The translations under genes were made by a program, and so were the position numbers. Below are positions 1-64,000 of a DNA stretch of 64,000 nucleotides, one piece after another (the first letter of the stretch is position 1; every line of letters begins with the position of its first letter). Source of the stretch: an uncultured Acidobacteriota bacterium (lineage in GTDB: Bacteria > Acidobacteriota > Vicinamibacteria > Vicinamibacterales > CAVVIG01); NCBI GenBank assembly GCA_963757355.1, contig CAVWRG010000003.1, positions 1,541,120 through 1,605,119 of the forward strand. The letters run 5' to 3'. Under the pieces are notes generated by a model. That model did not search any database. It worked only from the letters and a program-made list of their open reading frames with translations, and was not told where the DNA came from.

Positions 1-1
1 A

Positions 2-166
2 GCGCAGAAGGCCGCCTCCGAGTTCAATCAGTTCCAGATGGGTGGACGCAGCCTCACCGTGAATGAAGCGCGACCCAAGCCCGAAGGCGGCTTCGGCGGC
101 GGCGGCGGCGGCTTCGGCGGCAATCGGGGCGGTGGCGGCGGCGGACGCCGCGAGCCGCGCTGGTAA
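2..166 (+). CDS. RNA-binding protein (RRM type), C-terminal fragment with Gly-rich tail; 5' end outside window
   Basis: Frame is open from the window edge: ..QFQMGGRSLTVNEARPKPEGGFGGGGGGFGGNRGGGGGGRREPRW, TAA at 164-166. GRxLxVNEARP followed by a Gly/Arg tail is the usual end of bacterial glycine-rich RRM proteins. Confidence 0.6.
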   Translation, partial: AQKAASEFNQFQMGGRSLTVNEARPKPEGGFGGGGGGFGGNRGGGGGGRREPRW

Positions 167-172
167 CGCGAT

Positions 173-421
173 ATGAAAGCGTGGACCAAAGGCGATCGCG
201 TCGTGCAGCCCACCTATGGGCCCGGGACGCTGGTCGAAGTCAACGAACATCACACCGTGATCGACTTCGACGAGCATGGCCGCCGTGTCTTCGCGACGCG
301 GCTCGTCGTGCTGCAGGCAACCAGTGAGCCTGCGCCCGCCAAGGCCGCGCGCAAGCGCGCGACCAAAGCGAAGCCGAAAGCCGAGAAGGCTGAAAAAGCC
401 GAAAAGGCTGAGAAGGCTTAA
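173..421 (+). CDS. small hypothetical protein with Lys/Ala/Glu-rich tail
   Basis: 82-aa ORF with strongly G/C-biased third codon positions. N-terminal KGDRVVQPTYGPGTLVEV.. segment, then a tail KAEKAEKAEKAEKA encoded by 9-bp repeats. No confident family assignment. Confidence 0.5.
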   Translation: MKAWTKGDRVVQPTYGPGTLVEVNEHHTVIDFDEHGRRVFATRLVVLQATSEPAPAKAARKRATKAKPKAEKAEKAEKAEKA

Positions 422-552
422 AGCGTCCTCCCGGCGTCGTGCCGGGAGCCAAAGCTGATGGTTATGGTTGAGGATCGAATCTAACCTCAACCACGACCAT
501 CGCCCTTCCTCTGACCCTAAGCCCCTATCTCCTGACTCCTGCTTCCTGTTTT

Positions 553-601
553 CTGAGCCCTGAGCCCTGAGCCCTGAGCCCTGAGCCCTGATCCCTGATC
601 T
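553..601. repeat. 7-bp tandem repeat (CTGAGCC)x5 + CTGATCC + CTGATCT
   Basis: Read directly. Seven head-to-tail heptamers ending about 30 bp upstream of the response-regulator start. Confidence 0.9.
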
Positions 602-633
602 TTACGCACGTCCTTTGCATGAGCCACGGGTTC

Positions 634-1320
634 ATGCGCATTCTGCTCGTCGAGGACGAACCGTCTGCCGCGCGGATGCTGGCGAAGGGACTGCGAGAGC
701 ACGCCTACGCCGTAGACGTCGTGCGCGATGGCCGCCAGGCGTCTGAACAACTCGCCGCTGCCACCTACGACATCGTCCTCCTGGACGTGATGCTGCCGAG
801 CCGGAGCGGCCTCGACGTCTGTCGCGAGCTTCGCCGCTCGGGATCGCTGATCCCGGTGCTGATGCTGACCGCCCGGCACGCCATCGACGACCGCGTGGCC
901 GGTTTCGACAGCGGCGCGGACGACTACCTCGTCAAGCCGTTCGATTTCCGCGAGCTGCTGGCGCGCGTGCGCGCGCTCGTGCGGCGGCGCGCGCTGCCGC
1001 TCCTGCCCGATCGCCTCGAGGCCGGTCCGATCGCGATCGACACACGCCACCGCGACGTGCAGATCGACGGCACGCCGATCGTGCTGACGGCGCGCGAGTA
1101 CGCGCTGCTGGAATTTTTCTGCCGCCGCACCGGGGACGTCGTCACCCGCGCGGAAATCGCGGAGCACGTCTGGGACGATCGCTACGACCCGCTGTCGAAC
1201 GTGATCGATGTGTACGTGCAGCGTCTGCGCCGCAAGATCGATCGTCCCGGACGCCAGTCGCTGATTCGTGCGTGGCGCGGCGCCGGGTATCAGTTCGTTC
1301 CCGAAGGAGCGGCCGTATGA
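634..1320 (+). CDS. OmpR/PhoB-family response regulator (pair 1)
   Basis: MRILLVEDEP.. receiver domain (LLDVMLP, ADDYLVKPF) plus winged-helix output (LTAREYALLEFF, DVYVQRLRRKID). An alternative ATG lies at 619. The paralog at 12700 starts directly at MRVLLVEDE. Confidence 0.9.
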   Translation: MRILLVEDEPSAARMLAKGLREHAYAVDVVRDGRQASEQLAAATYDIVLLDVMLPSRSGLDVCRELRRSGSLIPVLMLTARHAIDDRVAGFDSGADDYLVKPFDFRELLARVRALVRRRALPLLPDRLEAGPIAIDTRHRDVQIDGTPIVLTAREYALLEFFCRRTGDVVTRAEIAEHVWDDRYDPLSNVIDVYVQRLRRKIDRPGRQSLIRAWRGAGYQFVPEGAAV

Positions 1321-2753
1321 GCCTGACGATTCGGACAAGGTTGACGCTGTGGTACACGGTGCTGGTCGCCGCGCTGCTCGTCTGCTTCGCGGCTGGTGTG
1401 CTGGCGGTGCAGTCGCGCCTCAGCCGCGGCCAGTTCGACGCCGAACTTGACGGCGTCAGCCGAATGGTCGAGAGCGTGATTCGGGCGGAACTTGCGGAGA
1501 GCCACGACCTCGTACGTGCGGCGAAAGAGACCCGCAAGTCGGTCGACATTCCTGGACGTTCGATCGCGATCCTCGATGAAACGGGGCGTCCGCTCGCGGC
1601 GCACTGGCACGGGTTCCGGTCCACGCTGCTGCCGGCGTTTCAGGGCCGATCCTGGCTGGGCACCGTGACGGCAGACCGTCAAGCCTGGCGCGTGCACACC
1701 ACGCGCATGTCGTCCAGCGACGGCAACTACGTGATCGTGACCGCCGGATCGCTCGACCACCTCGCGCTCGAGCGGCGTCTGCTCGCATGGACGCTGCTGA
1801 TGTCGATGCCGCTCGCGGTGCTGCTGGCCGCCGCCGTCTGCTGGTGGGGAGCGTCGCGCGCGCTCCGCCCGGTGACGGCCATGGCCGCTCAGGCCGAAGC
1901 CATCACCTTGCAGTCGCTCGACGTCGATCTCGCGACCGGCGCGGCATCCGACGAAGTCGGGCAGCTCGCACGCGCGTTCAACCAATTGCTCGAGCGCCTG
2001 CGCACCGCGCTGCGGACCCAGCGGCAGTTCATGGCGGACGCGTCCCACGAGCTGCGGACGCCGATCTCCGTCGCGCGGACCGCCGCCGAAGTCACGCTGA
2101 ATCAGTCCGGCCGCGATGAGGATGACTATCGCGATGCGCTCCAGATCGTGGGCGAGCAGACCACGCGCCTCGGACGGATGGTGGAGGACATGCTGACGCT
2201 GGCCAGCGCGGATGCCGGCGGCTATCCCGTGCGCCGCTCGCCGCTGTATCTCGACGATGTCCTCGCCGACTGCGCGCGAAGCCTCAGCGTCATCGCGACG
2301 GCCCGCGAGGTACGGCTCGACGTGCGTGCCGATCTGGACGTGCTCGTTGATGCCGACGACGTGCTGATCCGCCAGCTGTTCACCAATCTGATCGAGAACG
2401 CGTTGAAGCACACGCCGGCTGGCGGTGCGGTCACTGCGTCGCTCAGCGCCGCACGATCCGCGGCAACGCTCATCGTCTCGGATACGGGCCCCGGCATCCC
2501 ACCAGCTGACCGCGCGCGCATCTTTGAACGATTCGTGCGGCTCGATCCTGCGCGCGACACCGGCGCGGGCGCGGGCCTCGGGCTGCCGATCGCGCGCTGG
2601 ATTGCGGAGGCGCACGGAGGCACCCTCAGTCTGCGGCAGAGTCCCTCTGGCGGCTGCGAATTCGTCGCGACGCTGCCGCTCATGGCGCGCGTCGAGACCG
2701 CCAGCGTGCCTGTGAGCTCCCGCTCTACGACTCGACCTGCGCCGGCGGCGTGA
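1317..2753 (+). CDS. sensor histidine kinase (HAMP-HisKA-HATPase), pair 1
   Basis: ATG 1317 overlaps the regulator stop (ATGA). Two hydrophobic segments, H-box FMADASHELRTPIS, N/G boxes ENALKHTP, DTGPGIP, GAGLGLPIARWIAEAHGG. Confidence 0.9.
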   Translation: MSLTIRTRLTLWYTVLVAALLVCFAAGVLAVQSRLSRGQFDAELDGVSRMVESVIRAELAESHDLVRAAKETRKSVDIPGRSIAILDETGRPLAAHWHGFRSTLLPAFQGRSWLGTVTADRQAWRVHTTRMSSSDGNYVIVTAGSLDHLALERRLLAWTLLMSMPLAVLLAAAVCWWGASRALRPVTAMAAQAEAITLQSLDVDLATGAASDEVGQLARAFNQLLERLRTALRTQRQFMADASHELRTPISVARTAAEVTLNQSGRDEDDYRDALQIVGEQTTRLGRMVEDMLTLASADAGGYPVRRSPLYLDDVLADCARSLSVIATAREVRLDVRADLDVLVDADDVLIRQLFTNLIENALKHTPAGGAVTASLSAARSAATLIVSDTGPGIPPADRARIFERFVRLDPARDTGAGAGLGLPIARWIAEAHGGTLSLRQSPSGGCEFVATLPLMARVETASVPVSSRSTTRPAPAA

Positions 2754-4302
2754 CTGCCGGTGTATGACGCATGGTCCGGAACAGCTCCACGGCGAGCGAC
2801 AGATAACGGACGCGCACGGCGCGGCTGAAGCCGAGCATGAACACGCCGATCGCATACGCCACTCCGGTGGCGCTCGCCTCCATCAACACCCCCCGCGTCG
2901 TCACGGGCGGCAGCAGGACGCGAAACAGGAGGCAGACGATGACGCCCACGCTTCCGCCGGCCACTGCAGGCCAGAGCGTTTCGGCCAGGCACGTGCGGAT
3001 CGGCAGCGCCACCGCGCGGCAGGCGCGTGGCAGCAGGACGCCGAGATGGCCCCAGGCGAGCGGCGTGAGTGTGCCGATCGCGACGCCGAGCAGGCCGATC
3101 CGGTGAACGAGAACCATGCTGACCGCCAGATTCACGACCGCTTCACCAACCCACACCCCGGCCAGCAGCTTGTGCGATCCGACGGCGATGACCACGTTGC
3201 TCGTGGCCGCCTGACTCACGACGATCACGCCGGCCACAGCGAGCGCGATGAACGGCGCGACGCTGCCGTCGAACTCCGGGCCCATCCAGCGGTGGATCAA
3301 CGGGCCGGCGAAGCCGACCAGGCAGACGGACGCGCCGACGACCAGCGTGATGGCGACGCGAGTCCCTTCGATCAGCGTCTGCCGCAGCGCCGCGACGTTG
3401 CCCTCGGCGCCGAATCCAATCGCGACGGAGAACAGCATCCCACTGAATTGATCGCAGAGCCGCCGCTGATATTCGGCAAGCCGCAGCGCCACCGTGTAGA
3501 CGGCGACCGCTGCCGTTCCCATCACCGCGCCGATCACGATGTTGTCGATGTTGAAGCTGATCTGCGACGCAATCTGGATGACGAACAGATACACGCTGAA
3601 GGTCGTGACTTCCCGCCAGTGTGTGCGGCTGAAGTACCGTGCGCGGATGCGCAGTTCGGGAAACACCCGCCGCGCCGTCCACGCGTAGCCGCCGTACCCC
3701 AGCACGTTGACGAAGGTCGTGATTCCGACGAGCATGACCAGGCCGTGTCCCTGCTCGAGCACGATGTAGGTCAACGCCGCGTTCGTCAGCACCGCGACGA
3801 TGGCGACGCTGTTGTTCAGCACGAATCCCTGCCGTGAGTTGGTGATCGCGCCGAACACGGTCATCGGAAATCCGAGGGCGACGCGGACGCCGATGATCGC
3901 CATCAGCGCCTGTGCCGTGCGGATGTCGGCCGGCGACAGATGCGGGAATCGCGGCACGACCCAGATGATCATTCCGCCAATCACTGCGCATGCGGCGAGC
4001 CCGATGGCGCCATACACGCACACGAAGGTGCTGGCGATGCGGTTGACCCCGTCGATGTCTCCGCGCCGGTCCGCCGCGACGATGTGGCGGACGATGCCGT
4101 TGCCGTAGCCCATGTCGAGGAGTTGGAAGTAGTAGGTCATCGACGCCACGAGCATCCACAGGCCGTACTCGGCCTGACCCAGATGGTGCACGGTGAACGG
4201 CATCAGGAAGATGCCGGTGCCGATGTTGAACGCGAGGAGCAGGTACTTGGTGAAGGTTCCCGCGATGAGGTTGTTCGCAGCGGAGCTGACGTCGGAGTTC
4301 AC
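2725..4302 (-). CDS. polysaccharide/oligosaccharide flippase (MOP/Wzx-like multi-pass membrane protein)
   Basis: More than 10 hydrophobic segments. N-terminal TKYLLLAFNIGTGIFLMPFTVHHLGQAEYGLWML is typical of Wzx/MOP flippases. GTG 4302 is chosen because the 37 codons upstream are Arg-rich and would leave no promoter space before the divergent gene. The maximal ORF reaches 4413. Confidence 0.75.
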   Translation of the reverse strand: MNSDVSSAANNLIAGTFTKYLLLAFNIGTGIFLMPFTVHHLGQAEYGLWMLVASMTYYFQLLDMGYGNGIVRHIVAADRRGDIDGVNRIASTFVCVYGAIGLAACAVIGGMIIWVVPRFPHLSPADIRTAQALMAIIGVRVALGFPMTVFGAITNSRQGFVLNNSVAIVAVLTNAALTYIVLEQGHGLVMLVGITTFVNVLGYGGYAWTARRVFPELRIRARYFSRTHWREVTTFSVYLFVIQIASQISFNIDNIVIGAVMGTAAVAVYTVALRLAEYQRRLCDQFSGMLFSVAIGFGAEGNVAALRQTLIEGTRVAITLVVGASVCLVGFAGPLIHRWMGPEFDGSVAPFIALAVAGVIVVSQAATSNVVIAVGSHKLLAGVWVGEAVVNLAVSMVLVHRIGLLGVAIGTLTPLAWGHLGVLLPRACRAVALPIRTCLAETLWPAVAGGSVGVIVCLLFRVLLPPVTTRGVLMEASATGVAYAIGVFMLGFSRAVRVRYLSLAVELFRTMRHTPAVTPPAQVES

Positions 4303-4416
4303 GCTTCGAACGTAGCAAGAGTCGTGCTCGACTGTTCCTGAGCGTGAGCGGAACGGTCGCGCTTGGCATCGCTGGCGGCGGATCGGTCGTTGCGTTACGC
4401 TGTGTGACGCCATTCC

Positions 4417-5496
4417 ATGGATGAATTTTCAGTGAACTCGACACAGAGTCAGTCTCCGATGGCCTCGATGATGGTGCGGGATTGCCCAGCGTTCGACGTC
4501 GCCGTGATCGTGCCGACCTTCAATCGCGCGGCCTCGCTGATGTGTTTGCTCGACAGCCTCTGTCAGCAGCGCACCGATCAACTGCGCTATGAGGTCCTGA
4601 TCGTCGACAACGGCTCGGCCGATCGGACCTGCGAACTGGTCGCGGAATACGGTCGTCAGTTTCCGTTTGTGCGCTGTCTCCGGGAAGCTCGGCCGGGCGC
4701 GTCCAGCGCCAGGAACCACGGCATCCTGGCTGCGAACGCCCGCATCCTGGCCTTCATCGACGACGACGTCCGCGCCGCGCCGGATTGGATTGCCACGATC
4801 GTCCGCACCTTCGATCAGCACCCGGAGATCGACTGTCTGGGCGGACGGGTCGAGCCGCTCTGGCCGCGCAGGCCGCCGGCGTGGCTCACGCCGTCGCACT
4901 GGGGTCCGTTGGCCCTGCAGATGGGCCGCGGCACGTCGCCGTACATCGACGCGGAGCACGCATCCGCCTGTCTGGTGACGGCGAACTTCGCCTGCCGCGC
5001 GGAAGTCTTTCAGGAGGTCGGCCTGTTTTCACCGGAGTTCCTGCGCGACGAAGATCGCGAGTTGAACATGCGGTTGTGGGCCGCCGGCAAGCGCGGGAAG
5101 TACGAGGACGCCGTCGTCGCGTTCGCCGAAGTGCAGCCGGAGCGGCTCGAGAAGAGTTATCACCGCCGGTGGCACGCAGTCACCGGCGGGTCCCACGCGC
5201 GACTGCGCTATCGGGAGGCGATCGACCGCGACGGCAGGCTGCGCGTGCCGGCCGACATTCCTGGCCGTTCGTTTCTGGGGTCGCCCGCGTTCCTCTATCG
5301 CGAGCTGCTCTATCACGCGCGTCAGTGGGTGCTGAGAGTCGCCCGGGCGCGGTGGAACGATGCGTTCATCCACGAGTGCCGCATGCGATACCTGGTCAGC
5401 TATCTGACGACGCGGTGGCGCACGACCCGCGGAGATCGCGCGACCAGCCGTCAGACGGCGGGCGAACGGCGAAACCTCAGCCGATCGGCAAGATAG
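4417..5496 (+). CDS. glycosyltransferase family 2
   Basis: GT-A motifs VAVIVPTFNR, LIVDNGSADRT and FIDDDV (DxD). An alternative ATG lies at 4459. The 3' end overlaps the convergent RND gene by 46 bp. Confidence 0.85.
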   Translation: MDEFSVNSTQSQSPMASMMVRDCPAFDVAVIVPTFNRAASLMCLLDSLCQQRTDQLRYEVLIVDNGSADRTCELVAEYGRQFPFVRCLREARPGASSARNHGILAANARILAFIDDDVRAAPDWIATIVRTFDQHPEIDCLGGRVEPLWPRRPPAWLTPSHWGPLALQMGRGTSPYIDAEHASACLVTANFACRAEVFQEVGLFSPEFLRDEDRELNMRLWAAGKRGKYEDAVVAFAEVQPERLEKSYHRRWHAVTGGSHARLRYREAIDRDGRLRVPADIPGRSFLGSPAFLYRELLYHARQWVLRVARARWNDAFIHECRMRYLVSYLTTRWRTTRGDRATSRQTAGERRNLSRSAR

Positions 5497-8400
5497 TAGT
5501 GGACCGCCGGCGTAATCACGAGCGACAGCACCATCGACGCGACGATGCCGCCGATCACCGCGATCGCGAGCGGCTGGAGCATCTGCGATCCGGCGCCCCA
5601 TGCGAGGGCGAGCGGAATCATGCCGGCGACCGTGGCCAGCGCCGTCATCATGATCGGTCGCAGCCGGCGTTCGCCGGCGTGAATCATGCTGTCTTCGGCC
5701 GACATCCCTTCTGCTCTGAACCGCTGATCGGCGTCGAGCAGCAGAATGCCGTTCTTCGCCACGATGCCGATGACCATGATGAGGCCCATGAACGACGAGA
5801 GATTGAACGTGGTGCCGGTGACCAGGAGCGCCAGGAACACGCCGACCGTGGACAGCAGCGCGGACGCCACCACCGCGACCGGGGCGGCGAAGCTGCCGAA
5901 TTCGAACAGCAGCACGGTGAAGACGAGCAGCACGGCGAGAATGAGCACGATGACGAGGTCGTGAAACGATTGCTGCTGTTCCTGGTACGCGCCGCCGTAC
6001 TCGACGCGAATCGCCGGCGGCAGATTCAGTTCCGCGATCGCGCGCTGCGCAGCCGCGACGCCTGACCCGAGGTCCATGCCCTCCAGCCGAGCGGTCACCG
6101 TCACGTTGCGCTGCAGGTTCTCGCGGCGCACTTCGGTCTGGCCGGGAATCTCCTCGACCGCCGACAGCGACCCCAGCGTGCCGGTGTGTCCGCTGGCGCT
6201 GACCAGGAGCGTGTTCTTGATCGCGTCCACGGAGCTGCGCGTGGACTCGGGGAACCGCACCCGAATCGTGTACGCGCGATCGTTCAGCACCACCGGGGTC
6301 GGCGCCGGCTCGCCCTGCATGATGGCGCTCGCATCGAGCTCGATTTCCTGAGGCGTGAATCCCGCGCGCGCCGCCATCGCAGCGTCGACCCTGAATGTCG
6401 TCGCCGGACCGCTGATGGTGTTCTCGATGCCGTCGAGGACGTCGACGATGCCGGGCAGCTTCTTGATCGCCGCGCCGACGCGCGGCGCCCACGTGGCGAG
6501 CAGCGCCGGGTCCTGCGCGAAGAGCTTGATGGCGATCGGCTCCGGGGCGTTCGTCAGATCGCCGATCATGTCCTGCAGCAGCTGGACGAACTCCACGTCG
6601 AGCATCGGCACCTGTTTGTTGATCTTCTCGCGGACCTCCGCAATCACCTCGTCGCCGGCGCGATCGCGCTTGCGCTTCAACTTGACCGCGATGTCGCCCG
6701 TGTTCGCTTCCGTGACCGTGGCGAAGCCGAGCTGCAGGCCCGTCCGGCGCGACGTGCTCTCGACCTCCGGCGTCGAGCGCAGGATCTGCTCGACCGTCGT
6801 GATCACACGGTTCGTCTCGGCGAGCGACGATCCGGCCGGCATGATGTAGTCCACGATGAAGCCGCCCTCGTCCATCTCGGGCAGCAGATCGGATCCGAGA
6901 AATCGATACGCGCCGTACGCGCACAGAACGACGAGGAGGCTGCCGGCGACGAGCAGCAGCGGACGTTCGAGCGTCGCGCGCAGTACGCGCTCGTAGACGC
7001 GCATCACGCGCGGCGATACGCCGCCGTGTCCCTCGCCCTCGGGGCGCGGGCGTTTCCGGTCGCGGATGAAGAAATGGCTGAGCGTCGGCGTCCACGTGAG
7101 CGCGAGCCCGAGCGACGTGAGCAGCGCGACGCCGACCGTGATCGCCAGCGCTTTGAAGAACGTGCCGGTGACGCCGGTGATCGAGATCAGCGGCAGGAAG
7201 ACGACGATTGGCGTGATCGTCGACCCGATGAGCGGCACGCGGATCTCTTCGATCGCCTTGCGAATGGCCTCTCCGCGCGTCTCTCCCGCGTCGCGATGCG
7301 CCACGATGTTCTCGACGACGACAATCGCATCGTCGATGACGAGGCCGACGGCGGCGGCGAGGCCGCCGAGCGTCATCAGGTTGAAGCTTTCACCGATCAG
7401 GCGCAGGGCGATGAACGTGATGGCCAGGGTCGCGGGAATGACCAGGCCGGCGACGAGCGACGTGCCCCAGTCGCGCAGGAAGAGCACCATGATCAACGAT
7501 GCGAGGATCACGCCGATGATCACGGCGTCGCGGACGCTGCTGATCGAGTCGTTGACGATATCCGACTGGTCGTAAAAGGGTTGGAGCTCGACGCCTTTCG
7601 GCAGCTCGTGCCGGATGCGGTCCACTTCGGTGTGAACGGCGTCGGCCACGATCACGGTGTTGCTGTTCGGCTGGCGGAACACGTTGAGGAGCACAGCCGG
7701 CTTCGTGTTCGCCGTGACCATCGTGTAGACCGGCTTGATCGACGGCGAGACGGTCGCAATATCGCCGACGCGAATGGGCGCGCCGAGCGGCGTGGTTTTC
7801 ACAACGATGTTGGAGATGTCCTCCTCGCTGCGGGCCTGGCCGCTCACGAGGCTGAGCACGAGCTGATGGTTGTTCTCGAACAGCCCGGGCGAGTCGATGA
7901 GGTTGCTGCGGCCGATCGCGTCGAGCACCGTCGGGACGTTCGTGGCCGTCTGCAGCAGCTTGGCGGGGTCGACCTGCACCTCGAACTCCGGCTCCTGGCC
8001 GCCTTGCACGACGATCGTCGACACGCCGCTCATGCGATTGAGACGCGGCTTCAACGTGTACGTCGCCAGTTCCCAGAGCTTCGTCTGCGGTACCGTGTCC
8101 GACGTGAGGCTGTAGCCCATCACGGGAAACGCCGCGAACGTCATCCGGTTGGCGGTGATCTTCGCGGTCGGCGGCAGCGATCCTTGCACGCTCGCGAGCG
8201 CGGCGTTCACGTACTGCAGGGTCTGAAACATATCGACCTGCCACGAGAAGAACAGGTCGATTTCCACGGAGCCGCGGCTGGTGATCGAGCGCACATTCTC
8301 GAGGCCCCGCACGGAGTTCAGCGCCTCTTCGAGCGGGCGCGTGACGGTGACCTGCATCTGATCGATCGGCGCCACGCCGTTGTCCACGCCGACGATGATG

Positions 8401-8531
8401 CGCGGGAAGTCGACCTCCGGAAAGACGGCCACCGGCACCGTCGTCGCGAGATACACGCCGGCGGCGACGAGCGTGAGGATGACGAAGATGATCGGCTTGC
8501 CGTGGCGTGCGGTCCAGTGCTCGGCCGCCAT
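5451..8531 (-). CDS. efflux RND transporter permease (AcrB/CzcA superfamily)
   Basis: 1026 aa with 12-TM topology and two large periplasmic loops. Characteristic N-terminus ..IIFVILTLVAAGVYLATTVPVAVFPEVDFPRI and C-terminal TM bundle. Confidence 0.95.
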   Translation of the reverse strand: MAAEHWTARHGKPIIFVILTLVAAGVYLATTVPVAVFPEVDFPRIIVGVDNGVAPIDQMQVTVTRPLEEALNSVRGLENVRSITSRGSVEIDLFFSWQVDMFQTLQYVNAALASVQGSLPPTAKITANRMTFAAFPVMGYSLTSDTVPQTKLWELATYTLKPRLNRMSGVSTIVVQGGQEPEFEVQVDPAKLLQTATNVPTVLDAIGRSNLIDSPGLFENNHQLVLSLVSGQARSEEDISNIVVKTTPLGAPIRVGDIATVSPSIKPVYTMVTANTKPAVLLNVFRQPNSNTVIVADAVHTEVDRIRHELPKGVELQPFYDQSDIVNDSISSVRDAVIIGVILASLIMVLFLRDWGTSLVAGLVIPATLAITFIALRLIGESFNLMTLGGLAAAVGLVIDDAIVVVENIVAHRDAGETRGEAIRKAIEEIRVPLIGSTITPIVVFLPLISITGVTGTFFKALAITVGVALLTSLGLALTWTPTLSHFFIRDRKRPRPEGEGHGGVSPRVMRVYERVLRATLERPLLLVAGSLLVVLCAYGAYRFLGSDLLPEMDEGGFIVDYIMPAGSSLAETNRVITTVEQILRSTPEVESTSRRTGLQLGFATVTEANTGDIAVKLKRKRDRAGDEVIAEVREKINKQVPMLDVEFVQLLQDMIGDLTNAPEPIAIKLFAQDPALLATWAPRVGAAIKKLPGIVDVLDGIENTISGPATTFRVDAAMAARAGFTPQEIELDASAIMQGEPAPTPVVLNDRAYTIRVRFPESTRSSVDAIKNTLLVSASGHTGTLGSLSAVEEIPGQTEVRRENLQRNVTVTARLEGMDLGSGVAAAQRAIAELNLPPAIRVEYGGAYQEQQQSFHDLVIVLILAVLLVFTVLLFEFGSFAAPVAVVASALLSTVGVFLALLVTGTTFNLSSFMGLIMVIGIVAKNGILLLDADQRFRAEGMSAEDSMIHAGERRLRPIMMTALATVAGMIPLALAWGAGSQMLQPLAIAVIGGIVASMVLSLVITPAVHYYLADRLRFRRSPAV

Positions 8532-9817
8532 CAGTTTCCGCCCCCCTTTTCGTCTTCGTCCTTCTCTTCCTCTTCACCGGCCGCCTTTTCGCCCGGCTTC
8601 ATCACGTGCACTTTGGCTTTGTCGTCGAGCCCGAGTCCGCCGACGGTGATCACGCGCTCTCCCGGCTCGAGGCCGCTCACGACTTGCACCATCTCGGGCT
8701 CGCGGACGCCGATCTCCACGGTCTTCTGGTGCGCGATCTCCTTGTCGTCGACGACGAGCACCATCGTGCCGCCCTCTTCGCTCGGCAGGATCGCCGATGC
8801 CGGAATCACCGTCGCGCCGTCGATTGTCGCGGCGACAATCGCCACGTGCACGGCCTGGCCGGCGCGCAGCCGCGCGTCGGGATTGTCGGCCTGCACCCAG
8901 ACCTGCACGGTGGTGCTGTTCAGATCGGTTGCGGGGCTGACGATCGTGACCTTGCCGGTCACCGGCTCACTGCCGTCGGACGGGGTGATCGTCGCCTCGG
9001 CGCCGACCTTGATGTTCTTCGCCTGGTTCTGCCCCAGATTCACGCGCGCGACGATCGCTGACACGTCCATGACGGTCAGAAGGGGCGCGCCCGCATTCGC
9101 CATCTCGCCGGCATAGAGAGGCCGATCGGTGATGACGCCGGCGATCGGACTGCGGATCTCCGAGTAGCTCACCTGCGCCTGTGCATTCCCGTAATGCCCT
9201 TTTGCCGCGTCGACCTGCGCCGCGGCAGTCTTGATCTGCTCCTGCTTGCCGACCGATTGCAGCGACTTCAGGTGCTGATCGGCCGTGTCGAACTGGCTCT
9301 TGGCCTGCGCGTATGCGACCTGCGCTTCGTCCACGGTCTTGCGCGCGGTCGCTCCTTCCTTGAACAGCTGCTGCCGGCTCTCCAGCAGCTTGTGCGCCGC
9401 GTCGAGTGCTTCACGCGCGGCATCGAGCTCGGTCTGCGCCTTCGTCACCTGCTCGGGGACGGCGGCGTCCGCGGTGGCGCGATAATTCGATTCCGCCTGC
9501 GCGAACTGGCCGCGGCTTTCCTGCGCCGCCGCGACGAGGTCGCGGTTCTCCAGCTCGGCGAGCAGCTGGCCCCTTTTCACGCGATCGCTGCGATTGACCA
9601 GAAAGCGGCGGATCGGCGCGCTGATCTTCGGCGTGAGGTTGGCCTGATCGCGCGGAAAGAGCACCGCGTCGGCCGTGATGATCTCGCGAATGCTGCCGCG
9701 AATGGCGGGGGCGACCTTCACCGGCGCGACCGGTTTGGTTTCCGCCTCCTTCTTTCCACACGCGACGAGCGTGACGCCGAGCGCCGCGCAGCAAGTGATG
9801 CGAATGATTGTGCGCAT
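8531..9817 (-). CDS. efflux RND periplasmic adaptor (membrane fusion protein)
   Basis: Lipoprotein-type signal (AALGVTLVACGKK), coiled-coil hairpin and beta-barrel segments (GQAVHVAIVAA..). Its stop abuts the RND start. Unusually acidic tail EEEEKDEDEKGGGN. Confidence 0.9.
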   Translation of the reverse strand: MRTIIRITCCAALGVTLVACGKKEAETKPVAPVKVAPAIRGSIREIITADAVLFPRDQANLTPKISAPIRRFLVNRSDRVKRGQLLAELENRDLVAAAQESRGQFAQAESNYRATADAAVPEQVTKAQTELDAAREALDAAHKLLESRQQLFKEGATARKTVDEAQVAYAQAKSQFDTADQHLKSLQSVGKQEQIKTAAAQVDAAKGHYGNAQAQVSYSEIRSPIAGVITDRPLYAGEMANAGAPLLTVMDVSAIVARVNLGQNQAKNIKVGAEATITPSDGSEPVTGKVTIVSPATDLNSTTVQVWVQADNPDARLRAGQAVHVAIVAATIDGATVIPASAILPSEEGGTMVLVVDDKEIAHQKTVEIGVREPEMVQVVSGLEPGERVITVGGLGLDDKAKVHVMKPGEKAAGEEEEKDEDEKGGGN

Positions 9818-9820
9818 AAG

Positions 9821-11260
9821 TTAAAGCGTTCCGGTGAGCGTCTGCAGTGCGGCCAGCGCCACCCGATACCGCACCAGTCCATCGTCGTACGCGTTGCGCG
9901 CGTCCCTCAGCGTGATCTGCGCGTCCACGACCTCGAGGACCGTCACTTCGCCGGCCTGATAGCGCAGCGTCGTCAAGCGAAGGCTCTCCGAGGCCAGATC
10001 GAGCGAGCTGCGAAGCGAGTCGGCCTGATCGCGGGCGACCTGCGCTTCGCGGTAGAACGTGTTGACGCTGGCGAGCAGCTGGCGCTGGGCGAGCGTGAGA
10101 TCCGCCTTCGCCTGCTGCACGCGCAGGTGCGCTTGCCGCAGCTTGCTTTGCGTGGCGCCCCAGTTCCAGAGCGGCATCGTCAGCTGTGCCTGAAAGGACG
10201 AGCCGAGAAGGAGGAAGCGGTCGGGGGGCGGCCCGTAAGTCGCAAACTGATTGGCGTTGATGCCATAGAAATAATCGAACGACACCGACGGCAGGTAGCC
10301 GCTGCGGGCCACGCTGACGCCGGACGTTTCCTCCTGCACGGAGGCTTCGGCTGCGCGGACGTCCGGGCTGTAACCGGTGGCGGCCGCGCGGACGCCTTCG
10401 AGCGGCGGCAGCGGGGCGACCTCCTGCAGGTCGTCGGCGACCGTGATGTCTTCGCGATAATCGGGAAACACGAGCACGGACAGTCCGAGGCGGCTCTTCA
10501 GGGCGGTCAGCTCGGCTTCCTGCGCGTCGCGCTGCCGCTGCACCACCTGAATCTGCGCCTTCACGACGTCGGCGTGCGCGACTTCGCCGGCGGTCTCCTG
10601 CCGCTGCGTGATCGTGAGAAACGTCTGCGCTTCCTGCAGGCTCTGGTTCGCATTGGCCGCCTTTCGGACGGATGCCACCAGCGTGTAGTAGTTCTGCACG
10701 ATCGTCGCGACGAGCCCGCGGCTCGCGACGTCGGCCCTCGCGCGCGCGACGGCCTCCGCGGCTGTCGCGCTCCGATATTCCGCCCATCTGCCCGGGTTGA
10801 AGACTTCGCCGTGGACCGTGAGCCAGGTGGTGTAGACGTTCGGTCCGTCGTTGGCGACGAAAACGCCCGACGGAGTGCCGTTCTCCTGCGTGTGGATGTA
10901 CTGGTTGAACTCGCTGAGCGACGGCAGCAGCGCCGCGCGCGCCTGCCTGCGATCTTCCGCGGCGAGATCGGCCGCCGTGATGGCCGCGCGGGCCTGCTGC
11001 GCGTTGAGGCGCGCCTGCGCCAGCGCCTCCTGGAGCGTCAGCGGCGTCGCTGGCGGCTGCGGCGACGGCGTCCCGGGCGGCTGCGGCGACGGCATCTGCA
11101 GGGCCGGCGGAACAGGCGTCTGCGCGACGGCCAGCCCCGCCAGCATCCACGAGACCACGATGAAAGTCGTGGCCCGCGGGCAGAGCAGGACTGAAGTCCT
11201 GCGCCACCAGACGCGGGCCTGAAGCAGCCGAGACGCTCTATCAGCGAGACGGTGGCTCAC
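9821..11260 (-). CDS. TolC-family outer membrane efflux protein
   Basis: Two TolC-type repeats (LTLQEALAQARLN.., AEDRRQARAALLPSLS.., LDLASESLRLTTLRYQAGEVTVLEVVDAQ). GTG 11260 lies 7 nt after the upstream stop and gives a charged n-region plus the hydrophobic core TTFIVVSWMLAGLAVA-QT. The alternative GTG at 11158 would lack an n-region. Confidence 0.85.
   Translation of the reverse strand: MSHRLADRASRLLQARVWWRRTSVLLCPRATTFIVVSWMLAGLAVAQTPVPPALQMPSPQPPGTPSPQPPATPLTLQEALAQARLNAQQARAAITAADLAAEDRRQARAALLPSLSEFNQYIHTQENGTPSGVFVANDGPNVYTTWLTVHGEVFNPGRWAEYRSATAAEAVARARADVASRGLVATIVQNYYTLVASVRKAANANQSLQEAQTFLTITQRQETAGEVAHADVVKAQIQVVQRQRDAQEAELTALKSRLGLSVLVFPDYREDITVADDLQEVAPLPPLEGVRAAATGYSPDVRAAEASVQEETSGVSVARSGYLPSVSFDYFYGINANQFATYGPPPDRFLLLGSSFQAQLTMPLWNWGATQSKLRQAHLRVQQAKADLTLAQRQLLASVNTFYREAQVARDQADSLRSSLDLASESLRLTTLRYQAGEVTVLEVVDAQITLRDARNAYDDGLVRYRVALAALQTLTGTL
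11184..11207. repeat. REP-like palindromic element, family A (reverse orientation)
   Basis: AGCAGGACTGAAGTCCTGCGCCAC is the reverse complement of GTGGCGCAGGACTTCAGTCCTGCT, which is also found at 12372, 12627 and 53690. Confidence 0.85.
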
Positions 11261-11267
11261 GATCGAC

Positions 11268-12293
11268 TCATTTCGCCATTTCGTACACGAGCACGCGGAA
11301 CGTGCCGGCGATCGGCTTCGCGCGGCCTGTGGATCCCGCCGCCTGCGGCTCGTAGTCGGTGATCGCAAGATAAATGGTATGCGTAACGGTATCCAGCGCC
11401 ATCGTGCGCGCACCGCGTTTGGTCTTGAGCGTCTGGACGACCTTCAGCACGGTCGGCGAATCCTCGTGCGCGACGGTCACCGTGCCCGCCTCGCCGTTCG
11501 AGCTGAAGGCGAGCTTCGTGCCCGGATCGAACCAGTTCGAGTCGACGCCCGCGCCGATCGGCGTGCTGTAGGCGACCTTGCCGTTCGTGTTGTCGATCAT
11601 GAGCATCAGCTTGTTGTCGCAGCCGATGAAGAGCCGGTGATTGGCGAGGTCGATCGCCATGCCCGACGCCGACTCGCCTGGCGCGATCGGCCACGTGTCA
11701 GTGACCTTGTGTGTCGCCGTGTCGATCACCTTGATCGCGTTCAGGTCCTCCATGTTCACGTACACCTTGCCGGCTTTGGGATCCGCCTGCGCGAACTCGG
11801 GCTTTCCTTCGAGCGGAATCGTCGCGACGACCTTGCCGGTCTGCGCGTCGAACACGGTGGATGATTTGCTCTTCCCGTTCATCGTGTAGACCTCTTTGCG
11901 CCCCGGCTCGTAGAGGATCGCGTCGGGATTTTCGCCCGTGTCCACCTTCTGAATCAGCTTCAGCGTCTTGAGATCGACGATGCTCGCCTTGTTCTCGCGG
12001 CCGTTGCTCGCGAAGCCGCGTCCGAGGTCCGCGGCGATCGCGAATCCGTGCACGCCCGGCGTATCGGGAATGTCGCCGACCACTTTGTTCGTCTGCGTGT
12101 CGATCACGACGACCTTGGTCGCGTGGCTGACGTAGAGGCGATGCGCCGCCGGGTCGACCGACGCGTAGTCCCAGCCGCCTTCACCGCCGATCGCGATCTC
12201 GCGGGCGAACTTGTACGGCCCGTCCTGCGCGTGCAGTCCGGGGATCGCCGCGAGGCCGACGAGTGCCATTACCGTCATGAGGTGTCTCATCAA
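11268..12293 (-). CDS. secreted YncE/YVTN-type beta-propeller repeat protein
   Basis: Signal peptide MMRHLMTVMALVGLAAIPGLHAQ. Repeated ..YV.....V.VID.. blades (HRLYVSHATKVVVIDTQTNKV, GKVYVNMEDLNAIKVIDTATHKV, HRLFIGCDNKLMLMID). Confidence 0.8.
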   Translation of the reverse strand: MMRHLMTVMALVGLAAIPGLHAQDGPYKFAREIAIGGEGGWDYASVDPAAHRLYVSHATKVVVIDTQTNKVVGDIPDTPGVHGFAIAADLGRGFASNGRENKASIVDLKTLKLIQKVDTGENPDAILYEPGRKEVYTMNGKSKSSTVFDAQTGKVVATIPLEGKPEFAQADPKAGKVYVNMEDLNAIKVIDTATHKVTDTWPIAPGESASGMAIDLANHRLFIGCDNKLMLMIDNTNGKVAYSTPIGAGVDSNWFDPGTKLAFSSNGEAGTVTVAHEDSPTVLKVVQTLKTKRGARTMALDTVTHTIYLAITDYEPQAAGSTGRAKPIAGTFRVLVYEMAK

Positions 12294-12371
12294 TCGCTCC
12301 TTGATCGCTGTGACCGTCGCTAGGGCAGGTCCTTTTGGACCCGCCTTGGCTTGTGAGGCCGTCCCGACGGT

Positions 12372-12395
12372 GTGGCGCAGGACTTTAGTCCTGCC
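12372..12395. repeat. REP-like palindromic element, family A
   Basis: GTGGCGCAGGACTTTAGTCCTGCC, with an inverted repeat GCAGGACT/AGTCCTGC. Confidence 0.85.
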
Positions 12396-12626
12396 GTGTC
12401 TGGCTGAAGGCGGACACGACCAACGATCGTATGCGTCATGTCGGTCGCGTCCGGCTTCAGCGAGCCTGAGCCCAACAGTCTAGTGCTTCGATCATGAATT
12501 CAGCATGAACCGCGGTCATGGTGTATTCATGCGGCCGTCGTTATGATCGCGCAGAACAGCTGACGGATTTCAGCCGACCGCTGCGACGTGCGCGTCGCGT
12601 GTCCGGCGATTGTGGGCCCGCGTCTC

Positions 12627-12650
12627 GTGGCGCAGGACTTCAGTCCTGCT
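12627..12650. repeat. REP-like palindromic element, family A
   Basis: GTGGCGCAGGACTTCAGTCCTGCT, 50 bp upstream of the second response regulator. Confidence 0.85.
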
Positions 12651-12699
12651 GATTCCGCGGGCTGGGCAGGTCTAAAGACCCTGTGACGGTTGATAGCAG

Positions 12700-13386
12700 A
12701 TGCGAGTGCTCCTCGTCGAAGACGAACCGAATGCGGCGCTGGTGCTCGCGAAAGGGCTGCGCGAGCAGGCGTACGCCGTGGATCTGGCCGCCGACGGCGA
12801 GGCCGCCGTGTTTCAAGCCGGCACGACCGACTACGATGCCGTCATCCTGGACGTGATGCTGCCGCTGAAAGACGGCTTCGCCGTGTGCCGGACGATTCGC
12901 GAATCGGGCTGCGCGGTGCCGATTCTGATGGTGACGGCGCGCGACGCGGTCGAGGCGCGGATCGAAGGGCTCGACTGCGGTGCGGACGACTACCTCGTGA
13001 AGCCGTTCGACTTCGGCGAGCTGCTGGCCCGGCTGCGCGCCTTGATTCGCCGCGGGCGGCAGCCTCTGCTGCAACAGCCGCTCATCGTCGGTCCGCTGAC
13101 GATCGACACGCGAGGCCGCCGTGTGCAGGTGCGCAACCGTGAGGTGTCGCTGACCGCGAAGGAGTACGCGCTGCTCGAATACCTGGCCCGTCGCGCGGGC
13201 GACGTGGTCAGCCGCGGGGATATCGCCGAGCACGTCTGGGACGAGCACTACGATCCGTTGTCGAATGTCGTCGACGTGTACGTGCAGCGGCTGCGGCGGA
13301 AGATCGATCGCGCCGGCGCCGAGTCGCTGATCCGGACGCGGCGGGGCGAAGGGTATCAGCTCGCCGCCGGCCCGGAGGGCGCATGA
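12700..13386 (+). CDS. OmpR/PhoB-family response regulator (pair 2, paralog of 634-1320)
   Basis: MRVLLVEDEPNAALVLAKGLREQAYAVD.. is colinear with pair 1 over its full length, roughly 60% identical by eye. Confidence 0.9.
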   Translation: MRVLLVEDEPNAALVLAKGLREQAYAVDLAADGEAAVFQAGTTDYDAVILDVMLPLKDGFAVCRTIRESGCAVPILMVTARDAVEARIEGLDCGADDYLVKPFDFGELLARLRALIRRGRQPLLQQPLIVGPLTIDTRGRRVQVRNREVSLTAKEYALLEYLARRAGDVVSRGDIAEHVWDEHYDPLSNVVDVYVQRLRRKIDRAGAESLIRTRRGEGYQLAAGPEGA

Positions 13387-14759
13387 TCGCGTGGACGCTC
13401 CGGACGCGGCTCACCGTCTGGTACACGTTCGCGCTGCTGGTGGTGCTCTCCCTGTTCGGCGCCGACGTGCTGTGGCAGCAGGGACGCATCGGCCTCCGGC
13501 GCGTGGACCGCGATCTCGAGGCGTTCACCGACACGCTCGCAAACGTGGTGAGCGACGAGCTGCACGAAAACCCGAATCCGGCCGTCGCGATGGCGGAGGC
13601 GCAGACGACCGTGACCGCGCCCGGCCGCGCGGTGGTGATTCTCGATGCGCACGGCGCGGCTATGGCCGCGAAGTGGAGCGGGCTGACGCTGGGCGAGCCG
13701 TGGCCGGACGCTGCGTCAGGCGCGCGGATGTGGACCGCCAAGACGCCGGCAGGCGCCTGGCGCGTGCACGCCCGCCCGCAGACATTCGGCGCCATGACGT
13801 TCGTGCTGCTCGTGGCCACGCCGCTCACGGATGTCCGGCGCGAACAGCGCGAAGTTCAGGAAGCGATGATCGTCGGCATTCCGATCGTTCTGCTGCTGGC
13901 TGGCGCCGGGGGCCTCTGGCTTGCGTCGATCGGGCTGCGTCCAATCACCGAAATGGCGCGCCGCGCGGCGAATATTCCGCTGAACGGCCTCGAGGATCTC
14001 GGACACACGGATCGCACCGACGAGCTCGGCCAGCTCGCCGGCGCCTTCAACGGTCTGGTGGCGCGGCTGCGTGCCGCGCTGCAGACGCAGCGTCAGTTCA
14101 TGGCGGATGCGTCGCACGAGCTTCGCACACCGGTGTCGGTGATCCGCACCGCGGCCGATGTCGCGCTGAGTCGCCCTCATCGCGCGGAGCCGGAGTATCG
14201 GGAAGCGCTCACGATCGCCGGCGGGGAAGCGCATCGGGTCGGGCGGCTCGTCGAGGACATGCTCGTCCTCGCCCGCGCGGACGCCGGCGGCTATCCGCTG
14301 CGGCCGGTGGATCTGTATCTGGACGAGGTCCTTGCAGATTGCCGTCGGGCGGTCGACGTGTTGGCGACCGAGCGCGGCGTCACGATCGATGCCGCGTCAG
14401 CGCCGGAGATGCCGTTTCGCGGCGACGAGGATCTGCTGCGCCAGATGGTCTTGAACGTGCTGCAGAATGCGGTGCAGCACACGCCGGCTGGCAGTGCCGT
14501 CATCGTCGAGACGGGACAGGATGTCGACGCGGTGATGATTCGCGTCCGGGACGCCGGGCGGGGGATTCCGCCTGCGGATCAATCGAGAGTGTTCGATCGA
14601 TTCGTCCAGCTCGATCCCGCGCGGCGCGGCCACGGCAGCGGTCTCGGCCTGCCGATCGCCCGATGGATCGCCGAAGCCCACGGTGGGACGCTGACGTTGG
14701 AGCAGAGTGGCCCAGGCGGCAGCACGTTCTCCGTCCGCCTGCCGAGTGTCAGAACGTAG
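13383..14759 (+). CDS. sensor histidine kinase (pair 2, paralog of 1317-2753)
   Basis: ATGA start/stop overlap. Same architecture as pair 1: MIAWTLRTRLTVWYT.., HAMP, FMADASHELRTPVS, GSGLGLPIARWIAEAHGG. Confidence 0.9.
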   Translation: MIAWTLRTRLTVWYTFALLVVLSLFGADVLWQQGRIGLRRVDRDLEAFTDTLANVVSDELHENPNPAVAMAEAQTTVTAPGRAVVILDAHGAAMAAKWSGLTLGEPWPDAASGARMWTAKTPAGAWRVHARPQTFGAMTFVLLVATPLTDVRREQREVQEAMIVGIPIVLLLAGAGGLWLASIGLRPITEMARRAANIPLNGLEDLGHTDRTDELGQLAGAFNGLVARLRAALQTQRQFMADASHELRTPVSVIRTAADVALSRPHRAEPEYREALTIAGGEAHRVGRLVEDMLVLARADAGGYPLRPVDLYLDEVLADCRRAVDVLATERGVTIDAASAPEMPFRGDEDLLRQMVLNVLQNAVQHTPAGSAVIVETGQDVDAVMIRVRDAGRGIPPADQSRVFDRFVQLDPARRGHGSGLGLPIARWIAEAHGGTLTLEQSGPGGSTFSVRLPSVRT

Positions 14760-14822
14760 CGCGAAGGCTTTTAGCCGAGCGTTGACGGACGCCGCGGCGC
14801 TCGGCTAAAGCCTTCGCGCTAC
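14756..14822. terminator. long perfect hairpin between convergent genes (family B repeat, two inverted copies)
   Basis: GTAGCGCGAAGGCTTT(T)AGCCGAGCG, a 16-nt loop, then CGCTCGGCTAAAGCCTTCGCGCTAC. The stem is about 25 bp. It starts at the kinase stop codon, 19 bp before the convergent M56 gene's stop. Confidence 0.7.
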
Positions 14823-14840
14823 TCGTTACCGCAGTGACTA

Positions 14841-15812
14841 TTACGGCAGCGCGTGGACGAGGACTTCGCTGACGTGATGCACCGACTGCAGCATCGGCGC
14901 GTAGCCGACGACGATGGCTCCGAGGGTGACGACGGTCGCGGTCCAGCACAGGACGCGAATGGCGATCGACGGCCGCTGCGCCGGCCGGCGATCCATCAGC
15001 CGCTCGACGCGCGAGGCGATTCCTTCGCCGCCCACCAGCGGGCTGGCGAGCGCGCTGAACGTGCGGTTCACCGGCGTGAGCCGCGCCACTTTGATCAGCG
15101 CCGACGCCAACGCCAGGCCCGTTCCCGAATCGTGCGCCGCCCGCGCATCCGCCGCCTGCTCCGCAGCCAGCGCCCAGTCCCGCTCGAGTCCGCGGCTGGC
15201 CGCCAGCAGCGATAACGCGTCCGGCGTCGCGCGCATGGCGAGCCGCTTCAGGTTGTCCCATGAGCCAAGATGGCCGACTTCGTGCTCGACCGCGGCTTGC
15301 AGTTCGTCCGGCGTGAGCGCGTCGATGAGCGGCCGCGTGACCAGCAACTTCGGGCGGAAGACGCCGACGAGCGTCATGGCCGGAACCGGCGCATCGAGAC
15401 AGTAGACCGGCGCCGGTGCGCCGGCGAGCGCGATCGGTTCCGCATGCGCCAGCCACGCGCGGGATCGTCCCGCCGCTTCGCGCAGCGCCGCCGCGCCGCG
15501 CCAGATCGCCGCCAGGAGGACGACGCACGCGACGCTGGCAAAAGAGGTCGTTGTGAGGCCGAAGGCTTCATCGAAATGGCGCGGCTCGAGCGTCCAGAAC
15601 GACGGCAGGAAGACTCCCGCGACGAACGCGATCGAAGCAACAGCGGGCAGCAGCCGCAGGATCAGCAGAACGCGGGCACGGACCGCCGGCGCCGACGCCG
15701 CGATCGCCGAGGCAGCGCCTCGATGAATCGCCGCGACGAACAGCGAGATCACGATGTTCAGCGCAAGGAACCAGGTGAACGCCAGCGTCACGCCGTAAAG
15801 GAAATAGGTCAC
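14841..15812 (-). CDS. M56-family peptidase, BlaR1/MecR1-like membrane signal transducer
   Basis: N-terminal TM segments, zinc motif HEVGHLGSWDNLKRL (HExxH). Overlaps the BlaI-like gene stop by 4 bp. Confidence 0.85.
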   Translation of the reverse strand: MTYFLYGVTLAFTWFLALNIVISLFVAAIHRGAASAIAASAPAVRARVLLILRLLPAVASIAFVAGVFLPSFWTLEPRHFDEAFGLTTTSFASVACVVLLAAIWRGAAALREAAGRSRAWLAHAEPIALAGAPAPVYCLDAPVPAMTLVGVFRPKLLVTRPLIDALTPDELQAAVEHEVGHLGSWDNLKRLAMRATPDALSLLAASRGLERDWALAAEQAADARAAHDSGTGLALASALIKVARLTPVNRTFSALASPLVGGEGIASRVERLMDRRPAQRPSIAIRVLCWTATVVTLGAIVVGYAPMLQSVHHVSEVLVHALP

Positions 15813-16252
15813 GGTGTGCGTTCCCGATTCAAGGCACGGCGCTTCTCGCGGATGAGGCGCTCGAGCTCTTCGAGCAGGGCGCGATCCCGATCGGACACGG
15901 CATCAACCAGCGACGAGAGCACCGGCAGCGGCTCACCCTCGCGCTGCAGCAGGCTGTGCACGAGCTCGGTCGCAACTGCGCCTTCAACCGCGTCGCGCGA
16001 TGCCGCCGCGGCATAGACGAACGCACGGCCGACCTTTCGACGCGTGAGCAGGCCCTTCTTGAACAGCCGATCCATCGTCGTCATGACCGTGGTGTAGGCC
16101 ACGCTCGGGCCGAAGTGGGCGCAAGCCTCGCGCACGCTGATCTCACCGCGTGCCCAGACGAGATCCATCGCGTCGCGCTCGAGCGCGCCGAGGCTGTTCT
16201 CGAGGATCTCGCGCGACGACTTGAAGCCCCAGAAGAGAAACGGCCTCCGCAT
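15809..16252 (-). CDS. BlaI/MecI/CopY-family transcriptional repressor
   Basis: LGALERDAMDLVWARGEISVREACAHF..YTTVMTTMDRLFKKGLLTRRKVGRAFVYAA matches the winged-helix penicillinase-repressor pattern. Confidence 0.85.
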   Translation of the reverse strand: MRRPFLFWGFKSSREILENSLGALERDAMDLVWARGEISVREACAHFGPSVAYTTVMTTMDRLFKKGLLTRRKVGRAFVYAAAASRDAVEGAVATELVHSLLQREGEPLPVLSSLVDAVSDRDRALLEELERLIREKRRALNRERTP

Positions 16253-16320
16253 CTTCGTGCAGCGTAATGACGCCGGCGGCTTCTGTCAAACGGATGTTGC
16301 GCCGGTCTGGTCCGGGCCGT

Positions 16321-17537
16321 TCATCGCGCCACCGCCGCGCCGGCGACCTTGCCAGTTGACCACGCCCACTGGAAGTTGAAGCCGCCAAGACGTCCGTCGA
16401 CGTCGAGCATTTCGCCGACGAGAAACAATCCCGGCTGCAGGCGTGATTCCATCGTGGCCGGATCGATCTCCGTCAGGTTGACGCCGCCCGCCGTCGCCTC
16501 GGCGACCGTGTAGCCGCGCGCGCCGCTGACCGCCAGCGGCCACGCCGCCAGCCCGTGCGCGAGGCGGCGCCGGTCGTCGCGGTTGAAGTGCGCGACCGGT
16601 GTAGCGCCATCGATCTCGAGACCCGTGAGCAACGCGCTCGCAACCGACGCCGGCATCATGGTGCCGAGCACATGCTGCACCGACGCCTTCGGCCGTGTGC
16701 GCGCCAGCTCTGTCCACGTCCGATCGATGGCGTCGAAGCCGCGCCGCCGCAGAAGTTCACGGTGACCGCCGCCGCCCTTCCCTCGAGCTCGGCGCGCAGC
16801 CAATGCCGCGACGCGTTGAGGGCGACCGGGCCGCTGACACCGACGTGCGTCCACAGCAGCGCGCCCGACAGCCGCTCGGAGACGATGCCGTCGATCCAGA
16901 TCGACAGCTCGACCTCGTGCGCGACGCCCGACAGGTTTCCGTGCAGCGTGTCGTGTTCCGCCAGGAGCAGCGGCGTCAACGCCGGCGTCAACGGCACGAT
17001 GGTGTGGCCCAACCGGCGCGCGATCTCGATGCCGGCGCCGTCGCTTCCGCTCTTCGGCAGGGATCGTCCACCCGTGGCGAGGACAACGCGCGTCGCCCGC
17101 ATCTCGCCTGTCGACGTAACGAGGCGGAAGCCGGCCGCGTCGGGCACGACGTCTTCGACGCGATGGCCGGCGTGCAGGACGCCGCCGGCGGCATCCACTT
17201 CGCGCAGCAGCGCCTCGAGAACATCGCGTGAACGATTCGAATCAGGAAACAGCTTGCCGTTCGCTTCTTCGTGAAGGCTGACGCCGAGCGCGGTGAAGAA
17301 CGCGATCGTCTCGGCGACAGGAAGCGCGCGGAGGATGCGGCGGATGATCGATCGGCGGCCGCCCCAGAAGTCGGCGTCCGTCACCGTGGCGTTGGTGACG
17401 TTGCACCGCGATCCGCCGCTCACGAGAATCTTCGCGCCCGGCTTCCGGGCGCCGTCCAGCAGCACGACGGATCGCGACGCGTTCGCGCGCCGCGCGAAGA
17501 TCGCGGTGGCCAGGCCGGCCGCGCCGGCGCCGACCAC
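16321..17537 (-). pseudogene. HI0933-like NAD(P)/FAD-dependent oxidoreductase, interrupted by a frameshift near 16740-16760
   Basis: N-terminal ORF 16656-17537: VVGAGAAGLATA.., ILVSGGSRCNVTN, LWTHVGVSGPVALN. C-terminal ORF 16321-16854: ..GFDAIDRTW.., GGVNLTEIDPATMESRLQPGLFLVGEMLDVDGRLGGFNFQWAWSTG. These are consecutive parts of one family member in different frames. The switch falls in the run TTCTGCGGCGGCGCGGCTTC. Confidence 0.8.
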
Positions 17538-17941
17538 GGCGGTGTCGACGGTATGAGGAAGCCCTGTATTCAGATCGCGAAGCTCACGATCGGGCCAGAA
17601 GCGTCATCGAAGTCTCTCGCTGAAGGTTTGGGGCACTGTTTATAGCGTATGGCTATTTGTGAAGTCAGTGGCCAGGACCGCTGGACGGCAGCTAGAGTGT
17701 CTCATTTCGCGAAAACTGTCCCGGAACGTGACGCTCGCAGCACAACGGCCAAAAGTAAGCCATTCAGACGATAGACCGCAGCTTTCTTCTGCTGGCCACC
17801 GATCGGTCATCGTCTCAATCTGGCACACGACGCGTAATCTGCCTTCATCCAGACTTCCTGTAAGTCGTTCTACCCACACAGATAGTCTGCGTAAGTACCA
17901 CTGTGTCATATGTGGTTCGGCACTTGCTCAAGTGTTGTCAT

Positions 17942-19819
17942 ATGACGACGTCTGCGTACGCTCGATTTTTTGCCGCGACCCTGATGCTCGGGGGCGTCGC
18001 GATGCCGGCGAGGGCTGAAAGACCCTTTAAACCGGCGTCTGTGACGCCGCCCTCCAAGCTCGATCACGCACTCCAGGGCAAGGCTCACCATAGTCCAAAC
18101 CACGCTCTGGACGTGATCGTCGGCGTCGTCCCGGGCAGTGGGGATGCCGTCCGCACCACGCTGGCGACCAAGGGCCGTCGCATTACCGGCAGCCATCCGT
18201 CGATCCACGCGTTCAGTGCGACGGTCGAAGTCCAAGACCTCGCCGATCTCGCGAGCGATCCGCGCGTCCTCTCGGTGTCGCTCGACGCAGTCGTCTCCGC
18301 GCATCAAACGGCGGTGGGGAGCCCGGACGCGCTCGTCACACTGGATGCACTGCGCACGATGGTAGGAAGCTCGTCGAGCGGCGTCACGGGGCAAGGGGTC
18401 ACCGTTGCCGTTATTGACTCGGGCCTGGCCAACGTGCCGGATCTGCACGCGCAGATTCGAGCGTTTTATGATTTCACGATCGATGGCACGCCGAGGGTGA
18501 CAGGCGCCTCGGACGCGTATGGGCACGGCACCCACCTCGCGGCGACCATCGCCAGTAGCGGCCAACAAAGCGGGCTGCTCTACCAAGGAATCGCCCCTGG
18601 CGTTCGCTTGATCGGCTTAAGAGTGTTGGACGGAACGGGCAATGGGACGACCAGTAATGTCATCAACGCACTGGCCTTCGCCACCGCCAACAAAGCGGCG
18701 CTCGGCATCGACATCATCAACTTGTCTCTCGGGCATCCCATTTACGAATCGGCGGCGACCGACCCGTTGGTCCAGGCGGTCGAAGCCGCCGTGCACGCAG
18801 GCATCGTCGTCGTCGCGTCGGCCGGCAATTCCGGAATCAATCCAGACACAGGCCTGCCCGGGTACGGCGGCATTACCTCACCCGGCAACTCACCGTCGGC
18901 GATTACAGTCGGAGCGGTCAACACGTCTGGCACGTTGGCACGAAGCGATGATGTCGTGGCGCCGTATAGCTCGAGCGGCCCCACGTGGGTGGATGGATTC
19001 GCGAAGCCCGATCTCGTCGCGCCGGGACACCGCCTGGTTGCAGACACGAGCAACGGCTACTTGTACAAGACATATCCGACCTGGCAGTTCAATGCGCCCG
19101 CCGGAGCGTCCGGTAATTACATCCGCCTAAGCGGTTCCAGCATGTCGGCCGCCGTGGTGAGCGGCGTGGCGGCGCTCGTGCTGCAAGCCAACCGGAGCGC
19201 TCTCGAGCCGGATGGGACGCCGATGGCGCCGTTGAATCCGTACGCGGTCAAGGCGATCCTGCAGTACACGGCCACGGCGTTGGCCGGCGTGGACCCGCTC
19301 ACTCAAGGCGCGGGCGAAATCAACGCGGCCGGCGCCATCGCGATGACGCGCGCCTTGGACACGCGTACGACGCCTTGGGCGGTCTCAGGGCTGACAACGA
19401 GCACGACGTTCGGGACCGAGACCGACCCGTGGTCCACCGACCTCATTTGGGGCGCGACGGAGCTGCAGAACCTGACGCCCGACGGCGCGGTTGCGGGCTC
19501 CAATATCGTATGGGGCACGAACATCGTGTGGGGCACGAACATCGTGTGGGGCACCAACATCGTCTGGGGCACGAATCTCGTCTCGGGTTCCAACATCGTC
19601 TGGGGCACCAACATCGTCTGGGGCACGAATCTCGTCTCGGGTTCCAACATCGTCTGGGGCACCAACATCGTCTGGGGCACCAACATCGTGTGGGGCACGA
19701 ACATCGTGTGGGGCACCAACATCGTCTGGGGTACCAACATCGTGTGGGGCACGAACATCGTCTGGGGCACTAACTCCGCCAGTTCTGCTGCGTCGTGTGG
19801 AATGGAGGTCTGTTTCTAA
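17942..19819 (+). CDS. secreted S8 (subtilisin-like) serine peptidase with C-terminal hexapeptide-repeat extension
   Basis: Signal peptide MTTSAYARFFAATLMLGGVAMPARA. Catalytic triad contexts VAVIDSGL (Asp), HGTHLAATIAS (His), SGSSMSAAVVSG (Ser). 15 NIVWGT-type hexapeptides follow. Confidence 0.9.
   Translation: MTTSAYARFFAATLMLGGVAMPARAERPFKPASVTPPSKLDHALQGKAHHSPNHALDVIVGVVPGSGDAVRTTLATKGRRITGSHPSIHAFSATVEVQDLADLASDPRVLSVSLDAVVSAHQTAVGSPDALVTLDALRTMVGSSSSGVTGQGVTVAVIDSGLANVPDLHAQIRAFYDFTIDGTPRVTGASDAYGHGTHLAATIASSGQQSGLLYQGIAPGVRLIGLRVLDGTGNGTTSNVINALAFATANKAALGIDIINLSLGHPIYESAATDPLVQAVEAAVHAGIVVVASAGNSGINPDTGLPGYGGITSPGNSPSAITVGAVNTSGTLARSDDVVAPYSSSGPTWVDGFAKPDLVAPGHRLVADTSNGYLYKTYPTWQFNAPAGASGNYIRLSGSSMSAAVVSGVAALVLQANRSALEPDGTPMAPLNPYAVKAILQYTATALAGVDPLTQGAGEINAAGAIAMTRALDTRTTPWAVSGLTTSTTFGTETDPWSTDLIWGATELQNLTPDGAVAGSNIVWGTNIVWGTNIVWGTNIVWGTNLVSGSNIVWGTNIVWGTNLVSGSNIVWGTNIVWGTNIVWGTNIVWGTNIVWGTNIVWGTNIVWGTNSASSAASCGMEVCF
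19502..19771 (+). repeat. in-frame 18-bp tandem array (15 units) encoding (NIVWGT)13 + (NLVSGS)2
   Basis: Read directly: AAYATCGTSTGGGGYACS units with synonymous variation. The two NLVSGS units are interspersed in the array. Confidence 0.95.
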
Positions 19820-20523
19820 TGGCGCTCGGGTCGCTCACCTCGAAGTTCGATCAGCCGCTGCCGTCACGCGAGCGAACGGTGGAAGCGCCGCACGACACAG
19901 GCGTTGCCACCTCTGATTGGCAGACGGCGCTGCCCGTCCTGATTGGCCAACGCGTCACCTTGCGTGAGCTGCGGACGGCGGATGCGCCGGCGCTCCTGGC
20001 GCTGCTGACCACGGAAGAAGTGACGCGCTTCATTTCCCCGCCGCCGACCACTGTGGACGGGTTCGAGCGTTTCATCGCGTGGGCGAACGCGCAGCGGGCC
20101 GCGGGCCAGTACATTTGTTTTGCCATCGTCCCTCACGGAAGCGAGACGGCGATTGGACTAATCCAGGTTCGGCAACTCGAGCGAGGTTTTGGAACGGCGG
20201 AATGGGGCTTTGCGCTGGGTCAGCCGTTCTGGGGCACCGGCCTCTTCGTCGAATCGGCGGAACTGGTGTTGGCCTTCACGTTCGACACGGTGGGTGTCCA
20301 CCGGCTCGAAGCGCGGGCGGCGGTGCTGAACGGCCGGGGAAATGGGGCGCTGCAGAAGTTGGGCGCATGTCAAGAAGCGGTCTTGCGGAAGTCCTTCTCA
20401 CGCAACGGACGTTACCTTGACCAGATGCTGTGGTCCATTCTCGAGGAGGACTGGCGCCTCGCGAAGGCCGTCTGGGGACCCTCTGCGACGTCTGACGACA
20501 AGGCGATCGCCGTCGTTCATTGA
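19819..20523 (+). CDS. GNAT-family N-acetyltransferase (RimJ/RimL-like)
   Basis: ATG overlaps the protease stop (TAATG). VTLRELRTADAPALLALL.., AIGLIQV.., GTGLFVESAELVLAFTFDTVGVHRLEARAAVLNGRGNGALQKLG. Confidence 0.85.
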   Translation: MALGSLTSKFDQPLPSRERTVEAPHDTGVATSDWQTALPVLIGQRVTLRELRTADAPALLALLTTEEVTRFISPPPTTVDGFERFIAWANAQRAAGQYICFAIVPHGSETAIGLIQVRQLERGFGTAEWGFALGQPFWGTGLFVESAELVLAFTFDTVGVHRLEARAAVLNGRGNGALQKLGACQEAVLRKSFSRNGRYLDQMLWSILEEDWRLAKAVWGPSATSDDKAIAVVH

Positions 20524-20528
20524 GATGG

Positions 20529-20553
20529 CGCTCGGCTGAAGCCTTCGCGCTAC
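20529..20553. repeat. family B repeat, single copy
   Basis: CGCTCGGCTGAAGCCTTCGCGCTAC matches the right arm of the 14756-14822 hairpin with one A/G difference. Located between convergent genes. Confidence 0.8.
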
Positions 20554-20572
20554 ACCGATCTGGAAACGGCTT

Positions 20573-23476
20573 TTAGTTCGCCGCGCCGATTTCGCGCTTC
20601 CGTCGCCCCGCGGAGCTCTCGAGCAGCGCGCGCAGCTCGTCGACTGAGACCGGCTTGGTGAGCACGCCGTCCATCCCGGCCGCCAAGCACTCTTGCACAT
20701 CTTGCGGCCGCGCGTTGGCCGTCATGGCGACGATCTCCGGCCTTGCATCCTTCGCGAACTCCAGGCAGATCCGCTGCGTCGCCTCCAGACCATCCATCTC
20801 GGGCATCTGCACGTCCATCAACACCAAATCATACGACTGGCGTCTGACCGCGCTGAGGGCTTCCTCGCCGTTGCCGACGATGTCGACCCGATACCCGAAC
20901 CGGCCGAGGATCACGGCAGCGACTCTCTGATTCACGACATTGTCCTCCGCGAGCAGAATGCGCATCGGAAGACGCTCACCCAACGTGGGATCGAACCGCT
21001 TCTCTGGTGACGGTTGTTCCGGGGCGGAATCCTTGGCGAGGACGGTCAGAAGCGCCTCGAACAACGCCAACGGCTTGATCGGTTTGAGCAGGGTTACCGA
21101 CCAGTCAGCGCGAGCGGCGTTGGTCAACTGTCCCACGGACGTCAGAAGGATCAGCGGCAGCGATTCAGCGCTGCGATGCTTCCGCAGTTCCCGCGTCAGG
21201 GTCACACCATCCATGCCTGGCATCTGCATATCCACCAGTCCCACGTCGAACGGATCGCCGCGGCGCACCCACTCCAGCGCCTCGCTGGCCTCCGTGGTCG
21301 TACGGATCGTCACACCCCACGGCGCCGACAGGGCGCTGACGATGTTGAGATTGGTGGGATTGTCGTCGACGAACAGCAGCCGGGTACCAGCCAGTTGTGG
21401 CTCCGGCCCACGAAGATAGGCTGGAGGTTGCGTCGCAGCGGCTTCGGCCACGACGGTGAAGGTGAACGTCGACCCCTGGCCCGCCGTGCTCTGCACGCCG
21501 ATCTCGCCGTCCAGCATTTCAGCGAGCCGTTTGCTGATCGCGAGTCCCAGTCCCGTGCCGCCGAAATGACGCGAGGTGGAACTGTCCACTTGACTGAAGG
21601 ATTTGAAGAGCCGATCCAGCCGGTCCTGCGGAATCCCAATGCCGGTGTCGCGGACGTCGAATCTCGTCTCGAACACGTTGCCGGCGCGCGGTTGGCTCGT
21701 CACCGATACGACGATCTCGCCGTCCGCCGTGAACTTCACGGCGTTGCTCAGCAGATTGACCAGAATCTGGCGGACGCGCGTCACGTCCGTCATCAGGCCC
21801 CACGGCGTGTCGTCGGAAACGAGGTACGCGAGATCCAGATTGTTTTCCGCCGCTTTGGGGGCCACCAGATCGAGCGCCGCTTCGACGCAATTGCGCAGGT
21901 CGAACGGCTGCTTTTCGAGCTGCAGCATCCCGGCCTCGATCTTCGAAAAGTCGAGGATGTCGTTGATGACGGCGAGCAACGATTCACCGCTGGACCGGAT
22001 CGTGCCGACGTAGTCACGCTGCTCGGGCTTCAGGTCGGTGTCCAGCAACACACTCGTCATGCCGATCACCGCATTCATCGGCGTGCGGAGCTCGTGGCTC
22101 ATGTTGGCGAGGAACTCGCCTTTGGCCTTGCTGGCCGCCTCTGCTGCGAGCTTGGCGCTGGACAGCGCTTCGGCGACCCGTCGCCGTTCCGTCACATCGT
22201 CGGCGATACCGGCGACGCGATGCACTTCGCCCGACTCGCTGCGGATCGGAAAGGCGCGATCGCGGACCCATCTCACAGAGCCATCCGGCCGCAGAATCCG
22301 GTACTCTTCGTCGTACGTGCCGAGCGTGCGCTTGGGCAAGGCGTCGAGCACGCGCTGACGATCGTCGGGATGGATGACGTCGAGAAAGGCGCCCGCCCCG
22401 CCGTAGACGCTTTCCGCCGAAGAACCGGAGATTTTCTCGTAGCTGGGACTGATGTAGATAATCCTGTCGGAAGGCGGATCGAACAACCAGAATGTCTGTT
22501 CGATGTTTTCCGCCAGCTGGCGGAATCGCCGCTCCGTTTCCTTGAGCTTGTCGTTGGCGCGATTCAGCTCTTCGGCCATCGCGGCGCGTGCTTCAGCCGC
22601 TTCCTGTTCTGACCGGGCGTGCACCGCTTCGAGCTCCTTGGTCTTGAGCTCGCGCGCGATCCGCTGATTTTCTTCCTGGAAGAATTTGCGCCGCAGCAAG
22701 GCGCGGACGCGCGCCTTCAGCACGGCCAGGTCGCTCGATTTGCCGACGAAGTCGTCCGCGCCGGCCTCCAGCCCGCGCGTCATGTCTTCCTTGTTCTCCC
22801 GCGCGGTCAGCATCAGGATGACCGCCGGCGTATCCAGAGCCCGCCGTGCTTCCACGATGCGCTGGCAGGCTTCGATGCCATCCATGTCCGGCATCACCAG
22901 ATCCAACAGCACTGCGTCGTACGTGCCGGACGAGAACAGTTGCAGCGCCTTGGCGCCGCTGATCGCGGTGTCGACCCGGTAGCCCTCGCTTCGCAACTCC
23001 TCGGTGAGGAACTCCAGATACGTCGCGCTGTCGTCCACGGCCAGCAGCCGGGCGCTCGACAGCGCCGACTCCAATCCAAACTGCAGCGACGTTTCCGACG
23101 ATGACTTGCGGAGCAGCGCGCGCACGCGGAGCATCAAGATGTCGTCGTCGACCGATTTGGAAATGTAGTCGTCGGCGCCGCTCTCCAGACCGTGAAGTTC
23201 GGCGGCGTCTGTTTCCTCGGCGGTCAACATGAGAATGGCGATGCCGCGCGTGCTCATGTTCATCCGGATGCGGCGGCACACTTCATCACCGCGAACACCC
23301 GGCAGGTAGAAGTCGACGATCACGAGATCCGGAACGCTCTGATTGAGCTCCTCGATTGCGCGTTCCGCCGTGGCCGCGCGGACGACTTCACAGCCTTCGT
23401 TTTCCAGCATCAACTGGAGCTTGAGGGCCTGCGTGTCCGAGTCTTCCACGATGAGAATCCGGCTGGCGCGCGCCAT
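20573..23476 (-). CDS. hybrid sensor histidine kinase with four receiver domains (REC-REC-coiled coil-PAS-HisKA-HATPase-REC-REC)
   Basis: REC1 [23 protein letters not shown]2 [47 protein letters not shown]-box [19 protein letters not shown]-boxes [21 protein letters not shown]3 [23 protein letters not shown]4 [21 protein letters not shown]. Confidence 0.92.
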
Positions 23477-24552
23477 CAGACCTTCTCAGCGGCCGAGACC
23501 AGATCGAGGACCCGAGGCGCGATCTCTCTGAGAGGCAGGCATTCGCAAGCGGCTCCACGGTCTACCGCGGCTTTGGGCATGCCATACACGACCGCCGTCG
23601 ATTCGTGTTCCGCGACCGTATGACCTCCCGCGCGGCGCAGCTCGAGGAGCCCATCGGCGCCGTCATCACCCATACCGGTCAGCAGGACGCCGAGCCCCGA
23701 ATCGCCCAGACTCCGCGCCATCGATTGAAACATCACAGTGGCTGACGGCCGTTGAGCCGAGACGGCAGGATCCTGACTCAGCCGAATGCGCTCGCCCTCG
23801 AGTTGAAGATGGAAGTCGGGCGGGGCCAGGTAAACCGTTCCAGGAATCGGAAGTTCGCCGCTGTGCGCAATGACCGCGCGACACGGCGTCACACTTTCCA
23901 GCCAGGACGCGAACCCGAGGAGAAAGGTGGGCATCATGTGCTGCACCAAAAGTACCGGCAGCGGGAAATCCTGACCCAGGTCGGTCAACACCTGAACCAC
24001 GGCATTGGGGCCACCCGTGGATGCGCCGATTCCAAGAATGCGAAACGGCCGGCCGGGCGTCGTCTGAAAGCTCAATGTGGCCGGGGGCGATTGGACCGCT
24101 CGACTAACGGTTGGCGTGGAGTCACTGAATGCCCTCTGACGCACAACTTTGACCTCGCTCATGATCGCCAGCTGCGTGCAGAGGGTTCGTGCCAGGCGCT
24201 CATACTCGGCGCGCGTCGTGCCGACGGGCTTTTCCACGACCGCCAGCGCGCCGGCGCGCAAGGCGTTCATGGTGATTTTCAGATCATCCGATTCCACGCT
24301 GGCCGAGCAGACCACAATCGGCGTCGGCTTGTCCCGCATGATCCGGCGTGTGGCTTCGAACCCATTCATTCCTGGAAGCCGGATGTCGAGCGAGATGACG
24401 TCTGGCGAGACGCGTGGAAGCATCTCGAGCGCTTCCTCCGCGCTGGAGGCCACAGCCACGACCTCGAGACGCGGGTCGCCGCCGATGATGTGGCGGAGGA
24501 GCTGCTGGATCACCTCCGAGTCTTCGACGATCAGGACGCCGATCGTTTTCAT
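23476..24552 (-). CDS. cheB: chemotaxis response regulator protein-glutamate methylesterase
   Basis: REC (VLIVEDSEVIQ.., LDIRLPGMNG) plus methylesterase (ILGIGASTGGPNA, LLVQHMMPTF, GMGDDGADGL). Start overlaps the cheA stop. Confidence 0.92.
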   Translation of the reverse strand: MKTIGVLIVEDSEVIQQLLRHIIGGDPRLEVVAVASSAEEALEMLPRVSPDVISLDIRLPGMNGFEATRRIMRDKPTPIVVCSASVESDDLKITMNALRAGALAVVEKPVGTTRAEYERLARTLCTQLAIMSEVKVVRQRAFSDSTPTVSRAVQSPPATLSFQTTPGRPFRILGIGASTGGPNAVVQVLTDLGQDFPLPVLLVQHMMPTFLLGFASWLESVTPCRAVIAHSGELPIPGTVYLAPPDFHLQLEGERIRLSQDPAVSAQRPSATVMFQSMARSLGDSGLGVLLTGMGDDGADGLLELRRAGGHTVAEHESTAVVYGMPKAAVDRGAACECLPLREIAPRVLDLVSAAEKV

Positions 24553-26783
24553 AAAATCTGCCGGATCGTTTCGAGCAGCTCCTGCTGTTCGAACCTCCGC
24601 TTGACGATATACGCGTCGGCGCCGAGCGTCATGCCGCGGGCCTGATCCTCGGGGTTTTCGACCGACGAGACAATGACGACCGGAATCTTCGCCAGGCGCG
24701 GATCGCTTTTCATCTCTTCGAGCAGCCCGAAACCATCCAGCCGCGGCATCTGCAAATCGCTGATCACGAGTCCCACAGGGCTGGCGCGAAGATAATTCAG
24801 CGCGTCGACACCGTCCACGGCGATCGCCACCTGGTAGCCATGCGCTTCCAGCACGCTCTTTTCCAGCGTCCGGGTCGTCAGTGAGTCGTCGACGACGAGG
24901 ATCTCACGCGACCTGCTGGCGTCCGTCGGCGCTTCCGTCTGTGTGGCGAGCACGAGCGCGTTCGAAGACTGCTGGAACCCCTCGACGATCTCGGCCGGGT
25001 TGAGCACCAGGCAGACGGAACCATCCTCGAGCAGAATGCCACCGGCAATCCGTGCGTTGCCATCAGCGGGGGCCGGCAGCTCCTTGATGATCGCCTCTCT
25101 TTCAGACAGAAACGCGTCCACGGCCACCGCCAGACGCTGAATTCCCGTTCGCATGATCATCACGCACAGCGTGTTCTGATTCACGCTGACTCTGGGTTCA
25201 TCCGTGTTGAGAAGGTGGGCGAGGCTCACCACCGAGACCGGCTGCCCATCGACGGTGATCACGGATTTGGATTCCACGGTGTGCACGTCGGTGAGCTTCA
25301 CCCGGTGCAGCCGTTCGATCCCATGAAGAGGAATCGCCAACGTCCGATTCTGGCAGCTCACCAGCAGCAGCCGATGGCTGGAGATCGAGAGCGGCGCCGA
25401 GATCGCCACACGCGTTCCGCCGAGTGTTCCGGGGCCGATGTCGACGGTGCCCTGCAGCCGCGCGATCGCTTGGGCGACGACGGAGAGCCCCATGCCGCGC
25501 CCGGACAACTCGGTGACGGAACGCGACGTCGAAAAGCCAGGGAGAAGAATCAGCCGCATCAATTCTACCGCGGGCCTGGCCGCAACCTCAGATGCGCCGA
25601 TCAGCCCTTTGCGGATCGCGATTTCAGCGACCTTGGCCAGGTCTATTCCTCTCCCATCGTCCTCAACGGCGATATTCAGCCGGTTGCCCCGGACTGCGAG
25701 CACCAGATCGATCCGTCCTTCAGGGTGTTTCCCTTTGCTTGTGCGCTCCGCTTCCGATTCGAGCCCATGGCTGACGGCATTGCGCAGCATGTGCATGACC
25801 GGATCCTTCAACACCTGAAGAACGAGGCGGTCGGCTTCCACCTGCCAGCCGGAGACGTGCAGCTCGACGGCTTTGCCCGCATCCCTCGCGAGATCGCGAA
25901 CCATTTTTCGGAAGCCGTCGAACACATTCTCGGCCGGCACCATCCGCGCCTGACGGACGTCGCGCTGCAGCTCACCCGCCAGCGACCGCAGCGTCCACGC
26001 GTTTCTCGCCTGAAGTTGGACCGCCGTGCCGACCTGCTTGGTCAGGAGATGGATCTGATGATCGAGGTAGTTCACGTAGCGCGCCGCGACGGCCAGGTCG
26101 GGCGAGGAGTCGAGCCTTTGGAACACTCGTGCGCCCGCCTTTCGAACGCGATTGCGTTCAGCGGCTGTGTCGGACAAATCCCGGCTCAGTTGTCGCAGAT
26201 GGCGTGTGACGTGGTTCTGACGAAGACTCTCGGTCAGCAGTTGTCCCGCGGAGCTGACGATGCGGTCGAGACTCTGCGCATTCAACCGCAGCGTGTCGAC
26301 CTGAGCGAGAGGAGCCGACGGCGCCGACGCAACTGGTCTCACGACGTCGATGGCCTCTGCGGGAGCGCTCACGCTGACCGGCGTATCTGAAGGTGTCCCC
26401 AGCAGCGCATCGATCGCCTCGAGCGCCCGAACGGGTTCGGCGGGCTTTCCCGCGCCGCCAACCGACGACGCCAGCCAGTCTTCACTCGCATCCAGCGCCT
26501 GGTAAATAACCCTGATGATCGGCTTGTCGAGGCCCAAGACGCCTGCGCGAATCCGCGAGAACAGGGTTTCCAGTCGGTGCGCCAGATTTTCGAGCGGACG
26601 GAGGTCAACGGCGCGAGCCGCGCCTTTCAGGCTGTGCGCACGGCGGAACACTTCGTCCAGATCCGGTGCGGCCGGCGCAGCATCCGCCGAGTCGAATGCC
26701 GCCAGCATCTCGCGGATCCGCTGAACGTGTTCGTTGTGCTCAACCTGAAACGTCGCGAGCAGCCGCTGACGGAGATCCTTCAC
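24549..26783 (-). CDS. cheA: chemotaxis histidine kinase CheA with C-terminal receiver (CheA-CheY hybrid, WspE-like)
   Basis: Hpt (FRRAHSLKGAARAV), HATPase (DPVMHMLRNAVSHG, EDDGRGID, GRGMGLSVV), CheW-like domain, REC (ILVVDDSLTTR..SDLQMPRLDG). Confidence 0.92.
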   Translation of the reverse strand: MKDLRQRLLATFQVEHNEHVQRIREMLAAFDSADAAPAAPDLDEVFRRAHSLKGAARAVDLRPLENLAHRLETLFSRIRAGVLGLDKPIIRVIYQALDASEDWLASSVGGAGKPAEPVRALEAIDALLGTPSDTPVSVSAPAEAIDVVRPVASAPSAPLAQVDTLRLNAQSLDRIVSSAGQLLTESLRQNHVTRHLRQLSRDLSDTAAERNRVRKAGARVFQRLDSSPDLAVAARYVNYLDHQIHLLTKQVGTAVQLQARNAWTLRSLAGELQRDVRQARMVPAENVFDGFRKMVRDLARDAGKAVELHVSGWQVEADRLVLQVLKDPVMHMLRNAVSHGLESEAERTSKGKHPEGRIDLVLAVRGNRLNIAVEDDGRGIDLAKVAEIAIRKGLIGASEVAARPAVELMRLILLPGFSTSRSVTELSGRGMGLSVVAQAIARLQGTVDIGPGTLGGTRVAISAPLSISSHRLLLVSCQNRTLAIPLHGIERLHRVKLTDVHTVESKSVITVDGQPVSVVSLAHLLNTDEPRVSVNQNTLCVMIMRTGIQRLAVAVDAFLSEREAIIKELPAPADGNARIAGGILLEDGSVCLVLNPAEIVEGFQQSSNALVLATQTEAPTDASRSREILVVDDSLTTRTLEKSVLEAHGYQVAIAVDGVDALNYLRASPVGLVISDLQMPRLDGFGLLEEMKSDPRLAKIPVVIVSSVENPEDQARGMTLGADAYIVKRRFEQQELLETIRQIL

Positions 26784-28480
26784 GTGCGATACCTCTCAAC
26801 ACTCTTATTGAGTTGTTGCCCGAGACCGGTGAGGTTCGTCGCCGCCTTCTCCAGTTGACTCGTGCTGACGGCGGTCTGGTCCGCCGCCTGCCGAATGTTC
26901 TTCAACGCCTGCGTGACTTGATCGAAGCCGATTTGCTGCTGACCGGTCGCCGCGGTGATCTGCTGGAACGCCTGAATGCTGGAGCTCAGGCTGTCCGCCA
27001 TGTGTCTGATCGTTCGCTCGACGACGTCCGACTGCTTCTTGCCGGAGTCGACGCGCTTCACGACTTCTTCGGTCAGCATGACGGACGTGTGGATGCCCTT
27101 CTGAATGTCGCCCAGAATGGATCGCACCTTGCCCGTCGCCTCTTTCGCCTGATCGGCCAGGTTCTTGATCTCGTTGGCGACGATCGCAAACGTCCGGCCT
27201 TGCTCGCCCGCAGCGGCGGCTTCGATCGCGGCATTGAGCGCCAGCAGATTCGACTGCTCCGCGATGTCGGTGACGGTGGCGATGATCTCGCCGACGGCCT
27301 GCGTCTTCTCGCTGAGCGTGACGATGTTTTCTGCGACCGTCTCAGCCTGCTCCTGAATGGCGTCCATGACCTTCGTGCCGTTCTGCGCGGCCTCCAGGCC
27401 CTGGCTCGTCGCGGTGGACGCCGCTTCAGCCGCCGCGGCCACTTGTCTCGATCGTTCGGCGATCTGATTGCCGGACTGGCTGATCTCTTCCATCGTGGCC
27501 GTGGTTTCCTGCACCGCCGCGGCTTGCTCGCTGGTGCCGGCGGCCTGTTCTCTCACGGACGCGACGATCTCGACGACGGCGGCGTTCAGCGACTCGGCGG
27601 CCGCCCGTGTCTGTGAGACGTTGTCTCGCAGCCCGCCGAGCATGTCGTTGAAAATGAGCCCGAGTTGACCCAACTCGTCGGTGCTGTCGATGGTCAGTTT
27701 GTCCTGGCGCAGATTCCCATCTGAGATGTGCACGGCGAGGCCGGTGACGCCCGTCACCGACTTGCGCAGGCCGCCCACGAATACAAACGAGACGAGGACG
27801 GCGGCCGCCATTCCGGCCACGCTCAGTCCCGTCGAGAGAGTCTTGGAAGCCGCTTCGTAGCCTTTGGCGGCGTTCATGGACTCCGCCGTGAAGCTCTCGA
27901 TCTCAGCGACCATCTTGGCTACCTGGGCGTCGATATCGGCGGCTTCTTTTTCGACCGGGACGCTCAGGCGATCCAGCTCACCCGGCTTGCCTGCCGCCGC
28001 CAATCCGATGGCCTGATATGCCACGGTCGCAAAATCCTGCTGCTCCTTCTGGAGCGCCTTGACCTCGTCGCCGAACCGTTGGTACTCCGGCGTGATGCGG
28101 GCGGCCTGTTCCACAGCGCGATTCGCGCTCCCAAGGTCGGCGTCGAACTGTTGCGTGAGCTTCTCGAACGCGGCGGCGGCGCGGTCGCGCTGAAGCCGAG
28201 CCTCCTCGCCAGTCTCTGCTCCAAGCTTCAAGATGCGTTCGATCACGATGTGCTCTTGGAGCGAGTTGGTGTCGAGTTGCGTGATCAGTTTCGTCACCGG
28301 CAAATCGGCGTCGGCAACTTCGACCATCTCGCGTGCCATGTTCCCGAGCGCGCTGTAGTTGTATACGGCGTTCACGAGCAGGAGCAGCACAAGCAACGAC
28401 GCGAGTCCGCCGATCTTTCGCGCGAGCGTCCATTTCAATTCAAATCGCTCACTCGAGCTTCTGCCTGTGCCCACTGCCAT
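26780..28480 (-). CDS. methyl-accepting chemotaxis protein (TM-sensor-TM-HAMP-signalling domain)
   Basis: Conserved hairpin tip IAEQSNLLALNAAIEAAAAGEQGRTFAIVANEIKNLA. GGAGGA Shine-Dalgarno about 6 nt upstream of the ATG. Confidence 0.92.
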   Translation of the reverse strand: MAVGTGRSSSERFELKWTLARKIGGLASLLVLLLLVNAVYNYSALGNMAREMVEVADADLPVTKLITQLDTNSLQEHIVIERILKLGAETGEEARLQRDRAAAAFEKLTQQFDADLGSANRAVEQAARITPEYQRFGDEVKALQKEQQDFATVAYQAIGLAAAGKPGELDRLSVPVEKEAADIDAQVAKMVAEIESFTAESMNAAKGYEAASKTLSTGLSVAGMAAAVLVSFVFVGGLRKSVTGVTGLAVHISDGNLRQDKLTIDSTDELGQLGLIFNDMLGGLRDNVSQTRAAAESLNAAVVEIVASVREQAAGTSEQAAAVQETTATMEEISQSGNQIAERSRQVAAAAEAASTATSQGLEAAQNGTKVMDAIQEQAETVAENIVTLSEKTQAVGEIIATVTDIAEQSNLLALNAAIEAAAAGEQGRTFAIVANEIKNLADQAKEATGKVRSILGDIQKGIHTSVMLTEEVVKRVDSGKKQSDVVERTIRHMADSLSSSIQAFQQITAATGQQQIGFDQVTQALKNIRQAADQTAVSTSQLEKAATNLTGLGQQLNKSVERYRT

Positions 28481-28502
28481 TTACATCCTCCTGCCGTCCG
28501 GT

Positions 28503-29042
28503 TTATGCGACTGCGAGACCGAGGCTCGACAGCACCGCGTTCGTGTCGATCAGGATCACGGTGTCGGCGGTGAGCGCCTTGACGAAGCGCGAGCCAGGGA
28601 TAGTGGCCACGGCATTGCCGGTCGACCCTTTTCCGGTCGACACCAGTTGTGCCGGGTCGATCTGGCGAACTTCGTCGATCGTCTCGATCCTGAGCCCGAT
28701 GGCGCGACCCTTCTGGCGCACCATCACCACGTATCCGCCCGCATCGTCGTCCCCGGCGGGGAGCTCCAGTATCCGGCGGAGATCCGCGACCGCCCTGATG
28801 TCGCCGCGGACGTTCGTCACGCCAAGAAGCGCCGGCGGAGAACCTGGAACGGCGGTGCAGCCGTGGTACGGAAACACTTCAGAGAGCGCCGACAGCTCGA
28901 GGCCATAACGTTCCGTCCCCAGGCCGAAGACCAGCACCGCGATGGTCGTGGATGCCGTGCGGTCGGCCTGCCGTCGGGCCAATTGCTGCGCCCGGCGCAG
29001 ATAGACCTCGTCGAGCACGCGTTGATCCTGGGTCGCCTTCAT
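28503..29042 (-). CDS. cheW: CheW-like coupling protein
   Basis: ATG 29042 overlaps the cheR stop (ATGA). VLVFGLGTERYGLELSALSEV.., LLGVTNVRGDI.. is the CheW fold pattern. Confidence 0.88.
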   Translation of the reverse strand: MKATQDQRVLDEVYLRRAQQLARRQADRTASTTIAVLVFGLGTERYGLELSALSEVFPYHGCTAVPGSPPALLGVTNVRGDIRAVADLRRILELPAGDDDAGGYVVMVRQKGRAIGLRIETIDEVRQIDPAQLVSTGKGSTGNAVATIPGSRFVKALTADTVILIDTNAVLSSLGLAVA

Positions 29043-30451
29043 TTTTGCCAGAGGCCCACGTGCATGTCGGCGAGCTGACCAAGGTCGTCCACGGTGAGGC
29101 CGTCGGCGTCCGGAATTTGCTGGTTCTTGTCCAATCCGGACAGCAGCCGCTGAACGTTGCGGAGCGATTGCATTGCGCTGTCGCGGCGACCCGTCTTGGC
29201 GAGCAGCAGCGCGAGATGGTAGTGCGCCAGCACGAAAGCGCGATCCAGATAGATCGCCCTTCGGAACGCCTGCTCGGCGTCCGGATGATCTCTCATCTGT
29301 TCCATGATCAGCGCCTGATAGAAATGCACGACCGGGTTCAGCCGATCGTGATCGAGCAGCTGCGCGCACGCGCGCGCCGCGTCGATCCAGTTCCCTTCGT
29401 CGGCGAGCTGTCGGATCTGCTCCAGGCCCGTGGGCGCCGGCGTCGTGGGCCACTGATCCGGGGCGGGTCGCGACGAATCAGGAACGGCCGGCAGCACGGG
29501 TGGCGACCACGGCTCCTGCACTCCTGGCGTGGATGGCCACGGTGCCGGTGGCGTCGAGGCAGAGTAGTGGGTGGTGGCTGTGGGGCCATCGCCGTTCTTC
29601 TGATATAGCGTGGCGCCCGGCACGCTCACGGTCCGATATGCGCGAAAGACTTCGGTGTTCGACTCCGCGTGACCGACCGCCAGCCACCCTCCGTCGACGA
29701 GGCACTCATGAAAGCGACCGAGGATGCGCGCGATGACGTCCCAGTCGAAGTAGATCATCACGTTGCGGCAGAGGATCAGATCGAGTGCCGCGATGCCGTG
29801 GACAACCGAGGGATAGGGGTGCTCAACCAGATTGTGGTACTGAAAGGACACCCCGTCTTTGACGAAGGGTCTGACGACCCATGATCCGCCAGACGGCGAG
29901 AACCATTCGCGCTTGACCTCGTCGGGCGTCGATCGCAGCGCGCGTTCGTCGAACTCGCCGCGCGCGGCCCGTGCGAGAAACGTCTGGTTGATATCCGTGC
30001 CCAGGATCTGGACGTCCCACCCTGCGAGCTGACTCGCGAAGTGCTGCTTCAGGAGAATGGCCAGGGTGTAAGGTTCGGCCCCGGTCGCGCAACCAGCCGA
30101 CCAGATACGCAGCGTGCGACGGGCGCGGTTTCGTTCGATGAGCTCCGGAATCGCGACGTCACGAAGCCCATCGAACTGTTCGGTGTGGCGGAAAAAGTAC
30201 GTTTCGCCGATCGTGAGTTGACCGATCAGCACGTGACGCTCGGACTCGCCTGCCTCGCGGTCTTTCAGCAGACCGAGATACGCTCTGCAGCCGTTCAGTG
30301 TCAGGAGAGAGAGGCGGGCGCTGATGCGCGAGGCCAGGTCGTTGTCCTTGTCTGCGTAATAGGCGAGCCCGGTCGACTCGATGAGATGCTGCTTGAGCGA
30401 CGGGTAGTCGGGGTCGAGGAGGAGCGGATGCACGGGAGCCGAAACGCTCAC
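29039..30451 (-). CDS. cheR: CheR methyltransferase fused to C-terminal TPR region (WspC-like)
   Basis: GTG 30451 overlaps the upstream cheW stop (GTGA). ETYFFRHTEQF, LRIWSAGCATGAEPYTLAILL, DLILCRNVMIYFD. The C-terminus has TPR-like helices (AEQAFRRAIYLDRAFVLAHYHLALLLAKTGR). Confidence 0.9.
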   Translation of the reverse strand: MSVSAPVHPLLLDPDYPSLKQHLIESTGLAYYADKDNDLASRISARLSLLTLNGCRAYLGLLKDREAGESERHVLIGQLTIGETYFFRHTEQFDGLRDVAIPELIERNRARRTLRIWSAGCATGAEPYTLAILLKQHFASQLAGWDVQILGTDINQTFLARAARGEFDERALRSTPDEVKREWFSPSGGSWVVRPFVKDGVSFQYHNLVEHPYPSVVHGIAALDLILCRNVMIYFDWDVIARILGRFHECLVDGGWLAVGHAESNTEVFRAYRTVSVPGATLYQKNGDGPTATTHYSASTPPAPWPSTPGVQEPWSPPVLPAVPDSSRPAPDQWPTTPAPTGLEQIRQLADEGNWIDAARACAQLLDHDRLNPVVHFYQALIMEQMRDHPDAEQAFRRAIYLDRAFVLAHYHLALLLAKTGRRDSAMQSLRNVQRLLSGLDKNQQIPDADGLTVDDLGQLADMHVGLWQK

Positions 30452-30957
30452 GACAGCTCTTGGTCGATGTGACGAAGCCGCGTGCTTTCGGTTGCGTGGA
30501 ACTGAGCCAGGATCTGTTGTTCCTTCTCCAGGAGCAGCCGTTCCAGTGAGAGCAGGTGGACGGCACCGCTGCCCGTCGCCGTCAGCCGGCCGTCGACGCA
30601 GCCGTTGAAGGAATCCGATTCCGCAATCGGCAGCACACCGTCGAACGGAATGGAGACGATTCCCGTGACCCGGTTCACGAGGAGAGCGAGCGGCAGCGTG
30701 CCGCCGCGAATAATCACGAGCGGGGTGTGCAAGTCGAGCGGGTCCTGCGGCAACCCGAGCAAACCGGCGATTCGCACGACTGGGAGCGCCGTGCCTCGAA
30801 GATTCAGAAACCCCTCGAGGATCGACGGCATGCACGGCGGACGCGACAACGCGGCCATCGGCACGATTTCGCTGACCGATTCCAGCCGGAGGCCGAAGGG
30901 CTGGCCGGCGAGCTCGAACAGGCAGATGCGAAATCCATCCGGTTGGGAGGTTGACAT
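30448..30957 (-). CDS. cheW: CheW-like coupling protein (second copy)
   Basis: ICLFELAGQPFGLRLESVSEIVPMA.., GFLNLRGTALPVV.. Confidence 0.85.
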   Translation of the reverse strand: MSTSQPDGFRICLFELAGQPFGLRLESVSEIVPMAALSRPPCMPSILEGFLNLRGTALPVVRIAGLLGLPQDPLDLHTPLVIIRGGTLPLALLVNRVTGIVSIPFDGVLPIAESDSFNGCVDGRLTATGSGAVHLLSLERLLLEKEQQILAQFHATESTRLRHIDQELS

Positions 30958-30969
30958 TCGAGCACGCGG

Positions 30970-31605
30970 CTAGATCGACAGCCGGTGAGCTGACTTGTTC
31001 TTGGCGTACTCGTCCAGTTCCTTGGACAGCACGTCGTAGCAGGCCGGGCAAATGCCGTGCGTGAAGTGCGCGTCGCTATGCTGCACGAGATACGTATCGA
31101 CCTGCTGCCAGAAGTTCTCGTCCGATCGGATGCTCTTACAGTAGGAACAGATTGGAAGCAGGCCGCTCAACTGCTTCACCTGAGAGAGCGCCAGTTGCAG
31201 TTCCTCTACGCGGGCCGCGAGTCCTTCCTGCAATCCGAGGACGCGAGCGCCGACGCTCACGCGCGCCAGCAGCTCGCCTTGGTGACATGGCTTGACGAGA
31301 TAGTCGTCGGCTCCCGCCTCGAGGCCCGCGACGACATCCTCGCGGGCGTCGCGGCTGGTCAAGAGAATGAGATAACGGTGCGCCTTGGGCGTTTCGCTCC
31401 GGACGAGCCGGCAGACATCGGGGCCATCCAGCTTCGGCATCATCCAGTCGAGGATCGCGAGCGATGGCGAATCCGGCCGCCGCAGGATCTCCAGCGCTTC
31501 GGCTCCGTCGCGGGCCATCGTCACTTCAAACCTGTCCGGCGTCAGCGTGCGCGCCAGCACTTCAGCGGACAAGCGATCGTCGTCCGCAATCAGAATCTGC
31601 ATCAC
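30970..31605 (-). CDS. response regulator with C-terminal Cys-rich (CxxC...HxxCxxC) module
   Basis: REC: ILIADDDRLSAEVL.., LDWMMPKLDG, ADDYLVKP. A coiled linker, then LPICSYCKSIRSDENFWQQVDTYLVQHSDAHFTHGICPACYDV. Confidence 0.85.
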   Translation of the reverse strand: MMQILIADDDRLSAEVLARTLTPDRFEVTMARDGAEALEILRRPDSPSLAILDWMMPKLDGPDVCRLVRSETPKAHRYLILLTSRDAREDVVAGLEAGADDYLVKPCHQGELLARVSVGARVLGLQEGLAARVEELQLALSQVKQLSGLLPICSYCKSIRSDENFWQQVDTYLVQHSDAHFTHGICPACYDVLSKELDEYAKNKSAHRLSI

Positions 31606-32009
31606 GACCTCACGGGCGGCAGCTCGCGCAATTCGGCCACGAGCTGTTCGACTTCGAATACGAGCTTGGCAAACTGAGGATCGAGGTCTGCCACATCTCC
31701 GCGCTGCGCCATCTCTTCGAGCGCAGAGGCTGCCGCGATCACGCCAAAGGCGGATAAATTGCCTGCGCTGCCTTTCAACGCGTGGGCATCGCGTCGGACG
31801 GCGTCAAGACGACGCGTGGTGACCGCTGCCTCGATGGCCGTCATCTGCGCGGCGTAGTCCTCGAGAAAGAGGCCGAGCAGGTCGGCGATCAGCGCCTCGT
31901 CGTTGCCGAGCCGCTTCCGCATCTCGCGGATGTCCATTCGTTCGGGCGATGTCGGAATCTTCATGTGACGGTAGAGTGACGAAACTGCACACTGCTGCAA
32001 CGCCTCCAC
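31602..32009 (-). CDS. Hpt (histidine phosphotransfer) domain protein
   Basis: LLGLFLEDYAAQMTAIEAAV..RRDAHALKGSAGNLSA (HxxKG phospho-His context). Stop overlaps the RR start. The start could instead be ATG 31964 (MKIPTS..). Confidence 0.75.
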   Translation of the reverse strand: MEALQQCAVSSLYRHMKIPTSPERMDIREMRKRLGNDEALIADLLGLFLEDYAAQMTAIEAAVTTRRLDAVRRDAHALKGSAGNLSAFGVIAAASALEEMAQRGDVADLDPQFAKLVFEVEQLVAELRELPPVRS

Positions 32010-32081
32010 GCGCGGAGGCCGAGTCGACAGCTTCTCGAGACGTTTATCGAGCGTAATCGCGTGTCGCGATAGGTTGGGGGT

Positions 32082-32555
32082 TCACCGGCGACCCAGGAGA
32101 TCGCGCACCGTGGCATGCCAGACCGGTTGACCGAACCCGTACAGGGCAAGCAGAGCCGCGACGACTGCTGCGGCTTTGATGCTCTCGATGCCTTGCGGCG
32201 TCCAATAGACGTCGGCGAGCCGCAGCCACATCGCGAACTCGTCCAAGGTGAGACCGAGCGCGATGCCGAAGACGATGGCGATGCGCAGGTGCCAGGCGGG
32301 GGCGCGGGTCGCCAGCGCGGCGAAGCCGGTCGCCATCAGCAGCAGAATGCCCCAGAAGAGATGATGAATGTGCAGGCCGCTTTTGGTGATCACATACCGG
32401 AACGGGCCGTGCGGAAAGATCTGATAGCGGATGATCGCCGTGATCACGCGCAGCACCGCGAACGTCGCGAGGAAGCTGCCGAGCGTGCGGAGCGCGACGC
32501 GCCGGCCGAGATCGAGATTCCGATAGTGGTGCCGCAGACGCAGGTGTCCAGTCAC
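32082..32555 (-). CDS. hypothetical integral membrane protein (4 predicted TM segments)
   Basis: 157-aa ORF with hydrophobic stretches LGSFLATFAVLRVITAII, HHLFWGILLLMATGFAAL, IAIVFGIALGLTL, AAAVVAALLALYGF. No family recognised. Confidence 0.55.
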   Translation of the reverse strand: MTGHLRLRHHYRNLDLGRRVALRTLGSFLATFAVLRVITAIIRYQIFPHGPFRYVITKSGLHIHHLFWGILLLMATGFAALATRAPAWHLRIAIVFGIALGLTLDEFAMWLRLADVYWTPQGIESIKAAAVVAALLALYGFGQPVWHATVRDLLGRR

Positions 32556-32939
32556 TGGCGGGTAGCATAGGGCGGCGTGCCGCGACCAATCAAATTGCAG
32601 TGGGTCCCGTGTGGCCGTCGAAGGATTGACGTCGGCGCAGTTGTCCTTACGTTGACGTTGCCTCGCGGTTGCCCCATATGCTCAGCGGGTGTCCTCACGT
32701 GGTCAGGCCCGCTTTCGTGATCCGTCGTATGGCGCCGCAATTGTGGTTCGCGAACATCCAACACGCGTTCGAGTTGCCGTTGTTCTCGACGGTGACGACC
32801 ACCGCTCGCGGTTCGGGCCGCCCGAACACGCCGGTTCGTGGCACCGCGAAACGTTGAACCTGTCTGCGGAGTCGCGCCGGTAGCCACGTGTGTGACTACC
32901 GGCAGGACGAGATCGACCGGGGTTTTACCTTCGGGGTGG

Positions 32940-34247
32940 TTATGGATGTTTGTCCACGTGGTGGCGCAGCCACGGCGCGAACGTGACGTTGAGGCCACTC
33001 ACACTCGAGCAGCCGGCGGCGCCGGGCCCTGACGGGCATCCCCAATAGTTCTCGGTCGCATTCACGCCGCCCGCGCCGAGATTCGCGACGCCGATGTGAT
33101 CGTCGTTCACGATGTCGTTCACGTGCAGATCGACATCGACGCCCGTGGGATCGCTCACCACCACAGCGACCGCCTCGCGCTCGATCACATTGTGCGAAAT
33201 GATCGTTCCCGTGATCGCAGAGCCGACGACGTTGCCGCTGCCGTCGCGGCCCGACGCGATGTTGATACCAGTCGGTCCGGGCGTTGCGGTGTCCTCGGTA
33301 TCAGCGCCGTTGCCGGCGATGTAGTTGCCGATGATCTGATTGTCGTTGAGATTTTGGCCTGGCGCGTGGCTGTGCAGCGCGACTCCTGGCAACCCGTTGT
33401 CGACCAGGCGATTGCCGATCACGACGTTGGCGTACGTCGCCGTGCCGGGGGCTGGTGTGAAGATCCCCACGCCAGCGCCCGCACCCTCGATGGCGGTCCC
33501 ATTACGAGCCGACTCATTGCCTGCGATGGTGTTGTGATACACGCCGTTGCCGTGCGGCGCGAAGATCAACGGGACGTGCGATGCGAGCGTGATGCCGCAG
33601 TCGAACACGTTGTCGCGGACGGTGTTGCCGCTAATCAGGTTGTCGTGCGTCGGCCCCGAATCGTCCGTCAGCAGAATGCCGCCAGAATTGTGTTCGATCA
33701 GATTCGTGGCGACAGTCGAATGATCGACGCCGCTCAGATGGATGCCTTCGCCGCAGTCGAAGTCTTCGCCGGCGTGCGAATCCGGCGGAGCCACCTCTGG
33801 ACAGGTGCCGGCAGACGCGTTCAGGCCCAGGTTGTTCGAAACGATCCGATTGTCGCGCACCGTCACGTCAGACGCGTTGGACACGATGATGCCTTCGAGC
33901 TCGGCGTTCTTCACTGTAAAGCCGGTGATGACGATGTGCGCGAGGCCGGGATGGTCCAGGCCGTCCACGTTGATGCCATTGAGCCGGCCGCTCGCATCGA
34001 TGATCGTGTTGTCTGCGTTTTCGCCGACGAGGGCCAGCGCGCGGTCGAGCACGACGTCCTCGGCGTACGTGCCGTGTGCGACCTGAATCGTGTCGCCCGG
34101 CGCAGATGCGCCGACGGCGGCGTTGATCGTGGAGAAGCATCCCGATCCCCCGCCAGGCCTGACGCAGCGCGTCGTCGCGGCGGCGGCATGACCAGCTCCG
34201 AACGCCAAGCTCGCAACGATGCCGATGAGCAGCGCGTGATTTCTCAT
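32940..34247 (-). CDS. secreted right-handed parallel beta-helix repeat protein (NosD/pectate-lyase-like fold)
   Basis: Signal peptide MRNHALLIGIVASLAFGAGHAAA. GDTIQVAHGTYAE, then repeated ..I..N.I..N.. coils (VTVRDNRIVSNN, NLISGNTVRDNV, NVVIGNRLVDNG, NQIIGNYIAGNG). Confidence 0.75.
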   Translation of the reverse strand: MRNHALLIGIVASLAFGAGHAAAATTRCVRPGGGSGCFSTINAAVGASAPGDTIQVAHGTYAEDVVLDRALALVGENADNTIIDASGRLNGINVDGLDHPGLAHIVITGFTVKNAELEGIIVSNASDVTVRDNRIVSNNLGLNASAGTCPEVAPPDSHAGEDFDCGEGIHLSGVDHSTVATNLIEHNSGGILLTDDSGPTHDNLISGNTVRDNVFDCGITLASHVPLIFAPHGNGVYHNTIAGNESARNGTAIEGAGAGVGIFTPAPGTATYANVVIGNRLVDNGLPGVALHSHAPGQNLNDNQIIGNYIAGNGADTEDTATPGPTGINIASGRDGSGNVVGSAITGTIISHNVIEREAVAVVVSDPTGVDVDLHVNDIVNDDHIGVANLGAGGVNATENYWGCPSGPGAAGCSSVSGLNVTFAPWLRHHVDKHP

Positions 34248-34381
34248 GGGAGACTTCCTCTTCTGCGATGGGGTGAACGGCCGCGCGAAGGTCGGGTCCG
34301 GGGGCCCGCCGGGCGAGGAGTATAGCTGAAGATTTCCTAAGGAAACCACGGTGTTCGTACGGCGACCACTCGTGGTTGGTC

Positions 34382-35395
34382 CTATTTGATCCCAACCACC
34401 ATCGAGTCGGGTCCGATGAGCGGCTCGAGACGCGTTGCGGAAAATCCGACGTCCTTCATCCAGGCTGCGCAATCGGCGCCGGTGTAGTCGAACCCCCCTG
34501 GAGTTTCGATGAGCATGTTCAGGCTCATCATCAAGCCGAACGCATTCTTGGACCGATCATCGTCGATGATGGCCTCGTACACGATCAACGCGCCGCCTGC
34601 CGGGATCGCCTCGAACGCCTTGCGGATCAGCATCTTCTTCGTGGGCAGATCCCAGTCGTGCAGGATGTGACCCATCATCACGACGTCCGTTTTCGGAAGA
34701 TCGTGATCGAAGAAGCTGCCCGGGACGAAGGACACGCGGTCCGCGACTCCTGCGTCCGTGGAGTACTCCTTGAATACGGGCGCCACCTCTGGCAGGTCGA
34801 ACCCGGCGCCACGAAGGTGTGGGTTCGCCAGTGCGACTTGCACGGCAAGATCTCCCTGCGCAGTGCCGACATCGACGAACGTGTGGTAGTCCTTCCACGG
34901 AAAGGTGCGCGCAATCATCATGTTGGCCCCGCGGCTGAGGCCCGTCATCGCGGCAAGGAATTCCTTGAGCCGCGCCGGATCAGCGTAGAGCATCTCGAAG
35001 AGACCCGCGCCACCCGATTTGATCTCGTTTTGCGGCTGTCCAGTACGTAGCGCTTCGGTGAGGTGACCCCAGAACGGGTAAAGACGCGCGTTCGCCATCT
35101 CGAGGATGCCGCCGATGTAGGACGCCTTCTTTCGGTCGAGGAACAAGTCGGTCTCGGGCGTGTTCCCGTAGCGGTCGCCCTCGCGCTGCAAGAAGTTGAG
35201 CGCCACCAACGTGTCGAGAAAATCGCGCGCCGCGCGGGAATGGAGACCGAGGCGTCCGCTGACGACATCGAATGGCTCAGGACCGTTCGACAGCTCGGTG
35301 AAGACGCCCATTTCGATGGCGCTCAACAGCGTCTTTGAGGGCCAGAACGCCAGGCCCGTTTGCAGGATCTTCTCGGGTGTCGGTTGCTCGTGCAT
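34382..35395 (-). CDS. class I SAM-dependent O-methyltransferase (family-2 OMT with N-terminal dimerisation domain)
   Basis: [26 protein letters not shown] (dimerisation helix). [12 protein letters not shown] (SAM motif I). [27 protein letters not shown]. Confidence 0.85.
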
Positions 35396-35868
35396 ACGCT
35401 CTCCCAATCCGGAATTGGCTGCCGTCGAGAGCAGGCAGCATAACGCAAAAAGGCTCGACGTCAGTTGTGAAGATGATCGCTGGAAGCTCGAAGAGCAGAA
35501 ACATGCAGACACTAACGACCGCGAAAGCCAGGTCGATATGGTGATTCGCGCGGGCCTGCTCCTCAATCGCGATCGACCGGACGATTTGGATCAGCAGCAC
35601 GCCAACATTCGCGACGATGGCCGCGATTCGAGTCGTTCGGTAAGGATTCAGTTGCACGATCTTCGCCGCATGTGCCCCGAGCTTCCGGTGACTTCGCTCG
35701 CCGACATCCTCGCGTTGAGAACCGAAGGATTCTGACCGGCACCCGTTCAGCTTGACACGTTGCAACTCGCAGGATAGACGTGGATTCGAGGCAGTACGTT
35801 CTTGTCCATTCGATTCTGCGAGAGGGCGGTTGATGACTTAGCTGAATGCGTCCACGAGAGGGGGCTCT

Positions 35869-36762
35869 ATGACGATCTGCAAGCGGTTGGCTGTCGCGGC
35901 GTCGTCGATCGTGGCGGTGTGGGCGGGTGCCGTTTCGATGCTCGCGATCACGAATGGCCAGCCTGACGCGGGCAGGCATCCGTACGTCGGGTTGATGGTT
36001 GCGCTCGACGAGGATGGCTTCCCGCTGTGGAGATGTAGTGGCTCCCTGCTCTCGCCGACTGTGTTCCTCACCGCTGGCCACTGCACCGAGCCGCCGGCCG
36101 CTCACATCGAGATCTGGTTCGCGGAGGGGCCCATCCCGACGGATCCCGATTATCTGGCTGCGGCCGCCGCGAGCCCGAACGCGCCGGTCTCGTGCAACGC
36201 CTCGCCCACCTTCGACGGGTATCCGTGCCAAGGCGATGCCGGTGGAACGCCGCATCCCAATCCGGAGTTCTGCACAGGATGCGGTCCGGGGCTGCCGCGC
36301 TTCGCGAACCGGGATGTTGGCGTCGTCACGCTCGATGCGGCCGTGCCGGCAAGTGTCGTCGGCGTCCTCGCGGTTCTTCCACCTGCCGGCCTGGTTGACA
36401 CGCTAGCGAACAAGACTCCGGTCGACTTCACCGGATACGGCGTGCAGTTCCAGGCGCAGATCCGTGGAAGTGAATTGCCACAGCCGCCGCCCTTCTTTCG
36501 GTGGACGGGCCCGCGCGTACGGTTGTTTGCGCCGAGCGAGCTGGTATCGGGCTCATTCGTTCACAGCGACGAATTTCTGCGGTTGGCGCTCAACCCCGGG
36601 GGAGGCTCGGGTGGTTTGTGCTTCGGCGACTCGGGTGGCCCCGACCTGCTTGGCGGCACTGACACCGTCCTCGGTGTGAATTCGTACGTCACGAACATCA
36701 ACTGCTCCGGCGTCGGCTACTCGCAACGGGTCGATGTCCCCGACGTGCGCACTGGATCATGA
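35869..36762 (+). CDS. secreted trypsin-like (S1) serine protease
   Basis: Signal-like N-terminus, LTAGHC (His), CFGDSGGP (Ser). Confidence 0.85.
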   Translation: MTICKRLAVAASSIVAVWAGAVSMLAITNGQPDAGRHPYVGLMVALDEDGFPLWRCSGSLLSPTVFLTAGHCTEPPAAHIEIWFAEGPIPTDPDYLAAAAASPNAPVSCNASPTFDGYPCQGDAGGTPHPNPEFCTGCGPGLPRFANRDVGVVTLDAAVPASVVGVLAVLPPAGLVDTLANKTPVDFTGYGVQFQAQIRGSELPQPPPFFRWTGPRVRLFAPSELVSGSFVHSDEFLRLALNPGGGSGGLCFGDSGGPDLLGGTDTVLGVNSYVTNINCSGVGYSQRVDVPDVRTGS

Positions 36763-36862
36763 GCTGGTTCTAGATCGAAGGGCGCGTCTTCCGCACCAAG
36801 TCTCCTCACTGCCCACCAGGAGGACGCGCCTGTCGTCTCACACCATTTGAAATCCGTATTCC

Positions 36863-39518
36863 TCAATCCGCATTCCGCAATGTCTCCGTCGGATCGATCC
36901 GTGATGCGCGCCGCGCGGGAAACCAGCCGGCCGCCACCGTCGCGATCGCGAGCGACGCGCACACCAGCGCCAGCGTCCGCGGATCGCTCGGATCGATGCC
37001 GACGACCATGGAGGCCACGCTCTGCCGCAGCGCAACCGCGAGCACCAGTCCGGCGCCGATGCCGACTATCGCGCCGCGGAGCGTGCCCGCCAGCACGAGG
37101 CGCATCACTCGCTCCGGCTCCGCGCCGAGCGCCAAACGGACCGCAAGCTCGCGCCGCCGCTGCACCACCGAGTACCGACGCGGCGCCGAAGACGCCGAGC
37201 AGCGCAAAGATCAGCGCGGCGCCGCCGAACACCGTCAACAGCCACGCGGCGGCGCGCGAGAGCCAGAGCGACGTGCTCATCAGCGACGTCATCGTCCGCA
37301 CGTTCGCAATCGGCTGATCCGGATCCACCGCGCGAACGGCCGCGCGAACCGATGGCACGATCGCCAATGGATCCCCAGCTTCAGTGGAGACGACGAGCGT
37401 GAGGCCGCGCCGCATCCCCCGCAGCGTCTCGCCGGGCACCGCGTCGATCTGTTCCGCTGGCCAGTACATTTCCGGCGGCGGCGGCGTGCCCGGACCGAAG
37501 TGCCGCACGTCGGCGACGACCCCCACGACTTCGGCCCAGCGCTCCTTCGGCGGAGCGTAGGTGCCCGCGAACGTGATCCGCGTGCCGACCGGATTGCGCG
37601 TGCCCCACCCCTCACGGCGCAGCGTCTCGTTGACGATCGCGACGAGCGGGCGATCCGCCGTATCGGCGTCGGTGAACGTGCGGCCCGCGCGCAGCGGAAT
37701 CCGCATCGCTTCGATGTAGCCGGGAAGGACGATGCGATAGTGCGCAATCGTCGGCGGATCGAGCGGCGGCGTCCCCTCGACGCGATACGGACGCACGGAT
37801 GTGTTGCCGCTGAGCGGCAGCGCATGGATCGCCCCGGCGGCGCGGACACCGGGGATCGATCGCAGCCGCTCGAAGACGGAGCGATAGAACAGATCGACGC
37901 GGCGATCGTCGTTGTAGCGCGCGACGGGCAGCGCGACGGTCATCGAGACGACACTGTCCGGCCGAAATCCCGGTTCAACCGCCGCCATGTGCGACAGCGT
38001 CTGCGAAAGCAGCGCAGCGCCGGCGACGAGGACGACCGCGAGTGCGACTTCGACGGCGACGAGCGTCTGCCGCACACGCGACGCGCGACGACCGGCGGAG
38101 CGCTCCGACGCCGTCGCCGCGATACTCGCGCGCGAAGCGACCAACGCCGGAACGGTGCCGAACAGCGCGCCGCATACGACCGCGACAATGGCGGAACACA
38201 CAAGCGCGGGCGTGTCGATCGCGATCGGTTTCCAGGTGACGAGATCGGCTGGCCGCAACGCCTCGACAAGCGGCTGCGCGAACCACGCGAGCGCCACGCC
38301 ACCCAGCGCGCCGACGACTGCGAGCAGCACGCTCTCGGTCAGCAACTGGCGCACGATGCGCATCCGGTTCGCCCCGATCGCCATACGCACGGCGAGCTCG
38401 CGGCTGCGCGCGACGCCGTGTGTCAAAAGCAGACCGGCGACGTTGGCGCACGCGACGAGGAGCAGCAGCGCGACCGCGCCGACCATCGCGCGCAGCACGC
38501 CGGTCGTCTTGCCGACGATCGCCTCGCGCGCCGGAATCACCGTGACGCCCCACTCCTTCTTCTCCGGGAATTCGCGGCGCAGCGTCGCCGCGACATCATG
38601 CAGCTCGCGATCGGCCGCCGCGACCGCGATCCCGTCGCGCACGCGCGCGACGGCGAGCAGCGCGTGGCCCGATCGGTCCGCGCGATCCGCCGCTGTCAGC
38701 GGCATCGGCACCCACACCTGCTGCTGCACCCTGGGAAACATGAATCCGCCCGGCATGACGCCGACGACGGTGTACGGGCGATCGTCGAGCACGATCGTGC
38801 GGCCGAGGATCGGCGCGCCGCCATACCGCGTGACCCAGAGCGCACGGCCGACAAGCGCGACGTTCTCGTGGCCCGGCTGAAAATCCTCGTCGGCGAACAA
38901 ACGGCCGCTGATCGGCTGCACACGGATCGTTTCGCCGAATCCGCTCGACACCGCGCCGACGCTCACCTGCTGCGGCTCGCCGTCGGATGTCAGATTCTGC
39001 TGCCGTTGATCGATCGCGGTGAATGCTGAAAACGTATGCGTACGATCCTGCCACTCGAGTAGCGTGCCGGGTGTGACCGACACGTTCGGCGCGTGCTGCG
39101 TCAGGAAGTCTTCGAAGATGACGACGAGTTGATCGGCGCGCCCGTATGGAAGCGGCGCGAGCAGCACGGCATCTACGACGGTGAACAGCGACGTCGTCGC
39201 AGCGACAGCGACGGCGAGCATCACCGCGGCGAGCGCCGTCAGGCCGCGCGAGCGGCGCAACACGCGCACGCCGTACTTGATGTCCTGCAGCACTTCTTCG
39301 AGGGGCAGCCAGCTTCGCTGGTCGCGCCACGCCTGCTTCGTGCGATCGACGCCGCCGAGCTCGCGCACCGCGGCCGCGTGCGCGGCGGCCGGATCGAAAC
39401 CGCGGCGCTCGAAGGCGCTCGCCAGTTCCTCGACGTGAAATCGCAGCTCGTCGTCCAGCTGCTCGTCGCGCCGCCCGCGCCGCCCGACCGCGATGAGGCG
39501 TATCATCCATTCGCGCAC
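36863..39518 (-). CDS. ADOP-family duplicated MacB/FtsX-type permease, with apparent 1-nt frameshift near 37175
   Basis: N-terminal signature DDELRFHVEELA..VLQDIKYGVRVLRRSRG, two MacB_PCD/FtsX halves. The long ORF (to 36717) turns into Arg/Gly/Ala-rich sequence after ..LLGVFGAAS. ORF 36863-37207 continues in another frame with the expected YSVVQRRRELAVRLALGAEP..RIDPTETLR. Confidence 0.85.
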
Positions 39519-39527
39519 AGCCCGCTC

Positions 39528-39869
39528 CTATTCGTTGGTGCTCAGGATCCGATTGATGATCCCGGAGGTCCGCACCCAGTTCTCGGTTTCCTGCTTGAGT
39601 TGGCGCCGTCCTTTGGAGGTCAGCGAATAGAAGCGGGCGTGGCGGTTGTTCTCGGATGTGCCGATGCGCGATTGCACCCAGCCGCGCTGCTCGAGCCGCA
39701 GCAGCGCCGGATAGAGCGTCCCCTGGTTGAGCGACAGCATCGATCCCGACACCTGCTGGATCCGCTGCGCGATGCCGTAGCCGTGCAGCGGCCCGAGCGT
39801 GTCGAGCGTCTTCAGCACGAGCAGATCGAGGGTGCCGCGCAGGATGTCCGTTTTCTCACTGGCGCTCAT
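39528..39869 (-). CDS. PadR-family transcriptional regulator
   Basis: LRGTLDLLVLKTLDTLGPLHGYGIAQRIQQVSG..LNQGTLYPALLRLEQRGWV. Lies 9 bp upstream of the ADOP permease, the usual pairing. Confidence 0.9.
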   Translation of the reverse strand: MSASEKTDILRGTLDLLVLKTLDTLGPLHGYGIAQRIQQVSGSMLSLNQGTLYPALLRLEQRGWVQSRIGTSENNRHARFYSLTSKGRRQLKQETENWVRTSGIINRILSTNE

Positions 39870-40125
39870 GACACGTCGCTCCTGTAGATATTCAACATGA
39901 TTGACATGTTGAAAGTCAACAGGAGAGGCTGAACCGCAGCGGACCGTGTCGAATGCGCGACGAGGAGAGGGAATATTTCCAGTCGGCTCCTCGCTGTCCT
40001 GGAAATGCGAAAGCTCGATCCTGCCGGGAAACGGTTTCCACCGGACGCCTGCGTGTTGGCAACCGGCCCGGAAAGCGGATCACGTCCATTCGCACGCGCG
40101 GGAGAACGCGCGCGAGGCGGCACGG

Positions 40126-40200
40126 CTCAAGGGCTTCCAGCTTCGCGATCTTCGTCACGAGGCGGCTTCTCGATTCGAGGAGGCAGGCGTGCTCAATCCG
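40126..40200 (+). pseudogene. tyrosine-integrase remnant (box II only)
   Basis: LKGFQLRDLRHEAASRFEEAGVLNP resembles the HDLRHEAISRLFE.GLNP box of phage-type integrases. No N-terminal or catalytic-Tyr part is present. Confidence 0.35.
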
Positions 40201-40271
40201 TCCCACACGCATACGACGCCGAAGCGTCGTCCACGCCGAGCAAGTTGTTCCTCGCGGTTGACGCCGTCGTT

Positions 40272-40571
40272 TCAGGTCTGTTTTGCGCGACGTTGTTGAT
40301 GACTTCGCGTGAGGCGCTTGAGCGTGGCGAAGTCGCCAGCAATCAGAGCCTCTTTTTTCGCGGATGTCCAGCGTTTCAGCTGACGTTCCCGCCAGATCGC
40401 GTCCTTGGTTGAACCGTATTCTTCAGAGTGTACGAGCGTGACCGGTCGTCTTTCGGCAGTGTAGCGCGCCCCGAATCCGTCGTTGTGAGTCTTTACTCGC
40501 GAAGCGATGTTGTCGGAGTGGCCGATGTAAAGAGAGCCATCCGAACAGCGAAGCATGTAGACGAACGGCAT
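40272..40571 (-). CDS. GIY-YIG nuclease family protein (small stand-alone type)
   Basis: MPFVYMLRCSDGSLYIGHSDNIASRVKTHNDG..ERQLKRW: GIY/YIG, conserved Arg and Glu in order. Confidence 0.85.
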   Translation of the reverse strand: MPFVYMLRCSDGSLYIGHSDNIASRVKTHNDGFGARYTAERRPVTLVHSEEYGSTKDAIWRERQLKRWTSAKKEALIAGDFATLKRLTRSHQQRRAKQT

Positions 40572-40690
40572 CCGGACGACGATGCCATCGTCTTCGGGGA
40601 TTTGGCAAACGGTAAACTTTATCGTGGAGTTGACTAGGACTGTGCCCTTCGACTCGCTGCGCTCGCTCAGGGCATTCGACAGGGTGAAGG

Positions 40691-41190
40691 GCTTGCCATG
40701 CGCGAGCCTGCCGGCTCACTGTCAGGCGGCGGCAGGCGAGTCGAATGGAGGATAGCCTGCCATGAGCGAGCCTGCCGGCTCGCGTTAGGCAGCGGCAGGC
40801 GAGTCGAATGGAGAATGGCCTGCCATGAGCGAGCCTGCCGGCTCGCGTTAGGCAGCGGCAGGCGAGTCGAATGGAGGATGGCCTGCCATGAGCGAGCCTG
40901 CCGGCTCGCGTTAGGCAGCGGCAGGCGAGTCGAATGGAGAATGGCCTGCCATGAGCGAGCCTGCCGGCTGGCCGTCATGTAGCGGCAGGCGAGTCGAATG
41001 GAGGATGGCCTGCCATGAGCGAGCCCGCCGGCTCGCGTTAGGCAGCGGCAGGCGAGTCGAATGGAGAATGGCCTGCCATGAGCGAGCCCGCCGGCTCGCG
41101 TTAGGCAGCGGCAGGCGAGTCGAATGGAGGATGGCCTGCCATGAGCGAGCCCGCCGGCTCGCGTTAGGCAGCGGCAGGCGAGTCGAATGG
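40691..41190. repeat. 63-bp minisatellite, about 8 copies, abutting tRNA-Leu
   Basis: Unit CCTGCCATGAGCGAGCC(T/C)GCCGGCTCGCGTTAGGCAGCGGCAGGCGAGTCGAATGGAG(G/A)ATGG starts at about 40693, 40756, 40819, 40882, 40945, 41009, 41072 and 41135. Each unit has an internal hairpin GCGAGCC-NNNN-GGCTCGC. Confidence 0.95.
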
Positions 41191-41273
41191 TGCGGAAGAG
41201 AGGATTCGAACCTCCACGGGGTTGCCCCCGCCAGCCCCTCAAGCTGGTGCGTCTGCCGTTCCGCCACTTCCGC
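41188..41273 (-). tRNA. tRNA-Leu (anticodon GAG)
   Basis: GCGGAAG TG GCGG..CGC A CCAGC TTGAGGG GCTGG, long variable arm CGGGGGCAACCCCGT, GGAGG TTCGAAT CCTCT CTTCCGC A CCA. Perfect acceptor stem, encoded CCA. Confidence 0.9.
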
Positions 41274-41340
41274 GAAGAGGGTGTGGGCCGCTATCAGCCC
41301 CTTGCACGTGCGTCTTGCCGCGACCGGCCGAGATCGGATT

Positions 41341-41658
41341 CTACTTCGGCGGCGTCGCCGGCGCTGTCGGCACCGCGGGCTTCGTCACCGGAGGCGGGGG
41401 CGTCCCGCCGAGCAGCGATCGCGGACCGCGCTGCCCCATGACCGCCAGCAACAGCGCCAGCAGCATGAACAGCGCCGCCAGCACCGTGGTCGCCTTCGTC
41501 AAGACCGTCGCGCTACCGCGCGCGCCGAACGCCGACGAGCTGCTGCCGCCGCCGAACGCCGCCGCCATGTCGCCCTTGCCTTGCTGCAGCAGAACCACCA
41601 GCAGCAGCACCAGGCAGACGAGCACGTAAAGCGTTGTGAGCAAGTAGTAAGACAACAT
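41341..41658 (-). CDS. secG: preprotein translocase subunit SecG
   Basis: MLSYYLLTTLYVLVCLVLLLVVLLQQGKGDMAAAFGGGSSSSAFGARG..TKATTVLAALFMLLALLLAV, the canonical SecG pattern. Pro-rich tail. Confidence 0.88.
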   Translation of the reverse strand: MLSYYLLTTLYVLVCLVLLLVVLLQQGKGDMAAAFGGGSSSSAFGARGSATVLTKATTVLAALFMLLALLLAVMGQRGPRSLLGGTPPPPVTKPAVPTAPATPPK

Positions 41659-41690
41659 ACTGATAACTCTGGCCGCGCGGGAAACCCCGA

Positions 41691-42458
41691 TTATACAGCA
41701 GCCGGGCGGCTCTTTGTCACGATCTCCGCAAAGCTGCGGACCTCGAGGCTCGCGCCGCCGACCAGCGCGCCGTCCACGTCGGCTTCCGCGATCAGATCGC
41801 GAATATTGTCCGGCTTGACGCTTCCGCCGTAGATCACCTGACAATGCTCGGCCGCGTGCGCGCCAAACCATTGCCGCAGGCGCGTGCGAATGTGCGCATG
41901 CACCTCGCCCGCCTGCGCCGCCGTCGCGTTCCGCCCGGTGCCGATCGCCCAGACCGGCTCGTAGGCGATCACGAGCTCGGCGACCTGCTCGGCGCTGACC
42001 GCATCCAGTCCGTCTTTGATCTGCCGGTCCAGAATCGCCAGCGTCTCATTGCGCTCCCGCTCGTCCAGCGTCTCGCCGACGCACACGATCGGCGTCAGGC
42101 CCGCCCCGATCGCCGCCATCGTCTTTCGATTGACGATCGCGTCGGTCTCGCCGAACAGACGCCGCCGCTCGGAGTGGCCGACGATGACGTACTCCGCGCC
42201 GGCTTCCGCGATCATCGCCGCCGACACCTCGCCGGTGAACGCGCCTTCGCGCTCCCAGTGGAGATTCTGCGCCGCGACCCCGATGTTGCTGTTGCGCGCC
42301 GCTTCGGCGACGGCGTGCACCGCGGTGAACGGCGGAGCGACGACGATTTCCACGTCGCCGATGTCCTTCACCACGTTCCGCAGCTCCTTGGTGAACAGGA
42401 CGGCGTCGTGCACCGTCTTGAACATTTTCCAGTTGCCGGCGATCAGAGGTATCCGCAT
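41691..42458 (-). CDS. tpiA: triose-phosphate isomerase
   Basis: IAGNWKM, VIVGHSERR, AYEPVWAIGTG, IYGGSV. Confidence 0.95.
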   Translation of the reverse strand: MRIPLIAGNWKMFKTVHDAVLFTKELRNVVKDIGDVEIVVAPPFTAVHAVAEAARNSNIGVAAQNLHWEREGAFTGEVSAAMIAEAGAEYVIVGHSERRRLFGETDAIVNRKTMAAIGAGLTPIVCVGETLDERERNETLAILDRQIKDGLDAVSAEQVAELVIAYEPVWAIGTGRNATAAQAGEVHAHIRTRLRQWFGAHAAEHCQVIYGGSVKPDNIRDLIAEADVDGALVGGASLEVRSFAEIVTKSRPAAV

Positions 42459-42473
42459 ACAAAACCTGTCGCT

Positions 42474-42545
42474 TGGGGCAGGGGGGTGGATGGGGCAGGT
42501 GGGGCAGGACCTGCCTGACCCGCCCTGCCTGCCCTACCTGCCCTT
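42474..42545. repeat. composite G-run / C-run inverted repeat between pgk and tpiA
   Basis: TGGGGCAGG-type units (GGGGCAGGGGGGTGGATGGGGCAGGTGGGGCAGG), then ACCTG, then the inverted CCTGCC-type units (CCTGCCTGACCCGCCCTGCCTGCCCTACCTGCCC). Confidence 0.8.
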
Positions 42546-43736
42546 TCAATTATCCGTGAGCGCCGCCACGCCAGGCAGCGTTCGACCGGCAAGAAACTCG
42601 AGCGAGGCGCCGCCGCCGGTTGAAATGTGTGTGATGCGATCGGCGACGCCCGATTTCTTCACCGCGGCAATGGAATCGCCGCCGCCGACGATCGTCGTCC
42701 CGTCCACGGCTGCCACCGCGCGCGCCACGGCATTGGTGCCCGCGGCGAACGCCTCGATCTCGAACACGCCCATCGGCCCGTTCCAGACGACCGTCTTCGC
42801 GTCAGCGATGAGGGCGCCATACGCGGCGATCGTCGCCGGGCCGATATCGACGCCGAGCCGCTCACCGATGCCCGCGTCGCCGACCGCCAGCACTTCGTGC
42901 GCCGCGCCTTCCTGCACGGCGTCGGTGACCACGTGGTCGACCGGTAGCTCGATCCGCATGCCACGCGCGGTCGCGTCGGCTTCGATCGCCCGAGCGGCGC
43001 CGAGCTTGTCGTCCTCGACGAGGGATCGACCAACCGCCACGCCGCGCGCCTTCAGGAAGGTATACGCCATCGCGCCGCCGATCAGCAGCCGGTCCACTTT
43101 GCCGAGCAGATTCTGGATCACCTCGAGCTTGTCCGACACTTTCGCCCCGCCGAGGATGGCGACGAACGGCCGATCCGGCGACTCGAGCACATGCCCCAGA
43201 TACTGCAGCTCGCGCTCCATCAGCAGGCCGGCCGCGGCCCGGCGGAAATGGTGCGTGATGCCTTCCACCGAGGCGTGCGCCCGATGCGCCGCGCCGAACG
43301 CATCGTCGACATACTGATCGGCGAGCGACGCGAGCGCCGCCGAGAACTGCGGATCGTTCTGTTCCTCTTCCGGATGGAAGCGCAGGTTCTCGAGCAGGAC
43401 GACGCCGCCGGTTTTGCGCACCTTCGCGATCGAGGCGTTGACGTCCGCGCCGACACAGTCGTGCGCGAATGTGACGCCGCGGCCGAGGAGCTGGGCCAGC
43501 CGCGCCGCCACCGGCCGCAGACTCAGCTGCGGATTCGGTCGTCCTTTCGGCCGGCCCAAATGGCTCGCGGCGACGACCGTGGCGCCGTGCTCGAGCGCGT
43601 ACTTAATCGTCGGCAGCGACGCGCGAATGCGCGTGTCGTCGGTGATCTCGCCGTCCTTCAACGGCACGTTGAAATCGACCCGCACGAACACGCGCTGGCC
43701 CATCAAGTCCAGATCGACGACCGACAGTTTCGCCAT
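42546..43736 (-). CDS. pgk: phosphoglycerate kinase
   Basis: RVDFNVPL, AILGGAKVSDK, ISTGGGASLEFL. Confidence 0.95.
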   Translation of the reverse strand: MAKLSVVDLDLMGQRVFVRVDFNVPLKDGEITDDTRIRASLPTIKYALEHGATVVAASHLGRPKGRPNPQLSLRPVAARLAQLLGRGVTFAHDCVGADVNASIAKVRKTGGVVLLENLRFHPEEEQNDPQFSAALASLADQYVDDAFGAAHRAHASVEGITHHFRRAAAGLLMERELQYLGHVLESPDRPFVAILGGAKVSDKLEVIQNLLGKVDRLLIGGAMAYTFLKARGVAVGRSLVEDDKLGAARAIEADATARGMRIELPVDHVVTDAVQEGAAHEVLAVGDAGIGERLGVDIGPATIAAYGALIADAKTVVWNGPMGVFEIEAFAAGTNAVARAVAAVDGTTIVGGGDSIAAVKKSGVADRITHISTGGGASLEFLAGRTLPGVAALTDN

Positions 43737-43804
43737 GTTGTTATGGGGGGCGGAGCCGCGTCACCTTTTCAGTAGGGGCGGACCGGCGTGTCCGCCCGGG
43801 CCGA

Positions 43805-44839
<1,035 letters not shown>

Positions 44840-44857
44840 CTACAATAGCCGCTCCCG

Positions 44858-46192
44858 ATGTACCTTGCTTACAGCCTGCTGACGCTGGTCGTTTTTGTCG
44901 TCGTATCGCCCTATTTCGTCTACCAGGCGATTCGCTACAACAAGTACATCGGAAGCCTGCCACAGCGGCTTGGCTATCTGCCGATCTCCTTCAACATGGA
45001 CGGGGAGGAGTCGATCTGGATCCACGCAGTCTCGGTCGGCGAGGCGCTCACCGCGCGGGCGCTGGCCGCCGAGCTCAAGGCCCGGTATCCGCGCCTGCGG
45101 CTGTTTCTGTCGACGACGACGATCGCCGGGCAGCAGGTGGCGCGGCGCAGTCTCCAGCATGTCGACGCGGTGTTCTATTTTCCGTTCGACTGGACCTTCA
45201 TTGTCCGGCGGACGCTGAACCTGGTGAAGCCGCGGCTCTTCATCATGATGGAAACCGAGATCTGGCCCAACCTGCTGCATGAGTGCCGCCGGCGCGGCAT
45301 CAAGAGCATCATGATCAACGGGCGCATCTCATCGCGCTCGTATCCGCGCTACCGGCTCGTGCGCCCGTTCTTCCGCCGCGTGCTCGCCGACGTCGACCGG
45401 TTCTGCATGCAGAGCGAAGAGTCGGCGCGACGGCTGATCGATCTCGGCGCCGATGCCGCGCGCGTCGCGGTGACCGGCAGCCTGAAGTTCGATTCGCTCG
45501 AGATGCCGGCCGCGACGGCGCACGGCAAGCCGCGCGAGCGCGTGCTGCGGTTCTTCCGCCTCTCGCCGCACCGCACGATTATCATTGCCGGCAGCACGAT
45601 GCGCGGCGAAGAGGCGGCGGTGCTGCGCGCGTTCAGCCGCGTGAAGGCGAAGTCGCCCGGGGCGCTGGCGATCGTCGCGCCGCGGCAGCCGGAGCGGTTT
45701 GGCGAAGTCGAGCGTTTGGCGCGCGAGATGGGCTTCGTCACGATGAAGCGATCCGATCTGCCGATCGACGTCGAGCCGCGCGCCGACGTGATCGTCCTCG
45801 ACACGATCGGCGAGCTGGCGCAGCTGTATCAGCTGGCGACCGCGGTGTTCGTCGGCGGCAGCCTCGCCGATCACGGCGGCCACAACATTCTCGAGCCAGC
45901 CATTTTCGGCAAGCCCATCGTCTTCGGCCTGCACATGCAGAACTTCAAGGAGATTGCCGACACGTTTCTGGCCAACGGCGCGGCGGTGCAGGTAGCGTCT
46001 GAAGACGAGCTCGACGGGACGCTGATCGCGCTCGTCACCGATCCGGTTCGCCGCGCAGGGCTCGGCGCGGCGGCGCGCGCGCTCGTCGAAGCCAACCGCG
46101 GCGCGAAGGGCAAGACGCTCGAAGTGATTGCGGGTCTCCTGCCGGCGCCGTCGTCCGGTGCGGTCGTCCGTCCCTTCCGATTGGTGCATTGA
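44858..46192 (+). CDS. waaA: 3-deoxy-D-manno-octulosonic acid (Kdo) transferase
   Basis: IWIHAVSVGEALTARAL, ETEIWPN, GGSLADHGGHNILEPA. Confidence 0.9.
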   Translation: MYLAYSLLTLVVFVVVSPYFVYQAIRYNKYIGSLPQRLGYLPISFNMDGEESIWIHAVSVGEALTARALAAELKARYPRLRLFLSTTTIAGQQVARRSLQHVDAVFYFPFDWTFIVRRTLNLVKPRLFIMMETEIWPNLLHECRRRGIKSIMINGRISSRSYPRYRLVRPFFRRVLADVDRFCMQSEESARRLIDLGADAARVAVTGSLKFDSLEMPAATAHGKPRERVLRFFRLSPHRTIIIAGSTMRGEEAAVLRAFSRVKAKSPGALAIVAPRQPERFGEVERLAREMGFVTMKRSDLPIDVEPRADVIVLDTIGELAQLYQLATAVFVGGSLADHGGHNILEPAIFGKPIVFGLHMQNFKEIADTFLANGAAVQVASEDELDGTLIALVTDPVRRAGLGAAARALVEANRGAKGKTLEVIAGLLPAPSSGAVVRPFRLVH

Positions 46193-47349
46193 TCCGGACG
46201 CTGAGCTCGGCGTATGGCGCAGTGGCCGCGTGGCGGCGCCGGTGGTATGCCGCCGATTCCGCCCGGCGGCACCGGCTGCAGCGGCCGGTGATCAGCGTCG
46301 GCAACCTGCGCGTCGGGGGCAGCGGGAAAACACCGGTCGTCGCGTACATTGCGCGTCTGCTCGTCGCGCACGGCGAGCGGCCGGCCGTGCTCACGCGCGG
46401 CTACGGCCGCCGCATCGTCGCCCCCGGCGTGACGGTAGTGTCCGACGGCGCCGCGGTCCACGCCGGCCTCGACACCGCCGGCGATGAGCCGCTGCTGTTG
46501 GCGCGCGAGCTGCCGGGCGTCGCCGTGCTCGTGGGCGCCGACCGCTATCTGTCGGGTCGTTTGGCAGAGGCGCGGCTGGGCGCAACGGTCCACCTGCTCG
46601 ACGATGGGTTTCAGCATTTCGAACTCGAGCGCGATGTCGATCTGCTGTTGGTGAGCGAAGACGATCTAACCGACGCGCTCCTGCCTGCAGGCCGGCTCCG
46701 CGAGCCGATCTCCGCGGCGTCGCACGCCGATGCGGCGCTCGTGCTGGCCGGCTACGCGTCGGCGGCCGATCGTATCGGCCGCGCGTTCGGTGTGTCGACG
46801 GTCTTTCGTGTCACGCGCGCCCTTGGCGCGCCGCGAATGGTCGCCGGCGCGCGCGATTCCGTCGTGCTGCCGTCGGGCACGCGCGTGTTCGCCGCGGCCG
46901 GCATCGCGCGTCCGGAGCGCTTTTTCGGCGATCTGATCTCCGTGGGTTGGGAGCTCGTCGGGTCGATGACGTTCGCCGATCATCACCGCTTCACCCGCCG
47001 CGACGTCGCGCGGATCGCTGCCGCGGCGAAGGCCTCCTCGGCGGCGATCGTGCTGACGACCGAGAAAGACGCGATCCGTCTCGCCGCGTGCGACCTCGGC
47101 GATCTGCCCATCGCTTCCGTTCCACTGGAGGTTGGCCTCGAACCGGCGGACGCGTTCCGCGACTGGCTGATCGAACGTCTCCGTACGGCACGCGTGCAGC
47201 ATTCGGCCGGTAGCACCGCTGCACCCGGCACCGCAGCACCCGGCACTGCAGCACCTAGCACCGCAGCACGTAGCACGCAGCACCCGAGCACCTCAGCACC
47301 CAGCACCTCAGCACCTAGCACCGTGCCCCCTGAGCACCCCGATCAATGA
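46189..47349 (+). CDS. lpxK: tetraacyldisaccharide 4'-kinase with low-complexity C-terminal extension
   Basis: VISVGNLRVGGSGKTPVV (P-loop), DDGFQH, TEKDAIRL. TTG start overlaps the waaA stop. Confidence 0.88.
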   Translation: MIRTLSSAYGAVAAWRRRWYAADSARRHRLQRPVISVGNLRVGGSGKTPVVAYIARLLVAHGERPAVLTRGYGRRIVAPGVTVVSDGAAVHAGLDTAGDEPLLLARELPGVAVLVGADRYLSGRLAEARLGATVHLLDDGFQHFELERDVDLLLVSEDDLTDALLPAGRLREPISAASHADAALVLAGYASAADRIGRAFGVSTVFRVTRALGAPRMVAGARDSVVLPSGTRVFAAAGIARPERFFGDLISVGWELVGSMTFADHHRFTRRDVARIAAAAKASSAAIVLTTEKDAIRLAACDLGDLPIASVPLEVGLEPADAFRDWLIERLRTARVQHSAGSTAAPGTAAPGTAAPSTAARSTQHPSTSAPSTSAPSTVPPEHPDQ

Positions 47350-48281
47350 GACACCGCGCTGAGTATCTCGCGGTCCGCGTGTTGATCACGCTCGTGCGTG
47401 TGATGCCCGACTCGCTCGTCCGCGCGTGCGGGCGCGCGTTGGGGCTCGCGTTCTACACCCTTGACGGCGCGCACCGCCGCATCGCGCAGCGCAATCTCGC
47501 GGCGGCATTTCCCGGCCGCCCACTCGCCGAGCGGCGCGCAATCGCACGCCGCGCCTTCGCGCACTTCGGGCGCCTGCTGATGGAGCTGCTGAAGTTCAGC
47601 ACGTTGTCCCCGGCCGCGATGCTCGCCCGCGTCGACGTGGTGGGCGAGGAGCGCGCCCGTGCCGCCTACGCGCAGGGCAAGGGGGTGTTGTTCGTCACCG
47701 GCCACTTTGGTTTCTGGGAGCTGCAGGCAATGGTGCACGCGCTGCGCGTCGAGCCGATCGCGGTCCTCGCGCGCGCGCTGGATAACGCCGCGCTCAATCG
47801 TCTGCTCGAGGACATGCGGATGAAGACGGGCAACTCCGTGATTTACCGGAAGGGCACGATCCGCCGCGTGCTGCGCATGCTGCAGGAGGGTCACGGCGTC
47901 GCGGTGCTCATCGATCAGCACATCCAGACCCGCGACGCGATCTCTGTCGATTTCTTTCAGCGGCCCGCCGCGACCACGGCCGCGGTCGCGGCGCTGGCGC
48001 TGCGCACCGGCGCGCCGATCATGCCGGTGTTTGCGCTGCCGATCGCCGGCGGCCGCTACCGGATGATCTACGAGCACCCCGTCGAGCCGCCGCGCGCCGA
48101 CAGCCAGGACGCCGTCCGCGAGCTGACGCAGCGCTGCACCGACGTCCTCGAGATGTACGTCCGGCGCCATCCCGAACTGTGGTTGTGGATGCATCGCCGC
48201 TGGCGCGATGCCGGACCGGCGGCCGAAGACGTACCGGGCATGTTTCCATCCGCCGGCTCGGATGCGAAGGCGCCGGAATAA
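47346..48281 (+). CDS. lipid A biosynthesis (lauroyl/myristoyl) acyltransferase, LpxL/HtrB family
   Basis: ATGA overlap with lpxK. IAQRNLAAAFP.., FVTGHFGFWE (HX4E-type motif), LIDQH.. Confidence 0.85.
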   Translation: MRHRAEYLAVRVLITLVRVMPDSLVRACGRALGLAFYTLDGAHRRIAQRNLAAAFPGRPLAERRAIARRAFAHFGRLLMELLKFSTLSPAAMLARVDVVGEERARAAYAQGKGVLFVTGHFGFWELQAMVHALRVEPIAVLARALDNAALNRLLEDMRMKTGNSVIYRKGTIRRVLRMLQEGHGVAVLIDQHIQTRDAISVDFFQRPAATTAAVAALALRTGAPIMPVFALPIAGGRYRMIYEHPVEPPRADSQDAVRELTQRCTDVLEMYVRRHPELWLWMHRRWRDAGPAAEDVPGMFPSAGSDAKAPE

Positions 48282-48296
48282 GGGCGAGCCTCTTTC

Positions 48297-48360
48297 AACA
48301 CAAAGGACACCAAGGGAACAAAGGAAAAACCCTCATATCTTCCTTCGTGTCCTTTGTGTT
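48297..48360 (+). terminator. hairpin downstream of the acyltransferase gene
   Basis: AACACAAAGGACAC, a 36-nt loop, then GTGTCCTTTGTGTT, followed by a T-containing tract. Sits in the only AT-rich gap of this region. Confidence 0.5.
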
Positions 48361-48373
48361 CATTGTGTTGAAA

Positions 48374-48410
48374 AGAGAGCGCAGGGGACCTGAGAAAACC
48401 TGCGCTCTCT
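48374..48410 (-). terminator. intrinsic terminator of nadE
   Basis: On the minus strand: AGAGAGCGCAGG, a 13-nt loop, then CCTGCGCTCTCT followed by TTTTCAACAC. The stem begins at the nadE stop codon. Confidence 0.65.
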
Positions 48411-50071
48411 TACAGATCCGGGTCGAGGCGCGTGGCGATCGGCATCCGCCAGCCGATGCCGAACGCGCGGTCGGTGACCTTGAGCACCGGCGCCGCCTGC
48501 TTTCGCTTGAACTCAGCCCCGCGCACGAGACGCAGCACCCGACGAACTGTCGCCGGATCGAATCCTGCCGCGACGATGTCGCCGGCGGCCTGGTGCTGCT
48601 CGATGTGTCGCAGCAGAATGTCGTCGAGAATCTCGTACGGCGGGAGGGAATCCTGGTCCGTCTGATTCGGCCGCAGCTCTGCCGAAGGCGGCTTCGTCAG
48701 CACCGCCTCGGGAATGACCGCGCGGTGCGACATCTCGTTCAGCCATCGCGCCACCCGATAGACCATCGTCTTCGGAACGTCGGCGATCACCGCGAGGCCG
48801 CCCGACATGTCGCCGTACAGCGTGCAGTACCCGACGGCCAGCTCGGACTTGTTGCCCGTCGTCAGCAGCAGCGATCCCTGCTTGTTGGACAGCGCCATGA
48901 GCAGATTGCCGCGGATGCGCGCCTGCAGATTTTCTTCCGCGACGCCGCGCGCGGTGCCGGCGAACGGTTCGCTCAGCGTGTCCTCCATCACGCGCATGGC
49001 TGGGTCGATCGGCAGCGTGATCGTCTTCATCCCCAGTCCCGCTGCCAGCGTCATCGCGTCGTCGACGCTGCCCTGGCTGGAGAACGGCGAGGGCATCAGG
49101 ACGCCGAGCACGCGATCGGGGCCGAGCGCCTCGGCCGCCACCGCGGCGGTGAGCGCGGAATCGATACCGCCCGAGAGCCCGAGGACTGCGGAGGAGAAGC
49201 CGCACTTCCGCATGTAGTCGCGCGTGCCGAGCACAAGCGCGCGCCAGATTTCCGATTCGACGCCGACGTCTGCCGGCGGCGCAATCGTATGCGTGGCGTC
49301 GAGATCGCAGATGACGACGTCTGCCTCGAACGAGGCGCCGCGCGCGCTCGGCGCGCCGTCGCGCCGGAACGCGCAGCTGCGGCCGTCGAACACCAGGTCG
49401 TCATTGCCGCCGAACTGGTTCACGTACACAACCGGCACAGCGTGCTTGCGCGCCATCGTGCTGAGCATCTGCTCGCGGCGCTGATGCTTGCCGGCCGAAA
49501 ACGGCGACGCCGACAGGTTGACGATCGCGTCGGCGCCGGCGCGCACCAGCTCTTCGATCGGATCGTGGTGATACCGCCGCCGCTTCCAGAAGTCGCGGTC
49601 GTTCCAGATGTCCTCACAGATGCTGATGCCGAGCCGCCGCCCGTTGAGATCCAGCACCTGAGCACCGTGAAACGGCTCGAAGTAGCGGTCCTCGTCGAAC
49701 ACGTCGTAGGTCGGCAGCAGCGCCTTGCGGAAGCGGGGGCCGATCGTCCCGGCCCGCAGGAGGACGACGCTGTTGAACAGCGGGCGTCCTTCGTCCGACG
49801 GATTCGGTTCGGGCAGGCCGACGAGCACCGGTGGCAGCGCGGCCGCGTCTTCCGCGAGCCTGGCGAGCGCCTCCCACGCGCGGCGCACGAATGCGGGATT
49901 CAACAGCAGATCGCGCGGGAGGTACCCGACCATCGCCAGCTCCGGCGTGACGGCGAGGTCGGCCCCTTGATCGGAGGCGATCCGCAAGGCGTCGAGCACA
50001 AGGCGCGCGTTGCCGGCGAAGTCGCCGACGATCGGATTGATTTGCAGCAGCGCGATCTTCAAGGTCAGCAC
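48410..50071 (-). CDS. nadE: glutamine-dependent NAD+ synthase (CN-hydrolase + NAD synthetase domains)
   Basis: GTG 50071: LTLKIALLQINPIVGD.. (nitrilase-like). LGLSGGIDSALTAAVA (PP-loop). The longer ORF to 50182 would overlap the upstream gene. Confidence 0.9.
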   Translation of the reverse strand: MLTLKIALLQINPIVGDFAGNARLVLDALRIASDQGADLAVTPELAMVGYLPRDLLLNPAFVRRAWEALARLAEDAAALPPVLVGLPEPNPSDEGRPLFNSVVLLRAGTIGPRFRKALLPTYDVFDEDRYFEPFHGAQVLDLNGRRLGISICEDIWNDRDFWKRRRYHHDPIEELVRAGADAIVNLSASPFSAGKHQRREQMLSTMARKHAVPVVYVNQFGGNDDLVFDGRSCAFRRDGAPSARGASFEADVVICDLDATHTIAPPADVGVESEIWRALVLGTRDYMRKCGFSSAVLGLSGGIDSALTAAVAAEALGPDRVLGVLMPSPFSSQGSVDDAMTLAAGLGMKTITLPIDPAMRVMEDTLSEPFAGTARGVAEENLQARIRGNLLMALSNKQGSLLLTTGNKSELAVGYCTLYGDMSGGLAVIADVPKTMVYRVARWLNEMSHRAVIPEAVLTKPPSAELRPNQTDQDSLPPYEILDDILLRHIEQHQAAGDIVAAGFDPATVRRVLRLVRGAEFKRKQAAPVLKVTDRAFGIGWRMPIATRLDPDL

Positions 50072-50090
50072 GTTCCGGCGGCGACCGGAC

Positions 50091-50783
50091 CTATTCGGTG
50101 AAGCGGTACTTGAGCAGCACCCAGAGCGCAACGAATCCGGCGACCCACGTGATCTTCTTGCCGTCGCCGTAGCCCCGGCCATCGTACGTGATCGGCACTT
50201 CGTAGACGCGGTAGCCGCGCTTGAAGATCTTGGCGGTCATCTCCGGCTCGATGCCGAAGCCGTCCGACCGCAGCGTCATCGACCGCAGCACCTCGACCCG
50301 CATGGCCTTGTAGCAGGTCTCCATGTCGGTCAGCATCGTGTTGTACAGCACGTTGGTCGCCAGGGTGACGAACTTGTTCCCCAGATAATGCGCGAACATG
50401 AAGGCGCGGTGGCGGCCGAGAAAACGCGATCCGTACACGACGTCCGCGCGCCCCTTCACAATCAGGTCGATCAACTGTGGAAATTCTTCAGGTGAGTATT
50501 CGAGATCGGCATCCTGAATGACGACGATGTCGCCGGTGACGGCGGCGAAGCCGCGGCGGAGCGCCGCGCCTTTGCCCGCGTTGGCTTGTCGCAGCAGCGT
50601 GAAGCCCAGCTCCCGCGTCAGATCGTCGAGGATCTCCGCCGTCCCGTCGCCGGATCCATCGTCGACCACGATCAACTGCAGCCGGAGCGGCACGGCGAGG
50701 ACACGGCGGATGATCGCGTCGATCGTGGTACGCTCATTGTACACCGGCATGACCACCGACAGTAGCGGCCCAGCGTCAGCCAT
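50091..50783 (-). CDS. glycosyltransferase family 2 (polyprenyl-phosphate sugar synthase-like)
   Basis: LSVVMPVYNERTTI, LIVVDDGSGDGT, IQDADLEYSP. One C-terminal TM segment. Confidence 0.85.
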   Translation of the reverse strand: MADAGPLLSVVMPVYNERTTIDAIIRRVLAVPLRLQLIVVDDGSGDGTAEILDDLTRELGFTLLRQANAGKGAALRRGFAAVTGDIVVIQDADLEYSPEEFPQLIDLIVKGRADVVYGSRFLGRHRAFMFAHYLGNKFVTLATNVLYNTMLTDMETCYKAMRVEVLRSMTLRSDGFGIEPEMTAKIFKRGYRVYEVPITYDGRGYGDGKKITWVAGFVALWVLLKYRFTE

Positions 50784-50805
50784 GGAAGACGCCACCGTAC
50801 CACAG

Positions 50806-51804
50806 ATGCGCCACCTGGTCATCCTTGCGCCGAACTGGCTCGGTGATGCTGTGATGGCGCTGCCCGCGATGGCGGACGTGCGCCGCCAGATCCCGCGCGC
50901 GACGATCACCGTGGCCGCGCGTCCGGCGGTGGCGCCGCTGTTCGGCATGGTGCGCGATGTGGACGCGACCATCGTGCTCGCACCGCGCCGCGACGTGTCC
51001 GGATGGCTCGACGCGGGGGCCGAACTGCGAAGCGAGCGCTTCGACGCCGCGCTGCTCTTGCCGAATTCGTTTCAGTCCGCATTCACGGCGTCGCGCGCCG
51101 GCATTGCGGAGCGGTGGGGCTATCGCACCGACTGGCGCCGTGCGCTGCTGACGAAGAGTGTGGCGGCGCCGAGAGGCGTCCATCAGATCGAGTATTACCA
51201 GCACCTCGTACGCGCGCTGGGATTTCCGAGCGGGCCGGCAGAGCCGTCGATCGACGTGACGGCCAGTGCGCGCGACAGCGGACACGGCGCGCTGATGCGT
51301 GCGGGCTGGGACGGCCGCACGGCCATCGTCGCACTCGCGCCTGGCGCCGCGTATGGCGGGGCCAAGAGATGGCCGCCGGCATATTTCGCCGAGTTGGTGC
51401 GCTCACTGCGCGCCGACGGCGTCGTCTGCGTGATGGTCGGCAGCGCCGCCGATCGACGGACCGGCGACGAGATCGACGCGGCCTGCGGCGGTGCCTGCGG
51501 ATTGCTGAATCTGATTGGCGCGACGGACCTTTCCACGCTCGCTGGCGTCCTCGTCCAGTGCCGTTCGCTCGTGTCCAACGATTCGGGCGCCATGCACGTC
51601 GGCGCGGCGGCCGGTGTGCCGGTCACTGCGGTGTTCGGACCGACCAACGATCGCGCCACGCGGCCGCCCGGCGGCGCGCACGTCGTGCTGACGCATCCGG
51701 TCTGGTGCCGGCCGTGCATGCTCCGCGAGTGTCCGCTGGATCATCGCTGCATGCGGGGCGTGAGCGCGAAGGCGGTGCACGAAGCCGCGCGGCGGAACCT
51801 GTGA
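50806..51804 (+). CDS. ADP-heptose:LPS heptosyltransferase (GT9, WaaF-like)
   Basis: MRHLVILAPNWLGDAVMALPA.., APGAAYGGAKRWP, SNDSGAMHVGAA. An alternative ATG at 50782 overlaps the divergent gene's ATG within CCATGG. Confidence 0.85.
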   Translation: MRHLVILAPNWLGDAVMALPAMADVRRQIPRATITVAARPAVAPLFGMVRDVDATIVLAPRRDVSGWLDAGAELRSERFDAALLLPNSFQSAFTASRAGIAERWGYRTDWRRALLTKSVAAPRGVHQIEYYQHLVRALGFPSGPAEPSIDVTASARDSGHGALMRAGWDGRTAIVALAPGAAYGGAKRWPPAYFAELVRSLRADGVVCVMVGSAADRRTGDEIDAACGGACGLLNLIGATDLSTLAGVLVQCRSLVSNDSGAMHVGAAAGVPVTAVFGPTNDRATRPPGGAHVVLTHPVWCRPCMLRECPLDHRCMRGVSAKAVHEAARRNL

Positions 51805-52382
51805 CGGCAGCAGCGGCAGTGTTCGTGGACCGCGACGGCACGCTCATCGAGGAGGTCGGCTATCTCGATCGCGTCGATCGCGTTGCGCTCTACCCGTGGA
51901 CGACCGACGCCCTTCGCGCGTTGAACCGGGCGGGACTCCCGGTGATCCTCGTGTCCAACCAGTCCGGCATCGCGCGCGGCTTTTTCACCGAGGCGGTCGT
52001 CGACGAGGTCCACGCGCGCATGGCGGCGCTGCTCGAAGCCGGCGGCGCGCACATCGACGCGTATTATTATTGTCCCCATCATCCCGATGGCAAGATGCCC
52101 GGCTACGGCCGCGCGTGCGACTGCCGCAAGCCGAAGCGCGGGCTGGTCGATCGCGCGGTCAACGAGCTCAACGTGGATCCCGCTCGCTCGTTCGTGGTCG
52201 GCGATCGATGGCTGGACGTGGGCCTGGCGCAGACGATGGGCGGACGCAGCGTGCTGGTGCGGACGGGATACGGAGCAGACGAGGAACGACGGCCACAGCC
52301 GAATCTCGTCGCGGACGCGATCGTGGACAACTTCGCCGGCGCTGCGAGCTGGATTCTGCGAACCCTCAAATCGGCACGCTGA
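51801..52382 (+). CDS. gmhB: D-glycero-beta-D-manno-heptose 1,7-bisphosphate 7-phosphatase
   Basis: GTGA overlap with the upstream gene. VFVDRDGTL (HAD motif I), VSNQSGIARG, CPHHP...CDCRKP (Zn site), VGDRWLD. Confidence 0.88.
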   Translation: MTAAAAVFVDRDGTLIEEVGYLDRVDRVALYPWTTDALRALNRAGLPVILVSNQSGIARGFFTEAVVDEVHARMAALLEAGGAHIDAYYYCPHHPDGKMPGYGRACDCRKPKRGLVDRAVNELNVDPARSFVVGDRWLDVGLAQTMGGRSVLVRTGYGADEERRPQPNLVADAIVDNFAGAASWILRTLKSAR

Positions 52383-52390
52383 AATCTGAA

Positions 52391-53503
52391 ATGTATATTG
52401 CCCGTTCCGTTCATCCCCTGCCCGGCGAAGCCGAACGCAAGGAGCGGCTGCTGGCGCTCGTGGACGGCTTCACCAGCCGCCGCGTGCTCGTCATCGGCGA
52501 TCTGATTGCGGACGAGTTCATCTACGGCGAAGTTGCGCGCGTGTCGCGCGAGGCGCCGGTGCTGATTCTGAAGTACGACGCGACGGAAATGGTTGCGGGC
52601 GGCGCAGGCAACGCGGCGAACAATGTCGCGGCGCTCGGCGGCCGCGCCGATCTCGCGGGCCTGGCGGGCACAGACGCCGAAGGACGGCGGTTGATCGCCA
52701 GTTTTCCGCGCGGCGTGAATACCAGGCACGTCGTCCGCTCCGCGCCTTATCGGACGCCGGTCAAGACGCGCATTCTCGCCGGCGGCGTGCATTCGTCGAA
52801 GCAGCAGGTCGTCCGGATCGACCGCGAGACCGGCTGGCCCCTGACCGAACAGGTCAGCCGCGCGTTCGCGAAGGGACTCTCGCAGGCGATTGCCGAGTGC
52901 GACGCGGTGGTGCTGTCTGACTATGGATCCGGCCTCGTGACGCCGGAGCTCGCATCCTCGATCCAGACGGCGCTCCTGCGGCGGACCCGGCGGCGTCCGA
53001 TCCCTCTTCTGGTCGATTCGCGCTATCGCCTGCTCGAATATCGCGGGCTCACGACGTGCACGCCGAACGAAGCGGAAGTCGAGGCGGCGGTCGGTATTCG
53101 GATCGACGATGACGCGGAGGCGCTGGAACGGGCGGGGCGCGTGCTGCTGCGCCGGACGGCGGCGCAGGCTGTTCTGATCACGCGCGGCAGCCGCGGCATG
53201 GCGCTGTTCCAGCAGAAGCAGCCGACGATTCACATTCCGATCTTCGGCTCCGACGAGGTGGCCGATGTGACGGGCGCGGGCGATACGGTGATCGCCACGT
53301 TCGGGCTCGCGCTCGCGGCCGGGGCGTCATTTTACGAAGCGGCGTGCCTGGCGAACTATGCGGGCGGGCTGGTCGTGATGAAGCGCGGGACGGCGACCGT
53401 GTCGGCGCGCGAGCTGACCGATGCCGTCACGAGCGATCACGACACGACGCTGGAGAACTGGTCGCAGGAAGGGCCGGCTCAAGGACGGCGGGCAGAACAT
53501 TAA
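52391..53503 (+). CDS. D-glycero-beta-D-manno-heptose-7-phosphate kinase (RfaE domain I / HldA-type, PfkB family)
   Basis: VLVIGDLIADEFIYGEV.RVSREAPV, GGAGNAANNVAALGG, TPNEAE, DVTGAGDTVIA. Confidence 0.88.
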   Translation: MYIARSVHPLPGEAERKERLLALVDGFTSRRVLVIGDLIADEFIYGEVARVSREAPVLILKYDATEMVAGGAGNAANNVAALGGRADLAGLAGTDAEGRRLIASFPRGVNTRHVVRSAPYRTPVKTRILAGGVHSSKQQVVRIDRETGWPLTEQVSRAFAKGLSQAIAECDAVVLSDYGSGLVTPELASSIQTALLRRTRRRPIPLLVDSRYRLLEYRGLTTCTPNEAEVEAAVGIRIDDDAEALERAGRVLLRRTAAQAVLITRGSRGMALFQQKQPTIHIPIFGSDEVADVTGAGDTVIATFGLALAAGASFYEAACLANYAGGLVVMKRGTATVSARELTDAVTSDHDTTLENWSQEGPAQGRRAEH

Positions 53504-53525
53504 ACTTGCAGATTGCGAGCAGACC

Positions 53526-53713
53526 TAGCGCAGGACTTCGGCCTTCGTGTGAAGCTTCGGCGGTTAGCCCTGCCGCACAGACGTGGCGCAGGACTTCGGC
53601 CTTCGCGTGAAGCTTCGGCGGTTAGTTCTACCGTACAGACTGGCGCCGGACTGCCGCTTCGCGTGCCGCATCGTCTGGGAGAGACAGGCGTGGCGCAGGA
53701 CTTCAGTCCTGCC
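53526..53713. repeat. array of about 3.5 degenerate 50-58-bp units ending in a family A REP element
   Basis: Units start GCGCAGGACTTCGGCCTTCG(T/C)GTGAAGCTTCGGCGGTTAG.. at 53528 and 53586. A degenerate unit is at 53643. A canonical GTGGCGCAGGACTTCAGTCCTGCC lies at 53690-53713. Confidence 0.85.
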
Positions 53714-53715
53714 GT

Positions 53716-54189
53716 GTGATGGGAATCATTCTTACTGAATCCGAGCTCGTTGAAGCGGTCGCGCGCGATCGCGCCGCGGCGCGCACTGTCGCGTTTGCCA
53801 ACGGCTGCTTCGATCTGCTTCACGTCGGACACGTACGATACCTGCAGGCCGCCGCGGCGGAGGCCGATCGGTTGATCGTCGCCGTCAACGACGATCGATC
53901 GCTGGCGTCGCTCAAGGGCCCGGGACGCCCGATCCTCAGCGCGCCCGATCGCGCCGAGCTCGTCGCGGCGCTTCGCGGCGTCAACTACGTCGTGGTCTTC
54001 GGCGATGCGACGGTCGAGCGTCTGCTCCGCCTCCTCGAGCCGGACGTGCACTGCAAAGGCACGGACTACACCGTCGAAACCGTGCCCGAACGCGCGGTCG
54101 TGCAGTCCTATGGCGGCCGAACCGCCATCGTCGGCGATCCGAAGCGTCACTCGACGCGGGATTTGCTGTCACGGCTGTCGCGTGGCTGA
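53716..54189 (+). CDS. D-glycero-beta-D-manno-heptose 1-phosphate adenylyltransferase (RfaE domain II / HldC-type)
   Basis: VAFANGCFDLLHVGHVRYL (HxGH cytidylyltransferase motif), VAVNDD, KGTDYT. Confidence 0.9.
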   Translation: MMGIILTESELVEAVARDRAAARTVAFANGCFDLLHVGHVRYLQAAAAEADRLIVAVNDDRSLASLKGPGRPILSAPDRAELVAALRGVNYVVVFGDATVERLLRLLEPDVHCKGTDYTVETVPERAVVQSYGGRTAIVGDPKRHSTRDLLSRLSRG

Positions 54190-55264
54190 TTCTGCTCCGG
54201 AGCGCATTCTGCTGGTGCGTCTCGGCGCGCTTGGCGACATCGTCCATGCGATACCGGTGGCCGCCGCCTTGCGGCGCGCGTTTCCGTCGGCGCGCATCGA
54301 CTGGCTCGTCAGTGCCAAGCACCGCGAGATTCTCGATCTCGTGCCGGTGATCGACCGCCGGCTCGTGATCAACGATCGTCCGTCGGCGAATGTGAGACGT
54401 GATGCGGCGCGCGGCGAGGCGGACGGCGGAACGTCGCTCCTGCAGGCGATCGGTGAGCTGCGGCGCGCGCGCTACGATGTAGCGATCGACCTGCAGGGCC
54501 TGATCAAATCGGCGGTGCTCGCCCGGGCATCGGGCGCGGCTCGCGTCGTTGGCTTCGCGGCGTCGTACGTGCGCGAGAGGCTCGCACGGATCTTCTACAC
54601 CGACGTCTACGATCCTGGTTCGCGCGGCGTACGCGATCACGCTGAGACGCGGCACATCGTCGACATCAATCTCGGCCTGCTGGCGCCGCTCGGCGTGACG
54701 ACCGCCGCGGCAGAGTTCCCGATCGAGCCCGTGAGCTCGACGGTGGCGAAGACGGTTGCTGAGCAGACCGGCGGCCGCTACGCGCTGCTCAACCCGGGCG
54801 CGGCGTGGCCCAACAAGCGGTGGCCGCCGGCGCGATTCGGCGCTGTGGCGCGAGCGCTGCGCGAGCGGCACGGCTTGACGTCCGCCGTGTTGTGGGGACC
54901 CCGCGAAGAGGCGCTGGCGCAGGAGGTGGTCGCCGCATCAGACGGCAACGCTTTGCTGGCGCCGCAGACGACGATTGCGGATCTGGTGGCGCTGGGGCGC
55001 GGCGCGGCGCTGATCGTGTCGGGCGATACGGGCCCCACCCACATCGCGGCTGCAGTCGGCACGCCGATCGTGAGTCTGTTCGGGCCGACGCGGCCGCAGC
55101 GCAACGGCCCGTGGTCGCCGGAAGACATCGCTGTGTCCAGGGACACGATCTGCCAGTGTCATCACCTCCGGAGATGCACGAGGCCGTCGATGTGCCTGCT
55201 GGATATTCAAGTGGACGAAGTGCTGCAGGCGATCGATCGGCGGCTCGCAGGTGAGCGGAGATGA
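54182..55264 (+). CDS. ADP-heptose:LPS heptosyltransferase (GT9, WaaC-like)
   Basis: GTG 54182 overlaps the upstream stop. ILLVRLGALGDIVHAIPVAAAL, IDWLV, NPGAAWPNKRWP, SGDTGPTHIAAA. Confidence 0.85.
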   Translation: MADSAPERILLVRLGALGDIVHAIPVAAALRRAFPSARIDWLVSAKHREILDLVPVIDRRLVINDRPSANVRRDAARGEADGGTSLLQAIGELRRARYDVAIDLQGLIKSAVLARASGAARVVGFAASYVRERLARIFYTDVYDPGSRGVRDHAETRHIVDINLGLLAPLGVTTAAAEFPIEPVSSTVAKTVAEQTGGRYALLNPGAAWPNKRWPPARFGAVARALRERHGLTSAVLWGPREEALAQEVVAASDGNALLAPQTTIADLVALGRGAALIVSGDTGPTHIAAAVGTPIVSLFGPTRPQRNGPWSPEDIAVSRDTICQCHHLRRCTRPSMCLLDIQVDEVLQAIDRRLAGERR

Positions 55265-55809
55265 TGGCGGCGCGCCTCGCGCGGCTTCGCGTGCCGCTCG
55301 GCTTCGTGTTCGGCATCGCGGTGCTGTGGCTCGCGCAGCCGACGGCGGCAACATTGGCGGCTGGCGTCCCGGTCGCGGTGGCGGGAGAATCGCTGCGCGT
55401 CTGGGCGGCGGGTCACCTCAACAAGTCGCGCGAAGTGACCTCGTCTGGTCCCTACCGATGGTTTGCGCATCCGCTGTATGTCGGGTCGTCGATCATGGGC
55501 GTCGGCTTGGCCATTGCGTCGGGCAGCGTGGCTGTGGCGCTGCTGATCGCGGTGTACCTGGGAGCGACGCTCACCGCGGCAGTCACGAGTGAGGAGGCGT
55601 TTCTGCGCCGGACCTTCGGTGATCGGTATGATCGGTATCGTCGGAGTCGGCTGGCGCCAGGCGTCGATTCGCAGCGCCGCTTCACGTTCGCGCAGGCGCT
55701 GGCCAATCACGAGCAGCGCGCGATTGCGGGTCTGGTGGCGGCCGTGTTGCTGCTCATCCTGAAGGCAACGTATAATGGTGCGTTTTGGTGGGCAGCAGCT
55801 GGCCCATGA
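55261..55809 (+). CDS. ICMT/PEMT-family membrane methyltransferase
   Basis: Multi-TM protein. GPYRWFAHPLYVGSSIMGVG and EEAFLRRTFGDRYDRY are the family's C-terminal signature. Confidence 0.8.
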   Translation: MMAARLARLRVPLGFVFGIAVLWLAQPTAATLAAGVPVAVAGESLRVWAAGHLNKSREVTSSGPYRWFAHPLYVGSSIMGVGLAIASGSVAVALLIAVYLGATLTAAVTSEEAFLRRTFGDRYDRYRRSRLAPGVDSQRRFTFAQALANHEQRAIAGLVAAVLLLILKATYNGAFWWAAAGP

Positions 55810-55813
55810 GTAA

Positions 55814-55885
55814 GGGCGGTTAGCTCAGTGGTAGAGCACCGGCTTTACACGCCGGCTGTCACAGGTTCGAATCCTGTACCGCCCA
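55814..55885 (+). tRNA. tRNA-Val (anticodon TAC)
   Basis: GGGCGGT TA GCTC AGTGGTA GAGC A CCGGC TTTACAC GCCGG CTGTC ACAGG TTCGAAT CCTGT ACCGCCC A. No encoded CCA. Confidence 0.9.
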
Positions 55886-56005
55886 CTAAAAGTACGCAAC
55901 TGGCAGTTGGTGATTTGGTCAGTTGGTGAATTGGTGATTCGAATGCACCGATTCGCTGATTCACGAGTTCGCCGATTCGCCAACGACGGATGCACGTTCC
56001 AAATC

Positions 56006-56273
<268 letters not shown>

Positions 56274-56281
56274 AAGTCATA

Positions 56282-56620
56282 CTAGGTGTTGGGGATAGCG
56301 GATTTCGCATCCGCCGTCTCCAACATTTCTCCACGACCGCGGGGCACTCCCGAGCAATCGAGCAACCGAATCGCCATGTCCAGTGCAGCGGGACTGAGGT
56401 GCATGTACCGCTGTGTCGTTGAGAGATCCTTGTGCCCTGCCAAATCTTGGATGGCTCTGGCAGGCGCACCCCGCATGGATAGATGCGAACAGAATGTGCG
56501 GCGCAACCGATGGACGCCACTGTCACCGAGCTGAGCTCGTCGTGCCGCCCGCTCGACGTGATGTTTCACCATGTCCGCCGAAAGCGAAGCACAACAGGCG
56601 GGTATGACGTACTCAGCCAA
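56282..56620 (-). pseudogene. tyrosine recombinase/integrase, C-terminal catalytic fragment only
   Basis: ..GVHRLRRTFCSHLSMRGAPARAIQDLAGHKDLSTTQRYMHLSP (HxLR box, GH, catalytic Tyr). The frame is closed by TAG about 50 nt upstream. No box I Arg or N-terminal SAM-like domain is present. Confidence 0.75.
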
Positions 56621-57338
56621 TCTCGGACTGCCGCAACTTCTGCTTGTCTTGGCCGTGATCCTCGGGATCTACGGATTCATGCGACTGCGTTGATGCGAGA
56701 GTGGAAAGCAGCCCAATTGGCGGGCTAACAAAACGAGCTACCGATGGTAGTAAACGAGGATCGGTTTCGGGGAACGGTCGGCTCGGATCGGTTCGCCTTT
56801 CGACAGGCGTATCCGGAAAGGGCCAGAATCGCCCCGATCATCAGCACGGCTACAAGAAGGCGCCGCATGATTCGGATTATAGCCCACAGGCGACGGGCCT
56901 TTCAGGGGGAATGAGATGACGAAACGCTGGGAGCGCTCACACGCGAACGGTTGGACCGCAACGGTCCAGGCCGACGGTGAGTTCTTCAACACGTCGGCGC
57001 ACGAAGTCGGCGTTCCCGCCGCGCAGGCATGTCAGTCAGGGCATCGTTGACTCACGCCTGGCGCAACAGGTTGCCGATGGGAGAGTGCCAGCGCACGATT
57101 GTCAGTGCAGAGGGTGGGTTGAGCGAATGGAGACTATCCGTTGACGCGCGTCGAGGAATTCACGAGCCGTGATTTGACAAGGCACATTTACCCTTAACAC
57201 TGGATCGAGCCAACTCAAGGGCATTCGATCAGGGGATGTCGATCCCTGTGACAATCCGACGCTGATTCCGCTTGCGCCTGCGTTGCGTGTGGTTGCGGCT
57301 GCAGGCCGCGATCTAATATCCCACAAAGGGAGGTGACG

Positions 57339-57992
57339 ATGAGACTTGTCTTCAAAAAGGGTTTTGGGCTCGATACGATACCCTCTGACATCGCGATGTG
57401 GTTGCTAGAGCTTGAGAGCAGCACATACGCGTTTGTCGCGGATCAGGTGCCCGTTTCGATTTCCAGAGGGACCTTCGGCAACACTGACCAAGAACGTAAT
57501 TCAATCAATCAGTTCGTCTCAACGAGTCGTCGGCCATTCGGGCACAAGATTCAAACGTTGGATGTCACCTTTGAGATGGACGGGGCCATTCCTGAGGCCA
57601 TTAAGTCAGGCCAACATCAAATCGGTTCCGCCGATGCATTTGTCGAACCTTACATCGATCCCGGTTTTCACGCGGTGAGAGCGTTTGTCGAGACTTATCG
57701 GGACTGCAAATATCTCAGATATCGTGGCCAAGAACGTTGGACAAACCACCAAACTCTACTCCCACGAGTCACCGAGCAGGAATTCAGGACGTTGTTGTTT
57801 TACACCCTCGATGTAGGCGATGGTGAACCGTATGTCGGGTCTTTCAGCGACGGGAGGCTGAAGGTTAGCAACTTCTTAGGTAGTGATTTTACTGAGCAAC
57901 TTCGGCGCTTAAGCATCCTGTGCCAGCGGTGCGAAAGTTCATTGAAGAAGCGTGGGAACGTCTGTTTGATGAAGATTTCTCTGGTGCGGTAA
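57339..57992 (+). CDS. hypothetical protein (island gene 1), no recognisable family
   Basis: ATG preceded by GGGAGGTG Shine-Dalgarno. 217 aa. The last 30 or so codons overlap the next ORF in another frame and look non-native (..LCQRCESSLKKRGNVCLMKISLVR). Confidence 0.55.
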   Translation: MRLVFKKGFGLDTIPSDIAMWLLELESSTYAFVADQVPVSISRGTFGNTDQERNSINQFVSTSRRPFGHKIQTLDVTFEMDGAIPEAIKSGQHQIGSADAFVEPYIDPGFHAVRAFVETYRDCKYLRYRGQERWTNHQTLLPRVTEQEFRTLLFYTLDVGDGEPYVGSFSDGRLKVSNFLGSDFTEQLRRLSILCQRCESSLKKRGNVCLMKISLVR

Positions 57993-58294
57993 TTTACTCG
58001 GCTATTGCCATCGAGCGAGCGATGACCCGATTGTTGCGCAAAGAACTTGTGAACCGGGCCGTTGGGACAGCCTCGCAGATCGGGAAGGTCATCGAGGATA
58101 CCAGTAATCGATCGCTTTGCACCGTAGTGTTGGGTCTCCTTGGAATCGCGGATGACGGGTTGCGCCAACGGATGGTCAGTCTGTTTGAGCTCAGGAATTC
58201 GTTGGCTCACGGTCAGAAGTCAAACGTTCATCGTGAGGAGGCTGAGGCATCGATTCAGACATCTGAATCATTCCTTACGATTGCCTGGACCTAA
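57920..58294 (+). CDS. HEPN-like domain protein (Rx4H motif), either stand-alone or the frameshifted C-terminus of island gene 1
   Basis: About 124 aa, all-helical pattern: FIEEAWERLFDEDFSGAVIYSAIAIERAMTRLL.. then LFELRNSLAHGQ (R-N-S-L-A-H, i.e. Rx4H). GTG start. The frame is open from 57896. Confidence 0.55.
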   Translation: MPAVRKFIEEAWERLFDEDFSGAVIYSAIAIERAMTRLLRKELVNRAVGTASQIGKVIEDTSNRSLCTVVLGLLGIADDGLRQRMVSLFELRNSLAHGQKSNVHREEAEASIQTSESFLTIAWT

Positions 58295-58610
58295 GTCAAC
58301 GCGGGGCCTCGCAGATTCCCATCAGACATCGAACTCTCAATGCTCCTGCCACATACGAGACCACGCTCCCTTTGGTGTCACAGGGAGCGGCGACGGACAT
58401 GTGCCGGGACTGGCGGCACGCACGCAGGCGACAGGAGCGGACGACTGCGACAGTTGTGGGAGTGGAGCCCGCCTTTGAGTTGATCGAGGTGGCTAAAGAG
58501 GAACGCGGATATTTCGCGGACAGGTAACGATAAACCTCTCAGCTGCTCTCACTTGCAGAAGCACCTCCGGTTAGCAACCCGTTGTGCATCTACGCTATAG
58601 TCGTCTCGCC

Positions 58611-59879
58611 ATGGCAAAGCCTTTACAGCGACTGATCGTTTTTGTATCGGGCACCAGTGAGGCAGAGGCCGAGAAGGCTGCACTGAGGCGAATTGTCGAT
58701 GACATCAATCGGCGCGTGGAAAAGACGCACGGTATCACTCTGAGAGTGGTGGGTTGGCCGGACGATGGGCGACCGGGTGTTAGCACTGATCCTCAAGCAG
58801 AACTGAATCGCCAGTTTTCAGACTTCGACGTCTACATCGGAATGCTAGGCTCGAAGTTCGGATCACCCACGCCGAGGGCCGGGTCTGGCACAGAGGAGGA
58901 GTTCGAGTCGGCAATGCGCCGTTTTCAGAATGATTCAACTTCCGTACGGGTTCTCTTTTATTTCATGCGGACCGCTGCAGACCCATATTCGATCGACGCG
59001 GATCAGTTAAAAAGGGTCCAGCAGTTTCGGGAAACTTTGCCCTCCCGTGGCGTGGTCTATCGAGACTTCCACGATACCGCTAGCTTCACGAATCTTGTGC
59101 AGGACCACCTCTACTCAATCATAGAGGACGATTGGCGAGGTGATCGTTGGTCTGCTGTTGGTTCGGTACCCAGTCTCACTGGTGCCGTTCGTGACACCGA
59201 ACACCTGACCCACGACGGTGCGGGTCCCGCTGGTGCTTCCGAAGTTGATGTCAGTCTATCGAAGGAAGACGGCGAAGACGAATCTGGGTTTTTGGACCAT
59301 GTAGTGGCTTTCCACGAGGCAGTTGCTGTATTTACGGCGATTGTGGGAGAGATGCGCCATGACATGGACCGGATCAATGAACAGGTCCGCGCTCGCGCGA
59401 CAGAAGGCACCACGCTGAACGAAGAATTTAAGAGTGTCAAACATGTAGGAGGCAGTAGGGCGCAGCAGGAATTTGCCTCTAAGGCACGCATGAATGTCGA
59501 TGGGGCGGCAGCCAATCTCGACGATTTCGCTAGCGCGACGGCCGGGAATCTTGAGAAGTTCAAAGACAGTAATCGCTCGATGTTTGGCAGTTTGAGGGCG
59601 GGTTGGGGATCCGGATCAGAATTTGTGACTGAGCAGAACAGGAACGACAACGTGCGTGCGCTCCGCCAGTTGATTGCAGTCATCGAGAAAACAGGCGAGA
59701 GCATGACCGCTTTTCAGGCTAGCGTGAGCCGATTGCCTCTGTTGACGGGAAAAATCAAGCGAGCGCGTCGGCGGACAGCGCAGGTGTTGGGCGAGTTGAT
59801 AGCCGAATTTGCGTTGTCAGCCAATGAAGCACAGCGGATCGTTGATGAAATGGAGGGCGGTGTGAGTCCCGTTTCGTGA
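58611..59879 (+). CDS. DUF4062/TIR-like N-terminal domain protein with long helical C-terminal region (island gene 3)
   Basis: RLIVFVSGTSEAEAEKAALRRIVDDINR..FDVYIGMLGSKFGSPTP.AGSGTEEEFESAMR..VRVLFYF parallels the DUF4062 pattern VFISST..E.R.A...AI....D.yigIiG.RYGS....G.S.TE.EY..A. Residues from about 230 to 422 are helix-rich with no recognisable motif. Confidence 0.6.
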   Translation: MAKPLQRLIVFVSGTSEAEAEKAALRRIVDDINRRVEKTHGITLRVVGWPDDGRPGVSTDPQAELNRQFSDFDVYIGMLGSKFGSPTPRAGSGTEEEFESAMRRFQNDSTSVRVLFYFMRTAADPYSIDADQLKRVQQFRETLPSRGVVYRDFHDTASFTNLVQDHLYSIIEDDWRGDRWSAVGSVPSLTGAVRDTEHLTHDGAGPAGASEVDVSLSKEDGEDESGFLDHVVAFHEAVAVFTAIVGEMRHDMDRINEQVRARATEGTTLNEEFKSVKHVGGSRAQQEFASKARMNVDGAAANLDDFASATAGNLEKFKDSNRSMFGSLRAGWGSGSEFVTEQNRNDNVRALRQLIAVIEKTGESMTAFQASVSRLPLLTGKIKRARRRTAQVLGELIAEFALSANEAQRIVDEMEGGVSPVS

Positions 59880-60041
59880 AAGGCGACTGCGTGGATCGGC
59901 TGCCCAGGATATGTCCGCGTTTTGTCCGTAGGCTATCTTCGCCTTCCCGCCAAGTCACGCCCGAACGCAGACTAAGAATTGGCCAATTGTATAGGTGACA
60001 ATTAGGAGGGGCTGGTGCCCCACAACGTGCTCAGACGGCGT

Positions 60042-63000
60042 TCACTCGTACGAATTAGCAATGATGTTAAGCACCTTGTCGAGGTACTGGCCGACCTGCT
60101 TCGCGTCCGTCTGCGATCGAAGTTCGTACGAGATCATGTTGAACCAGTCGATTCGTGTCCTTGGACGCCGTCTGACCAATTCATCCAGCACGACTTGCCT
60201 CAGAAGGCCATCTCCCGAACCTGACTCGGGAAACGCCGCCTTGATGTCCGTGTCCCTCAGGTCGACGAGCTGCTGGCGAAGGGAATCAACCCGCTGCGCC
60301 CTCTCCAATTCCTTGCGGTAATCGGCGTCGCTGTTCAGCAAATCGTCGATCCGTTTGAGGAGTCGCTTGATTTCCGTGCTTCGACTCTTGAACCAGTCCG
60401 TTGACCAGATGCGGTGAATCTTCCAGCCCTGGTTCTCAAGAATTTCCTGTCGAAGGCGGTCGCGGTCGCGAGCAGAGCGTCCGGAATGGTAGCTTGCGCC
60501 GTCGCACTCGATTCCCAACAGGTACACGCCGGGCTTCGCAGGATGACGGACGCCAATGTCGATAAAGAAACCGGCTACGCCTACTTCTGGGACGACCTCG
60601 AATCCCTTTTCCCTGAGCACGGCGCCCACAGCGCGCTCAAAATCGTTCGACGACTGCCGCCCGCCATCGTCAGCGGCTTCCAGGATGCCGGTACGCGCGA
60701 ACGTCAGATACTGCTTGAAGGCGCGAAGGCCCCAGGCGCTGCCGCTATGGACCTGAATCTTTTCGGGGTCAATCGAGCTAAAGACTTCCGTCCTCTTCTT
60801 CGACCGCGTGAAAAGCACGTTGAGCCGTCGATGTCCATTCGGGCCGTTGATCGGGCCGAAGCGCTGGTATTGGTTTCCTTTTGCATCCGGCCCGTAGGTC
60901 GCCGAAATAAAGATCACGTCACGCTCATCGCCCTGAACGTTCTCGAGGTTCTTGATAAATAGCGGCTCCGACCCGCTCTCCATTCGTTCCTGATAAGCCA
61001 GCGCGAACGGCTCGGTCGTCAATCGGCGGTCGAGAAGGTCCTCGATCAGTTCTCGTTGCTCATAATTGAGCGCGACGACGCCGAGAGATTCATTCGGCCG
61101 ATTGTGCATGTGATCCAGAACAGCATCGACGACGGCCTCCGCCTCGGGCATATTGCGACGCTCGTCAAACACGCCTCGCGGAACGTGGTGATATTTGACG
61201 CCGAGGCTCGGGGATTCGTGATATGCGGACGGAAAGATGATCAGGTCTCCCTGATAGAACTCGCGATTGGAGAAGGCAATGAGGCTGTGGTGTCTCGACC
61301 GATAGTGCCACCGAAGCCGTCGGACAGGTTGGTACATCGTGCTGGCAATGTCGAGAATGCTTTCGCCTTCCTCTATTGCCGTCCGCTCGTCTTCATCCTC
61401 AAGGTCGTCATTATCGAAGGTGACTCTCTGGAAGAAATTTGTCGGCGGCAGCTGTTTTGGGTCGCCGACGATGACCAGCTGGCCACCCCTTGCGATAGAG
61501 CCGATGGCGTCCTCCGGCTTGAGCTGCGATGCCTCGTCCATGACGACGAGGTCAAAACGCAGTCTCTCCGGAATGAGGTACTGGGCTACCGAGAGCGGCC
61601 CCATCATGAAGCAGGGCTTCATGGCCTGGAGTGCGGTTGCAGACCGGCGCACCAGTTGTCGAATGGGAATGTGGCGTTTCTGCTTGCTGATCTCGTGCGT
61701 GATGAGCGCAAGCTCGCTCCAGCCTTTGACGGGACCGCTTTGATGACCGTATGGGATTTTGCGACGGTCGATGATGGCGGCGGCGCGTTCGCGATACAGT
61801 CGGATCGCTTCCTTGTCTGCCTTGGCGAACTGCTCCCGGACTTGGTCCTGGGTGGTGCCGCTGAAACCAAACAGATCGGCATGATCGGCGAAGGCGTATC
61901 GCGCGAGCGTGTTGTAAAAGACGAACTTGAAAGCGGTAGGAAGATGGTCTGGTTCGATGTGCCCGGCGTCAGCAAGACTCGTCAGCTTGTCGAGGCCGCG
62001 GCCTGCTCCGTCGGCTCGCGAGCGGATGAAGTGAAGCCATTGCGCCAGTTCGTCGCGGTTTTCGAGCGCGTGTGCCGCTCTCTTGGAAACATCCTCAAGT
62101 CTGTCGCCCTCATCGGCATGCCAGTCCAAGGATGACGAGCGGCTGCGAATGTCCTGGCGGCATTCCGCGATATCACGTGCGGCCTGCGCCGCTTGTTCAA
62201 GCCATTGAGACAACTGACGCAGGCGCGGCTCGTACTCGTCAGAGAGAAGCCAATCCGTCGCCGTCCCAGGAAGTGCGCTCTTCGCCAGGCGCTCGGCAAA
62301 ACGAACGGCGGCTTCAACCGGTCTCAGGTCGCTATCGATCTCGCAGTAGGAGTTGCCTAACATGTTGCGAACGTGCGCGTGAGCATCGATGCGGGCGATA
62401 CTCGCGCGATGACTCTCCGCCGTCTTCAACAGGCCGCCGATAGAGCTGATGGGAAGATCCGCCTTCAGGTCGGCCATCAGAAGACCCGCGATGGTTTCCT
62501 CCAGAAATGTGTTCGCCTCTTTCAACGCGTTCCGCAAGTCATCCAATGATCTTGGCGATGAGCCGTTCGGCCGCGCAAGCATCGGAAGGTCCAGGACGGC
62601 GCTGTGGAGGTCGTCAAGCGTCGCGCGATTGCTCTGATGCCCAGGCAGCGCCGCGCTGACCGCGTTGAGGCGCTCCGTTCTGGTCTTCAGAAGAAGATCT
62701 CGCAGCGCAACAGAAGAGTCATCATTGTCGGGGAGCAGAGCAAAGACTTGCTGGTACCAAGCGACGATGACTTGCCACTCATTCCATCTGGTCTGGCTCC
62801 CCTTGAAATGCGCTCCAAGAAGCTGCTGGCATCCCGCATCAGCGTCAAAGTCAGTCTGGGCCTGCAGGTGGTCGGCGATGGCCCGCAGGTGTTGCGCCAT
62901 AGATTTCCGCGATGCTTTCGCCGCGTGTCGCGCCAGAGCTTTGTAGGCGCGGCGGCCACTTCGATAGTCGCGGCCGAACAATCGCTGCCAGATGCCCGCG

Positions 63001-64000
63001 CCTTCAATCGCGGCTGCATGAGCGCGAAGTCGGACCGCGTCAGTATCCGCGAGCACCGACAGGTTGAAAGATTCGTCGAGCTTCCGATGTTCTTGCTCCA
63101 GTTCGCGCGTTCTGGCGGCGGCATCCTCGATGACTCGACCCGCGCCGTCCGACTCAAGGTTTGGTGTCCTTAAGTGAAACGCCTCGAAGGGTGCGCTTTC
63201 GAGCGCGCGCAGGCAGTCAAGAAGCCGTCGGATGTCTTGGGTGTCGAACGACACCTGAATTCCGAGAAGCGCGGTGAGGGCGGCAAGACAACTTTCTGCT
63301 TTTGAAAGAAGCTTCTCCGCCGCCCGGCCCCGTTCGAGGTCGTGGCGAAGCCGAAGGGAGTCGCTGCCCTCATGACCGCGGGCGGTCAGGACCGCGACCA
63401 TCTGGGCGAGGAATTCCCCGACATCCTTTCTCAGGAGCGGAGTGGAATTGCCAGCTGTGGTGGCAGCGGCAAGCGCCTGCCGTGTTGTGGAGGCATTCTC
63501 CACCGCTTCCATGAAGTCCAGCAGCGCAGCACGTGCGCGCGCATCCCGGCAAGGTACGAGGACATGTGACGGAAGCGGTTCGTTCACATCGGGCAACATG
63601 GTCAAAAGATCCGTGGCCATGTTGAGACCGTGCAAGGTGCAGGGCACTGCCACACCGACGTCCGCCAATGCCCGCTGCACGGGCGCGGCGTTTCCCACAG
63701 ATGAAACGAACCCCTCCAACAGGTCGCAGATGCGCTCCTGATCTTCAAAGCTGAGGGTCGCATTAATCCATGCCCACGGGTGCAGCTCAAGGCTCGAACA
63801 AGCCCGCAAAACGCCGCCGAGGTGCTGGGCATGTACGGCCAGGAAGTGCTCCGTTTGTGCGACGTCGGTGGGCGTAAATTGAATAACTGTCGCCAGGAGC
63901 AGCTTCTCCACGAGCGAGCGGTCAAACCGCAGTTCCTGGTACGCAACATCGCGCGCCCACAGAATGTCGAACACCGTCGCGTTGAAAGGCTGAAGCTCCT
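60042..64000 (-). CDS. large SF1 (Upf1/DNA2-like) helicase fused to Vsr/DUF559-type endonuclease and DUF3320-like tail; N-terminus beyond window
   Basis: Helicase motifs DLVVMDEASQ (II), VIVGDPKQLPP (III), LRWHYRSRHHSLIAFSN, VQGDERDVIFIS, RLNVLFTRSKKR (VI). Nuclease LLGIECDGASYHSGRSARDRDRLRQEILENQGWKIHRIWSTDWF. The frame remains open at the window edge, so Walker A is not seen. Confidence 0.85.
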   Translation of the reverse strand, partial: ELQPFNATVFDILWARDVAYQELRFDRSLVEKLLLATVIQFTPTDVAQTEHFLAVHAQHLGGVLRACSSLELHPWAWINATLSFEDQERICDLLEGFVSSVGNAAPVQRALADVGVAVPCTLHGLNMATDLLTMLPDVNEPLPSHVLVPCRDARARAALLDFMEAVENASTTRQALAAATTAGNSTPLLRKDVGEFLAQMVAVLTARGHEGSDSLRLRHDLERGRAAEKLLSKAESCLAALTALLGIQVSFDTQDIRRLLDCLRALESAPFEAFHLRTPNLESDGAGRVIEDAAARTRELEQEHRKLDESFNLSVLADTDAVRLRAHAAAIEGAGIWQRLFGRDYRSGRRAYKALARHAAKASRKSMAQHLRAIADHLQAQTDFDADAGCQQLLGAHFKGSQTRWNEWQVIVAWYQQVFALLPDNDDSSVALRDLLLKTRTERLNAVSAALPGHQSNRATLDDLHSAVLDLPMLARPNGSSPRSLDDLRNALKEANTFLEETIAGLLMADLKADLPISSIGGLLKTAESHRASIARIDAHAHVRNMLGNSYCEIDSDLRPVEAAVRFAERLAKSALPGTATDWLLSDEYEPRLRQLSQWLEQAAQAARDIAECRQDIRSRSSSLDWHADEGDRLEDVSKRAAHALENRDELAQWLHFIRSRADGAGRGLDKLTSLADAGHIEPDHLPTAFKFVFYNTLARYAFADHADLFGFSGTTQDQVREQFAKADKEAIRLYRERAAAIIDRRKIPYGHQSGPVKGWSELALITHEISKQKRHIPIRQLVRRSATALQAMKPCFMMGPLSVAQYLIPERLRFDLVVMDEASQLKPEDAIGSIARGGQLVIVGDPKQLPPTNFFQRVTFDNDDLEDEDERTAIEEGESILDIASTMYQPVRRLRWHYRSRHHSLIAFSNREFYQGDLIIFPSAYHESPSLGVKYHHVPRGVFDERRNMPEAEAVVDAVLDHMHNRPNESLGVVALNYEQRELIEDLLDRRLTTEPFALAYQERMESGSEPLFIKNLENVQGDERDVIFISATYGPDAKGNQYQRFGPINGPNGHRRLNVLFTRSKKRTEVFSSIDPEKIQVHSGSAWGLRAFKQYLTFARTGILEAADDGGRQSSNDFERAVGAVLREKGFEVVPEVGVAGFFIDIGVRHPAKPGVYLLGIECDGASYHSGRSARDRDRLRQEILENQGWKIHRIWSTDWFKSRSTEIKRLLKRIDDLLNSDADYRKELERAQRVDSLRQQLVDLRDTDIKAAFPESGSGDGLLRQVVLDELVRRRPRTRIDWFNMISYELRSQTDAKQVGQYLDKVLNIIANSYE

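Follow-up and report, generated by a model that had tools for sequence, protein, structure and literature searches.

We analyzed a window of 64,000 nucleotides from an uncultured Acidobacteriota bacterium and found an operon of nine genes which, with a probability of roughly 60%, encodes an ACF/Che3-like chemosensory system with a His-Asp-His-Asp phosphorelay added on its output side. The host is a non-flagellated soil acidobacterium of the Vicinamibacterales with a complete genome of 6.5 Mb. All nine open reading frames are co-directional and located on the minus strand at positions 20573-32009. ORF analysis and Pfam searches agree with the sequence-only reading, which had described overlapping or abutting genes with these coordinates and domains. 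The genes are given in 5’ to 3’ order, with the parts of the regulator and of the kinase following the gene they belong to:

31602..32009, minus strand: stand-alone Hpt phosphotransfer protein (Pfam Hpt, 3.2e-13; HALKG histidine motif)
30970..31605, minus strand: response regulator of 211 aa with REC (4-116), long helix (109-147) and C-terminal Cys/His tail (Pfam, REC only)
31021..31164, minus strand: Cys-tail module of the regulator, residues ~148-195, LLPICSYCK..R..(26 aa)..HGICPxC (homologue alignment)
30448..30957, minus strand: CheW coupling protein 1 (Pfam CheW, 1.7e-22)
29039..30451, minus strand: CheR methyltransferase with C-terminal TPR (Pfam CheR, 1.1e-49)
28503..29042, minus strand: CheW coupling protein 2 (Pfam CheW, 1.6e-23)
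26780..28480, minus strand: transmembrane chemoreceptor (MCP) with HAMP and MCPsignal (Pfam)
24549..26783, minus strand: CheA-REC with P1 Hpt, HATPase, CheW-like P5 and C-terminal REC (Pfam)
23476..24552, minus strand: CheB methylesterase with N-terminal REC (CheB_methylest, 2.9e-56)
20573..23476, minus strand: 967-aa hybrid kinase, REC-REC-PAS-HisKA-HATPase-REC-REC (Pfam)
22622..23476, minus strand: input module of the kinase, REC1-REC2, aa 1-285 (post-CheB type in related che clusters)
20573..22579, minus strand: transmitter of the kinase, PAS-HisKA-HATPase-REC3-REC4, aa ~300-967 (BarA/TorS/ArcB-like relay type)

Six of the eight gene junctions are overlaps, five of 4 nt (GTGA or ATGA) and one of 1 nt (TGATG). 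At the CheR-TPR gene this places the GTG start (30451) over the stop of the first cheW and the stop over the ATG start (29042) of the second. Gaps of 12 and 22 nt make up the remaining two junctions, the latter containing an AGGAGG motif ahead of the MCP start. The Hpt reading frame opens with GTG at 32009, while the ATG at 31964 is the likelier start and yields a protein of ~120 aa. At its distal end the operon is limited by a convergent GNAT gene at 20523. The nine genes form a translationally coupled operon. Phosphorylation sites are preserved throughout: all seven receivers have an intact acidic pocket, D57, T/S87 and K109, and the H-x-x-K-G histidine is present in both the stand-alone Hpt and the P1 domain of CheA.

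Chemosensory systems are assigned to the classes of Wuichet & Zhulin, ACF among them (PMC3447774, PMC10782961), and CheR-TPR is a marker of ACF clusters (PMC3447774). In the window, TPR_2, TPR_16 and TPR_19 hits were found at residues 352-441 of CheR, Pfam searches found no P2 domain in CheA-REC, and a multidomain regulator/kinase output is encoded in the cluster. This architecture is probably that of an ACF-type system, and the assignment is part of the overall explanation given above. The CheB protein exceeds the NCBIfam cut-off for CheB. Hydropathy analysis of the chemoreceptor shows two transmembrane segments (~22-44 and ~216-240) that enclose a periplasmic domain of ~170 aa. Only one set of CheA, MCP and CheW was detected by tblastn in the whole genome, making this the sole chemosensory system of the host. 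Since the flagellar export gene FlhA is absent from the genome, which is 100% complete, the output of the operon is not expected to be flagellar taxis, and a role in flagellar swimming is unlikely.

The output position after CheB is taken by the hybrid kinase. Here the earlier proposal of a four-receiver, 967-aa kinase in place of a GGDEF protein was borne out by the Pfam domains; no GGDEF was detected by Pfam among the nine genes or their flanks, and the GGDEF genes of this genome lie elsewhere. The kinase matches HisKA (6.6e-24) and has no Pfam match to HWE_HK. It has no sensor besides a single PAS domain and the receiver pair at its N-terminus, both with a complete phospho-acceptor pocket.

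Judged by sequence identity the kinase is a chimera, with a head from che-linked kinases and a core and tail from a non-che family. The best matches of the REC-REC head (L081, 59%; L082, 56%; L084, 49%; L119, 44%; L122, 41%) are all kinases encoded directly 3’ of CheB in che clusters, whereas over a comparable length no non-che kinase exceeds 31%. For the remainder of the protein the situation is reversed: identity to non-che hybrid kinases is 64-68% for the kinase core and 50-52% for the REC-REC tail, compared to ~30% with che-linked ones. The best NCBIfam hits of the transmitter are BarA, TorS and ArcB, all under cut-off. In 59 of 80 homologues of the transmitter family an Hpt domain is fused to the kinase or encoded immediately downstream, and the window kinase has none in either position.

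The Hpt protein of the operon shares 58% identity with the Hpt encoded before the Cys-tail regulator of L179; for its counterpart in L178 the value is 49%. A search of the genome with a home-made HMM, which divergent Hpt domains may escape, gave two relay-type Hpt hits, each beside a Cys-tail regulator gene. The second of these is the C-terminus of a dCache-HAMP-HK-REC-REC-Hpt paralogue. The regulator belongs to a family with more than 500 members in several phyla. C153, C156, H183, C186 and C189 are invariant in 52 homologues, as are W166, K157 and R160, and we predict that the resulting CxxC...HxxCxxC tail resembles a metal knuckle. The tail has no match in Pfam and none in NCBIfam or PDB sequence searches. 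An AF2 model of the regulator reached a pLDDT of 84 overall and 56-79 in the tail; modeled separately the tail reached 67.5, and a PDB fold search with this model returned no match at E<3. We found no paper describing such an output domain.

The genomic neighborhood of this regulator family was assessed in 80 named genomes. With the same home-made HMM, an Hpt is seen within 6 kb of the Cys-tail regulator in 49 of them (directly upstream in 27), and a relay-kinase core lies within the same distance in 50. Loci with called genes that combine relay kinase, Hpt and Cys-tail regulator are L178, L180, L181 and L057, and trios of this kind without che genes occur in many genomes, including the paralogue in the host. 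None of the 80 loci has che genes beside the regulator, so the link to che genes is uncommon and may merely reflect how genes are packed into operons.

The CheA core falls into a clade with 100/100 support together with Azospirillum ramasamyi, two Rhodospirillaceae MAGs, Bauldia, Chthoniobacter and two Terriglobia MAGs, and does not group with relatives of its own family. Azospirillum ramasamyi is the nearest named relative (CheA 40%, CheB 53%, CheR 51%). Clusters of this clade with complete sequence share the order CheW-CheR-CheW-MCP-CheA-CheB-receiver/kinase; most of the che clusters in the clade keep the kinase and have no Hpt at all. The sequence-only reading had made its case depend on che-linked kinase, Hpt and regulator genes recurring elsewhere. 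Among the closest clusters, each of the five that could be evaluated has the kinase after CheB, and the Hpt with the Cys-tail regulator accompanies che genes at two further loci. In L081 the pair lies a short way upstream of the che cluster closest to the one described here; in L179 it stands at the head of a che cluster that is not orthologous and has a REC-HK-REC kinase at its end. A single sister-species assembly (G002) has the cluster. Synteny ends within mcp, and the upstream half of the operon was not found in this assembly, which is 80% complete and has many 1-nt indels.

The phosphotransfer steps, each with its sign, and the cellular output are all inferred from sequence. Autophosphorylation of CheA would be controlled by the single transmembrane MCP, with the two CheW proteins as couplers and with CheR-TPR and CheB responsible for adaptation. 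CheA~P would then phosphorylate its own C-terminal receiver, acting as a sink, as well as CheB and REC1 (possibly also REC2) of the kinase. Phosphorylation of REC1/REC2 would set the activity of the PAS-HisKA-HATPase transmitter, from which the phosphoryl group may pass to REC3/REC4, on to the stand-alone Hpt and finally to the Cys-tail regulator, whose long helix and CxxC...HxxCxxC tail would be the true output. This flow, including the relay from CheA through a receiver of the hybrid kinase that had been suggested beforehand, is favored because the head is of post-CheB type, the transmitter belongs to an Hpt-carrying family and the regulator is linked to Hpt genes. Gene linkage speaks for a partnership; direction and sign are not given by it.

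The same wiring had been noted as not known from a characterised system, a view that does not hold. In Rhodospirillum centenum, biochemical and genetic proof was provided for phosphotransfer from CheA3~P to REC1 of CheS3, a REC-REC-PAS kinase (PMC3868531). The receiver of CheA3 serves as a sink for phosphate, and the regulator encoded in the same cluster is phosphorylated by CheS3 (He et al. 2013 PMC3868531; He et al. 2015 PMC4436063). Moreover, HisKA and HATPase domains are present in about 40% of output regulators from CheR-TPR clusters, in some cases together with HPT or extra REC domains, and outputs containing a kinase are the commonest type there (PMC3447774). Nothing known is overturned by the present operon, the CheA-to-kinase step having been published since 2013. 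The modularity of chemosensory outputs is illustrated here: a Che3-like core is combined with a two-step kinase in R. centenum, with a kinase plus REC-EAL in Bauldia and with what would be a full Hpt relay in the window. Acidobacteriota are hard to study genetically, and the operon represents the only chemoreceptor-based pathway in this genome as well as a testable context for a large response-regulator family with a conserved Cys/His tail. Going further, we give even odds to the proposal that a chemoreceptor array was grafted as sensor onto a pre-existing kinase-Hpt-regulator relay when domains were swapped at the linker between REC2 and PAS, that the sole chemosensory system thereby drives a four-step relay, and that the CxxC...HxxCxxC tail represents a novel two-component output class which serves Hpt relays exclusively.

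Phosphate could also leave CheA by another route, from the P1 histidine to the receiver of CheA itself and from there to the Hpt and the Cys-tail regulator, the 967-aa kinase being a second, PAS-sensing input or a phosphatase converging on the Hpt. CheA-REC, Hpt and regulator do constitute a formally complete His-Asp-His-Asp chain with all sites intact, the Hpt and regulator genes stand at the head of the operon, distant from the kinase gene, and the same pair heads the different che cluster in L179. However, this route leaves the specific post-CheB conservation of the kinase’s REC-REC head to be explained, and in R. centenum CheA3, with its sink receiver, does not feed the cluster regulator (PMC3868531). 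The kinase moreover comes from a family that mostly has an Hpt and has no other Hpt to use, and most che clusters of the CheA clade have the kinase in spite of lacking an Hpt. We consider this route unlikely.

Somewhat less probable still is the presence of two independent systems on one transcript, a PAS kinase-Hpt-regulator relay beside a che core with no targets other than CheB, the receiver of CheA or some regulator encoded elsewhere. The relay trios without che genes, one of them in the host, and the lack of che neighbors at all 80 regulator loci are in line with such independence. Yet the only inputs of the kinase are the PAS domain and two receivers whose orthologues are exclusively che-linked, genes overlap at six of eight junctions, and the same combination is seen again in L081 and L179. 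With only one Che set in the genome, independence would also deprive the che core of any output. That the operon is Frz-like and controls motility by type IV pili or gliding is very improbable: CheA-REC fusions are known in FrzE-type systems (PMC3868531), and the genome encodes a PilM homologue and no flagellar export gene, but no pilus or motility genes were found in the neighborhood of the operon, and the CheA, which has one Hpt only, falls among developmental Che3-like clusters in the tree and apart from those of myxobacteria.

The favored flow from the MCP over CheA and the kinase to Hpt and regulator was compared to known systems. The Wsp core has the same composition as that of the operon, i.e. 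an MCP, two CheW, CheR-TPR, CheA-REC and CheB. The Wsp gene order is wspABCDEFR, with wspA encoding the MCP. The operon order CheW-CheR-CheW-MCP-CheA-CheB-kinase differs from it and is like that of Azospirillum ramasamyi, and the REC-GGDEF output of Wsp (WspR) has no equivalent in the operon. The window CheA is also distinct from the gammaproteobacterial clade of the tree (Lysobacter, Thiohalobacter), a putative Wsp clade. The initial Wsp framing is matched by core composition and not supported by gene order or by the CheA tree, which places the protein in the Azospirillum clade. Wsp-type surface sensing with a c-di-GMP output reached indirectly through an unlinked diguanylate cyclase is very doubtful in view of the missing GGDEF in or beside the operon, even though about nine GGDEF proteins are encoded in the genome. 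A Wsp-like core with Hpt-REC-REC in the output was described for Halomonas titanicae cluster 2, bioinformatically only (PMC5907407); the operon differs from it in two respects, since the cluster of H. titanicae has a diguanylate cyclase as output and lacks a second kinase.

With the BarA, TorS, ArcB and RcsC relays (HK-REC-Hpt-RR) the operon shares transmitter likeness, the fused or adjacent Hpt of homologues and a terminal regulator encoded alongside. The relay parts are present as HisKA and HATPase followed by receivers, an Hpt with H-x-x-K-G and a terminal receiver protein. In contrast to these relays, the window kinase scores below the equivalog cut-offs, the Hpt is a separate gene at the opposite end of the operon, and in place of the sensor there are two receivers, which would tie the kinase to the chemoreceptor array.

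The closest che core is that of L081, a Chthoniobacter sp. MAG (CheA 50%, CheB 59%, MCP 55%, kinase head 59%). Here CheB is followed by a REC-REC-HisKA-HATPase-REC-REC kinase, Hpt and REC, and the Cys-tail regulator upstream of the core is preceded by an Hpt-bearing relay kinase. L081 thus encodes a pair of separate kinases as well as two Hpt domains, whereas the window has one kinase, combining the head of the downstream kinase of L081 with a transmitter more like that of the upstream one (42% vs 31%).

The likeness to R. centenum Che3 lies at the level of architecture, compared with the published description. Both have one MCP, two CheW, CheR, CheB, a CheA with C-terminal REC, a second kinase opening with REC-REC-PAS and a receiver protein from the same cluster; Azospirillum, whose cluster sits in the CheA clade of the window, belongs to the clade of R. 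centenum. The host differs, being an acidobacterium. The kinase is of HisKA class, unlike the HWE kinase CheS3, and its REC2 keeps D57, as in L081, L082 and L084, where CheS3 is degenerate (A191). Two C-terminal receivers and a separate Hpt, both lacking in Che3, are added in the operon and would make up a four-step relay, and a REC protein with a Cys tail, paired with Hpt, stands in place of the single-domain CheY3. By this analogy we regard the operon as a variant of the wiring worked out in R. centenum Che3 and not as a new kind of system.

The sequence-only reading had described nine minus-strand genes as a chemosensory cluster, and ORF listing together with Pfam matches confirmed this. 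In order of transcription the operon (20573–32009) consists of the following genes:

31602–32009, minus strand: Hpt (gene 1; ATG at 31964 is the likelier start)
30970–31605, minus strand: receiver protein of 211 aa, C-terminal tail without Pfam match (gene 2)
30448–30957, minus strand: CheW (gene 3, Pfam)
29039–30451, minus strand: CheR with TPR repeats (gene 4, Pfam)
28503–29042, minus strand: CheW (gene 5, Pfam)
26780–28480, minus strand: HAMP-MCP chemoreceptor (gene 6, Pfam)
24549–26783, minus strand: CheA with Hpt, HATPase, CheW-like domain and C-terminal REC (gene 7, Pfam)
23476–24552, minus strand: CheB (gene 8, Pfam)
20573–23476, minus strand: hybrid kinase of 967 aa, REC-REC-PAS-HisKA-HATPase-REC-REC (gene 9, Pfam)

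Of the eight junctions read from the sequence, five are 4-nt GTGA/ATGA overlaps, another is a 1-nt TGATG overlap, and the remaining two are gaps (12 nt, then 22 nt); the 22-nt gap contains an AGGAGG ahead of the start of the MCP gene. At its 3' end the operon is bounded by a GNAT gene in convergent orientation. A scan for sigma-70 promoters returned no sites, and every terminator-like match was intragenic. Aligned to E. coli CheY, all seven receivers of the operon have an intact acidic pair, D57, T/S87 and K109, and H-x-x-K-G is present in both the CheA P1 domain and the stand-alone Hpt. In the MCP, two hydrophobic segments enclose about 170 aa of periplasmic sequence. A gene on the same strand (32082–32555, minus strand), whose 157-aa product is predicted to contain four membrane segments and lacks a Pfam match, ends 75–120 nt upstream of Hpt and may be co-transcribed with the operon; farther upstream lie genes for a secreted NosD-like beta-helix protein (32940–34472) and an O-methyltransferase (34382–35566).

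Our main reading, to which we assign a probability of about 60%, is a route from the MCP via CheA to REC1 of the hybrid kinase, then to REC3/4, Hpt and the Cys-tail regulator (gene 2). CheA activity would be set by the receptor state, and CheA~P would donate phosphate to its own receiver as a sink, to CheB for adaptation, and to REC1 and possibly REC2 of the hybrid kinase. Phosphorylation of REC1/REC2 would modulate the PAS-HisKA-HATPase transmitter, which would pass phosphate through REC3/REC4 and Hpt to the regulator; the latter would then dimerise along a long helix, shifting two metal-knuckle tails. A wiring from CheA over a kinase receiver and Hpt to the regulator had already been proposed from the sequence, and it is supported by comparative evidence, its steps being inferred from homology and linkage.

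To collect relatives of the che core, a scan with CheA was followed by tblastn with each of the nine proteins against the resulting loci.

Relatives of the che core with CheA identity and, where listed, the genes following CheB
L081, Chthoniobacter MAG: 50%; REC-REC-HisKA-HATPase-REC-REC, then separate Hpt, then REC
L082, Rhodospirillaceae MAG: 48%; REC-REC-HK
L083, Alphaproteobacterium: 46%
L093, Rhodospirillaceae MAG: 43%; receiver protein and HK-REC
L085, Terriglobia MAG: 41%
L084, Bauldia: 40%; REC-REC-PAS-PAS-HK-REC, then REC-EAL
L096, Terriglobia MAG: 38%

CheAs of annotated Azospirillum records, found in a plasmid and chromid search, are 39–41% identical, and A. ramasamyi has the order CheW-CheR(TPR)-CheW-MCP-CheA(REC)-CheB, receiver protein, HisKA-HATPase-REC. 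In an IQ-TREE phylogeny of the CheA core the window falls into a 100/100 clade whose other members are precisely the closest-cluster loci and Azospirillum; judged by tree and gene order, the che core groups with Azospirillum-type clusters. CheAs of the same genus, family or order (G001, G004, G012, G016, G021, G022, G029, G032) fell into other clades, one of which is shared by Lysobacter and other gammaproteobacterial clusters. The CheA type of three close relatives (L167, L166 and L168, from G001 of the same genus and G016 and G021 of the same family) differs from that of the window and groups with these Lysobacter-like clusters, which argues for repeated exchange of chemosensory systems within the family.

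Among 40 relatives only the sister species G002 (same genus) carries a CheA orthologue (92%), a patchy distribution that is therefore consistent with horizontal acquisition of the che core. Its locus (L171, G002:C6:312000-328936) is collinear with window positions 14822–27778 at about 90–95% nucleotide identity. Synteny ends at 27778, inside mcp, with unrelated sequence from there to the contig end, and searches of the whole of this noisy assembly turned up no CheW2, CheR, CheW1, Cys-tail regulator or Hpt. Dozens of 1-nt indels are spread about as densely within the che cluster as beyond it, so that pseudogenisation is indistinguishable from assembly error.

In all of the closest clusters with sufficient sequence (five of five) CheB is followed by a receiver-headed kinase, which in L086 has the form REC-HK-REC, and a more distant locus (L122) has a REC together with a fused REC-REC-HK-REC-Hpt. 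Such a kinase lies within 4 kb in 11 of 53 evaluable CheA-CheB loci, and a home-built HMM detected relay-type Hpt at five che loci (L081, L107, L122, L132, L159); the four-receiver-plus-Hpt design is therefore uncommon, though not unique to the window. The REC-EAL protein in Bauldia (L084:16070-17230) represents a c-di-GMP-degrading output on the same type of che core. In the Chthoniobacter MAG (L081:197-16984) one che cluster is flanked by two complete relays, PAS-HK-REC-REC-Hpt with a Cys-tail regulator upstream and REC-REC-HK-REC-REC with Hpt and REC downstream; the Cys-tail regulator is separated from the che cluster by an opposite-strand gene for a BBE-type FAD oxidase.

A search for orthologues of the whole hybrid kinase gave, in all of the best 80 loci, non-che kinases matched via the transmitter. 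Whole-protein searching was thus a misleading guide, which we corrected by splitting the 967-aa protein into four segments.

Protein identity of the four hybrid kinase segments
REC-REC head (aa 1–285): post-CheB kinases only, L081 59%, L082 56%, L084 49%, L119 44%, L122 41%; non-che kinases at most 31% over comparable length
PAS: L020 52%, then L044 46%, L057 41%
HisKA-HATPase core: non-che hybrid kinases 64–68%; che-linked kinases about 30%
C-terminal REC-REC: non-che hybrid kinases 50–52%; che-linked kinases about 30%

By these segment comparisons the kinase is a chimera. At two of the loci matched by its PAS domain (L044, L057), genes for Hpt and a Cys-tail regulator occur as well, and the best NCBIfam matches of the transmitter were BarA, TorS, ArcB and LuxQ, all under the cut-offs. 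Among the best 80 transmitter homologues, 59 have an Hpt (home-built HMM) about 1 kb past the kinase core, either fused or as a small separate ORF. The window kinase stops after REC4 without Hpt, which leaves the product of gene 1 as the operon's sole relay-type Hpt. Direct feeding of this Hpt by CheA-REC, bypassing the kinase, is the strongest rival and in our judgement unlikely; we continue with the route through the hybrid kinase.

The tail of the Cys-tail regulator had zero matches in sequence searches of Pfam, NCBIfam and the PDB, and a literature search with its motif strings returned no relevant paper. A tail-restricted search found 513 proteins, nearly all of about 200 aa with REC plus tail and one with PAS plus tail; C153, C156, H183, C186, C189, W166, K157 and R160 are invariant in 52 of the homologues. 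The CxxC/CPxC spacing is, in our view, reminiscent of a knuckle of the zinc-ribbon or rubredoxin type. AF2 modelled the full-length protein with a confident REC, a long helix (109–147) and a tail of low-to-moderate confidence (pLDDT 56–79). Foldseek comparison of a tail-only model (pLDDT 67.5) with the PDB gave no significant fold match (best E=3.4), and fold matches at E≥3.4 were disregarded. We consider this output domain the item of greatest interest in the cluster.

On contigs with called genes Hpt directly precedes the Cys-tail regulator and a hybrid kinase adjoins: a CHASE4 kinase (L178), REC-Hpt and an MHYT kinase (L180), a kinase with fused Hpt (L181/L182) and a 4HB-PAS kinase with Hpt (L057). 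Across the best 80 Cys-tail loci in species-representative genomes (Acidobacteriota, Verrucomicrobiota, Planctomycetota, Myxococcota and others), Hpt occurs within 6 kb in 49 and directly upstream in 27, and a relay-kinase core within 6 kb in 50. In the window's own genome the home-built HMM gave only two significant matches to relay-type Hpt, the operon Hpt and the C-terminus of a dCache-HAMP-HK-REC-REC-Hpt kinase paralogue, which is divergent from a Cys-tail regulator 65% identical to that of the operon. Contig examples, census and Hpt inventory together make the pairing of Hpt with the Cys-tail regulator well supported by linkage.

According to another rival, two independent systems merely share one transcript. 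At least three kinds of che gene were nearby in 0 of the best 80 Cys-tail loci; association of the pair with a che cluster is rare, yet recurrent. In a metagenome contig (L179) Hpt (58% identical) and regulator (75%) head CheW-CheR(TPR)-CheW-CheA-CheB-REC-HK-REC, whose che genes are just 26–44% identical to the window's, indicating an independent association, and in L081 the PAS-HK-REC-REC-Hpt kinase and regulator stand a short way upstream of the closest che cluster. We regard two separate systems as improbable, more so than direct feeding by CheA-REC, and retain the single route from MCP to Cys-tail regulator.

Two of these loci show irregularities. The L179 CheA is called as three genes (Hpt, HATPase, REC; L179:13068-15849), its CheB is without receiver and no MCP lies between CheW and CheA; this reflects either a truly split system or long-read assembly frameshifts. 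The paralogous regulator outside the window (C3:2638861-2639474; L184 ~5862-6475) has its CxxC and HxxCxxC halves in different reading frames, with ...ICSYCKRIRGDDQ running on in another frame as ...WQQVEGYIAEHSEAQFSHGICPACY, and is either a pseudogene or carries a single-base assembly error; its divergent kinase neighbour is intact. Two GGDEF-domain genes lie 3–7 kb from this pair (C3:2627861-2632541), one with two separate partial GGDEF matches in a single frame.

The assignment of the host to Acidobacteriota, first made from the sequence, holds, as its RpoB shares 90% identity with the RpoB of a Vicinamibacterales MAG. The genome (6.55 Mb, four contigs, 100% complete) contains a single CheA, MCP and CheW set by tblastn, besides an unrelated CheB/CheR-like pair on C2. 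FHIPEP/FlhA is absent from it and flagellar chemotaxis could therefore be ruled out; a direct c-di-GMP output was ruled out because the cluster is without GGDEF. The genome has about nine GGDEF genes, none of them in the window. A hidden c-di-GMP output is highly improbable. A PilM homologue is encoded, and we give Frz-like control of pilus or gliding equally little credence.

The Wsp-like framing of the sequence-only reading fits only the composition of the core; the closest characterised relative of the cluster by architecture, judged from published descriptions, is R. centenum Che3, and the che core sides with the Azospirillum-type clusters. In Halomonas a Wsp-like cluster has an Hpt-REC-REC-GGDEF output (PMC5907407). 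A census of CheR-TPR clusters found HisKA plus HATPase in about 40% of output regulators, some with HPT or additional REC, and its authors linked CheR-TPR clusters to the ACF class (PMC3447774). The wiring, which the sequence-only reading did not know as a characterised one, has been characterised: CheA3 (CheA-REC) of R. centenum Che3 phosphorylates REC1 of CheS3 (REC-REC-PAS-HWE kinase), which turns off the CheS3-CheY3 two-component pair, and the CheA3 receiver serves as phosphate sink (PMC3868531, PMC4436063). The CheA input to CheS3 is inhibitory, and that to the window kinase may be of either sign; the PAS domain of the window kinase may provide a second, cytoplasmic input, as proposed for CheS3. 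Whereas the head of the window kinase is CheS3-like, its transmitter is of the relay type. By comparison the cluster is one with a kinase of CheS3-like head whose transmitter has been swapped for a relay-type one, bringing with it Hpt and a terminal regulator of an uncharacterised kind.

Follow-up and report, generated by a model that had tools for sequence, protein, structure and literature searches.

The region behind the tRNA-Asp gene at the end of the window (the whole 64,000-nucleotide stretch of DNA that was analysed) is a small defence island, a mosaic of genes that each stand alone. We consider it probable that a decayed island at tRNA-Asp holds three independent single-gene conflict modules here, and not a new three-gene system. 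Two of the cargo modules are of known kinds, a helicase-nuclease that its sequence places in the Hhe family and a DUF4062 protein. The third is broken and belongs to an uncharacterised family that joins an N-terminal domain to a HEPN domain (N-domain-HEPN). The anatomy of the region, the homologies of its genes and their lack of co-occurrence elsewhere are direct observations. The novelty of the region is modest and lies in the DUF4062 lineage with its four-helix tail and in the N-domain-HEPN family, which is often split. A sequence-only reading of the same DNA had seen here an island of conflict-type genes and a candidate for an undescribed defence module. The tRNA-integrated island is real and its cargo (HEPN, DUF4062 and Hhe-family genes) is of the conflict-system type, but a multi-gene module made up of the plus-strand genes is not supported.

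Integration at tRNA-Asp

The integration target is the tRNA-Asp (GTC) gene at 56006–56082 on the plus strand, found by ARAGORN and by Rfam (RF00005, 75.4 bits). A repeat search revealed the att core, which corresponds to the 3' end of this gene, in three direct plus-strand copies at 56058–56090, 56152–56184 and 56246–56278. The copies start 94 nt apart, and the first two sit in 94-nt tandem units sharing 99% identity. A fourth att copy (GGGTTCGAGTCCCGTC) terminates the island at 10174–10189 of contig L001 (a window-equivalent position of ~66.4 kb), which is 99.96% identical to the window. Read from this near-identical contig, the island is ~10.2 kb long and runs ~2.4 kb past the window end before closing with the att copy. 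The 7.7 kb studied here are probably the proximal part of an integrative island, now decayed, in the tRNA-Asp 3' end.

The GC content is 0.658 in positions 1–56000 vs. 0.575 in positions 56279–64000. Four flanking genes have a GC3 of 0.72–0.83, and inside the island it drops to 0.56 in ORFs A and B (the N-domain-HEPN gene), 0.58 in the DUF4062 gene, 0.64 in the integrase fragment and 0.69 in the helicase gene. The minus strand at 56282–56620 encodes a C-terminal catalytic fragment of a tyrosine integrase of 112 aa (PF00589, 8e-15, profile positions 105–169 of 172), which in NCBIfam matches the C-termini of Xer and integron integrases only. The N-terminal two-thirds of the integrase is absent, and the upstream minus-strand ORFs have no Pfam match. 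The following ~0.7 kb (56621–57338) contains small orphan ORFs without a family or RNA match, and no other genes. The foreign composition, the truncated integrase and the orphan ORFs had all been described from the letters alone, and each of these observations is borne out.

With its flanking 3'-end repeats, foreign composition and (truncated) integrase, the region qualifies as a tRNA-integrated island. It shares with tRNA-gene integrative islands the tRNA 3'-end repeats at both borders, the adjoining tyrosine integrase, the compositional shift and the defence cargo. Unlike these islands, it has an integrase cut down to 112 aa and two extra 94-nt att units in tandem. Since so little of the integrase is left, the element is probably immobile. 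The tandem att remnants are probably the trace of earlier insertion and excision events.

The Hhe-Family Helicase-Nuclease

Gene D (60042–64000, minus strand) is convergent to the plus-strand genes, and its ORF is open to base 64000. The window contains the C-terminal 1319 codons, in which PADLOC and Pfam recognise an Hhe-family protein that unites an SF1 (Upf1-like) helicase and a Vsr-like nuclease (MTES_1575). Some 440 N-terminal aa, with DUF4011 and Walker A, fall outside the window. The convergent helicase-endonuclease of more than 1300 aa reported by the sequence-only reading is real, and its full-length copy in contig L001 is an intact protein of 1761 aa. The Pfam domains of this copy are DUF4011 (PF13195, 3.2e-38), AAA_11, AAA_12 and MTES_1575. 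The helicase core of D shows matches to AAA_11, AAA_12, AAA_19 and AAA_30 with Walker A and motif II (GPPGTGKS and VVMDEASQ), and the C-terminal Vsr-like nuclease (MTES_1575/DUF559) matches PF18741 with 8.5e-36.

Three models bear on the identity of D, namely NCBIfam NF042953 (Hhe_antiphage, 'DUF4011 domain-containing anti-phage protein Hhe') and the PADLOC models Hhe and PDC-S37. PADLOC assigns the part in the window to Hhe with 5.7e-211 and to PDC-S37 with 1.7e-257, and it scores the latter slightly higher. The L001 protein matches NF042953 end to end (residues 15–1756 against profile positions 2–1797) with 1554.5 bits. This falls short of the 2000 bits set as the equivalog cut-off, and D is therefore regarded as a divergent Hhe homologue. 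Hhe itself is accepted as a defence that consists of one helicase-nuclease gene, and Hhe of E. coli protects against phage. D resembles Hhe (HheA) in the colinear order of DUF4011, a split AAA_11 with Walker A, AAA_12 and the MTES_1575 Vsr-like nuclease, and in being a single gene without a co-oriented partner. It differs in its divergent sequence and in its origin, a high-GC soil-type bacterium. Judged by these matches, D is an Hhe-family protein and belongs to a named defence system. It may act as Hhe does, as one nucleic-acid-cutting polypeptide that responds to the DNA metabolism of phages. All biochemical activities given for the cargo proteins are likewise inferred.

The DUF4062 Protein

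Gene C (58611–59879, plus strand) is a stand-alone gene encoding a protein of 422 aa with a DUF4062 domain, a predicted TIR-like NADase, and a four-helix auxiliary tail. The match to PF13271 (DUF4062) scores 25.4 bits, above the cut-off of 24.7, and PF13271 is precomputed for many of the homologues, of which 93 of ~420 aa were found. In the AF2 model (overall pLDDT of 82), the N-terminal domain consists of five strands and five helices, arranged in beta-alpha order (pLDDT ~90). It is followed by a ~40-residue disordered acidic linker and four long helices (227–414), in agreement with the helical tail that had been proposed for this protein. The motif GSGTEEEF (58881–58904) is invariant. Among 36 sequences of the family, E97, F98 and W175 are invariant and F11 is conserved in at least 90%; VGGSRAQQ and PALTGKFKRARRRAA are conserved motifs of the tail.

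In 2026, a DUF4062 domain with an auxiliary region was described, with experimental evidence, as a single-gene TIR-like NADase defence in Swarozyc (KpSwz) and Evangelion (Eva01) (bioRxiv 10.64898/2026.05.01.722283, 10.64898/2026.06.25.731849). The best PDB sequence matches of C are KpSwz and TEP1. The profile match to KpSwz is weak (E = 0.17) and spans query positions 43–105 only, and the full-length C profile gives no match to KpSwz at E ≤ 1. The putative catalytic Glu97 of C (58899–58901, plus strand) aligns with the catalytic E97 of KpSwz chain 10wc_A, the position of the E97A mutant. Foldseek with the full-length model returned only generic flavodoxin-like matches (E > 0.01) and no TIR structures.

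The five strands and five helices of the N-terminal DUF4062 domain, as described for KpSwz, and the aligned glutamate liken C to Swarozyc. With Eva01, C shares the E-aromatic motif and an N-terminal aromatic, F11. Common to C and both systems are a C-terminal auxiliary region, a stand-alone gene and a patchy distribution, at times in defence islands. The difference lies in the auxiliary region, which is HTH/winged in KpSwz, whereas C has four long helices without sequence match to it. C was accordingly rejected as Swarozyc sensu stricto, i.e., as a KpSwz orthologue, lacking the HTH/winged auxiliary domain with the portal-binding hairpin. PADLOC matches the N-terminal ~165 residues of C to PDC-S60 (4.6e-31); however, only profile positions 7–169 of 906 are covered and the remaining architecture is absent, which therefore indicates a shared domain and not membership. 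Plasmid-borne DUF4062 proteins likewise match only the first ~170 residues of C, with 24–29% identity. If C works as Swarozyc and Evangelion do, the four long helices would restrain the TIR-like domain as long as no phage cue is present. Once such a cue is sensed, NAD+ would be hydrolysed by Glu97 and the infected cell would abort.

The Split N-Domain-HEPN Gene

The sequence-only reading had counted three plus-strand genes, an unknown protein, a HEPN protein and the DUF4062 protein. There are two, since by homology the first pair are the halves of one frameshifted gene. ORF A (57339–57992, plus strand) is the N-terminal domain half, and ORF B (57908–58294, plus strand, first start GTG at 57920) is the HEPN half in the -1 frame relative to A. 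Residues 1–189 of A align with residues 36–222 of the intact relative P0095 (45% identity), and B aligns with its residues 230–350 (55% identity). P0095 and ~16 further homologues of 308–344 aa (~17 in total, typically ~320 aa) carry both halves in one polypeptide. The homology of A to intact relatives stops near 57906, its final ~28 codons being an out-of-frame tail, and the -1 frameshift is placed near 57906–57920.

The HEPN assignment made for B from its Rx4H motif (LRNSLAH, 58193–58210) is upheld by structure comparison. With the family model, the top Foldseek matches are HEPN domains (probability up to 1.0, TM (target) 0.5–0.7), including 2q00, 3o10, 1ufb, 2hsb, 4nqf and HEPN/MNT toxins. 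The R and H of the motif (R321, H326) are at least 90% conserved in the family alignment. All Pfam HEPN models stay below their cut-offs, the window ORF scoring 17.8 bits vs. 28.4 for HEPN_RiboL-PSP; weak matches to several HEPN families of Pfam occur in 10 of 19 family members (best 8e-6). ORF A has no Pfam match, neither half has a PADLOC match, and the ~200-aa N-terminal domain (a beta-sheet and a long helix) has no sequence or fold match in Pfam or Foldseek. The C-terminal helical domain with its nearly invariant Rx4H resembles HEPN superfamily RNases (RiboL-PSP-HEPN, Swt1-like, MAE_28990-like; HEPN/MNT toxins). Unlike HEPN/MNT toxins, the family has no MNT or other conserved partner, and unlike the superfamily RNases, the copy in the window is frameshifted. 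The intact protein of ~320 aa may be a sensor-coupled RNase toxin.

The copy in the window is broken at the domain junction and most likely inactive. It is unlikely, though conceivable, that A and B represent a functional fission into two separate proteins, the N-domain and a 124-aa HEPN RNase, acting as a sensor-or-antitoxin/toxin pair. The whole HEPN domain is kept in the B frame, comparable splits close to this domain junction recur in independent lineages (L094/P0111, P0104, whose separate ORF lies downstream, P0113 and P0114), and HEPN-only ORFs of 115–160 aa occur (P0117, P0120–P0124, P0132, P0143). However, A and B share 73 nt in different frames, B has no start before a GTG that lacks an evident ribosome-binding site, and both ORF A and several N-only relatives terminate in out-of-frame-looking tails. 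The shift positions vary among lineages, as random inactivation predicts, and many of the short matches may be contig fragments. Three assemblies, a noisy one among them, agree exactly in the junction sequence, which suits a fission and at the same time argues against a sequencing or assembly artefact. An artefact hiding an intact ~330-aa N-domain + HEPN protein seems improbable. It draws on L002, a noisy assembly from the same population whose 26 gaps suggest long-read data, and on L001, which may come from the same sample as the window. Nevertheless, the frameshift site (CGGCGCTTAAGCATCC) is not a homopolymer, and the adjoining 1761-aa ORF is unbroken in L001. Inactivation by frameshift remains the preferred reading.

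Probable Independence of the Modules

The sequence-only reading could match its three-gene set to no named system and thought of a new sensor/effector combination, alone or with the helicase. The named counterparts of C and D discussed above speak otherwise. It had also made its module depend on the three genes recurring together in other genomes, and at the loci compared here they never do; by its own measure, therefore, the module falls. At 35 further loci that carry a full-length homologue of C, no common neighbour family (E < 1e-6) and no homologue of A or B was found. Similarly, 12 N-domain-HEPN loci have no DUF4062 gene and no other gene in common, the DUF4062 HMM finding its positive control only; most of these loci are short contigs of 1–3 kb, and the absence of partner genes is therefore weakly sampled there. 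One cooperative defence system of N-domain, HEPN and DUF4062 proteins, possibly with the helicase, is thus very improbable, even though the genes run next to each other in one direction within a defence-type island and each has an effector-like domain. Besides the zero co-occurrence, B and C are separated by a gap of 290 nt, A and B make a single gene, the family of every component also occurs alone, and the helicase is a convergent and self-sufficient Hhe homologue. Three independent modules would be neighbours only through the accumulation of defence genes in hotspots of this kind.

We also regard it as improbable that the cargo is not anti-phage and consists of modules that serve the mobile element in addiction or competition, or of housekeeping genes, e.g., of NAD or RNA metabolism. 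Many C homologues are indeed found among housekeeping genes, mixed with assorted defence genes (MADS, AriA, PD-Lambda-2_B, ThsB, BrxL, methyltransferases); the context is one of defence at only part of the C loci, and PADLOC has no match for the N-domain-HEPN family. On the other side, D and C find their strongest matches in defence families with experimental validation, the genes lie in an island, and N-domain-HEPN relatives adjoin TIR, Pepco and other Rx4H genes.

Overall Character of the tRNA-Asp Region

The tRNA-Asp end of the window is probably a small decayed island whose cargo consists of three independent single-gene modules, in all likelihood a divergent homologue of the helicase-nuclease Hhe, an NADase-type DUF4062 protein from a lineage with a four-helix tail, and a frameshifted gene from the uncharacterised N-domain-HEPN family. 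For all three modules the mechanisms are predicted by homology to characterised systems. What is new here are members or lineages of known kinds and one rare, unstudied HEPN family. The chief value of the analysis is corrective: an apparent "new three-gene system" appears to be a mosaic in which each gene stands alone, and current defence annotation already has names for two of the genes. In addition, the DUF4062 NADase defence class, itself described very recently, gains a lineage of Acidobacteriota type whose auxiliary domain is a different one, helical and conserved. This lineage is a candidate for responding to another phage trigger. The small HEPN family defined here has a novel N-terminal domain, is often broken and is a candidate toxic effector.

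Borders, Composition and Extent of the Island

Two tRNA genes, tRNA-Val (55814–55886) and tRNA-Asp (56006–56082), lie in the window, and the Rfam scan detected nothing else. A repeat search showed that the last 25–33 nt of tRNA-Asp occur in three direct copies, at 56058, 56152 and 56246. Copies 1 and 2 belong to tandem units of 94 nt with 99% identity to each other. The att region (56058–56278) is a tandem array, each unit comprising the tRNA 3′ end and 69 nt of flank, and both units precede the third att copy. These tandem units suggest past integration and excision, or duplication, at a tRNA-Asp hotspot. Directly 3′ of the third copy the composition shifts, GC being 0.658 at 1–56000 vs. 0.575 at 56279–64000, and GC3 amounts to 0.72–0.83 in four upstream genes vs. 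0.56–0.58 in the plus-strand genes of the island; the values for the integrase fragment and the helicase are 0.64 and 0.69, respectively. The integrase fragment is a 112-aa tyrosine recombinase remnant on the minus strand (56282–56620) that matches the C-terminal catalytic part only, and its N-terminus was not found upstream of the ORF. Since the att copies, the drop in GC and GC3 after the third of them, and the C-terminal integrase remnant are all confirmed, the physical description given by the sequence-only reading is correct. Promoter and terminator scans returned matches no better than chance level. Outside the island, GC at 18000–36000 is 0.61–0.645, slightly below that of the remaining non-island window (0.65–0.70).

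Exact-protein look-ups, which gave matches with ATG-start versions of the ORFs and none with GTG-start versions, led to contig L001 (10,189 nt); from window position 56262 on, the two sequences share 99.96% identity. After the helicase gene L001 contains only a 63-aa ORF and a 119-aa ORF, and it terminates in GGGTTCGAGTCCCGTC, a further copy of the att core. Because of the extent of this contig and its terminal att copy, the island is taken to span ~10.2 kb, with tRNA-Asp 3′-end repeats on both sides and the integrase mostly lost. The 119-aa protein (L001 9591–9950, plus strand, equivalent to ~65.85–66.2 kb of the window) is encoded by the final gene of the island, ahead of the distal att copy; its N-terminus is signal-peptide-like, and the protein has no family match.

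A Split Gene of the N-Domain-HEPN Family

The ORFs 57339–57992 and 57920–58294 (both plus strand) share 73 nt, which they read in different frames. The 364-aa homologue P0095 aligns with both: its residues 36–222 match residues 1–189 of the upstream product with 45% identity, and its residues 230–350 match residues 1–121 of the downstream product with 55% identity. Word-based homology search gave P0095 as the one relative of the upstream ORF and no relative of the downstream ORF; the family came to light through an exhaustive HMMER search, in which a P0095-based profile retrieved 99 proteins, ~17 of which cover both halves in one polypeptide of 308–344 aa. As judged from these alignments, what had been read as an "unknown protein" and a separate "HEPN protein" is one gene, broken by a −1 shift near 57906–57920. 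The shift site is neither a homopolymer nor a slippery heptamer, and the junction sequence is the same in three assemblies of the source population. Programmed −1 frameshifting was rejected as an explanation because the 57896–57992 overlap holds no X XXY YYZ heptamer and the shift positions vary among lineages.

The HEPN Rx4H identity assigned to the second ORF holds for the family: the motif (here LRNSLAH, 58193–58210) is nearly invariant in the C-terminal domain, and HEPN domains are the top Foldseek matches of an AlphaFold family model (pLDDT 81). Several HEPN Pfam models also match this domain, all sub-threshold. The N-terminal domain of ~200 aa is without any match in the same Foldseek search. 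Among 1.8 billion protein clusters, ~100 represent this family of ~320-aa proteins, and none of Pfam, PADLOC and NCBIfam has a model for it.

Members are repeatedly split near the domain junction, at positions and with frame shifts that depend on the lineage, and many HEPN-only stand-alone ORFs occur. Besides the gene of the window (57906–57920), split or partial members are found at locus L094 (800–840) and among the proteins P0104, P0111, P0113, P0114, P0117, P0119, P0120–P0124, P0132 and P0143. The recurrent splits could reflect frequent inactivation or pseudogenisation of a toxic effector gene; they could also result from repeated gene fission. In a joint reading that we regard as tentative and rather unlikely, N-domain-HEPN would be a hitherto undescribed RNase that acts as a single gene in abortive infection and has a sensor domain of a new type; the splits would mark either counter-selection against its toxicity or repeated fission, giving a toxin and a regulator as a two-component pair. 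The same reading would make the four-helix tail of this DUF4062 lineage a new trigger-sensing module.

Evidence against a Three-Gene System

The sequence-only reading proposed that the two ORFs and the DUF4062 gene form an undescribed three-gene defence module, possibly together with the helicase. The survey from the DUF4062 side covered 80 genomic loci, 35 of which, this island aside, carry a full-length homologue. No homologue of either ORF was detected at these 35 loci by tblastn, even at E = 10, and all-against-all clustering of the ORFs within 5 kb revealed no common neighbour. The 121 ORFs flanking the DUF4062 homologues are housekeeping genes mixed with assorted defence genes. From the other side, a metagenome scan with a 6-sequence N-domain-HEPN alignment yielded 8 loci, mostly short. 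The 12 N-domain-HEPN loci, many of them short, have no gene in common besides N-domain-HEPN itself, and the DUF4062 HMM run on the N-domain-HEPN loci matches the Salmonella positive control only. Neither survey therefore shows the genes together, which is the outcome that the sequence-only reading itself had named as refuting its proposal; a three-gene system is thus very unlikely.

Genes next to N-domain-HEPN encode, among others, a TIR_2 protein, a protein with a Pepco domain and a further one with Rx4H at its end, which suggests conflict contexts without a fixed partner. At locus L083, a minus-strand gene without a Pfam match (1801–2262) is convergent on the intact P0095 gene; because it also ends in an Rx4H motif (KLRNTTGHN), two different HEPN-like genes stand there tail to tail. 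At locus L084, a 125-aa Pepco-domain (PF24393) gene (344–721, plus strand) lies 50 nt upstream of the P0098 gene and is co-oriented with it, as a single instance.

The Helicase-Nuclease

The minus-strand helicase-nuclease gene (60042–64000) remains open to base 64000 in the window and encodes 1761 aa in L001. The helicase and Vsr-like nuclease domains were recognised properly in the sequence-only reading, and its size of more than 1300 aa is now replaced by the full length. The complete protein comprises DUF4011, a split AAA_11 with Walker A, AAA_12 and a Vsr-like MTES_1575 nuclease. In PADLOC it scores 1283 bits with PDC-S37 and 1083 bits with Hhe, and it aligns end to end with the NCBIfam model "Hhe_antiphage" at 1554 bits, under the equivalog cut-off of 2000. 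Among helicase-nucleases of the SF1 Upf1-like clade, Hhe is accepted as a single-gene defence. The island protein thus appears to be a divergent Hhe homologue and may share its mechanism.

The DUF4062 Protein

Two 2026 preprints describe DUF4062 as a TIR-like NADase and the combination of this domain with a C-terminal auxiliary region as a single-gene abortive-infection defence (bioRxiv 10.64898/2026.05.01.722283, 10.64898/2026.06.25.731849). In Swarozyc (KpSwz), E97 is catalytic and the phage portal is the activator. In Evangelion (Eva01), F11 and E87-Y88 are conserved, and the auxiliary region is needed and highly diversified.

The island protein (422 aa, 58611–59879, plus strand) has 93 homologues; most show 40–54% identity over the full length, and most come from Acidobacteriota-type MAGs and others of soil or sediment origin. 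In the family alignment GSGTEEEF (E97, F98) and W175 are invariant and F11 is conserved at ≥90%; the N-domain is followed by a variable acidic linker and a conserved helical tail. The AlphaFold model (pLDDT 82) shows an alpha/beta domain (five strands, five helices) at residues 1–175, disorder at 186–222 and four long helices at 227–414. The top two matches of the N-domain profile to PDB sequences, both weak, are KpSwz (E = 0.17) and human TEP1 (E = 0.22); in the former, Glu97 of the island protein aligns with the residue that is mutated (E97A) in the KpSwz chain. The full-length profile returned designed helical bundles only. Foldseek of the full-length model against PDB gave only dynamin/coiled-coil and generic flavodoxin-like matches, with the KpSwz entries absent, and is uninformative for TIR-likeness. 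The HTH/winged auxiliary domain of KpSwz has no match in the tail of the island protein. These data argue for a putative NADase-type protein of the DUF4062-plus-auxiliary-region kind, from a lineage set apart by its four-helix tail; by homology, it may act as the described systems do.

On the Salmonella Senftenberg plasmid NZ_LN868944.1 (L087), a DUF4062 gene (5980–6552) stands right after a block of phage terminase and head genes that includes a portal gene. It is cut off by an IS3 transposase and, because of this truncation, served as a positive control only. In a Vicinamibacterales MAG (L008, 10031–12592), a homologue of the DUF4062-tail protein is broken by an insertion of ~1.5 kb with a 445-aa transposase-like ORF. 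A Bryobacterales MAG (L029) carries two DUF4062-tail paralogues (1894–2994 and 4991–6319) on the same strand, 2 kb apart.

Follow-up and report, generated by a model that had tools for sequence, protein, structure and literature searches.

Organisation of the locus

Two overlapping open reading frames occupy positions 57339-58294 on the plus strand of the window, by which is meant the whole stretch of 64,000 nucleotides that was analysed. ORF A (57339-57992) encodes 217 amino acids and is closed by a TAA codon at 57990-57992. Frame B has a TGA codon at 57893-57895 and is open from 57896; counted from GTG 57920 to the TAA at 58292-58294, ORF B encodes 124 amino acids. The two ORFs overlap by 73 nt (57920-57992), and the open frames A and B share 97 nt (57896-57992). 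ORF B includes the sequence LFELRNSLAHG, with the arginine encoded at 58193-58195 and the histidine at 58208-58210. The coordinates, the Shine-Dalgarno sequence of ORF A, the GTG start, the overlap and the LFELRNSLAHG sequence had all been described in the original prediction, and all were found in the sequence. ATG 57339 is favoured over GTG 57333 as the start codon because homologues begin with M[KR]LTFKK and the window has MRLVFKK. No Shine-Dalgarno motif was found in the 20 nt upstream of GTG 57920. The features of the locus and its surroundings are listed in Table 1.

Table 1. Positions of the features at the locus and in the neighbouring part of the window
Feature	Position	Strand	Basis
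Shine-Dalgarno sequence GGGAGGTG for ATG 57339	57328..57335	+	Direct sequence reading; 3 nt spacing to ATG
5' part of the gene, frame A: N-terminal alpha/beta domain, residues 1-190	57339..57908	+	Family HMM
Lesion interval with a net -1 shift: one base missing or an equivalent 3n+2 gain	57893..57919	+	HMM tiling and base-insertion test
Out-of-frame tail of ORF A, 27 codons (LSILCQRCESSLKKRGNVCLMKISLVR) and stop	57909..57992	+	Unlike any family member
3' part of the gene, frame B: end of interdomain linker, whole HEPN domain and stop	57902..58294	+	Family HMM
RNSLAH, Rx4H catalytic motif of the HEPN domain	58193..58210	+	Sequence and family alignment
tRNA-Asp (56006-56082) with two additional 3'-end copies downstream	56006..56278	+	ARAGORN and direct repeats
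Tyrosine integrase remnant, C-terminal 112 amino acids only	56282..56620	-	Pfam Phage_integrase positions 105-169 of 172, E 8e-15
DUF4062 protein, 431 amino acids, intact	58584..59879	+	Pfam DUF4062, 25.4 bits; PADLOC PDC-S60, 4.6e-31
Hhe-like helicase-nuclease, intact, runs off the window end	60042..64000	-	NCBIfam Hhe_antiphage, PADLOC

The GC content drops in this part of the window (50000-64000), from approximately 0.65-0.70 (about 68%) before ~55500 to 0.53-0.58 at 57000-61000, a step-down that identifies the island as DNA of foreign origin. Direct repeats at 56058-56090, 56152-56184 and 56246-56278 follow each other with an exact spacing of 94 nt within a 94-nt tandem duplication, and the repeated tRNA 3' end reads GG[T/C]TCGAGTCCCGTC[G/A]ACCCCGCCA. 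Judged by their sequence, the copies of the tRNA-Asp 3' end look like stacked att-site scars of repeated integration. The gene at 57339-58294 probably travels with a defence island that was acquired horizontally and inserted at tRNA-Asp.

A stretch of 44 nt taken from the 3' end of the integrase remnant is repeated in L010, a separately assembled contig of 10.2 kb, where the second copy lies 9972 nt away at the far contig end and is 82% identical. This recurrence points to another integrase gene, and to tandem islands as the borders of the block of HEPN, DUF4062 and Hhe genes.

The N-terminus of the DUF4062 protein matches the first 169 of the 906 positions of the PADLOC candidate PDC-S60, and no assignment was obtained for its C-terminal 250 amino acids. 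Among the other contexts of the HEPN family described below, only one (L012) has a DUF4062 gene close to the family member, as a fragment ~2.7 kb away from it, and the neighbouring DUF4062 gene is island cargo and not a conserved partner. The Hhe-like gene scores 1023.7 bits with the NCBIfam model Hhe_antiphage, which has a cutoff of 2000, and matches Hhe (5.7e-211) and PDC-S37 (1.7e-257) in PADLOC. Its product, 1761 amino acids in L010, consists of DUF4011, AAA_11, AAA_12 and MTES_1575 and also matches the NCBIfam model ProA; the protein is perhaps not Hhe itself but a divergent relative. Truncation of this ORF at 63974 was rejected, since that position is only the first start codon in a listing of 60042..63974 and the frame is open to the window end.

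A probable single gene in two frames

The arrangement had been given two readings in the original prediction: a two-gene module in which a toxin-like HEPN gene is translationally coupled to a partner, or one protein of approximately 320 amino acids split by a 1-nt indel. A word-indexed search with ORF A rendered only one relative, P0002, in which a single chain is 45% identical to residues 1-189 of ORF A and then 55% identical to frame B. Alignment-based searches raised the number of relatives to 15 and then to 25. Almost all of these are 319-331 amino acids long and align from end to end; among them P0004 is 68% identical to frame B. All full-length homologues (approximately 25) are fused single polypeptides, MFQ5714011.1 being an example of an intact one.

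A family HMM was built from 28 intact members, with the window rows left out. It matches frame A at profile positions 2-194 (nt 57336-57908, 212.9 bits) and frame B at positions 194-321 (nt 57902-58285, 168.1 bits), and the two frames thereby tile the family profile exactly, with no gap and nothing missing. The homology in frame B starts at 57902, which is 18 nt (six codons) upstream of GTG 57920. Addition of one base anywhere in 57893-57919 results in an uninterrupted ORF of 318 amino acids scoring 390-394 bits; the same HMM gives 406-452 bits for intact members from other loci. The pattern is that of a frameshifted gene, with homologues in a single frame and both frames of the locus covering the family profile without loss. 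The last codons of ORF A had been suspected to be non-native, and the family homology in frame A does end at 57908 (residue 190), after which the final 27 codons (57909-57989) match nothing.

Separate synthesis of ORF A, as a regulator or antitoxin with the N-terminal domain, and ORF B, as a HEPN toxin translated from GTG 57920, agrees with several properties of the locus. The break is located exactly in the interdomain linker and leaves both domains whole, GTG 57920 stands ahead of the first HEPN helix, and both parts are undegraded, which would fit a tolerated or functional split too. At least one other member, P0023 (205 amino acids), is followed by a separate gene on the same strand, and HEPN-only proteins of 115-161 amino acids are present among the family matches. 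However, GTG 57920 has no Shine-Dalgarno motif whereas ORF A has a strong one, an overlap of 73 nt is unusual for translational coupling, the homology of frame B extends six codons beyond the GTG, and the final 27 codons of ORF A are unrelated to the family. Other truncated members are broken at different positions, so there is no conserved split architecture, and the full-length members are all fused. The original prediction noted that ORF A has no MNT nucleotidyltransferase motif, and this agrees with the lack of any Pfam match for ORF A (E up to 1); identity as an MNT antitoxin was rejected on the same ground. With no Shine-Dalgarno motif at the GTG, no conserved split position and no MNT-type partner, a functional two-gene module is very unlikely.

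The full-length protein could also be produced by a programmed -1 ribosomal frameshift or by transcriptional slippage, as a regulatory device. The shift needed is indeed -1, and the 97 nt shared by the frames permit such a mechanism in principle, but neither a slippery heptamer of the form X XXY YYZ nor a homopolymer occurs across 57893-57992. In addition, the coding sequence of the homologues lies in one frame, and other broken members have their frameshifts at sites that are not conserved. Programmed frameshifting was rejected because the slippery site is absent and has hardly any probability left.

The single-protein reading is thus supported by the fused homologues, the HMM tiling and the restoration by one base, together with the absence of a Shine-Dalgarno motif at the GTG and of a slippery heptamer. 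It is highly likely that 57339-58294 is a single gene of ~318 residues belonging to a rare uncharacterised family, frameshifted and most likely a recently dead gene of the defence island. A net loss of one base in the interdomain linker (57893-57919) would shift the reading frame, and translation from ATG 57339 would consequently give the N-terminal domain and 27 nonsense residues. The HEPN part is left without a ribosome-binding site, which means that the system is most likely dead here. For genome annotation, the two hypothetical genes are best replaced by one entry, a frameshifted gene or pseudogene; a frameshifted copy is in itself ordinary.

The C-terminal HEPN domain

The best Pfam match of ORF B is PF18735 (RiboL-PSP HEPN), with an E value of 0.0038 and 17.6 bits against a cutoff of 28.4, and other HEPN families score lower. 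PF18735 is matched by 17 of 30 family members (best E 1e-05), none of which reaches the gathering score, and other members match the Swt1, Apea, MAE_28990 and canonical HEPN models of Pfam. NCBIfam gave no HEPN-domain match for the ORFs and the 30 family members, and a profile sequence search of PDB gave a single chance-level match (E 0.87).

An AF2 model of the homologue P0004 (pLDDT 90.7) has helices at 198-321. When this model was compared with PDB using Foldseek, the top 27 matches were all HEPN proteins, with a probability of up to 1.0 and a target TM-score of up to 0.75. All matches with significant probability were HEPN structures: 5yep, 2q00, 1ufb, 6m6u, 2hsb, 4nqf and the sacsin HEPN domain. 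Foldseek comparison of the full-length model with viral structures gave no credible match.

Poor conservation of the Rx4H residues had been named beforehand as a possible objection to the HEPN assignment. Among 28 homologues the arginine is conserved in 100%, and the following asparagine and the histidine in 96% each. An invariant glutamate (E227 in P0004, found in AIERAM in ORF B) is located in the long helix ahead of the motif; the exact Ex3[KR] spacing was not seen. The hallmark of HEPN domains is Rx4-6H with a polar residue (N, D or H) right after the arginine (PMC3710099). Considered as sequence features, the motif and the invariant upstream glutamate fit the catalytically active HEPN RNases described there. 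The C-terminal half is, as far as the predicted structure and the motif can tell, a HEPN domain at fold and motif level with a sub-threshold sequence match. The assignment made in the original prediction is thereby upheld by the conserved motif and by the fold match of the P0004 model, and no curated sequence threshold is reached.

The N-terminal domain

Residues 1-190 of the window copy were modelled by AF2 with a pLDDT of 88.9. The model opens with a beta-alpha-beta-beta-alpha-beta unit, after which come a helix of 30 residues and a beta-hairpin. Foldseek comparison with PDB gave no credible fold match, the probability being at most 0.14. Ferredoxin-like look-alikes such as S10, PII and SP1 were discarded because probabilities of this size (<=0.14) are too low to name a fold. 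Neither ORF A nor the 30 family members gave a match for this domain in Pfam, NCBIfam, PADLOC or PHROG. Invariant charged or aromatic residues in the domain include FKK 5-7, E24, E52, R65, R121, K124, Y125, R129 and W134, and their conservation points to a specific binding or catalytic surface.

Mutation or assembly error

Two other assemblies contain the locus, and these and the window may share reads or sample and are perhaps not independent: L010, a Logan assembly of run ERR10755946, has 99.96% identity to the window across 7.7 kb and zero differences in 57339-58294, and L009 (ENA ERZ25039534) is noisy, with 98.5% identity and 26 gaps over 7.8 kb, and has two substitutions and no indel in the gene. 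The longest base run in the lesion interval 57893-57919 is 2. Elsewhere in the window, 20 large core ORFs are complete and distinct by Pfam, among them AcrB (14-1019 of 1021 profile positions), NAD synthase and CheA. Two similar indels had been reported elsewhere in the window; these were not found, the 20 large open frames tested with Pfam being separate or intact genes. The window copy retains 55 of the 57 residues that are conserved to >=85% in the family, which indicates that the lesion, if real, is recent.

A sequencing or assembly artefact would mean that the 318-aa gene is intact in the organism and that one base was dropped from the consensus in 57893-57919. The complete restoration of the ORF by a single added base speaks for this explanation, and so does the retention of 55 of 57 conserved residues in both halves, as expected of a functional gene. 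The 26 gaps of L009 over 7.8 kb show that indel-prone data exist for the organism. The homologues P0023, P0030, P0032, P0034 and P0028 also look frameshifted, at varied positions, which noisy metagenome assemblies could explain. Flye-style contig names ('contig_NNNNN') of related records and the MFD label on one related MAG suggest assemblies that we take to be based on Nanopore long reads. The dominant error type of Nanopore assemblies is indels. On the other hand, there is no base run longer than 2 in the interval, and the k-mer-based L010 and the noisy L009 share the frame structure, with no indel across the 956-nt gene. The neighbouring genes of 1761 and 431 amino acids and the 20 large core ORFs are uninterrupted as well. 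An artefact is accordingly regarded as unlikely, though not negligible.

The presence of the frameshift in two other assemblies, the lack of a homopolymer and the intact large neighbours indicate a probably real, recent inactivation, and a real mutation is considered likely.

The only indel relative to the comparison assembly is at 56811, where both L010 and L009 carry an extra C compared with the window. The position lies between the integrase remnant and the HEPN gene, outside any clear gene, and the difference could be a window consensus error or a strain difference.

Distribution and genomic contexts of the family

An exhaustive profile search among 1.84 billion representatives rendered 102 proteins with E up to 0.001, of which ~20 are full length and the rest fragments. 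Family members are ~320-330 amino acids long and start with an alpha/beta domain of ~190 amino acids, which a short helical linker connects to a C-terminal HEPN domain whose R-N-x3-H motif is intact. Labelled members come from a Candidatus Scalinduaceae MAG and an Acidobacteriota MAG, and the labels represent Planctomycetota and Acidobacteriota.

A scan of the genome collection gave one family locus, L011 5998-6909, in the Acidobacteriota MAG MFD05176.bin.1.177 (contig CAWCQS010000012.1). Here the gene is split over at least three frame segments, which cover HMM positions 2-95, 140-190 and 233-309, and the copy is thus a second inactivated or badly assembled member. Tails that appear to be out of frame, at differing positions, were also found in P0023, P0030, P0032, P0034, P0028 and P0038.

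The association of the family with defence islands is based on approximately eight contexts, which vary considerably. The gene for P0008 is found with a type III-like restriction-modification pair, a UvrD helicase, an integrase and a D5 primase, and locus L005 has MamI and N6-methyltransferase restriction-modification genes, UvrD and PD-(D/E)xK. A TIR-NTP-transferase protein is encoded near P0009, and fragments of TIR_2, HsdM and DUF4062 are present at L012. The surroundings of P0125 contain an integrase, a serine recombinase and an IS element, and those of L004 and L007 were uninformative. A conserved partner was looked for among the flanking genes of L001, L004, L005 and L006, which were dissimilar both mutually and to window positions 56000-60000. 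The varied defence and mobile contexts without a common neighbour suggest that the family behaves as a solitary cargo gene.

At L001, a short contig, downstream of the gene for P0002, a small protein with an R-x4-H-like motif (KLRNTTGHN) is encoded at 1801-2262 on the minus strand. Judging from the motif, this may be a second, unrelated HEPN-type gene.

Comparison with known systems

The RiboL-PSP-HEPN group (PF18735; Anantharaman et al. 2013) is a clade distantly related to AbiD/AbiF (PMC3710099). It is the best HEPN profile for the family and shares the R-N-x3-H motif and the all-helical bundle. In contrast to that group, the family has no fusion to endoribonuclease L-PSP and no ParB neighbour at any locus examined, and its N-terminal domain is unrelated to Pfam families.

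MNT-HEPN systems consist of two genes, in which a nucleotidyltransferase antitoxin AMPylates the toxin. HepT/MntA of Shewanella (SO_3166/SO_3165; 5yep, 6m6u) provides the solved structures closest to the HEPN half, with a Foldseek probability of 0.99-1.0 and a target TM-score of 0.53-0.60, and has the same Rx4H RNase site. The family differs in that its upstream part lacks a nucleotidyltransferase signature and, in all intact homologues, is joined covalently to HEPN.

CARF-HEPN proteins (Csm6/Csx1) have a comparable layout with an N-terminal regulatory domain and a C-terminal HEPN domain, and weak matches to PADLOC CARF_HEPN models were obtained for 7 of 30 family members (best 2.6e-05). These matches are, however, confined to the HEPN part, the model of the N-terminal domain has no CARF or Rossmann-like match in PDB, and there are no CRISPR-Cas genes nearby. 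In PADLOC-DB v2 as a whole there was no significant whole-protein match, only weak matches to the HEPN region.

HepS of Gifsy-1 (PMC13043305) and the anticodon nucleases PrrC and RloC (PMC3710099) are abortive-infection systems composed of one HEPN protein. As in the present family, the gene stands alone in mobile or defence islands, and the HEPN effector is joined to, or acts with, its own sensing function. At the sequence level, however, no relationship was detected, and the N-terminal domain is not an ABC ATPase of the PrrC/RloC kind and is not similar to HepS either.

Proposed function

The intact protein might be a latent endoribonuclease acting as a one-component abortive-infection or toxin-like defence RNase. 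The N-terminal domain would keep the HEPN RNase inactive or sense an infection cue, and on activation HEPN dimers would cut RNA of the cell or the phage in a metal-independent way, leading to growth arrest. RNase activity and a defence role of the intact protein are inferred from the properties of Rx4-6H HEPN domains (PMC3710099) and by analogy with one-protein HEPN abortive-infection systems such as HepS (PMC13043305).

Fusion of HEPN domains to varied partners in defence islands is already known. The novelty lies in the N-terminal domain and in the architecture, which curated libraries do not recognise. The family combines a standard HEPN RNase module with a well-folded, unrecognised N-terminal domain, is solitary in defence and mobile islands of several phyla, and is a reasonable candidate for a defence gene. 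If it is a defence gene, it adds a new sensor domain to the one-component abortive-infection RNases. A tentative extension, to which we give modest odds, is that the family constitutes an undescribed one-protein abortive-infection system with an alpha/beta sensor or auto-inhibitor of a HEPN RNase, and that the broken copies here, in the Acidobacteriota MAG and among the database members reflect recurrent counter-selection of a toxic gene and not noise.

A further set of ~20 proteins of ~300 amino acids (P0042, P0044, P0055-P0059, P0064, P0069 and others) share only the C-terminal HEPN domain with the family. They have different N-terminal halves of ~180-200 amino acids, also without a Pfam match, and more than one unrecognised N-terminal domain appears to have been joined to the HEPN module.

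Follow-up and report, generated by a model that had tools for sequence, protein, structure and literature searches.

We report a gene whose product is most likely an anti-phage suicide switch contained in a single protein, made of an NAD-destroying domain and of an undescribed domain of four helices. The gene lies in a 64,000-nucleotide stretch of DNA (the window), and the reading that we favour, at a probability of about 0.7, is that of a stand-alone, single-protein abortive-infection defence carried by a small island linked to a tRNA-Asp gene, in which the NADase activity of an N-terminal DUF4062 domain would be switched by the C-terminal auxiliary (AUX) domain.

Background

It is only very recently that DUF4062 NADases, common to bacteria and to the human vault protein TEP1, were recognised as immune effectors. 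DUF4062 has been identified as a TIR-like NADase, and single-gene proteins combining DUF4062 with an auxiliary region as abortive-infection phage defences (10.64898/2026.05.01.722283; 10.64898/2026.06.25.731849). The DUF4062 domains of KpSwz and TEP1 break down NAD+ into ADPR and nicotinamide, a reaction that depends on the Glu and yields no cyclic products (Osinski et al. 10.64898/2026.05.01.722283), and defence by KpSwz requires both this Glu and the AUX region (10.64898/2026.05.01.722283). Only one of four human DUF4062 proteins, TEP1, is an active NADase (10.64898/2026.05.01.722283), so that an intact motif is no guarantee of activity; likewise, Eva02 was not protective when Evangelion lineages were tested (10.64898/2026.06.25.731849), and a given panel of hosts and phages can therefore not be expected to reveal every DUF4062 protein as a defence. 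Activation is known for one type of auxiliary domain, that of Swarozyc, whose ligand is the phage portal. The effector half of the protein described here is already explained by the preprints of 2026, and its novelty is lower than an earlier note on this DNA, made from the sequence alone, had assumed. The NIR preprint (2026) reportedly also presents DUF4062 as a TIR-like NADase in single-gene abortive-infection defence; judged by its word counts, it is unlikely to cover the four-helix AUX domain.

The gene and its homologues

The open reading frame that the earlier note had placed at 58611-59879 is real: its bounds are exact (ATG at 58611, stop at 59877-59879), an independent copy of the locus (contig L087) carries a 422-aa gene call with an identical start, and M1 is common to at least 90% of the homologue sequences. 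The strings that had been quoted from the translation are all in place (LIVFVSG at aa 8-14, FDVYIGMLGSKFGS at aa 71-84, GSGTEEEFESA at aa 91-101 and SKEDGEDESG at aa 217-226). A scan for promoters and terminators around the gene gave nothing above chance. The features of the gene are collected in Table 1.

Table 1. Coordinates, in the window, of the gene and of the domains and motifs of its product
Feature	Position	Strand	Basis
Whole gene, 422-aa DUF4062 + helical auxiliary (AUX) protein, stop codon included	58611..59879	+	ORF list and sequence
DUF4062 (NIR, TIR-like) predicted NADase domain, aa 1-180	58611..59150	+	PF13271, PDC-S60 N-terminus, AF2 model, invariant residues
Glu97 codon, predicted catalytic residue (motif S92-G93-T94-E-E-E97-F98)	58899..58901	+	Invariant in 156/156 N-domains
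Disordered acidic linker, aa 186-225, net charge about -8	59166..59285	+	pLDDT <50 for aa 192-221; composition
AUX domain, aa 226-414, predicted bundle of four long helices without Pfam family	59286..59852	+	AF2, profile search
GxLD motif (G226-F-L-D229), start of AUX helix 1	59286..59297	+	Conservation in 210 AUX domains
PxLT loop and basic helix start (P376-L-L-T379-G-K-I-K-R384-A-R-R-R388), between AUX helices 3 and 4	59736..59774	+	Conservation in 210 AUX domains

We recovered 93 homologues, most of them full-length and 40-50% identical to our protein. Their distribution is patchy, over many bacterial phyla and one archaeon, and is consistent with horizontal transfer. No relatives were found in INPHARED phages or in IMG/VR, which points to a host rather than a phage origin. 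A tblastn search of 72,556 plasmids (E<=1e-3) gave 21 matches, all of them to the N-terminal domain only (24-29% identity), with none extending past aa 179.

The enzyme domain

Of the earlier assignment of the first 150 residues or so to DUF4062, the family stands and the length has to be revised, the domain being nearer 180 residues long. Pfam PF13271 matches aa 10-101 (E=1.6e-5) just above threshold, at 25.4 bits vs a gathering score of 24.7, and this match is marginal because the Pfam model spans only about half of the true domain (Swarozyc supplement, 10.64898/2026.05.01.722283). The N-terminus of PADLOC PDC-S60 matches aa 10-173 with E=4.4e-31, and many homologues carry a precomputed PF13271 match. 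In the AF2 model, five parallel strands (6-14, 42-48, 74-79, 113-119 and 150-153) alternate with helices, the last of which spans residues 156-174, with pLDDT mostly >90. The profile scan that had been suggested for DUF4062 and the TIR clans gave no match to the latter: neither canonical TIR (Pfam TIR, TIR_2) nor any other family of the clan was matched at E<=1. The relationship of DUF4062 to TIR is remote (FFAS Z=-10.5; Swarozyc supplement, 10.64898/2026.05.01.722283). With the full-length model as query, Foldseek gave no match below 1e-3, the weak ones including flavodoxin-like folds and the TIR-STING structure 9lmq_D (prob 0.93, E=0.19).

Six positions of the domain are invariant (P55, G84, S92, G93, E97 and F139) and others are well conserved (F11 in 88%, W49 in 96%, Q62 in 99%). 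The Glu that had been expected to be conserved is E97, kept in 72/72 and in 156/156 sequences and followed by F98 in 96%. By its motif, E97 is predicted to correspond to the Glu-aromatic catalytic region of KpSwz and Eva01, in both of which the catalytic Glu is needed (E97A in KpSwz, 10.64898/2026.05.01.722283; E87A in Eva01, 10.64898/2026.06.25.731849). The shared numbering of E97 and of W175/W176 with KpSwz is a coincidence, since the KpSwz count includes about 15 residues removed in the active constructs. By homology to the characterised DUF4062 NADases, the domain is a predicted NAD+ glycohydrolase with a putative role in NAD depletion; such a role had been put forward from the sequence, and the enzymes tested by Osinski et al. 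and Ibarra-Chavez et al. lend it support.

The auxiliary domain

The acidic linker had been recognised correctly, SKEDGEDESG lying at the end of the disordered acidic stretch. Beyond it, the C-terminal half had been described as helix-rich and devoid of known motifs, and this holds: four helices are predicted (227-276, 283-334, 341-373 and 380-414), with no strands, and this half has no Pfam, NCBIfam or PADLOC match, nor is there a consistent Pfam match among 24 AUX members. Of the two approaches that had been suggested for this half, structure prediction gave a confident four-helix bundle (pLDDT 92.1 and pTM 0.85 for AUX modelled alone), but Foldseek found nothing below E=1e-3 in PDB (with full-length and domain-only models) or in BFVD. 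A profile search against PDB sequences returned designed or coiled-coil proteins only. The predicted fold thus appears generic, with no structural match that would point to a ligand, and we found no published description of the domain in the sources available to us.

AUX is a large family with its own signature (GxLD, AAxDLxxF and PxLT-x3-[KN]RA[KR]R). Among 210 AUX domains, conservation is 98% for G226, 81% for L228 and 73% for D229; in the PxLT region the figures are 97% for P376, 91% for T379, 83% for A385, 68% for R384 and 67% for R387. A profile search retrieved 2,621 representative clusters (50% identity) at E<=1e-3; a word-indexed profile search with the AUX alignment retrieved four proteins only. 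AUX diverges faster than the enzyme domain (mean identity 33% vs 53%), the N-terminal domain being the more conserved one in 99.9% of 2,556 pairs. Helical bundles in general tend to diverge quickly even without an arms race.

The same signature residues were found in AUX domains that follow a PIN_8 nuclease (P0172), a CHAT protease (P0220) and an EAD7 adaptor (P0115). These fusions are three among about 230 proteins inspected, the profile matches examined being the best 150, and each is a metagenomic gene call, present on four contigs for P0172 and on two for P0115. In all of them the G and D of GxLD are invariant, as are P, T, A and one R of the PxLT region, and an acidic run again precedes AUX. 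The gene that comes 9 nt after the EAD7-AUX gene encodes an EAD7 protein with two transmembrane helices. The suggestion that the C-terminal half is a sensor or oligomerisation module is strengthened by the presence of the same domain on PIN_8, CHAT and EAD7, and its reuse with quite different killing domains indicates that AUX is probably the infection-sensing part. In our reading, it serves for sensing or for assembly in a defence family that has several effectors. The stronger version of this idea, to which we would give a little less than an even chance, is that AUX is an undescribed and widespread infection-sensing module that defines a family with several effectors (DUF4062 NADase, PIN_8, CHAT, or a membrane effector recruited by EAD7-EAD7 pairing), operating without NTPase or second messenger.

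Proposed mechanism and alternatives

We propose that the DUF4062 (NIR, TIR-like) domain would act as an NAD+ glycohydrolase with Glu97 as catalytic residue, the enzyme being held inactive in uninfected cells. The AUX four-helix bundle would detect a cue of infection, possibly a phage protein or a structure associated with replication, and this detection would alter self-assembly in such a way that the NADase domains come into an active arrangement. What we take from experiments on relatives is the chemistry of the NADase, the requirement for an AUX region and the abortive phenotype; our own analysis shows which domains are present, that the active-site motif is invariant, which fold is predicted, that the gene is inherited singly, that it lies in an island and that AUX is reused with other effectors.

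One may object that AUX could be a constitutive scaffold for oligomerisation and autoinhibition and nothing else, infection being sensed indirectly, by a change in host physiology or the loss of a labile inhibitor. Long antiparallel helical bundles indeed often self-associate (the best geometric match of AUX is the STAT3 coiled-coil domain, with TMq 0.50 and rmsd 5.3 Å), the most conserved AUX residues (G226, A300, P376, T379) look structural, as helix caps and packing positions, and TIR-like NADases require oligomerisation for activity. However, AUX sets specificity in the two systems that have been studied, since the KpSwz AUX binds directly to the phage portal and mutations in the Eva01 AUX shift the phage spectrum; the rapid divergence of AUX relative to the enzyme domain also argues against a simple scaffold, and the basic patch (aa 381-388) that is conserved beyond the PxLT loop would suggest a binding surface. 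We thus regard a pure scaffold as rather unlikely.

It is still harder to accept a reversal of roles, with the helical half as the killer (a bundle of the ClyA/Hbl or apolipophorin type that opens and damages the membrane) and DUF4062 as sensor or regulator. The best geometric Foldseek matches do include MakB, AhlC, Hbl-B and ClyA (TMq 0.42-0.48), weak matches to Bacillus_HBL and to ApoLp-III occur in 2/24 and 3/24 AUX members, respectively, and the first 19 residues of AUX helix 1 are fairly hydrophobic (KD 1.62). None of these matches is significant, however (Foldseek E >=0.068, Pfam E >=0.0018), and the bundle is highly charged, with no hydrophobic head, tongue or transmembrane segment. Furthermore, the catalytic Glu of the NADase is invariant, and the association of AUX with three different enzymatic or adaptor warheads, one of which (EAD7) has a partner that already possesses membrane helices, is the pattern of a regulatory module. 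We consider a pore-forming AUX improbable.

The locus and the HEPN question

The earlier note had proposed that the gene forms an effector pair with the HEPN gene that precedes it; in such a model, the TIR-like enzyme would make a nucleotide signal that activates a HEPN RNase. Some TIR systems, such as Thoeris, do signal through a nucleotide product, and there is an upstream ORF on the same strand (57920/58022-58294, 90-124 aa) with an Rx4H motif, RNSLAH. This ORF is nevertheless below threshold for every Pfam HEPN family (best 17.8 bits vs a cutoff of 28.4, the PADLOC HEPN models giving E of about 1e-3), has no ligand-sensing domain, and is separated from our gene by 316 nt. Neither this ORF nor the orphan 219-aa ORF that precedes it has a tblastn match in 82 related loci, and clustering of neighbouring ORFs revealed no conserved neighbour among 31 full-length homologue loci. 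A frameshifted fusion of these two ORFs would have no bearing on our gene; the HEPN frame is open for only some 20 nt before position 57920. One homologue stands by itself within a set of metabolic genes, outside any recognisable island, and the products of KpSwz and TEP1 (ADPR and nicotinamide) include nothing cyclic. The partnership was rejected on the lack of co-occurrence, which already largely refutes the signalling model, and we see very little chance that it is correct.

The single-protein defence that we favour fits its surroundings. GC content drops from about 0.65-0.70 to 0.53-0.58 at the island, which displays a tRNA-Asp gene, then stacked att-like repeats and an integrase remnant; a full-length gene for an Hhe-like anti-phage helicase-nuclease is convergent to our gene. 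The neighbourhoods of the homologues vary and are often rich in mobile elements or defence genes. A housekeeping enzyme of nucleotide metabolism, or of the nucleoside 2-deoxyribosyltransferase type, unrelated to conflict, is scarcely credible, for although DUF4062 is distantly similar to NDT families and one homologue sits among metabolic genes, the distribution is patchy and suggestive of horizontal transfer (many phyla and one archaeon), the gene lies in a low-GC island beside the Hhe-like gene, and AUX is common to the PIN_8, CHAT and EAD7 conflict domains.

Comparison with known systems

A close parallel in organisation is Swarozyc (KpSwz, 10.64898/2026.05.01.722283), also a single polypeptide with an N-terminal DUF4062 NADase, a catalytic Glu and a C-terminal AUX (required for defence in KpSwz), and also found in defence islands. 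By analogy, the output expected of our protein would be the same, i.e. conversion of NAD+ to ADPR and nicotinamide followed by abortive infection, and the small intertwining sheet of KpSwz may have its counterpart in short strands (W175, W180) that come directly behind the final helix of our enzyme domain. [quoted passage not shown] The disordered acidic linker, moreover, stands where Swarozyc has a helical stalk.

Like Evangelion (Eva01-04, 10.64898/2026.06.25.731849), which combines in one gene a conserved DUF4062 core with a diversified AUX and is spread on mobile elements, our gene has a DUF4062 core, a C-terminal region other than DUF4062 and no conserved partner, and it can be included in Evangelion in this broad sense. 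By position only, F11, W49/Q62, E97-F98 and W175 resemble the N-terminal aromatic, Q/W/E, Glu-aromatic and later Trp motifs of Eva01. The Eva01 AUX is short (truncation at L177, F212 mutated), unlike the AUX of about 190 residues with its own signature found here. Eva01 is plasmid-borne in staphylococci and enterococci, whereas our gene is chromosomal, on an island of a high-GC environmental bacterium; no Eva01-type match from Staphylococcus or Enterococcus is listed among the 21 plasmid matches mentioned above, which suggests a distant lineage outside Evangelion type 01. The trigger of Eva01 (recombination proteins or intermediates) is not transferable to our protein.

PDC-S60 (about 906 aa, mostly in Bacteroidota) is the closest profile match for the N-terminal 170 residues, but only profile positions 7-169 of 906 are matched and the remaining 730 residues or so are absent from our protein. 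Among the N-domain relatives were many PDC-S60-like proteins, 880-965 aa long, and these are without the AUX domain.

If AUX does serve several effectors, the situation would be analogous to the effector swapping of Avs or CBASS, with neither NTPase nor second messenger. Kaur, Burroughs, Iyer and Aravind are said to have described, in 2020, effector-associated-domain systems in which modular conflict proteins exchange their effectors while the sensor stays the same. AUX is likewise one regulatory module combined with alternative warheads (NADase, PIN_8, CHAT, or EAD7 adaptor plus EAD7-tagged membrane protein), but AUX proteins have no STAND or other NTPase core, and their module is small and all-helical.

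AUX represents a second and much larger class of auxiliary domain for DUF4062, seemingly uncharacterised and outside Pfam. Since it is reused with nuclease, protease and membrane effectors, knowledge of its trigger would reveal how many different defence proteins are switched on and, if AUX is a true sensor, a compact and NTPase-free one would be added to the known repertoire. Experiments are feasible, as there are cultured carriers: Simplicispira metamorpha DSM 1837, Riemerella columbina DSM 16469 and Hymenobacter sp. 15J16-1T3B, as well as the more distant Acinetobacter kyonggiensis ANC 5109.

Proposed function and its relation to known systems

We think that the target gene most likely encodes a single-protein abortive-infection system, a DUF4062 NADase triggered by the C-terminal auxiliary domain (AUX) of the same protein, and we would give this reading a probability of about 0.7. 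The resting protein would be inactive; an infection cue would elicit a response of AUX and thereby an altered assembly state, in which the DUF4062 domains would make active NADase sites, and the loss of NAD+ would halt the infected cell. This proposal combines the domain identities, the invariant active-site motif, the predicted folds, the single-gene inheritance, the island setting and the reuse of AUX with a chemistry, an AUX requirement and an abortive phenotype that are borrowed from experiments on relatives and may hold here by analogy.

The DUF4062 domain is a TIR-like NADase producing ADP-ribose and nicotinamide, and in Swarozyc, a single-gene system of Klebsiella, both the catalytic Glu and the AUX domain are required; the latter has an HTH/winged fold with a hairpin anchor and binds the phage portal, which switches the enzyme on and leads to abortive infection (Osinski et al., 10.64898/2026.05.01.722283). 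In Evangelion, a family of single-gene defences, the DUF4062 core is conserved and AUX is diversified, and defence is lost upon mutation of an N-terminal Phe, the Glu or a Trp, or upon AUX truncation (Ibarra-Chavez et al., 10.64898/2026.06.25.731849). F11, W49/Q62, E97-F98 and W175 of the target appear to resemble the motifs of both papers, when matched by position rather than by alignment. The published work on DUF4062 relatives therefore already explains the effector half of the target, whose own NADase chemistry is probable by homology, and the effector and overall logic of a DUF4062-AUX system are known.

The target resembles Swarozyc and Evangelion in its working and belongs to the DUF4062 family and to the broad "DUF4062 core plus AUX" class, but it falls outside Swarozyc proper (the predicted AUX fold differs), outside the Eva01 lineage (it has no close plasmid relatives) and outside the PADLOC candidate PDC-S60 (of whose 906 profile positions it matches only the first 169). 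Neither the AUX family nor its combination with several effector types appears to have been described before, so far as our searches show.

Features of the target locus, and of loci bearing relatives (L087, an independent copy of the target locus; L083, L084, L093 and L095, contigs with related proteins)
Feature	Location	Strand	Remarks
tRNA-Asp	window 56006-56082		followed by two extra copies of its own 3' end to 56275, ~91 bp apart
Tyrosine-integrase remnant	window 56282-56620	-	truncated; last ~65 PF00589 positions only, E=8e-15
219-aa ORF	from window 57333	+	overlaps start of HEPN-like ORF by 73 nt
HEPN-like ORF	window 57920 or ATG 58022 to 58294	+	RNSLAH (Rx4H) motif; 124 aa or 90 aa
Target gene	window 58611-59879	+	intact ORF, 422 codons, ATG to TGA
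Hhe-like helicase-nuclease gene	window 60042-64000 (complete: L087 3782-9067)	-	1,761 aa; DUF4011, AAA_11/12, MTES_1575
Second integrase-like remnant	L087 10025-10068 (~66.3 kb in window numbering, past window end)		44 nt, 82% identity to 3' end of first
DUF4062 ORF	L083 3980-4552		190 aa
PIN_8-AUX gene	L084 6001-7563		520 aa
CHAT-AUX gene	L095 26-1243		405 aa
EAD7-AUX gene (P0115)	L093 125-991		288 aa
EAD7 gene next to P0115	L093 1000-2088		362 aa; EAD7 (E=4e-23) and two hydrophobic, predicted transmembrane helices

The DUF4062 domain

The gene is called with an identical start on L087 (a 10.2-kb contig independently assembled from a public run), and the start methionine is common to the protein and its homologues. 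The strings quoted in the earlier note, LIVFVSG (aa 8-14), FDVYIGMLGSKFGS (71-84), GSGTEEEFESA (91-101) and the acidic SKEDGEDESG (217-226), are all where it had placed them. Its DUF4062 assignment is well supported by Pfam PF13271 and the PDC-S60 N-terminus, although the domain is nearer 180 residues than the 150 proposed. The PF13271 match (aa 10-101, E=1.6e-5) reaches only 25.4 bits against a gathering score of 24.7, because roughly half of the real domain lies outside the Pfam model, as the Swarozyc authors reported (10.64898/2026.05.01.722283); the PDC-S60 N-terminus fits better (aa 10-173, E=4.4e-31).

Database searching returned 93 homologues, mostly of 400-440 aa and aligning end to end at 40-50% identity. 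In an AlphaFold2 prediction from 72 homologues (mean pLDDT 87, pTM 0.85), residues 1-180 are predicted to form five parallel strands (6-14, 42-48, 74-79, 113-119, 150-153) with helices between, the alternation expected of a TIR/flavodoxin-like fold; residues 192-221 are predicted to be disordered, within a wider linker (186-226) of net charge about -8. Across 156 complete DUF4062 halves (N-domains), P55, G84, S92, G93, E97 and F139 are invariant, and F11, W49, Q62, T94, F98, Y117 and F118 nearly so. Since E97 is kept in 156 of 156, the predicted catalytic Glu, whose absence from homologues would have counted against the earlier assignment, is a constant feature of the family.

The AUX domain and its reuse

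The C-terminal half had been described as helix-rich and devoid of recognisable motifs, and this holds: four long helices are predicted (227-276, 283-334, 341-373, 380-414; pLDDT 92 when modelled by itself), nothing matched in Pfam, NCBIfam or PADLOC, and no consistent Pfam family emerged from 24 AUX members scanned. The domain is nevertheless a large family, as an AUX-only profile matched 2,621 clusters at E<=1e-3 (1,549 at E<=1e-10) among 1.84 billion representative proteins. In 210 AUX domains, a signature runs from the beginning of helix 1, with G226 (98%), L228 and D229, through A300 (99%) inside AAxDLxxF in helix 2, to F368 and then P376 (97%) and T379 (91%) in the loop that joins helices 3 and 4, and closes with a basic helix start (R384, A385, R387). 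With the helices ordered up-down-up-down, the tip of helices 1-2 and the loop of helices 3-4 would face the same side, away from the linker. AUX diverges faster than the enzyme domain (mean pairwise identity 33% versus 53%, the N-domain being higher in 99.9% of 2,556 pairs).

The DUF4062 profile is also matched by 194 of 226 AUX-carrying proteins, some of which bear extra N-terminal RHH or HTH domains. Three others carry, ahead of AUX, a PIN_8 nuclease (P0172, E=6.5e-63, on four contigs), a CHAT protease (P0220, E=1.2e-9) or an EAD7 effector-associated domain (P0115, E=2.2e-17, on two contigs); all three have an acidic run ahead of GxLD and retain the signature residues. In the two-gene cassette of P0115, the second gene begins 9 nt 3' of the first, and this looks like a split sensor-adaptor-effector version, in which matching adaptors join AUX to a membrane effector. 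A constant AUX next to swappable killing domains is what one expects of a part that senses or regulates, rather than of an effector, and we infer that AUX is a sensor. That it only scaffolds, without sensing, is the most serious rival, albeit an improbable one. The module offers a concrete and testable lead to the triggering of a large set of defence proteins. The PIN_8-AUX gene is flanked by two methylmalonyl-CoA mutase genes and an acetyltransferase gene, with no obvious island.

Fold searches with AUX were uninformative: Foldseek gave no match below E=1e-3 against PDB and BFVD, and the top geometric matches were generic long helical bundles, namely the STAT3 coiled-coil domain (TMq 0.50), ClyA-family toxins (0.42-0.48) and designed bundles. 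A membrane-active AUX is quite unlikely, and ranks, like HEPN signalling and housekeeping roles, below abortive infection.

Single-gene inheritance

The earlier note had read the target as one half of an effector pair with the preceding HEPN gene. HEPN profiles all score below threshold on that ORF, and the 219-aa ORF overlapping it is an orphan among 5.8 billion clusters; together they may represent a two-gene orphan module, or else a gene in decay. Neither has a tblastn match in 82 loci encoding target relatives, and clustering of neighbour ORFs within 5 kb of 31 full-length homologues revealed no common partner, the biggest cluster occurring at 5 of 31 loci and at varying distances. The contexts are wholly unlike each other: relaxase, AlpA and integrase at one; IS110 elements at another; elsewhere GmrSD_C, PIN_3 and HNH, type III R-M with an SMC-like ATPase, or HsdR and methylase remnants. 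Given the absent co-occurrence and the varying neighbourhoods at these loci, we reject the effector pair, and HEPN signalling with the target is very improbable; the target is inherited on its own. One homologue stands alone amid fatty-acid and trehalose genes, and a role in housekeeping metabolism is the least credible reading of all.

The local island

The target locus is a small, tRNA-associated defence island. Past tRNA-Val and tRNA-Asp, at about 57 kb, GC falls from 0.65-0.70 to 0.53-0.58; window 57000-64000 ranges over 0.53-0.61 and the 56 kb ahead of it over 0.62-0.72, as would fit a recent horizontal acquisition of the island. The repeated tRNA-Asp 3' ends, which contain ggctcgagtcccgtcgaccccgccaact, look like stacked attachment-site scars of repeated integrations, and two integrase remnants about 10 kb apart flank the island with the target and the convergent Hhe-like gene. 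The Hhe-like anti-phage protein is collinear with the full-length NCBIfam Hhe model NF042953 (1,554 bits, short of the 2,000-bit equivalog cut-off) and matches ProA and PDC-S37 strongly as well.

Distribution

The DUF4062-AUX architecture is shared by members of Acidobacteriota, Planctomycetota, Nitrospirota, Chloroflexota, Bacteroidota, Pseudomonadota, Spirochaetia and KSB1, and by one methanogen MAG. Cultured carriers are Simplicispira metamorpha DSM 1837, Riemerella columbina DSM 16469 and a Hymenobacter sp., with Acinetobacter kyonggiensis as a more distant one. It was not found in INPHARED phages or IMG/VR contigs, and the plasmid search gave distant N-domain relatives only. In Salmonella Senftenberg NCTC10384 (NZ_LN868944.1), the 190-aa DUF4062 ORF lies directly 3' of a prophage terminase/portal/head module, with an IS3 transposase next after it, and is possibly a truncated prophage-borne defence gene.
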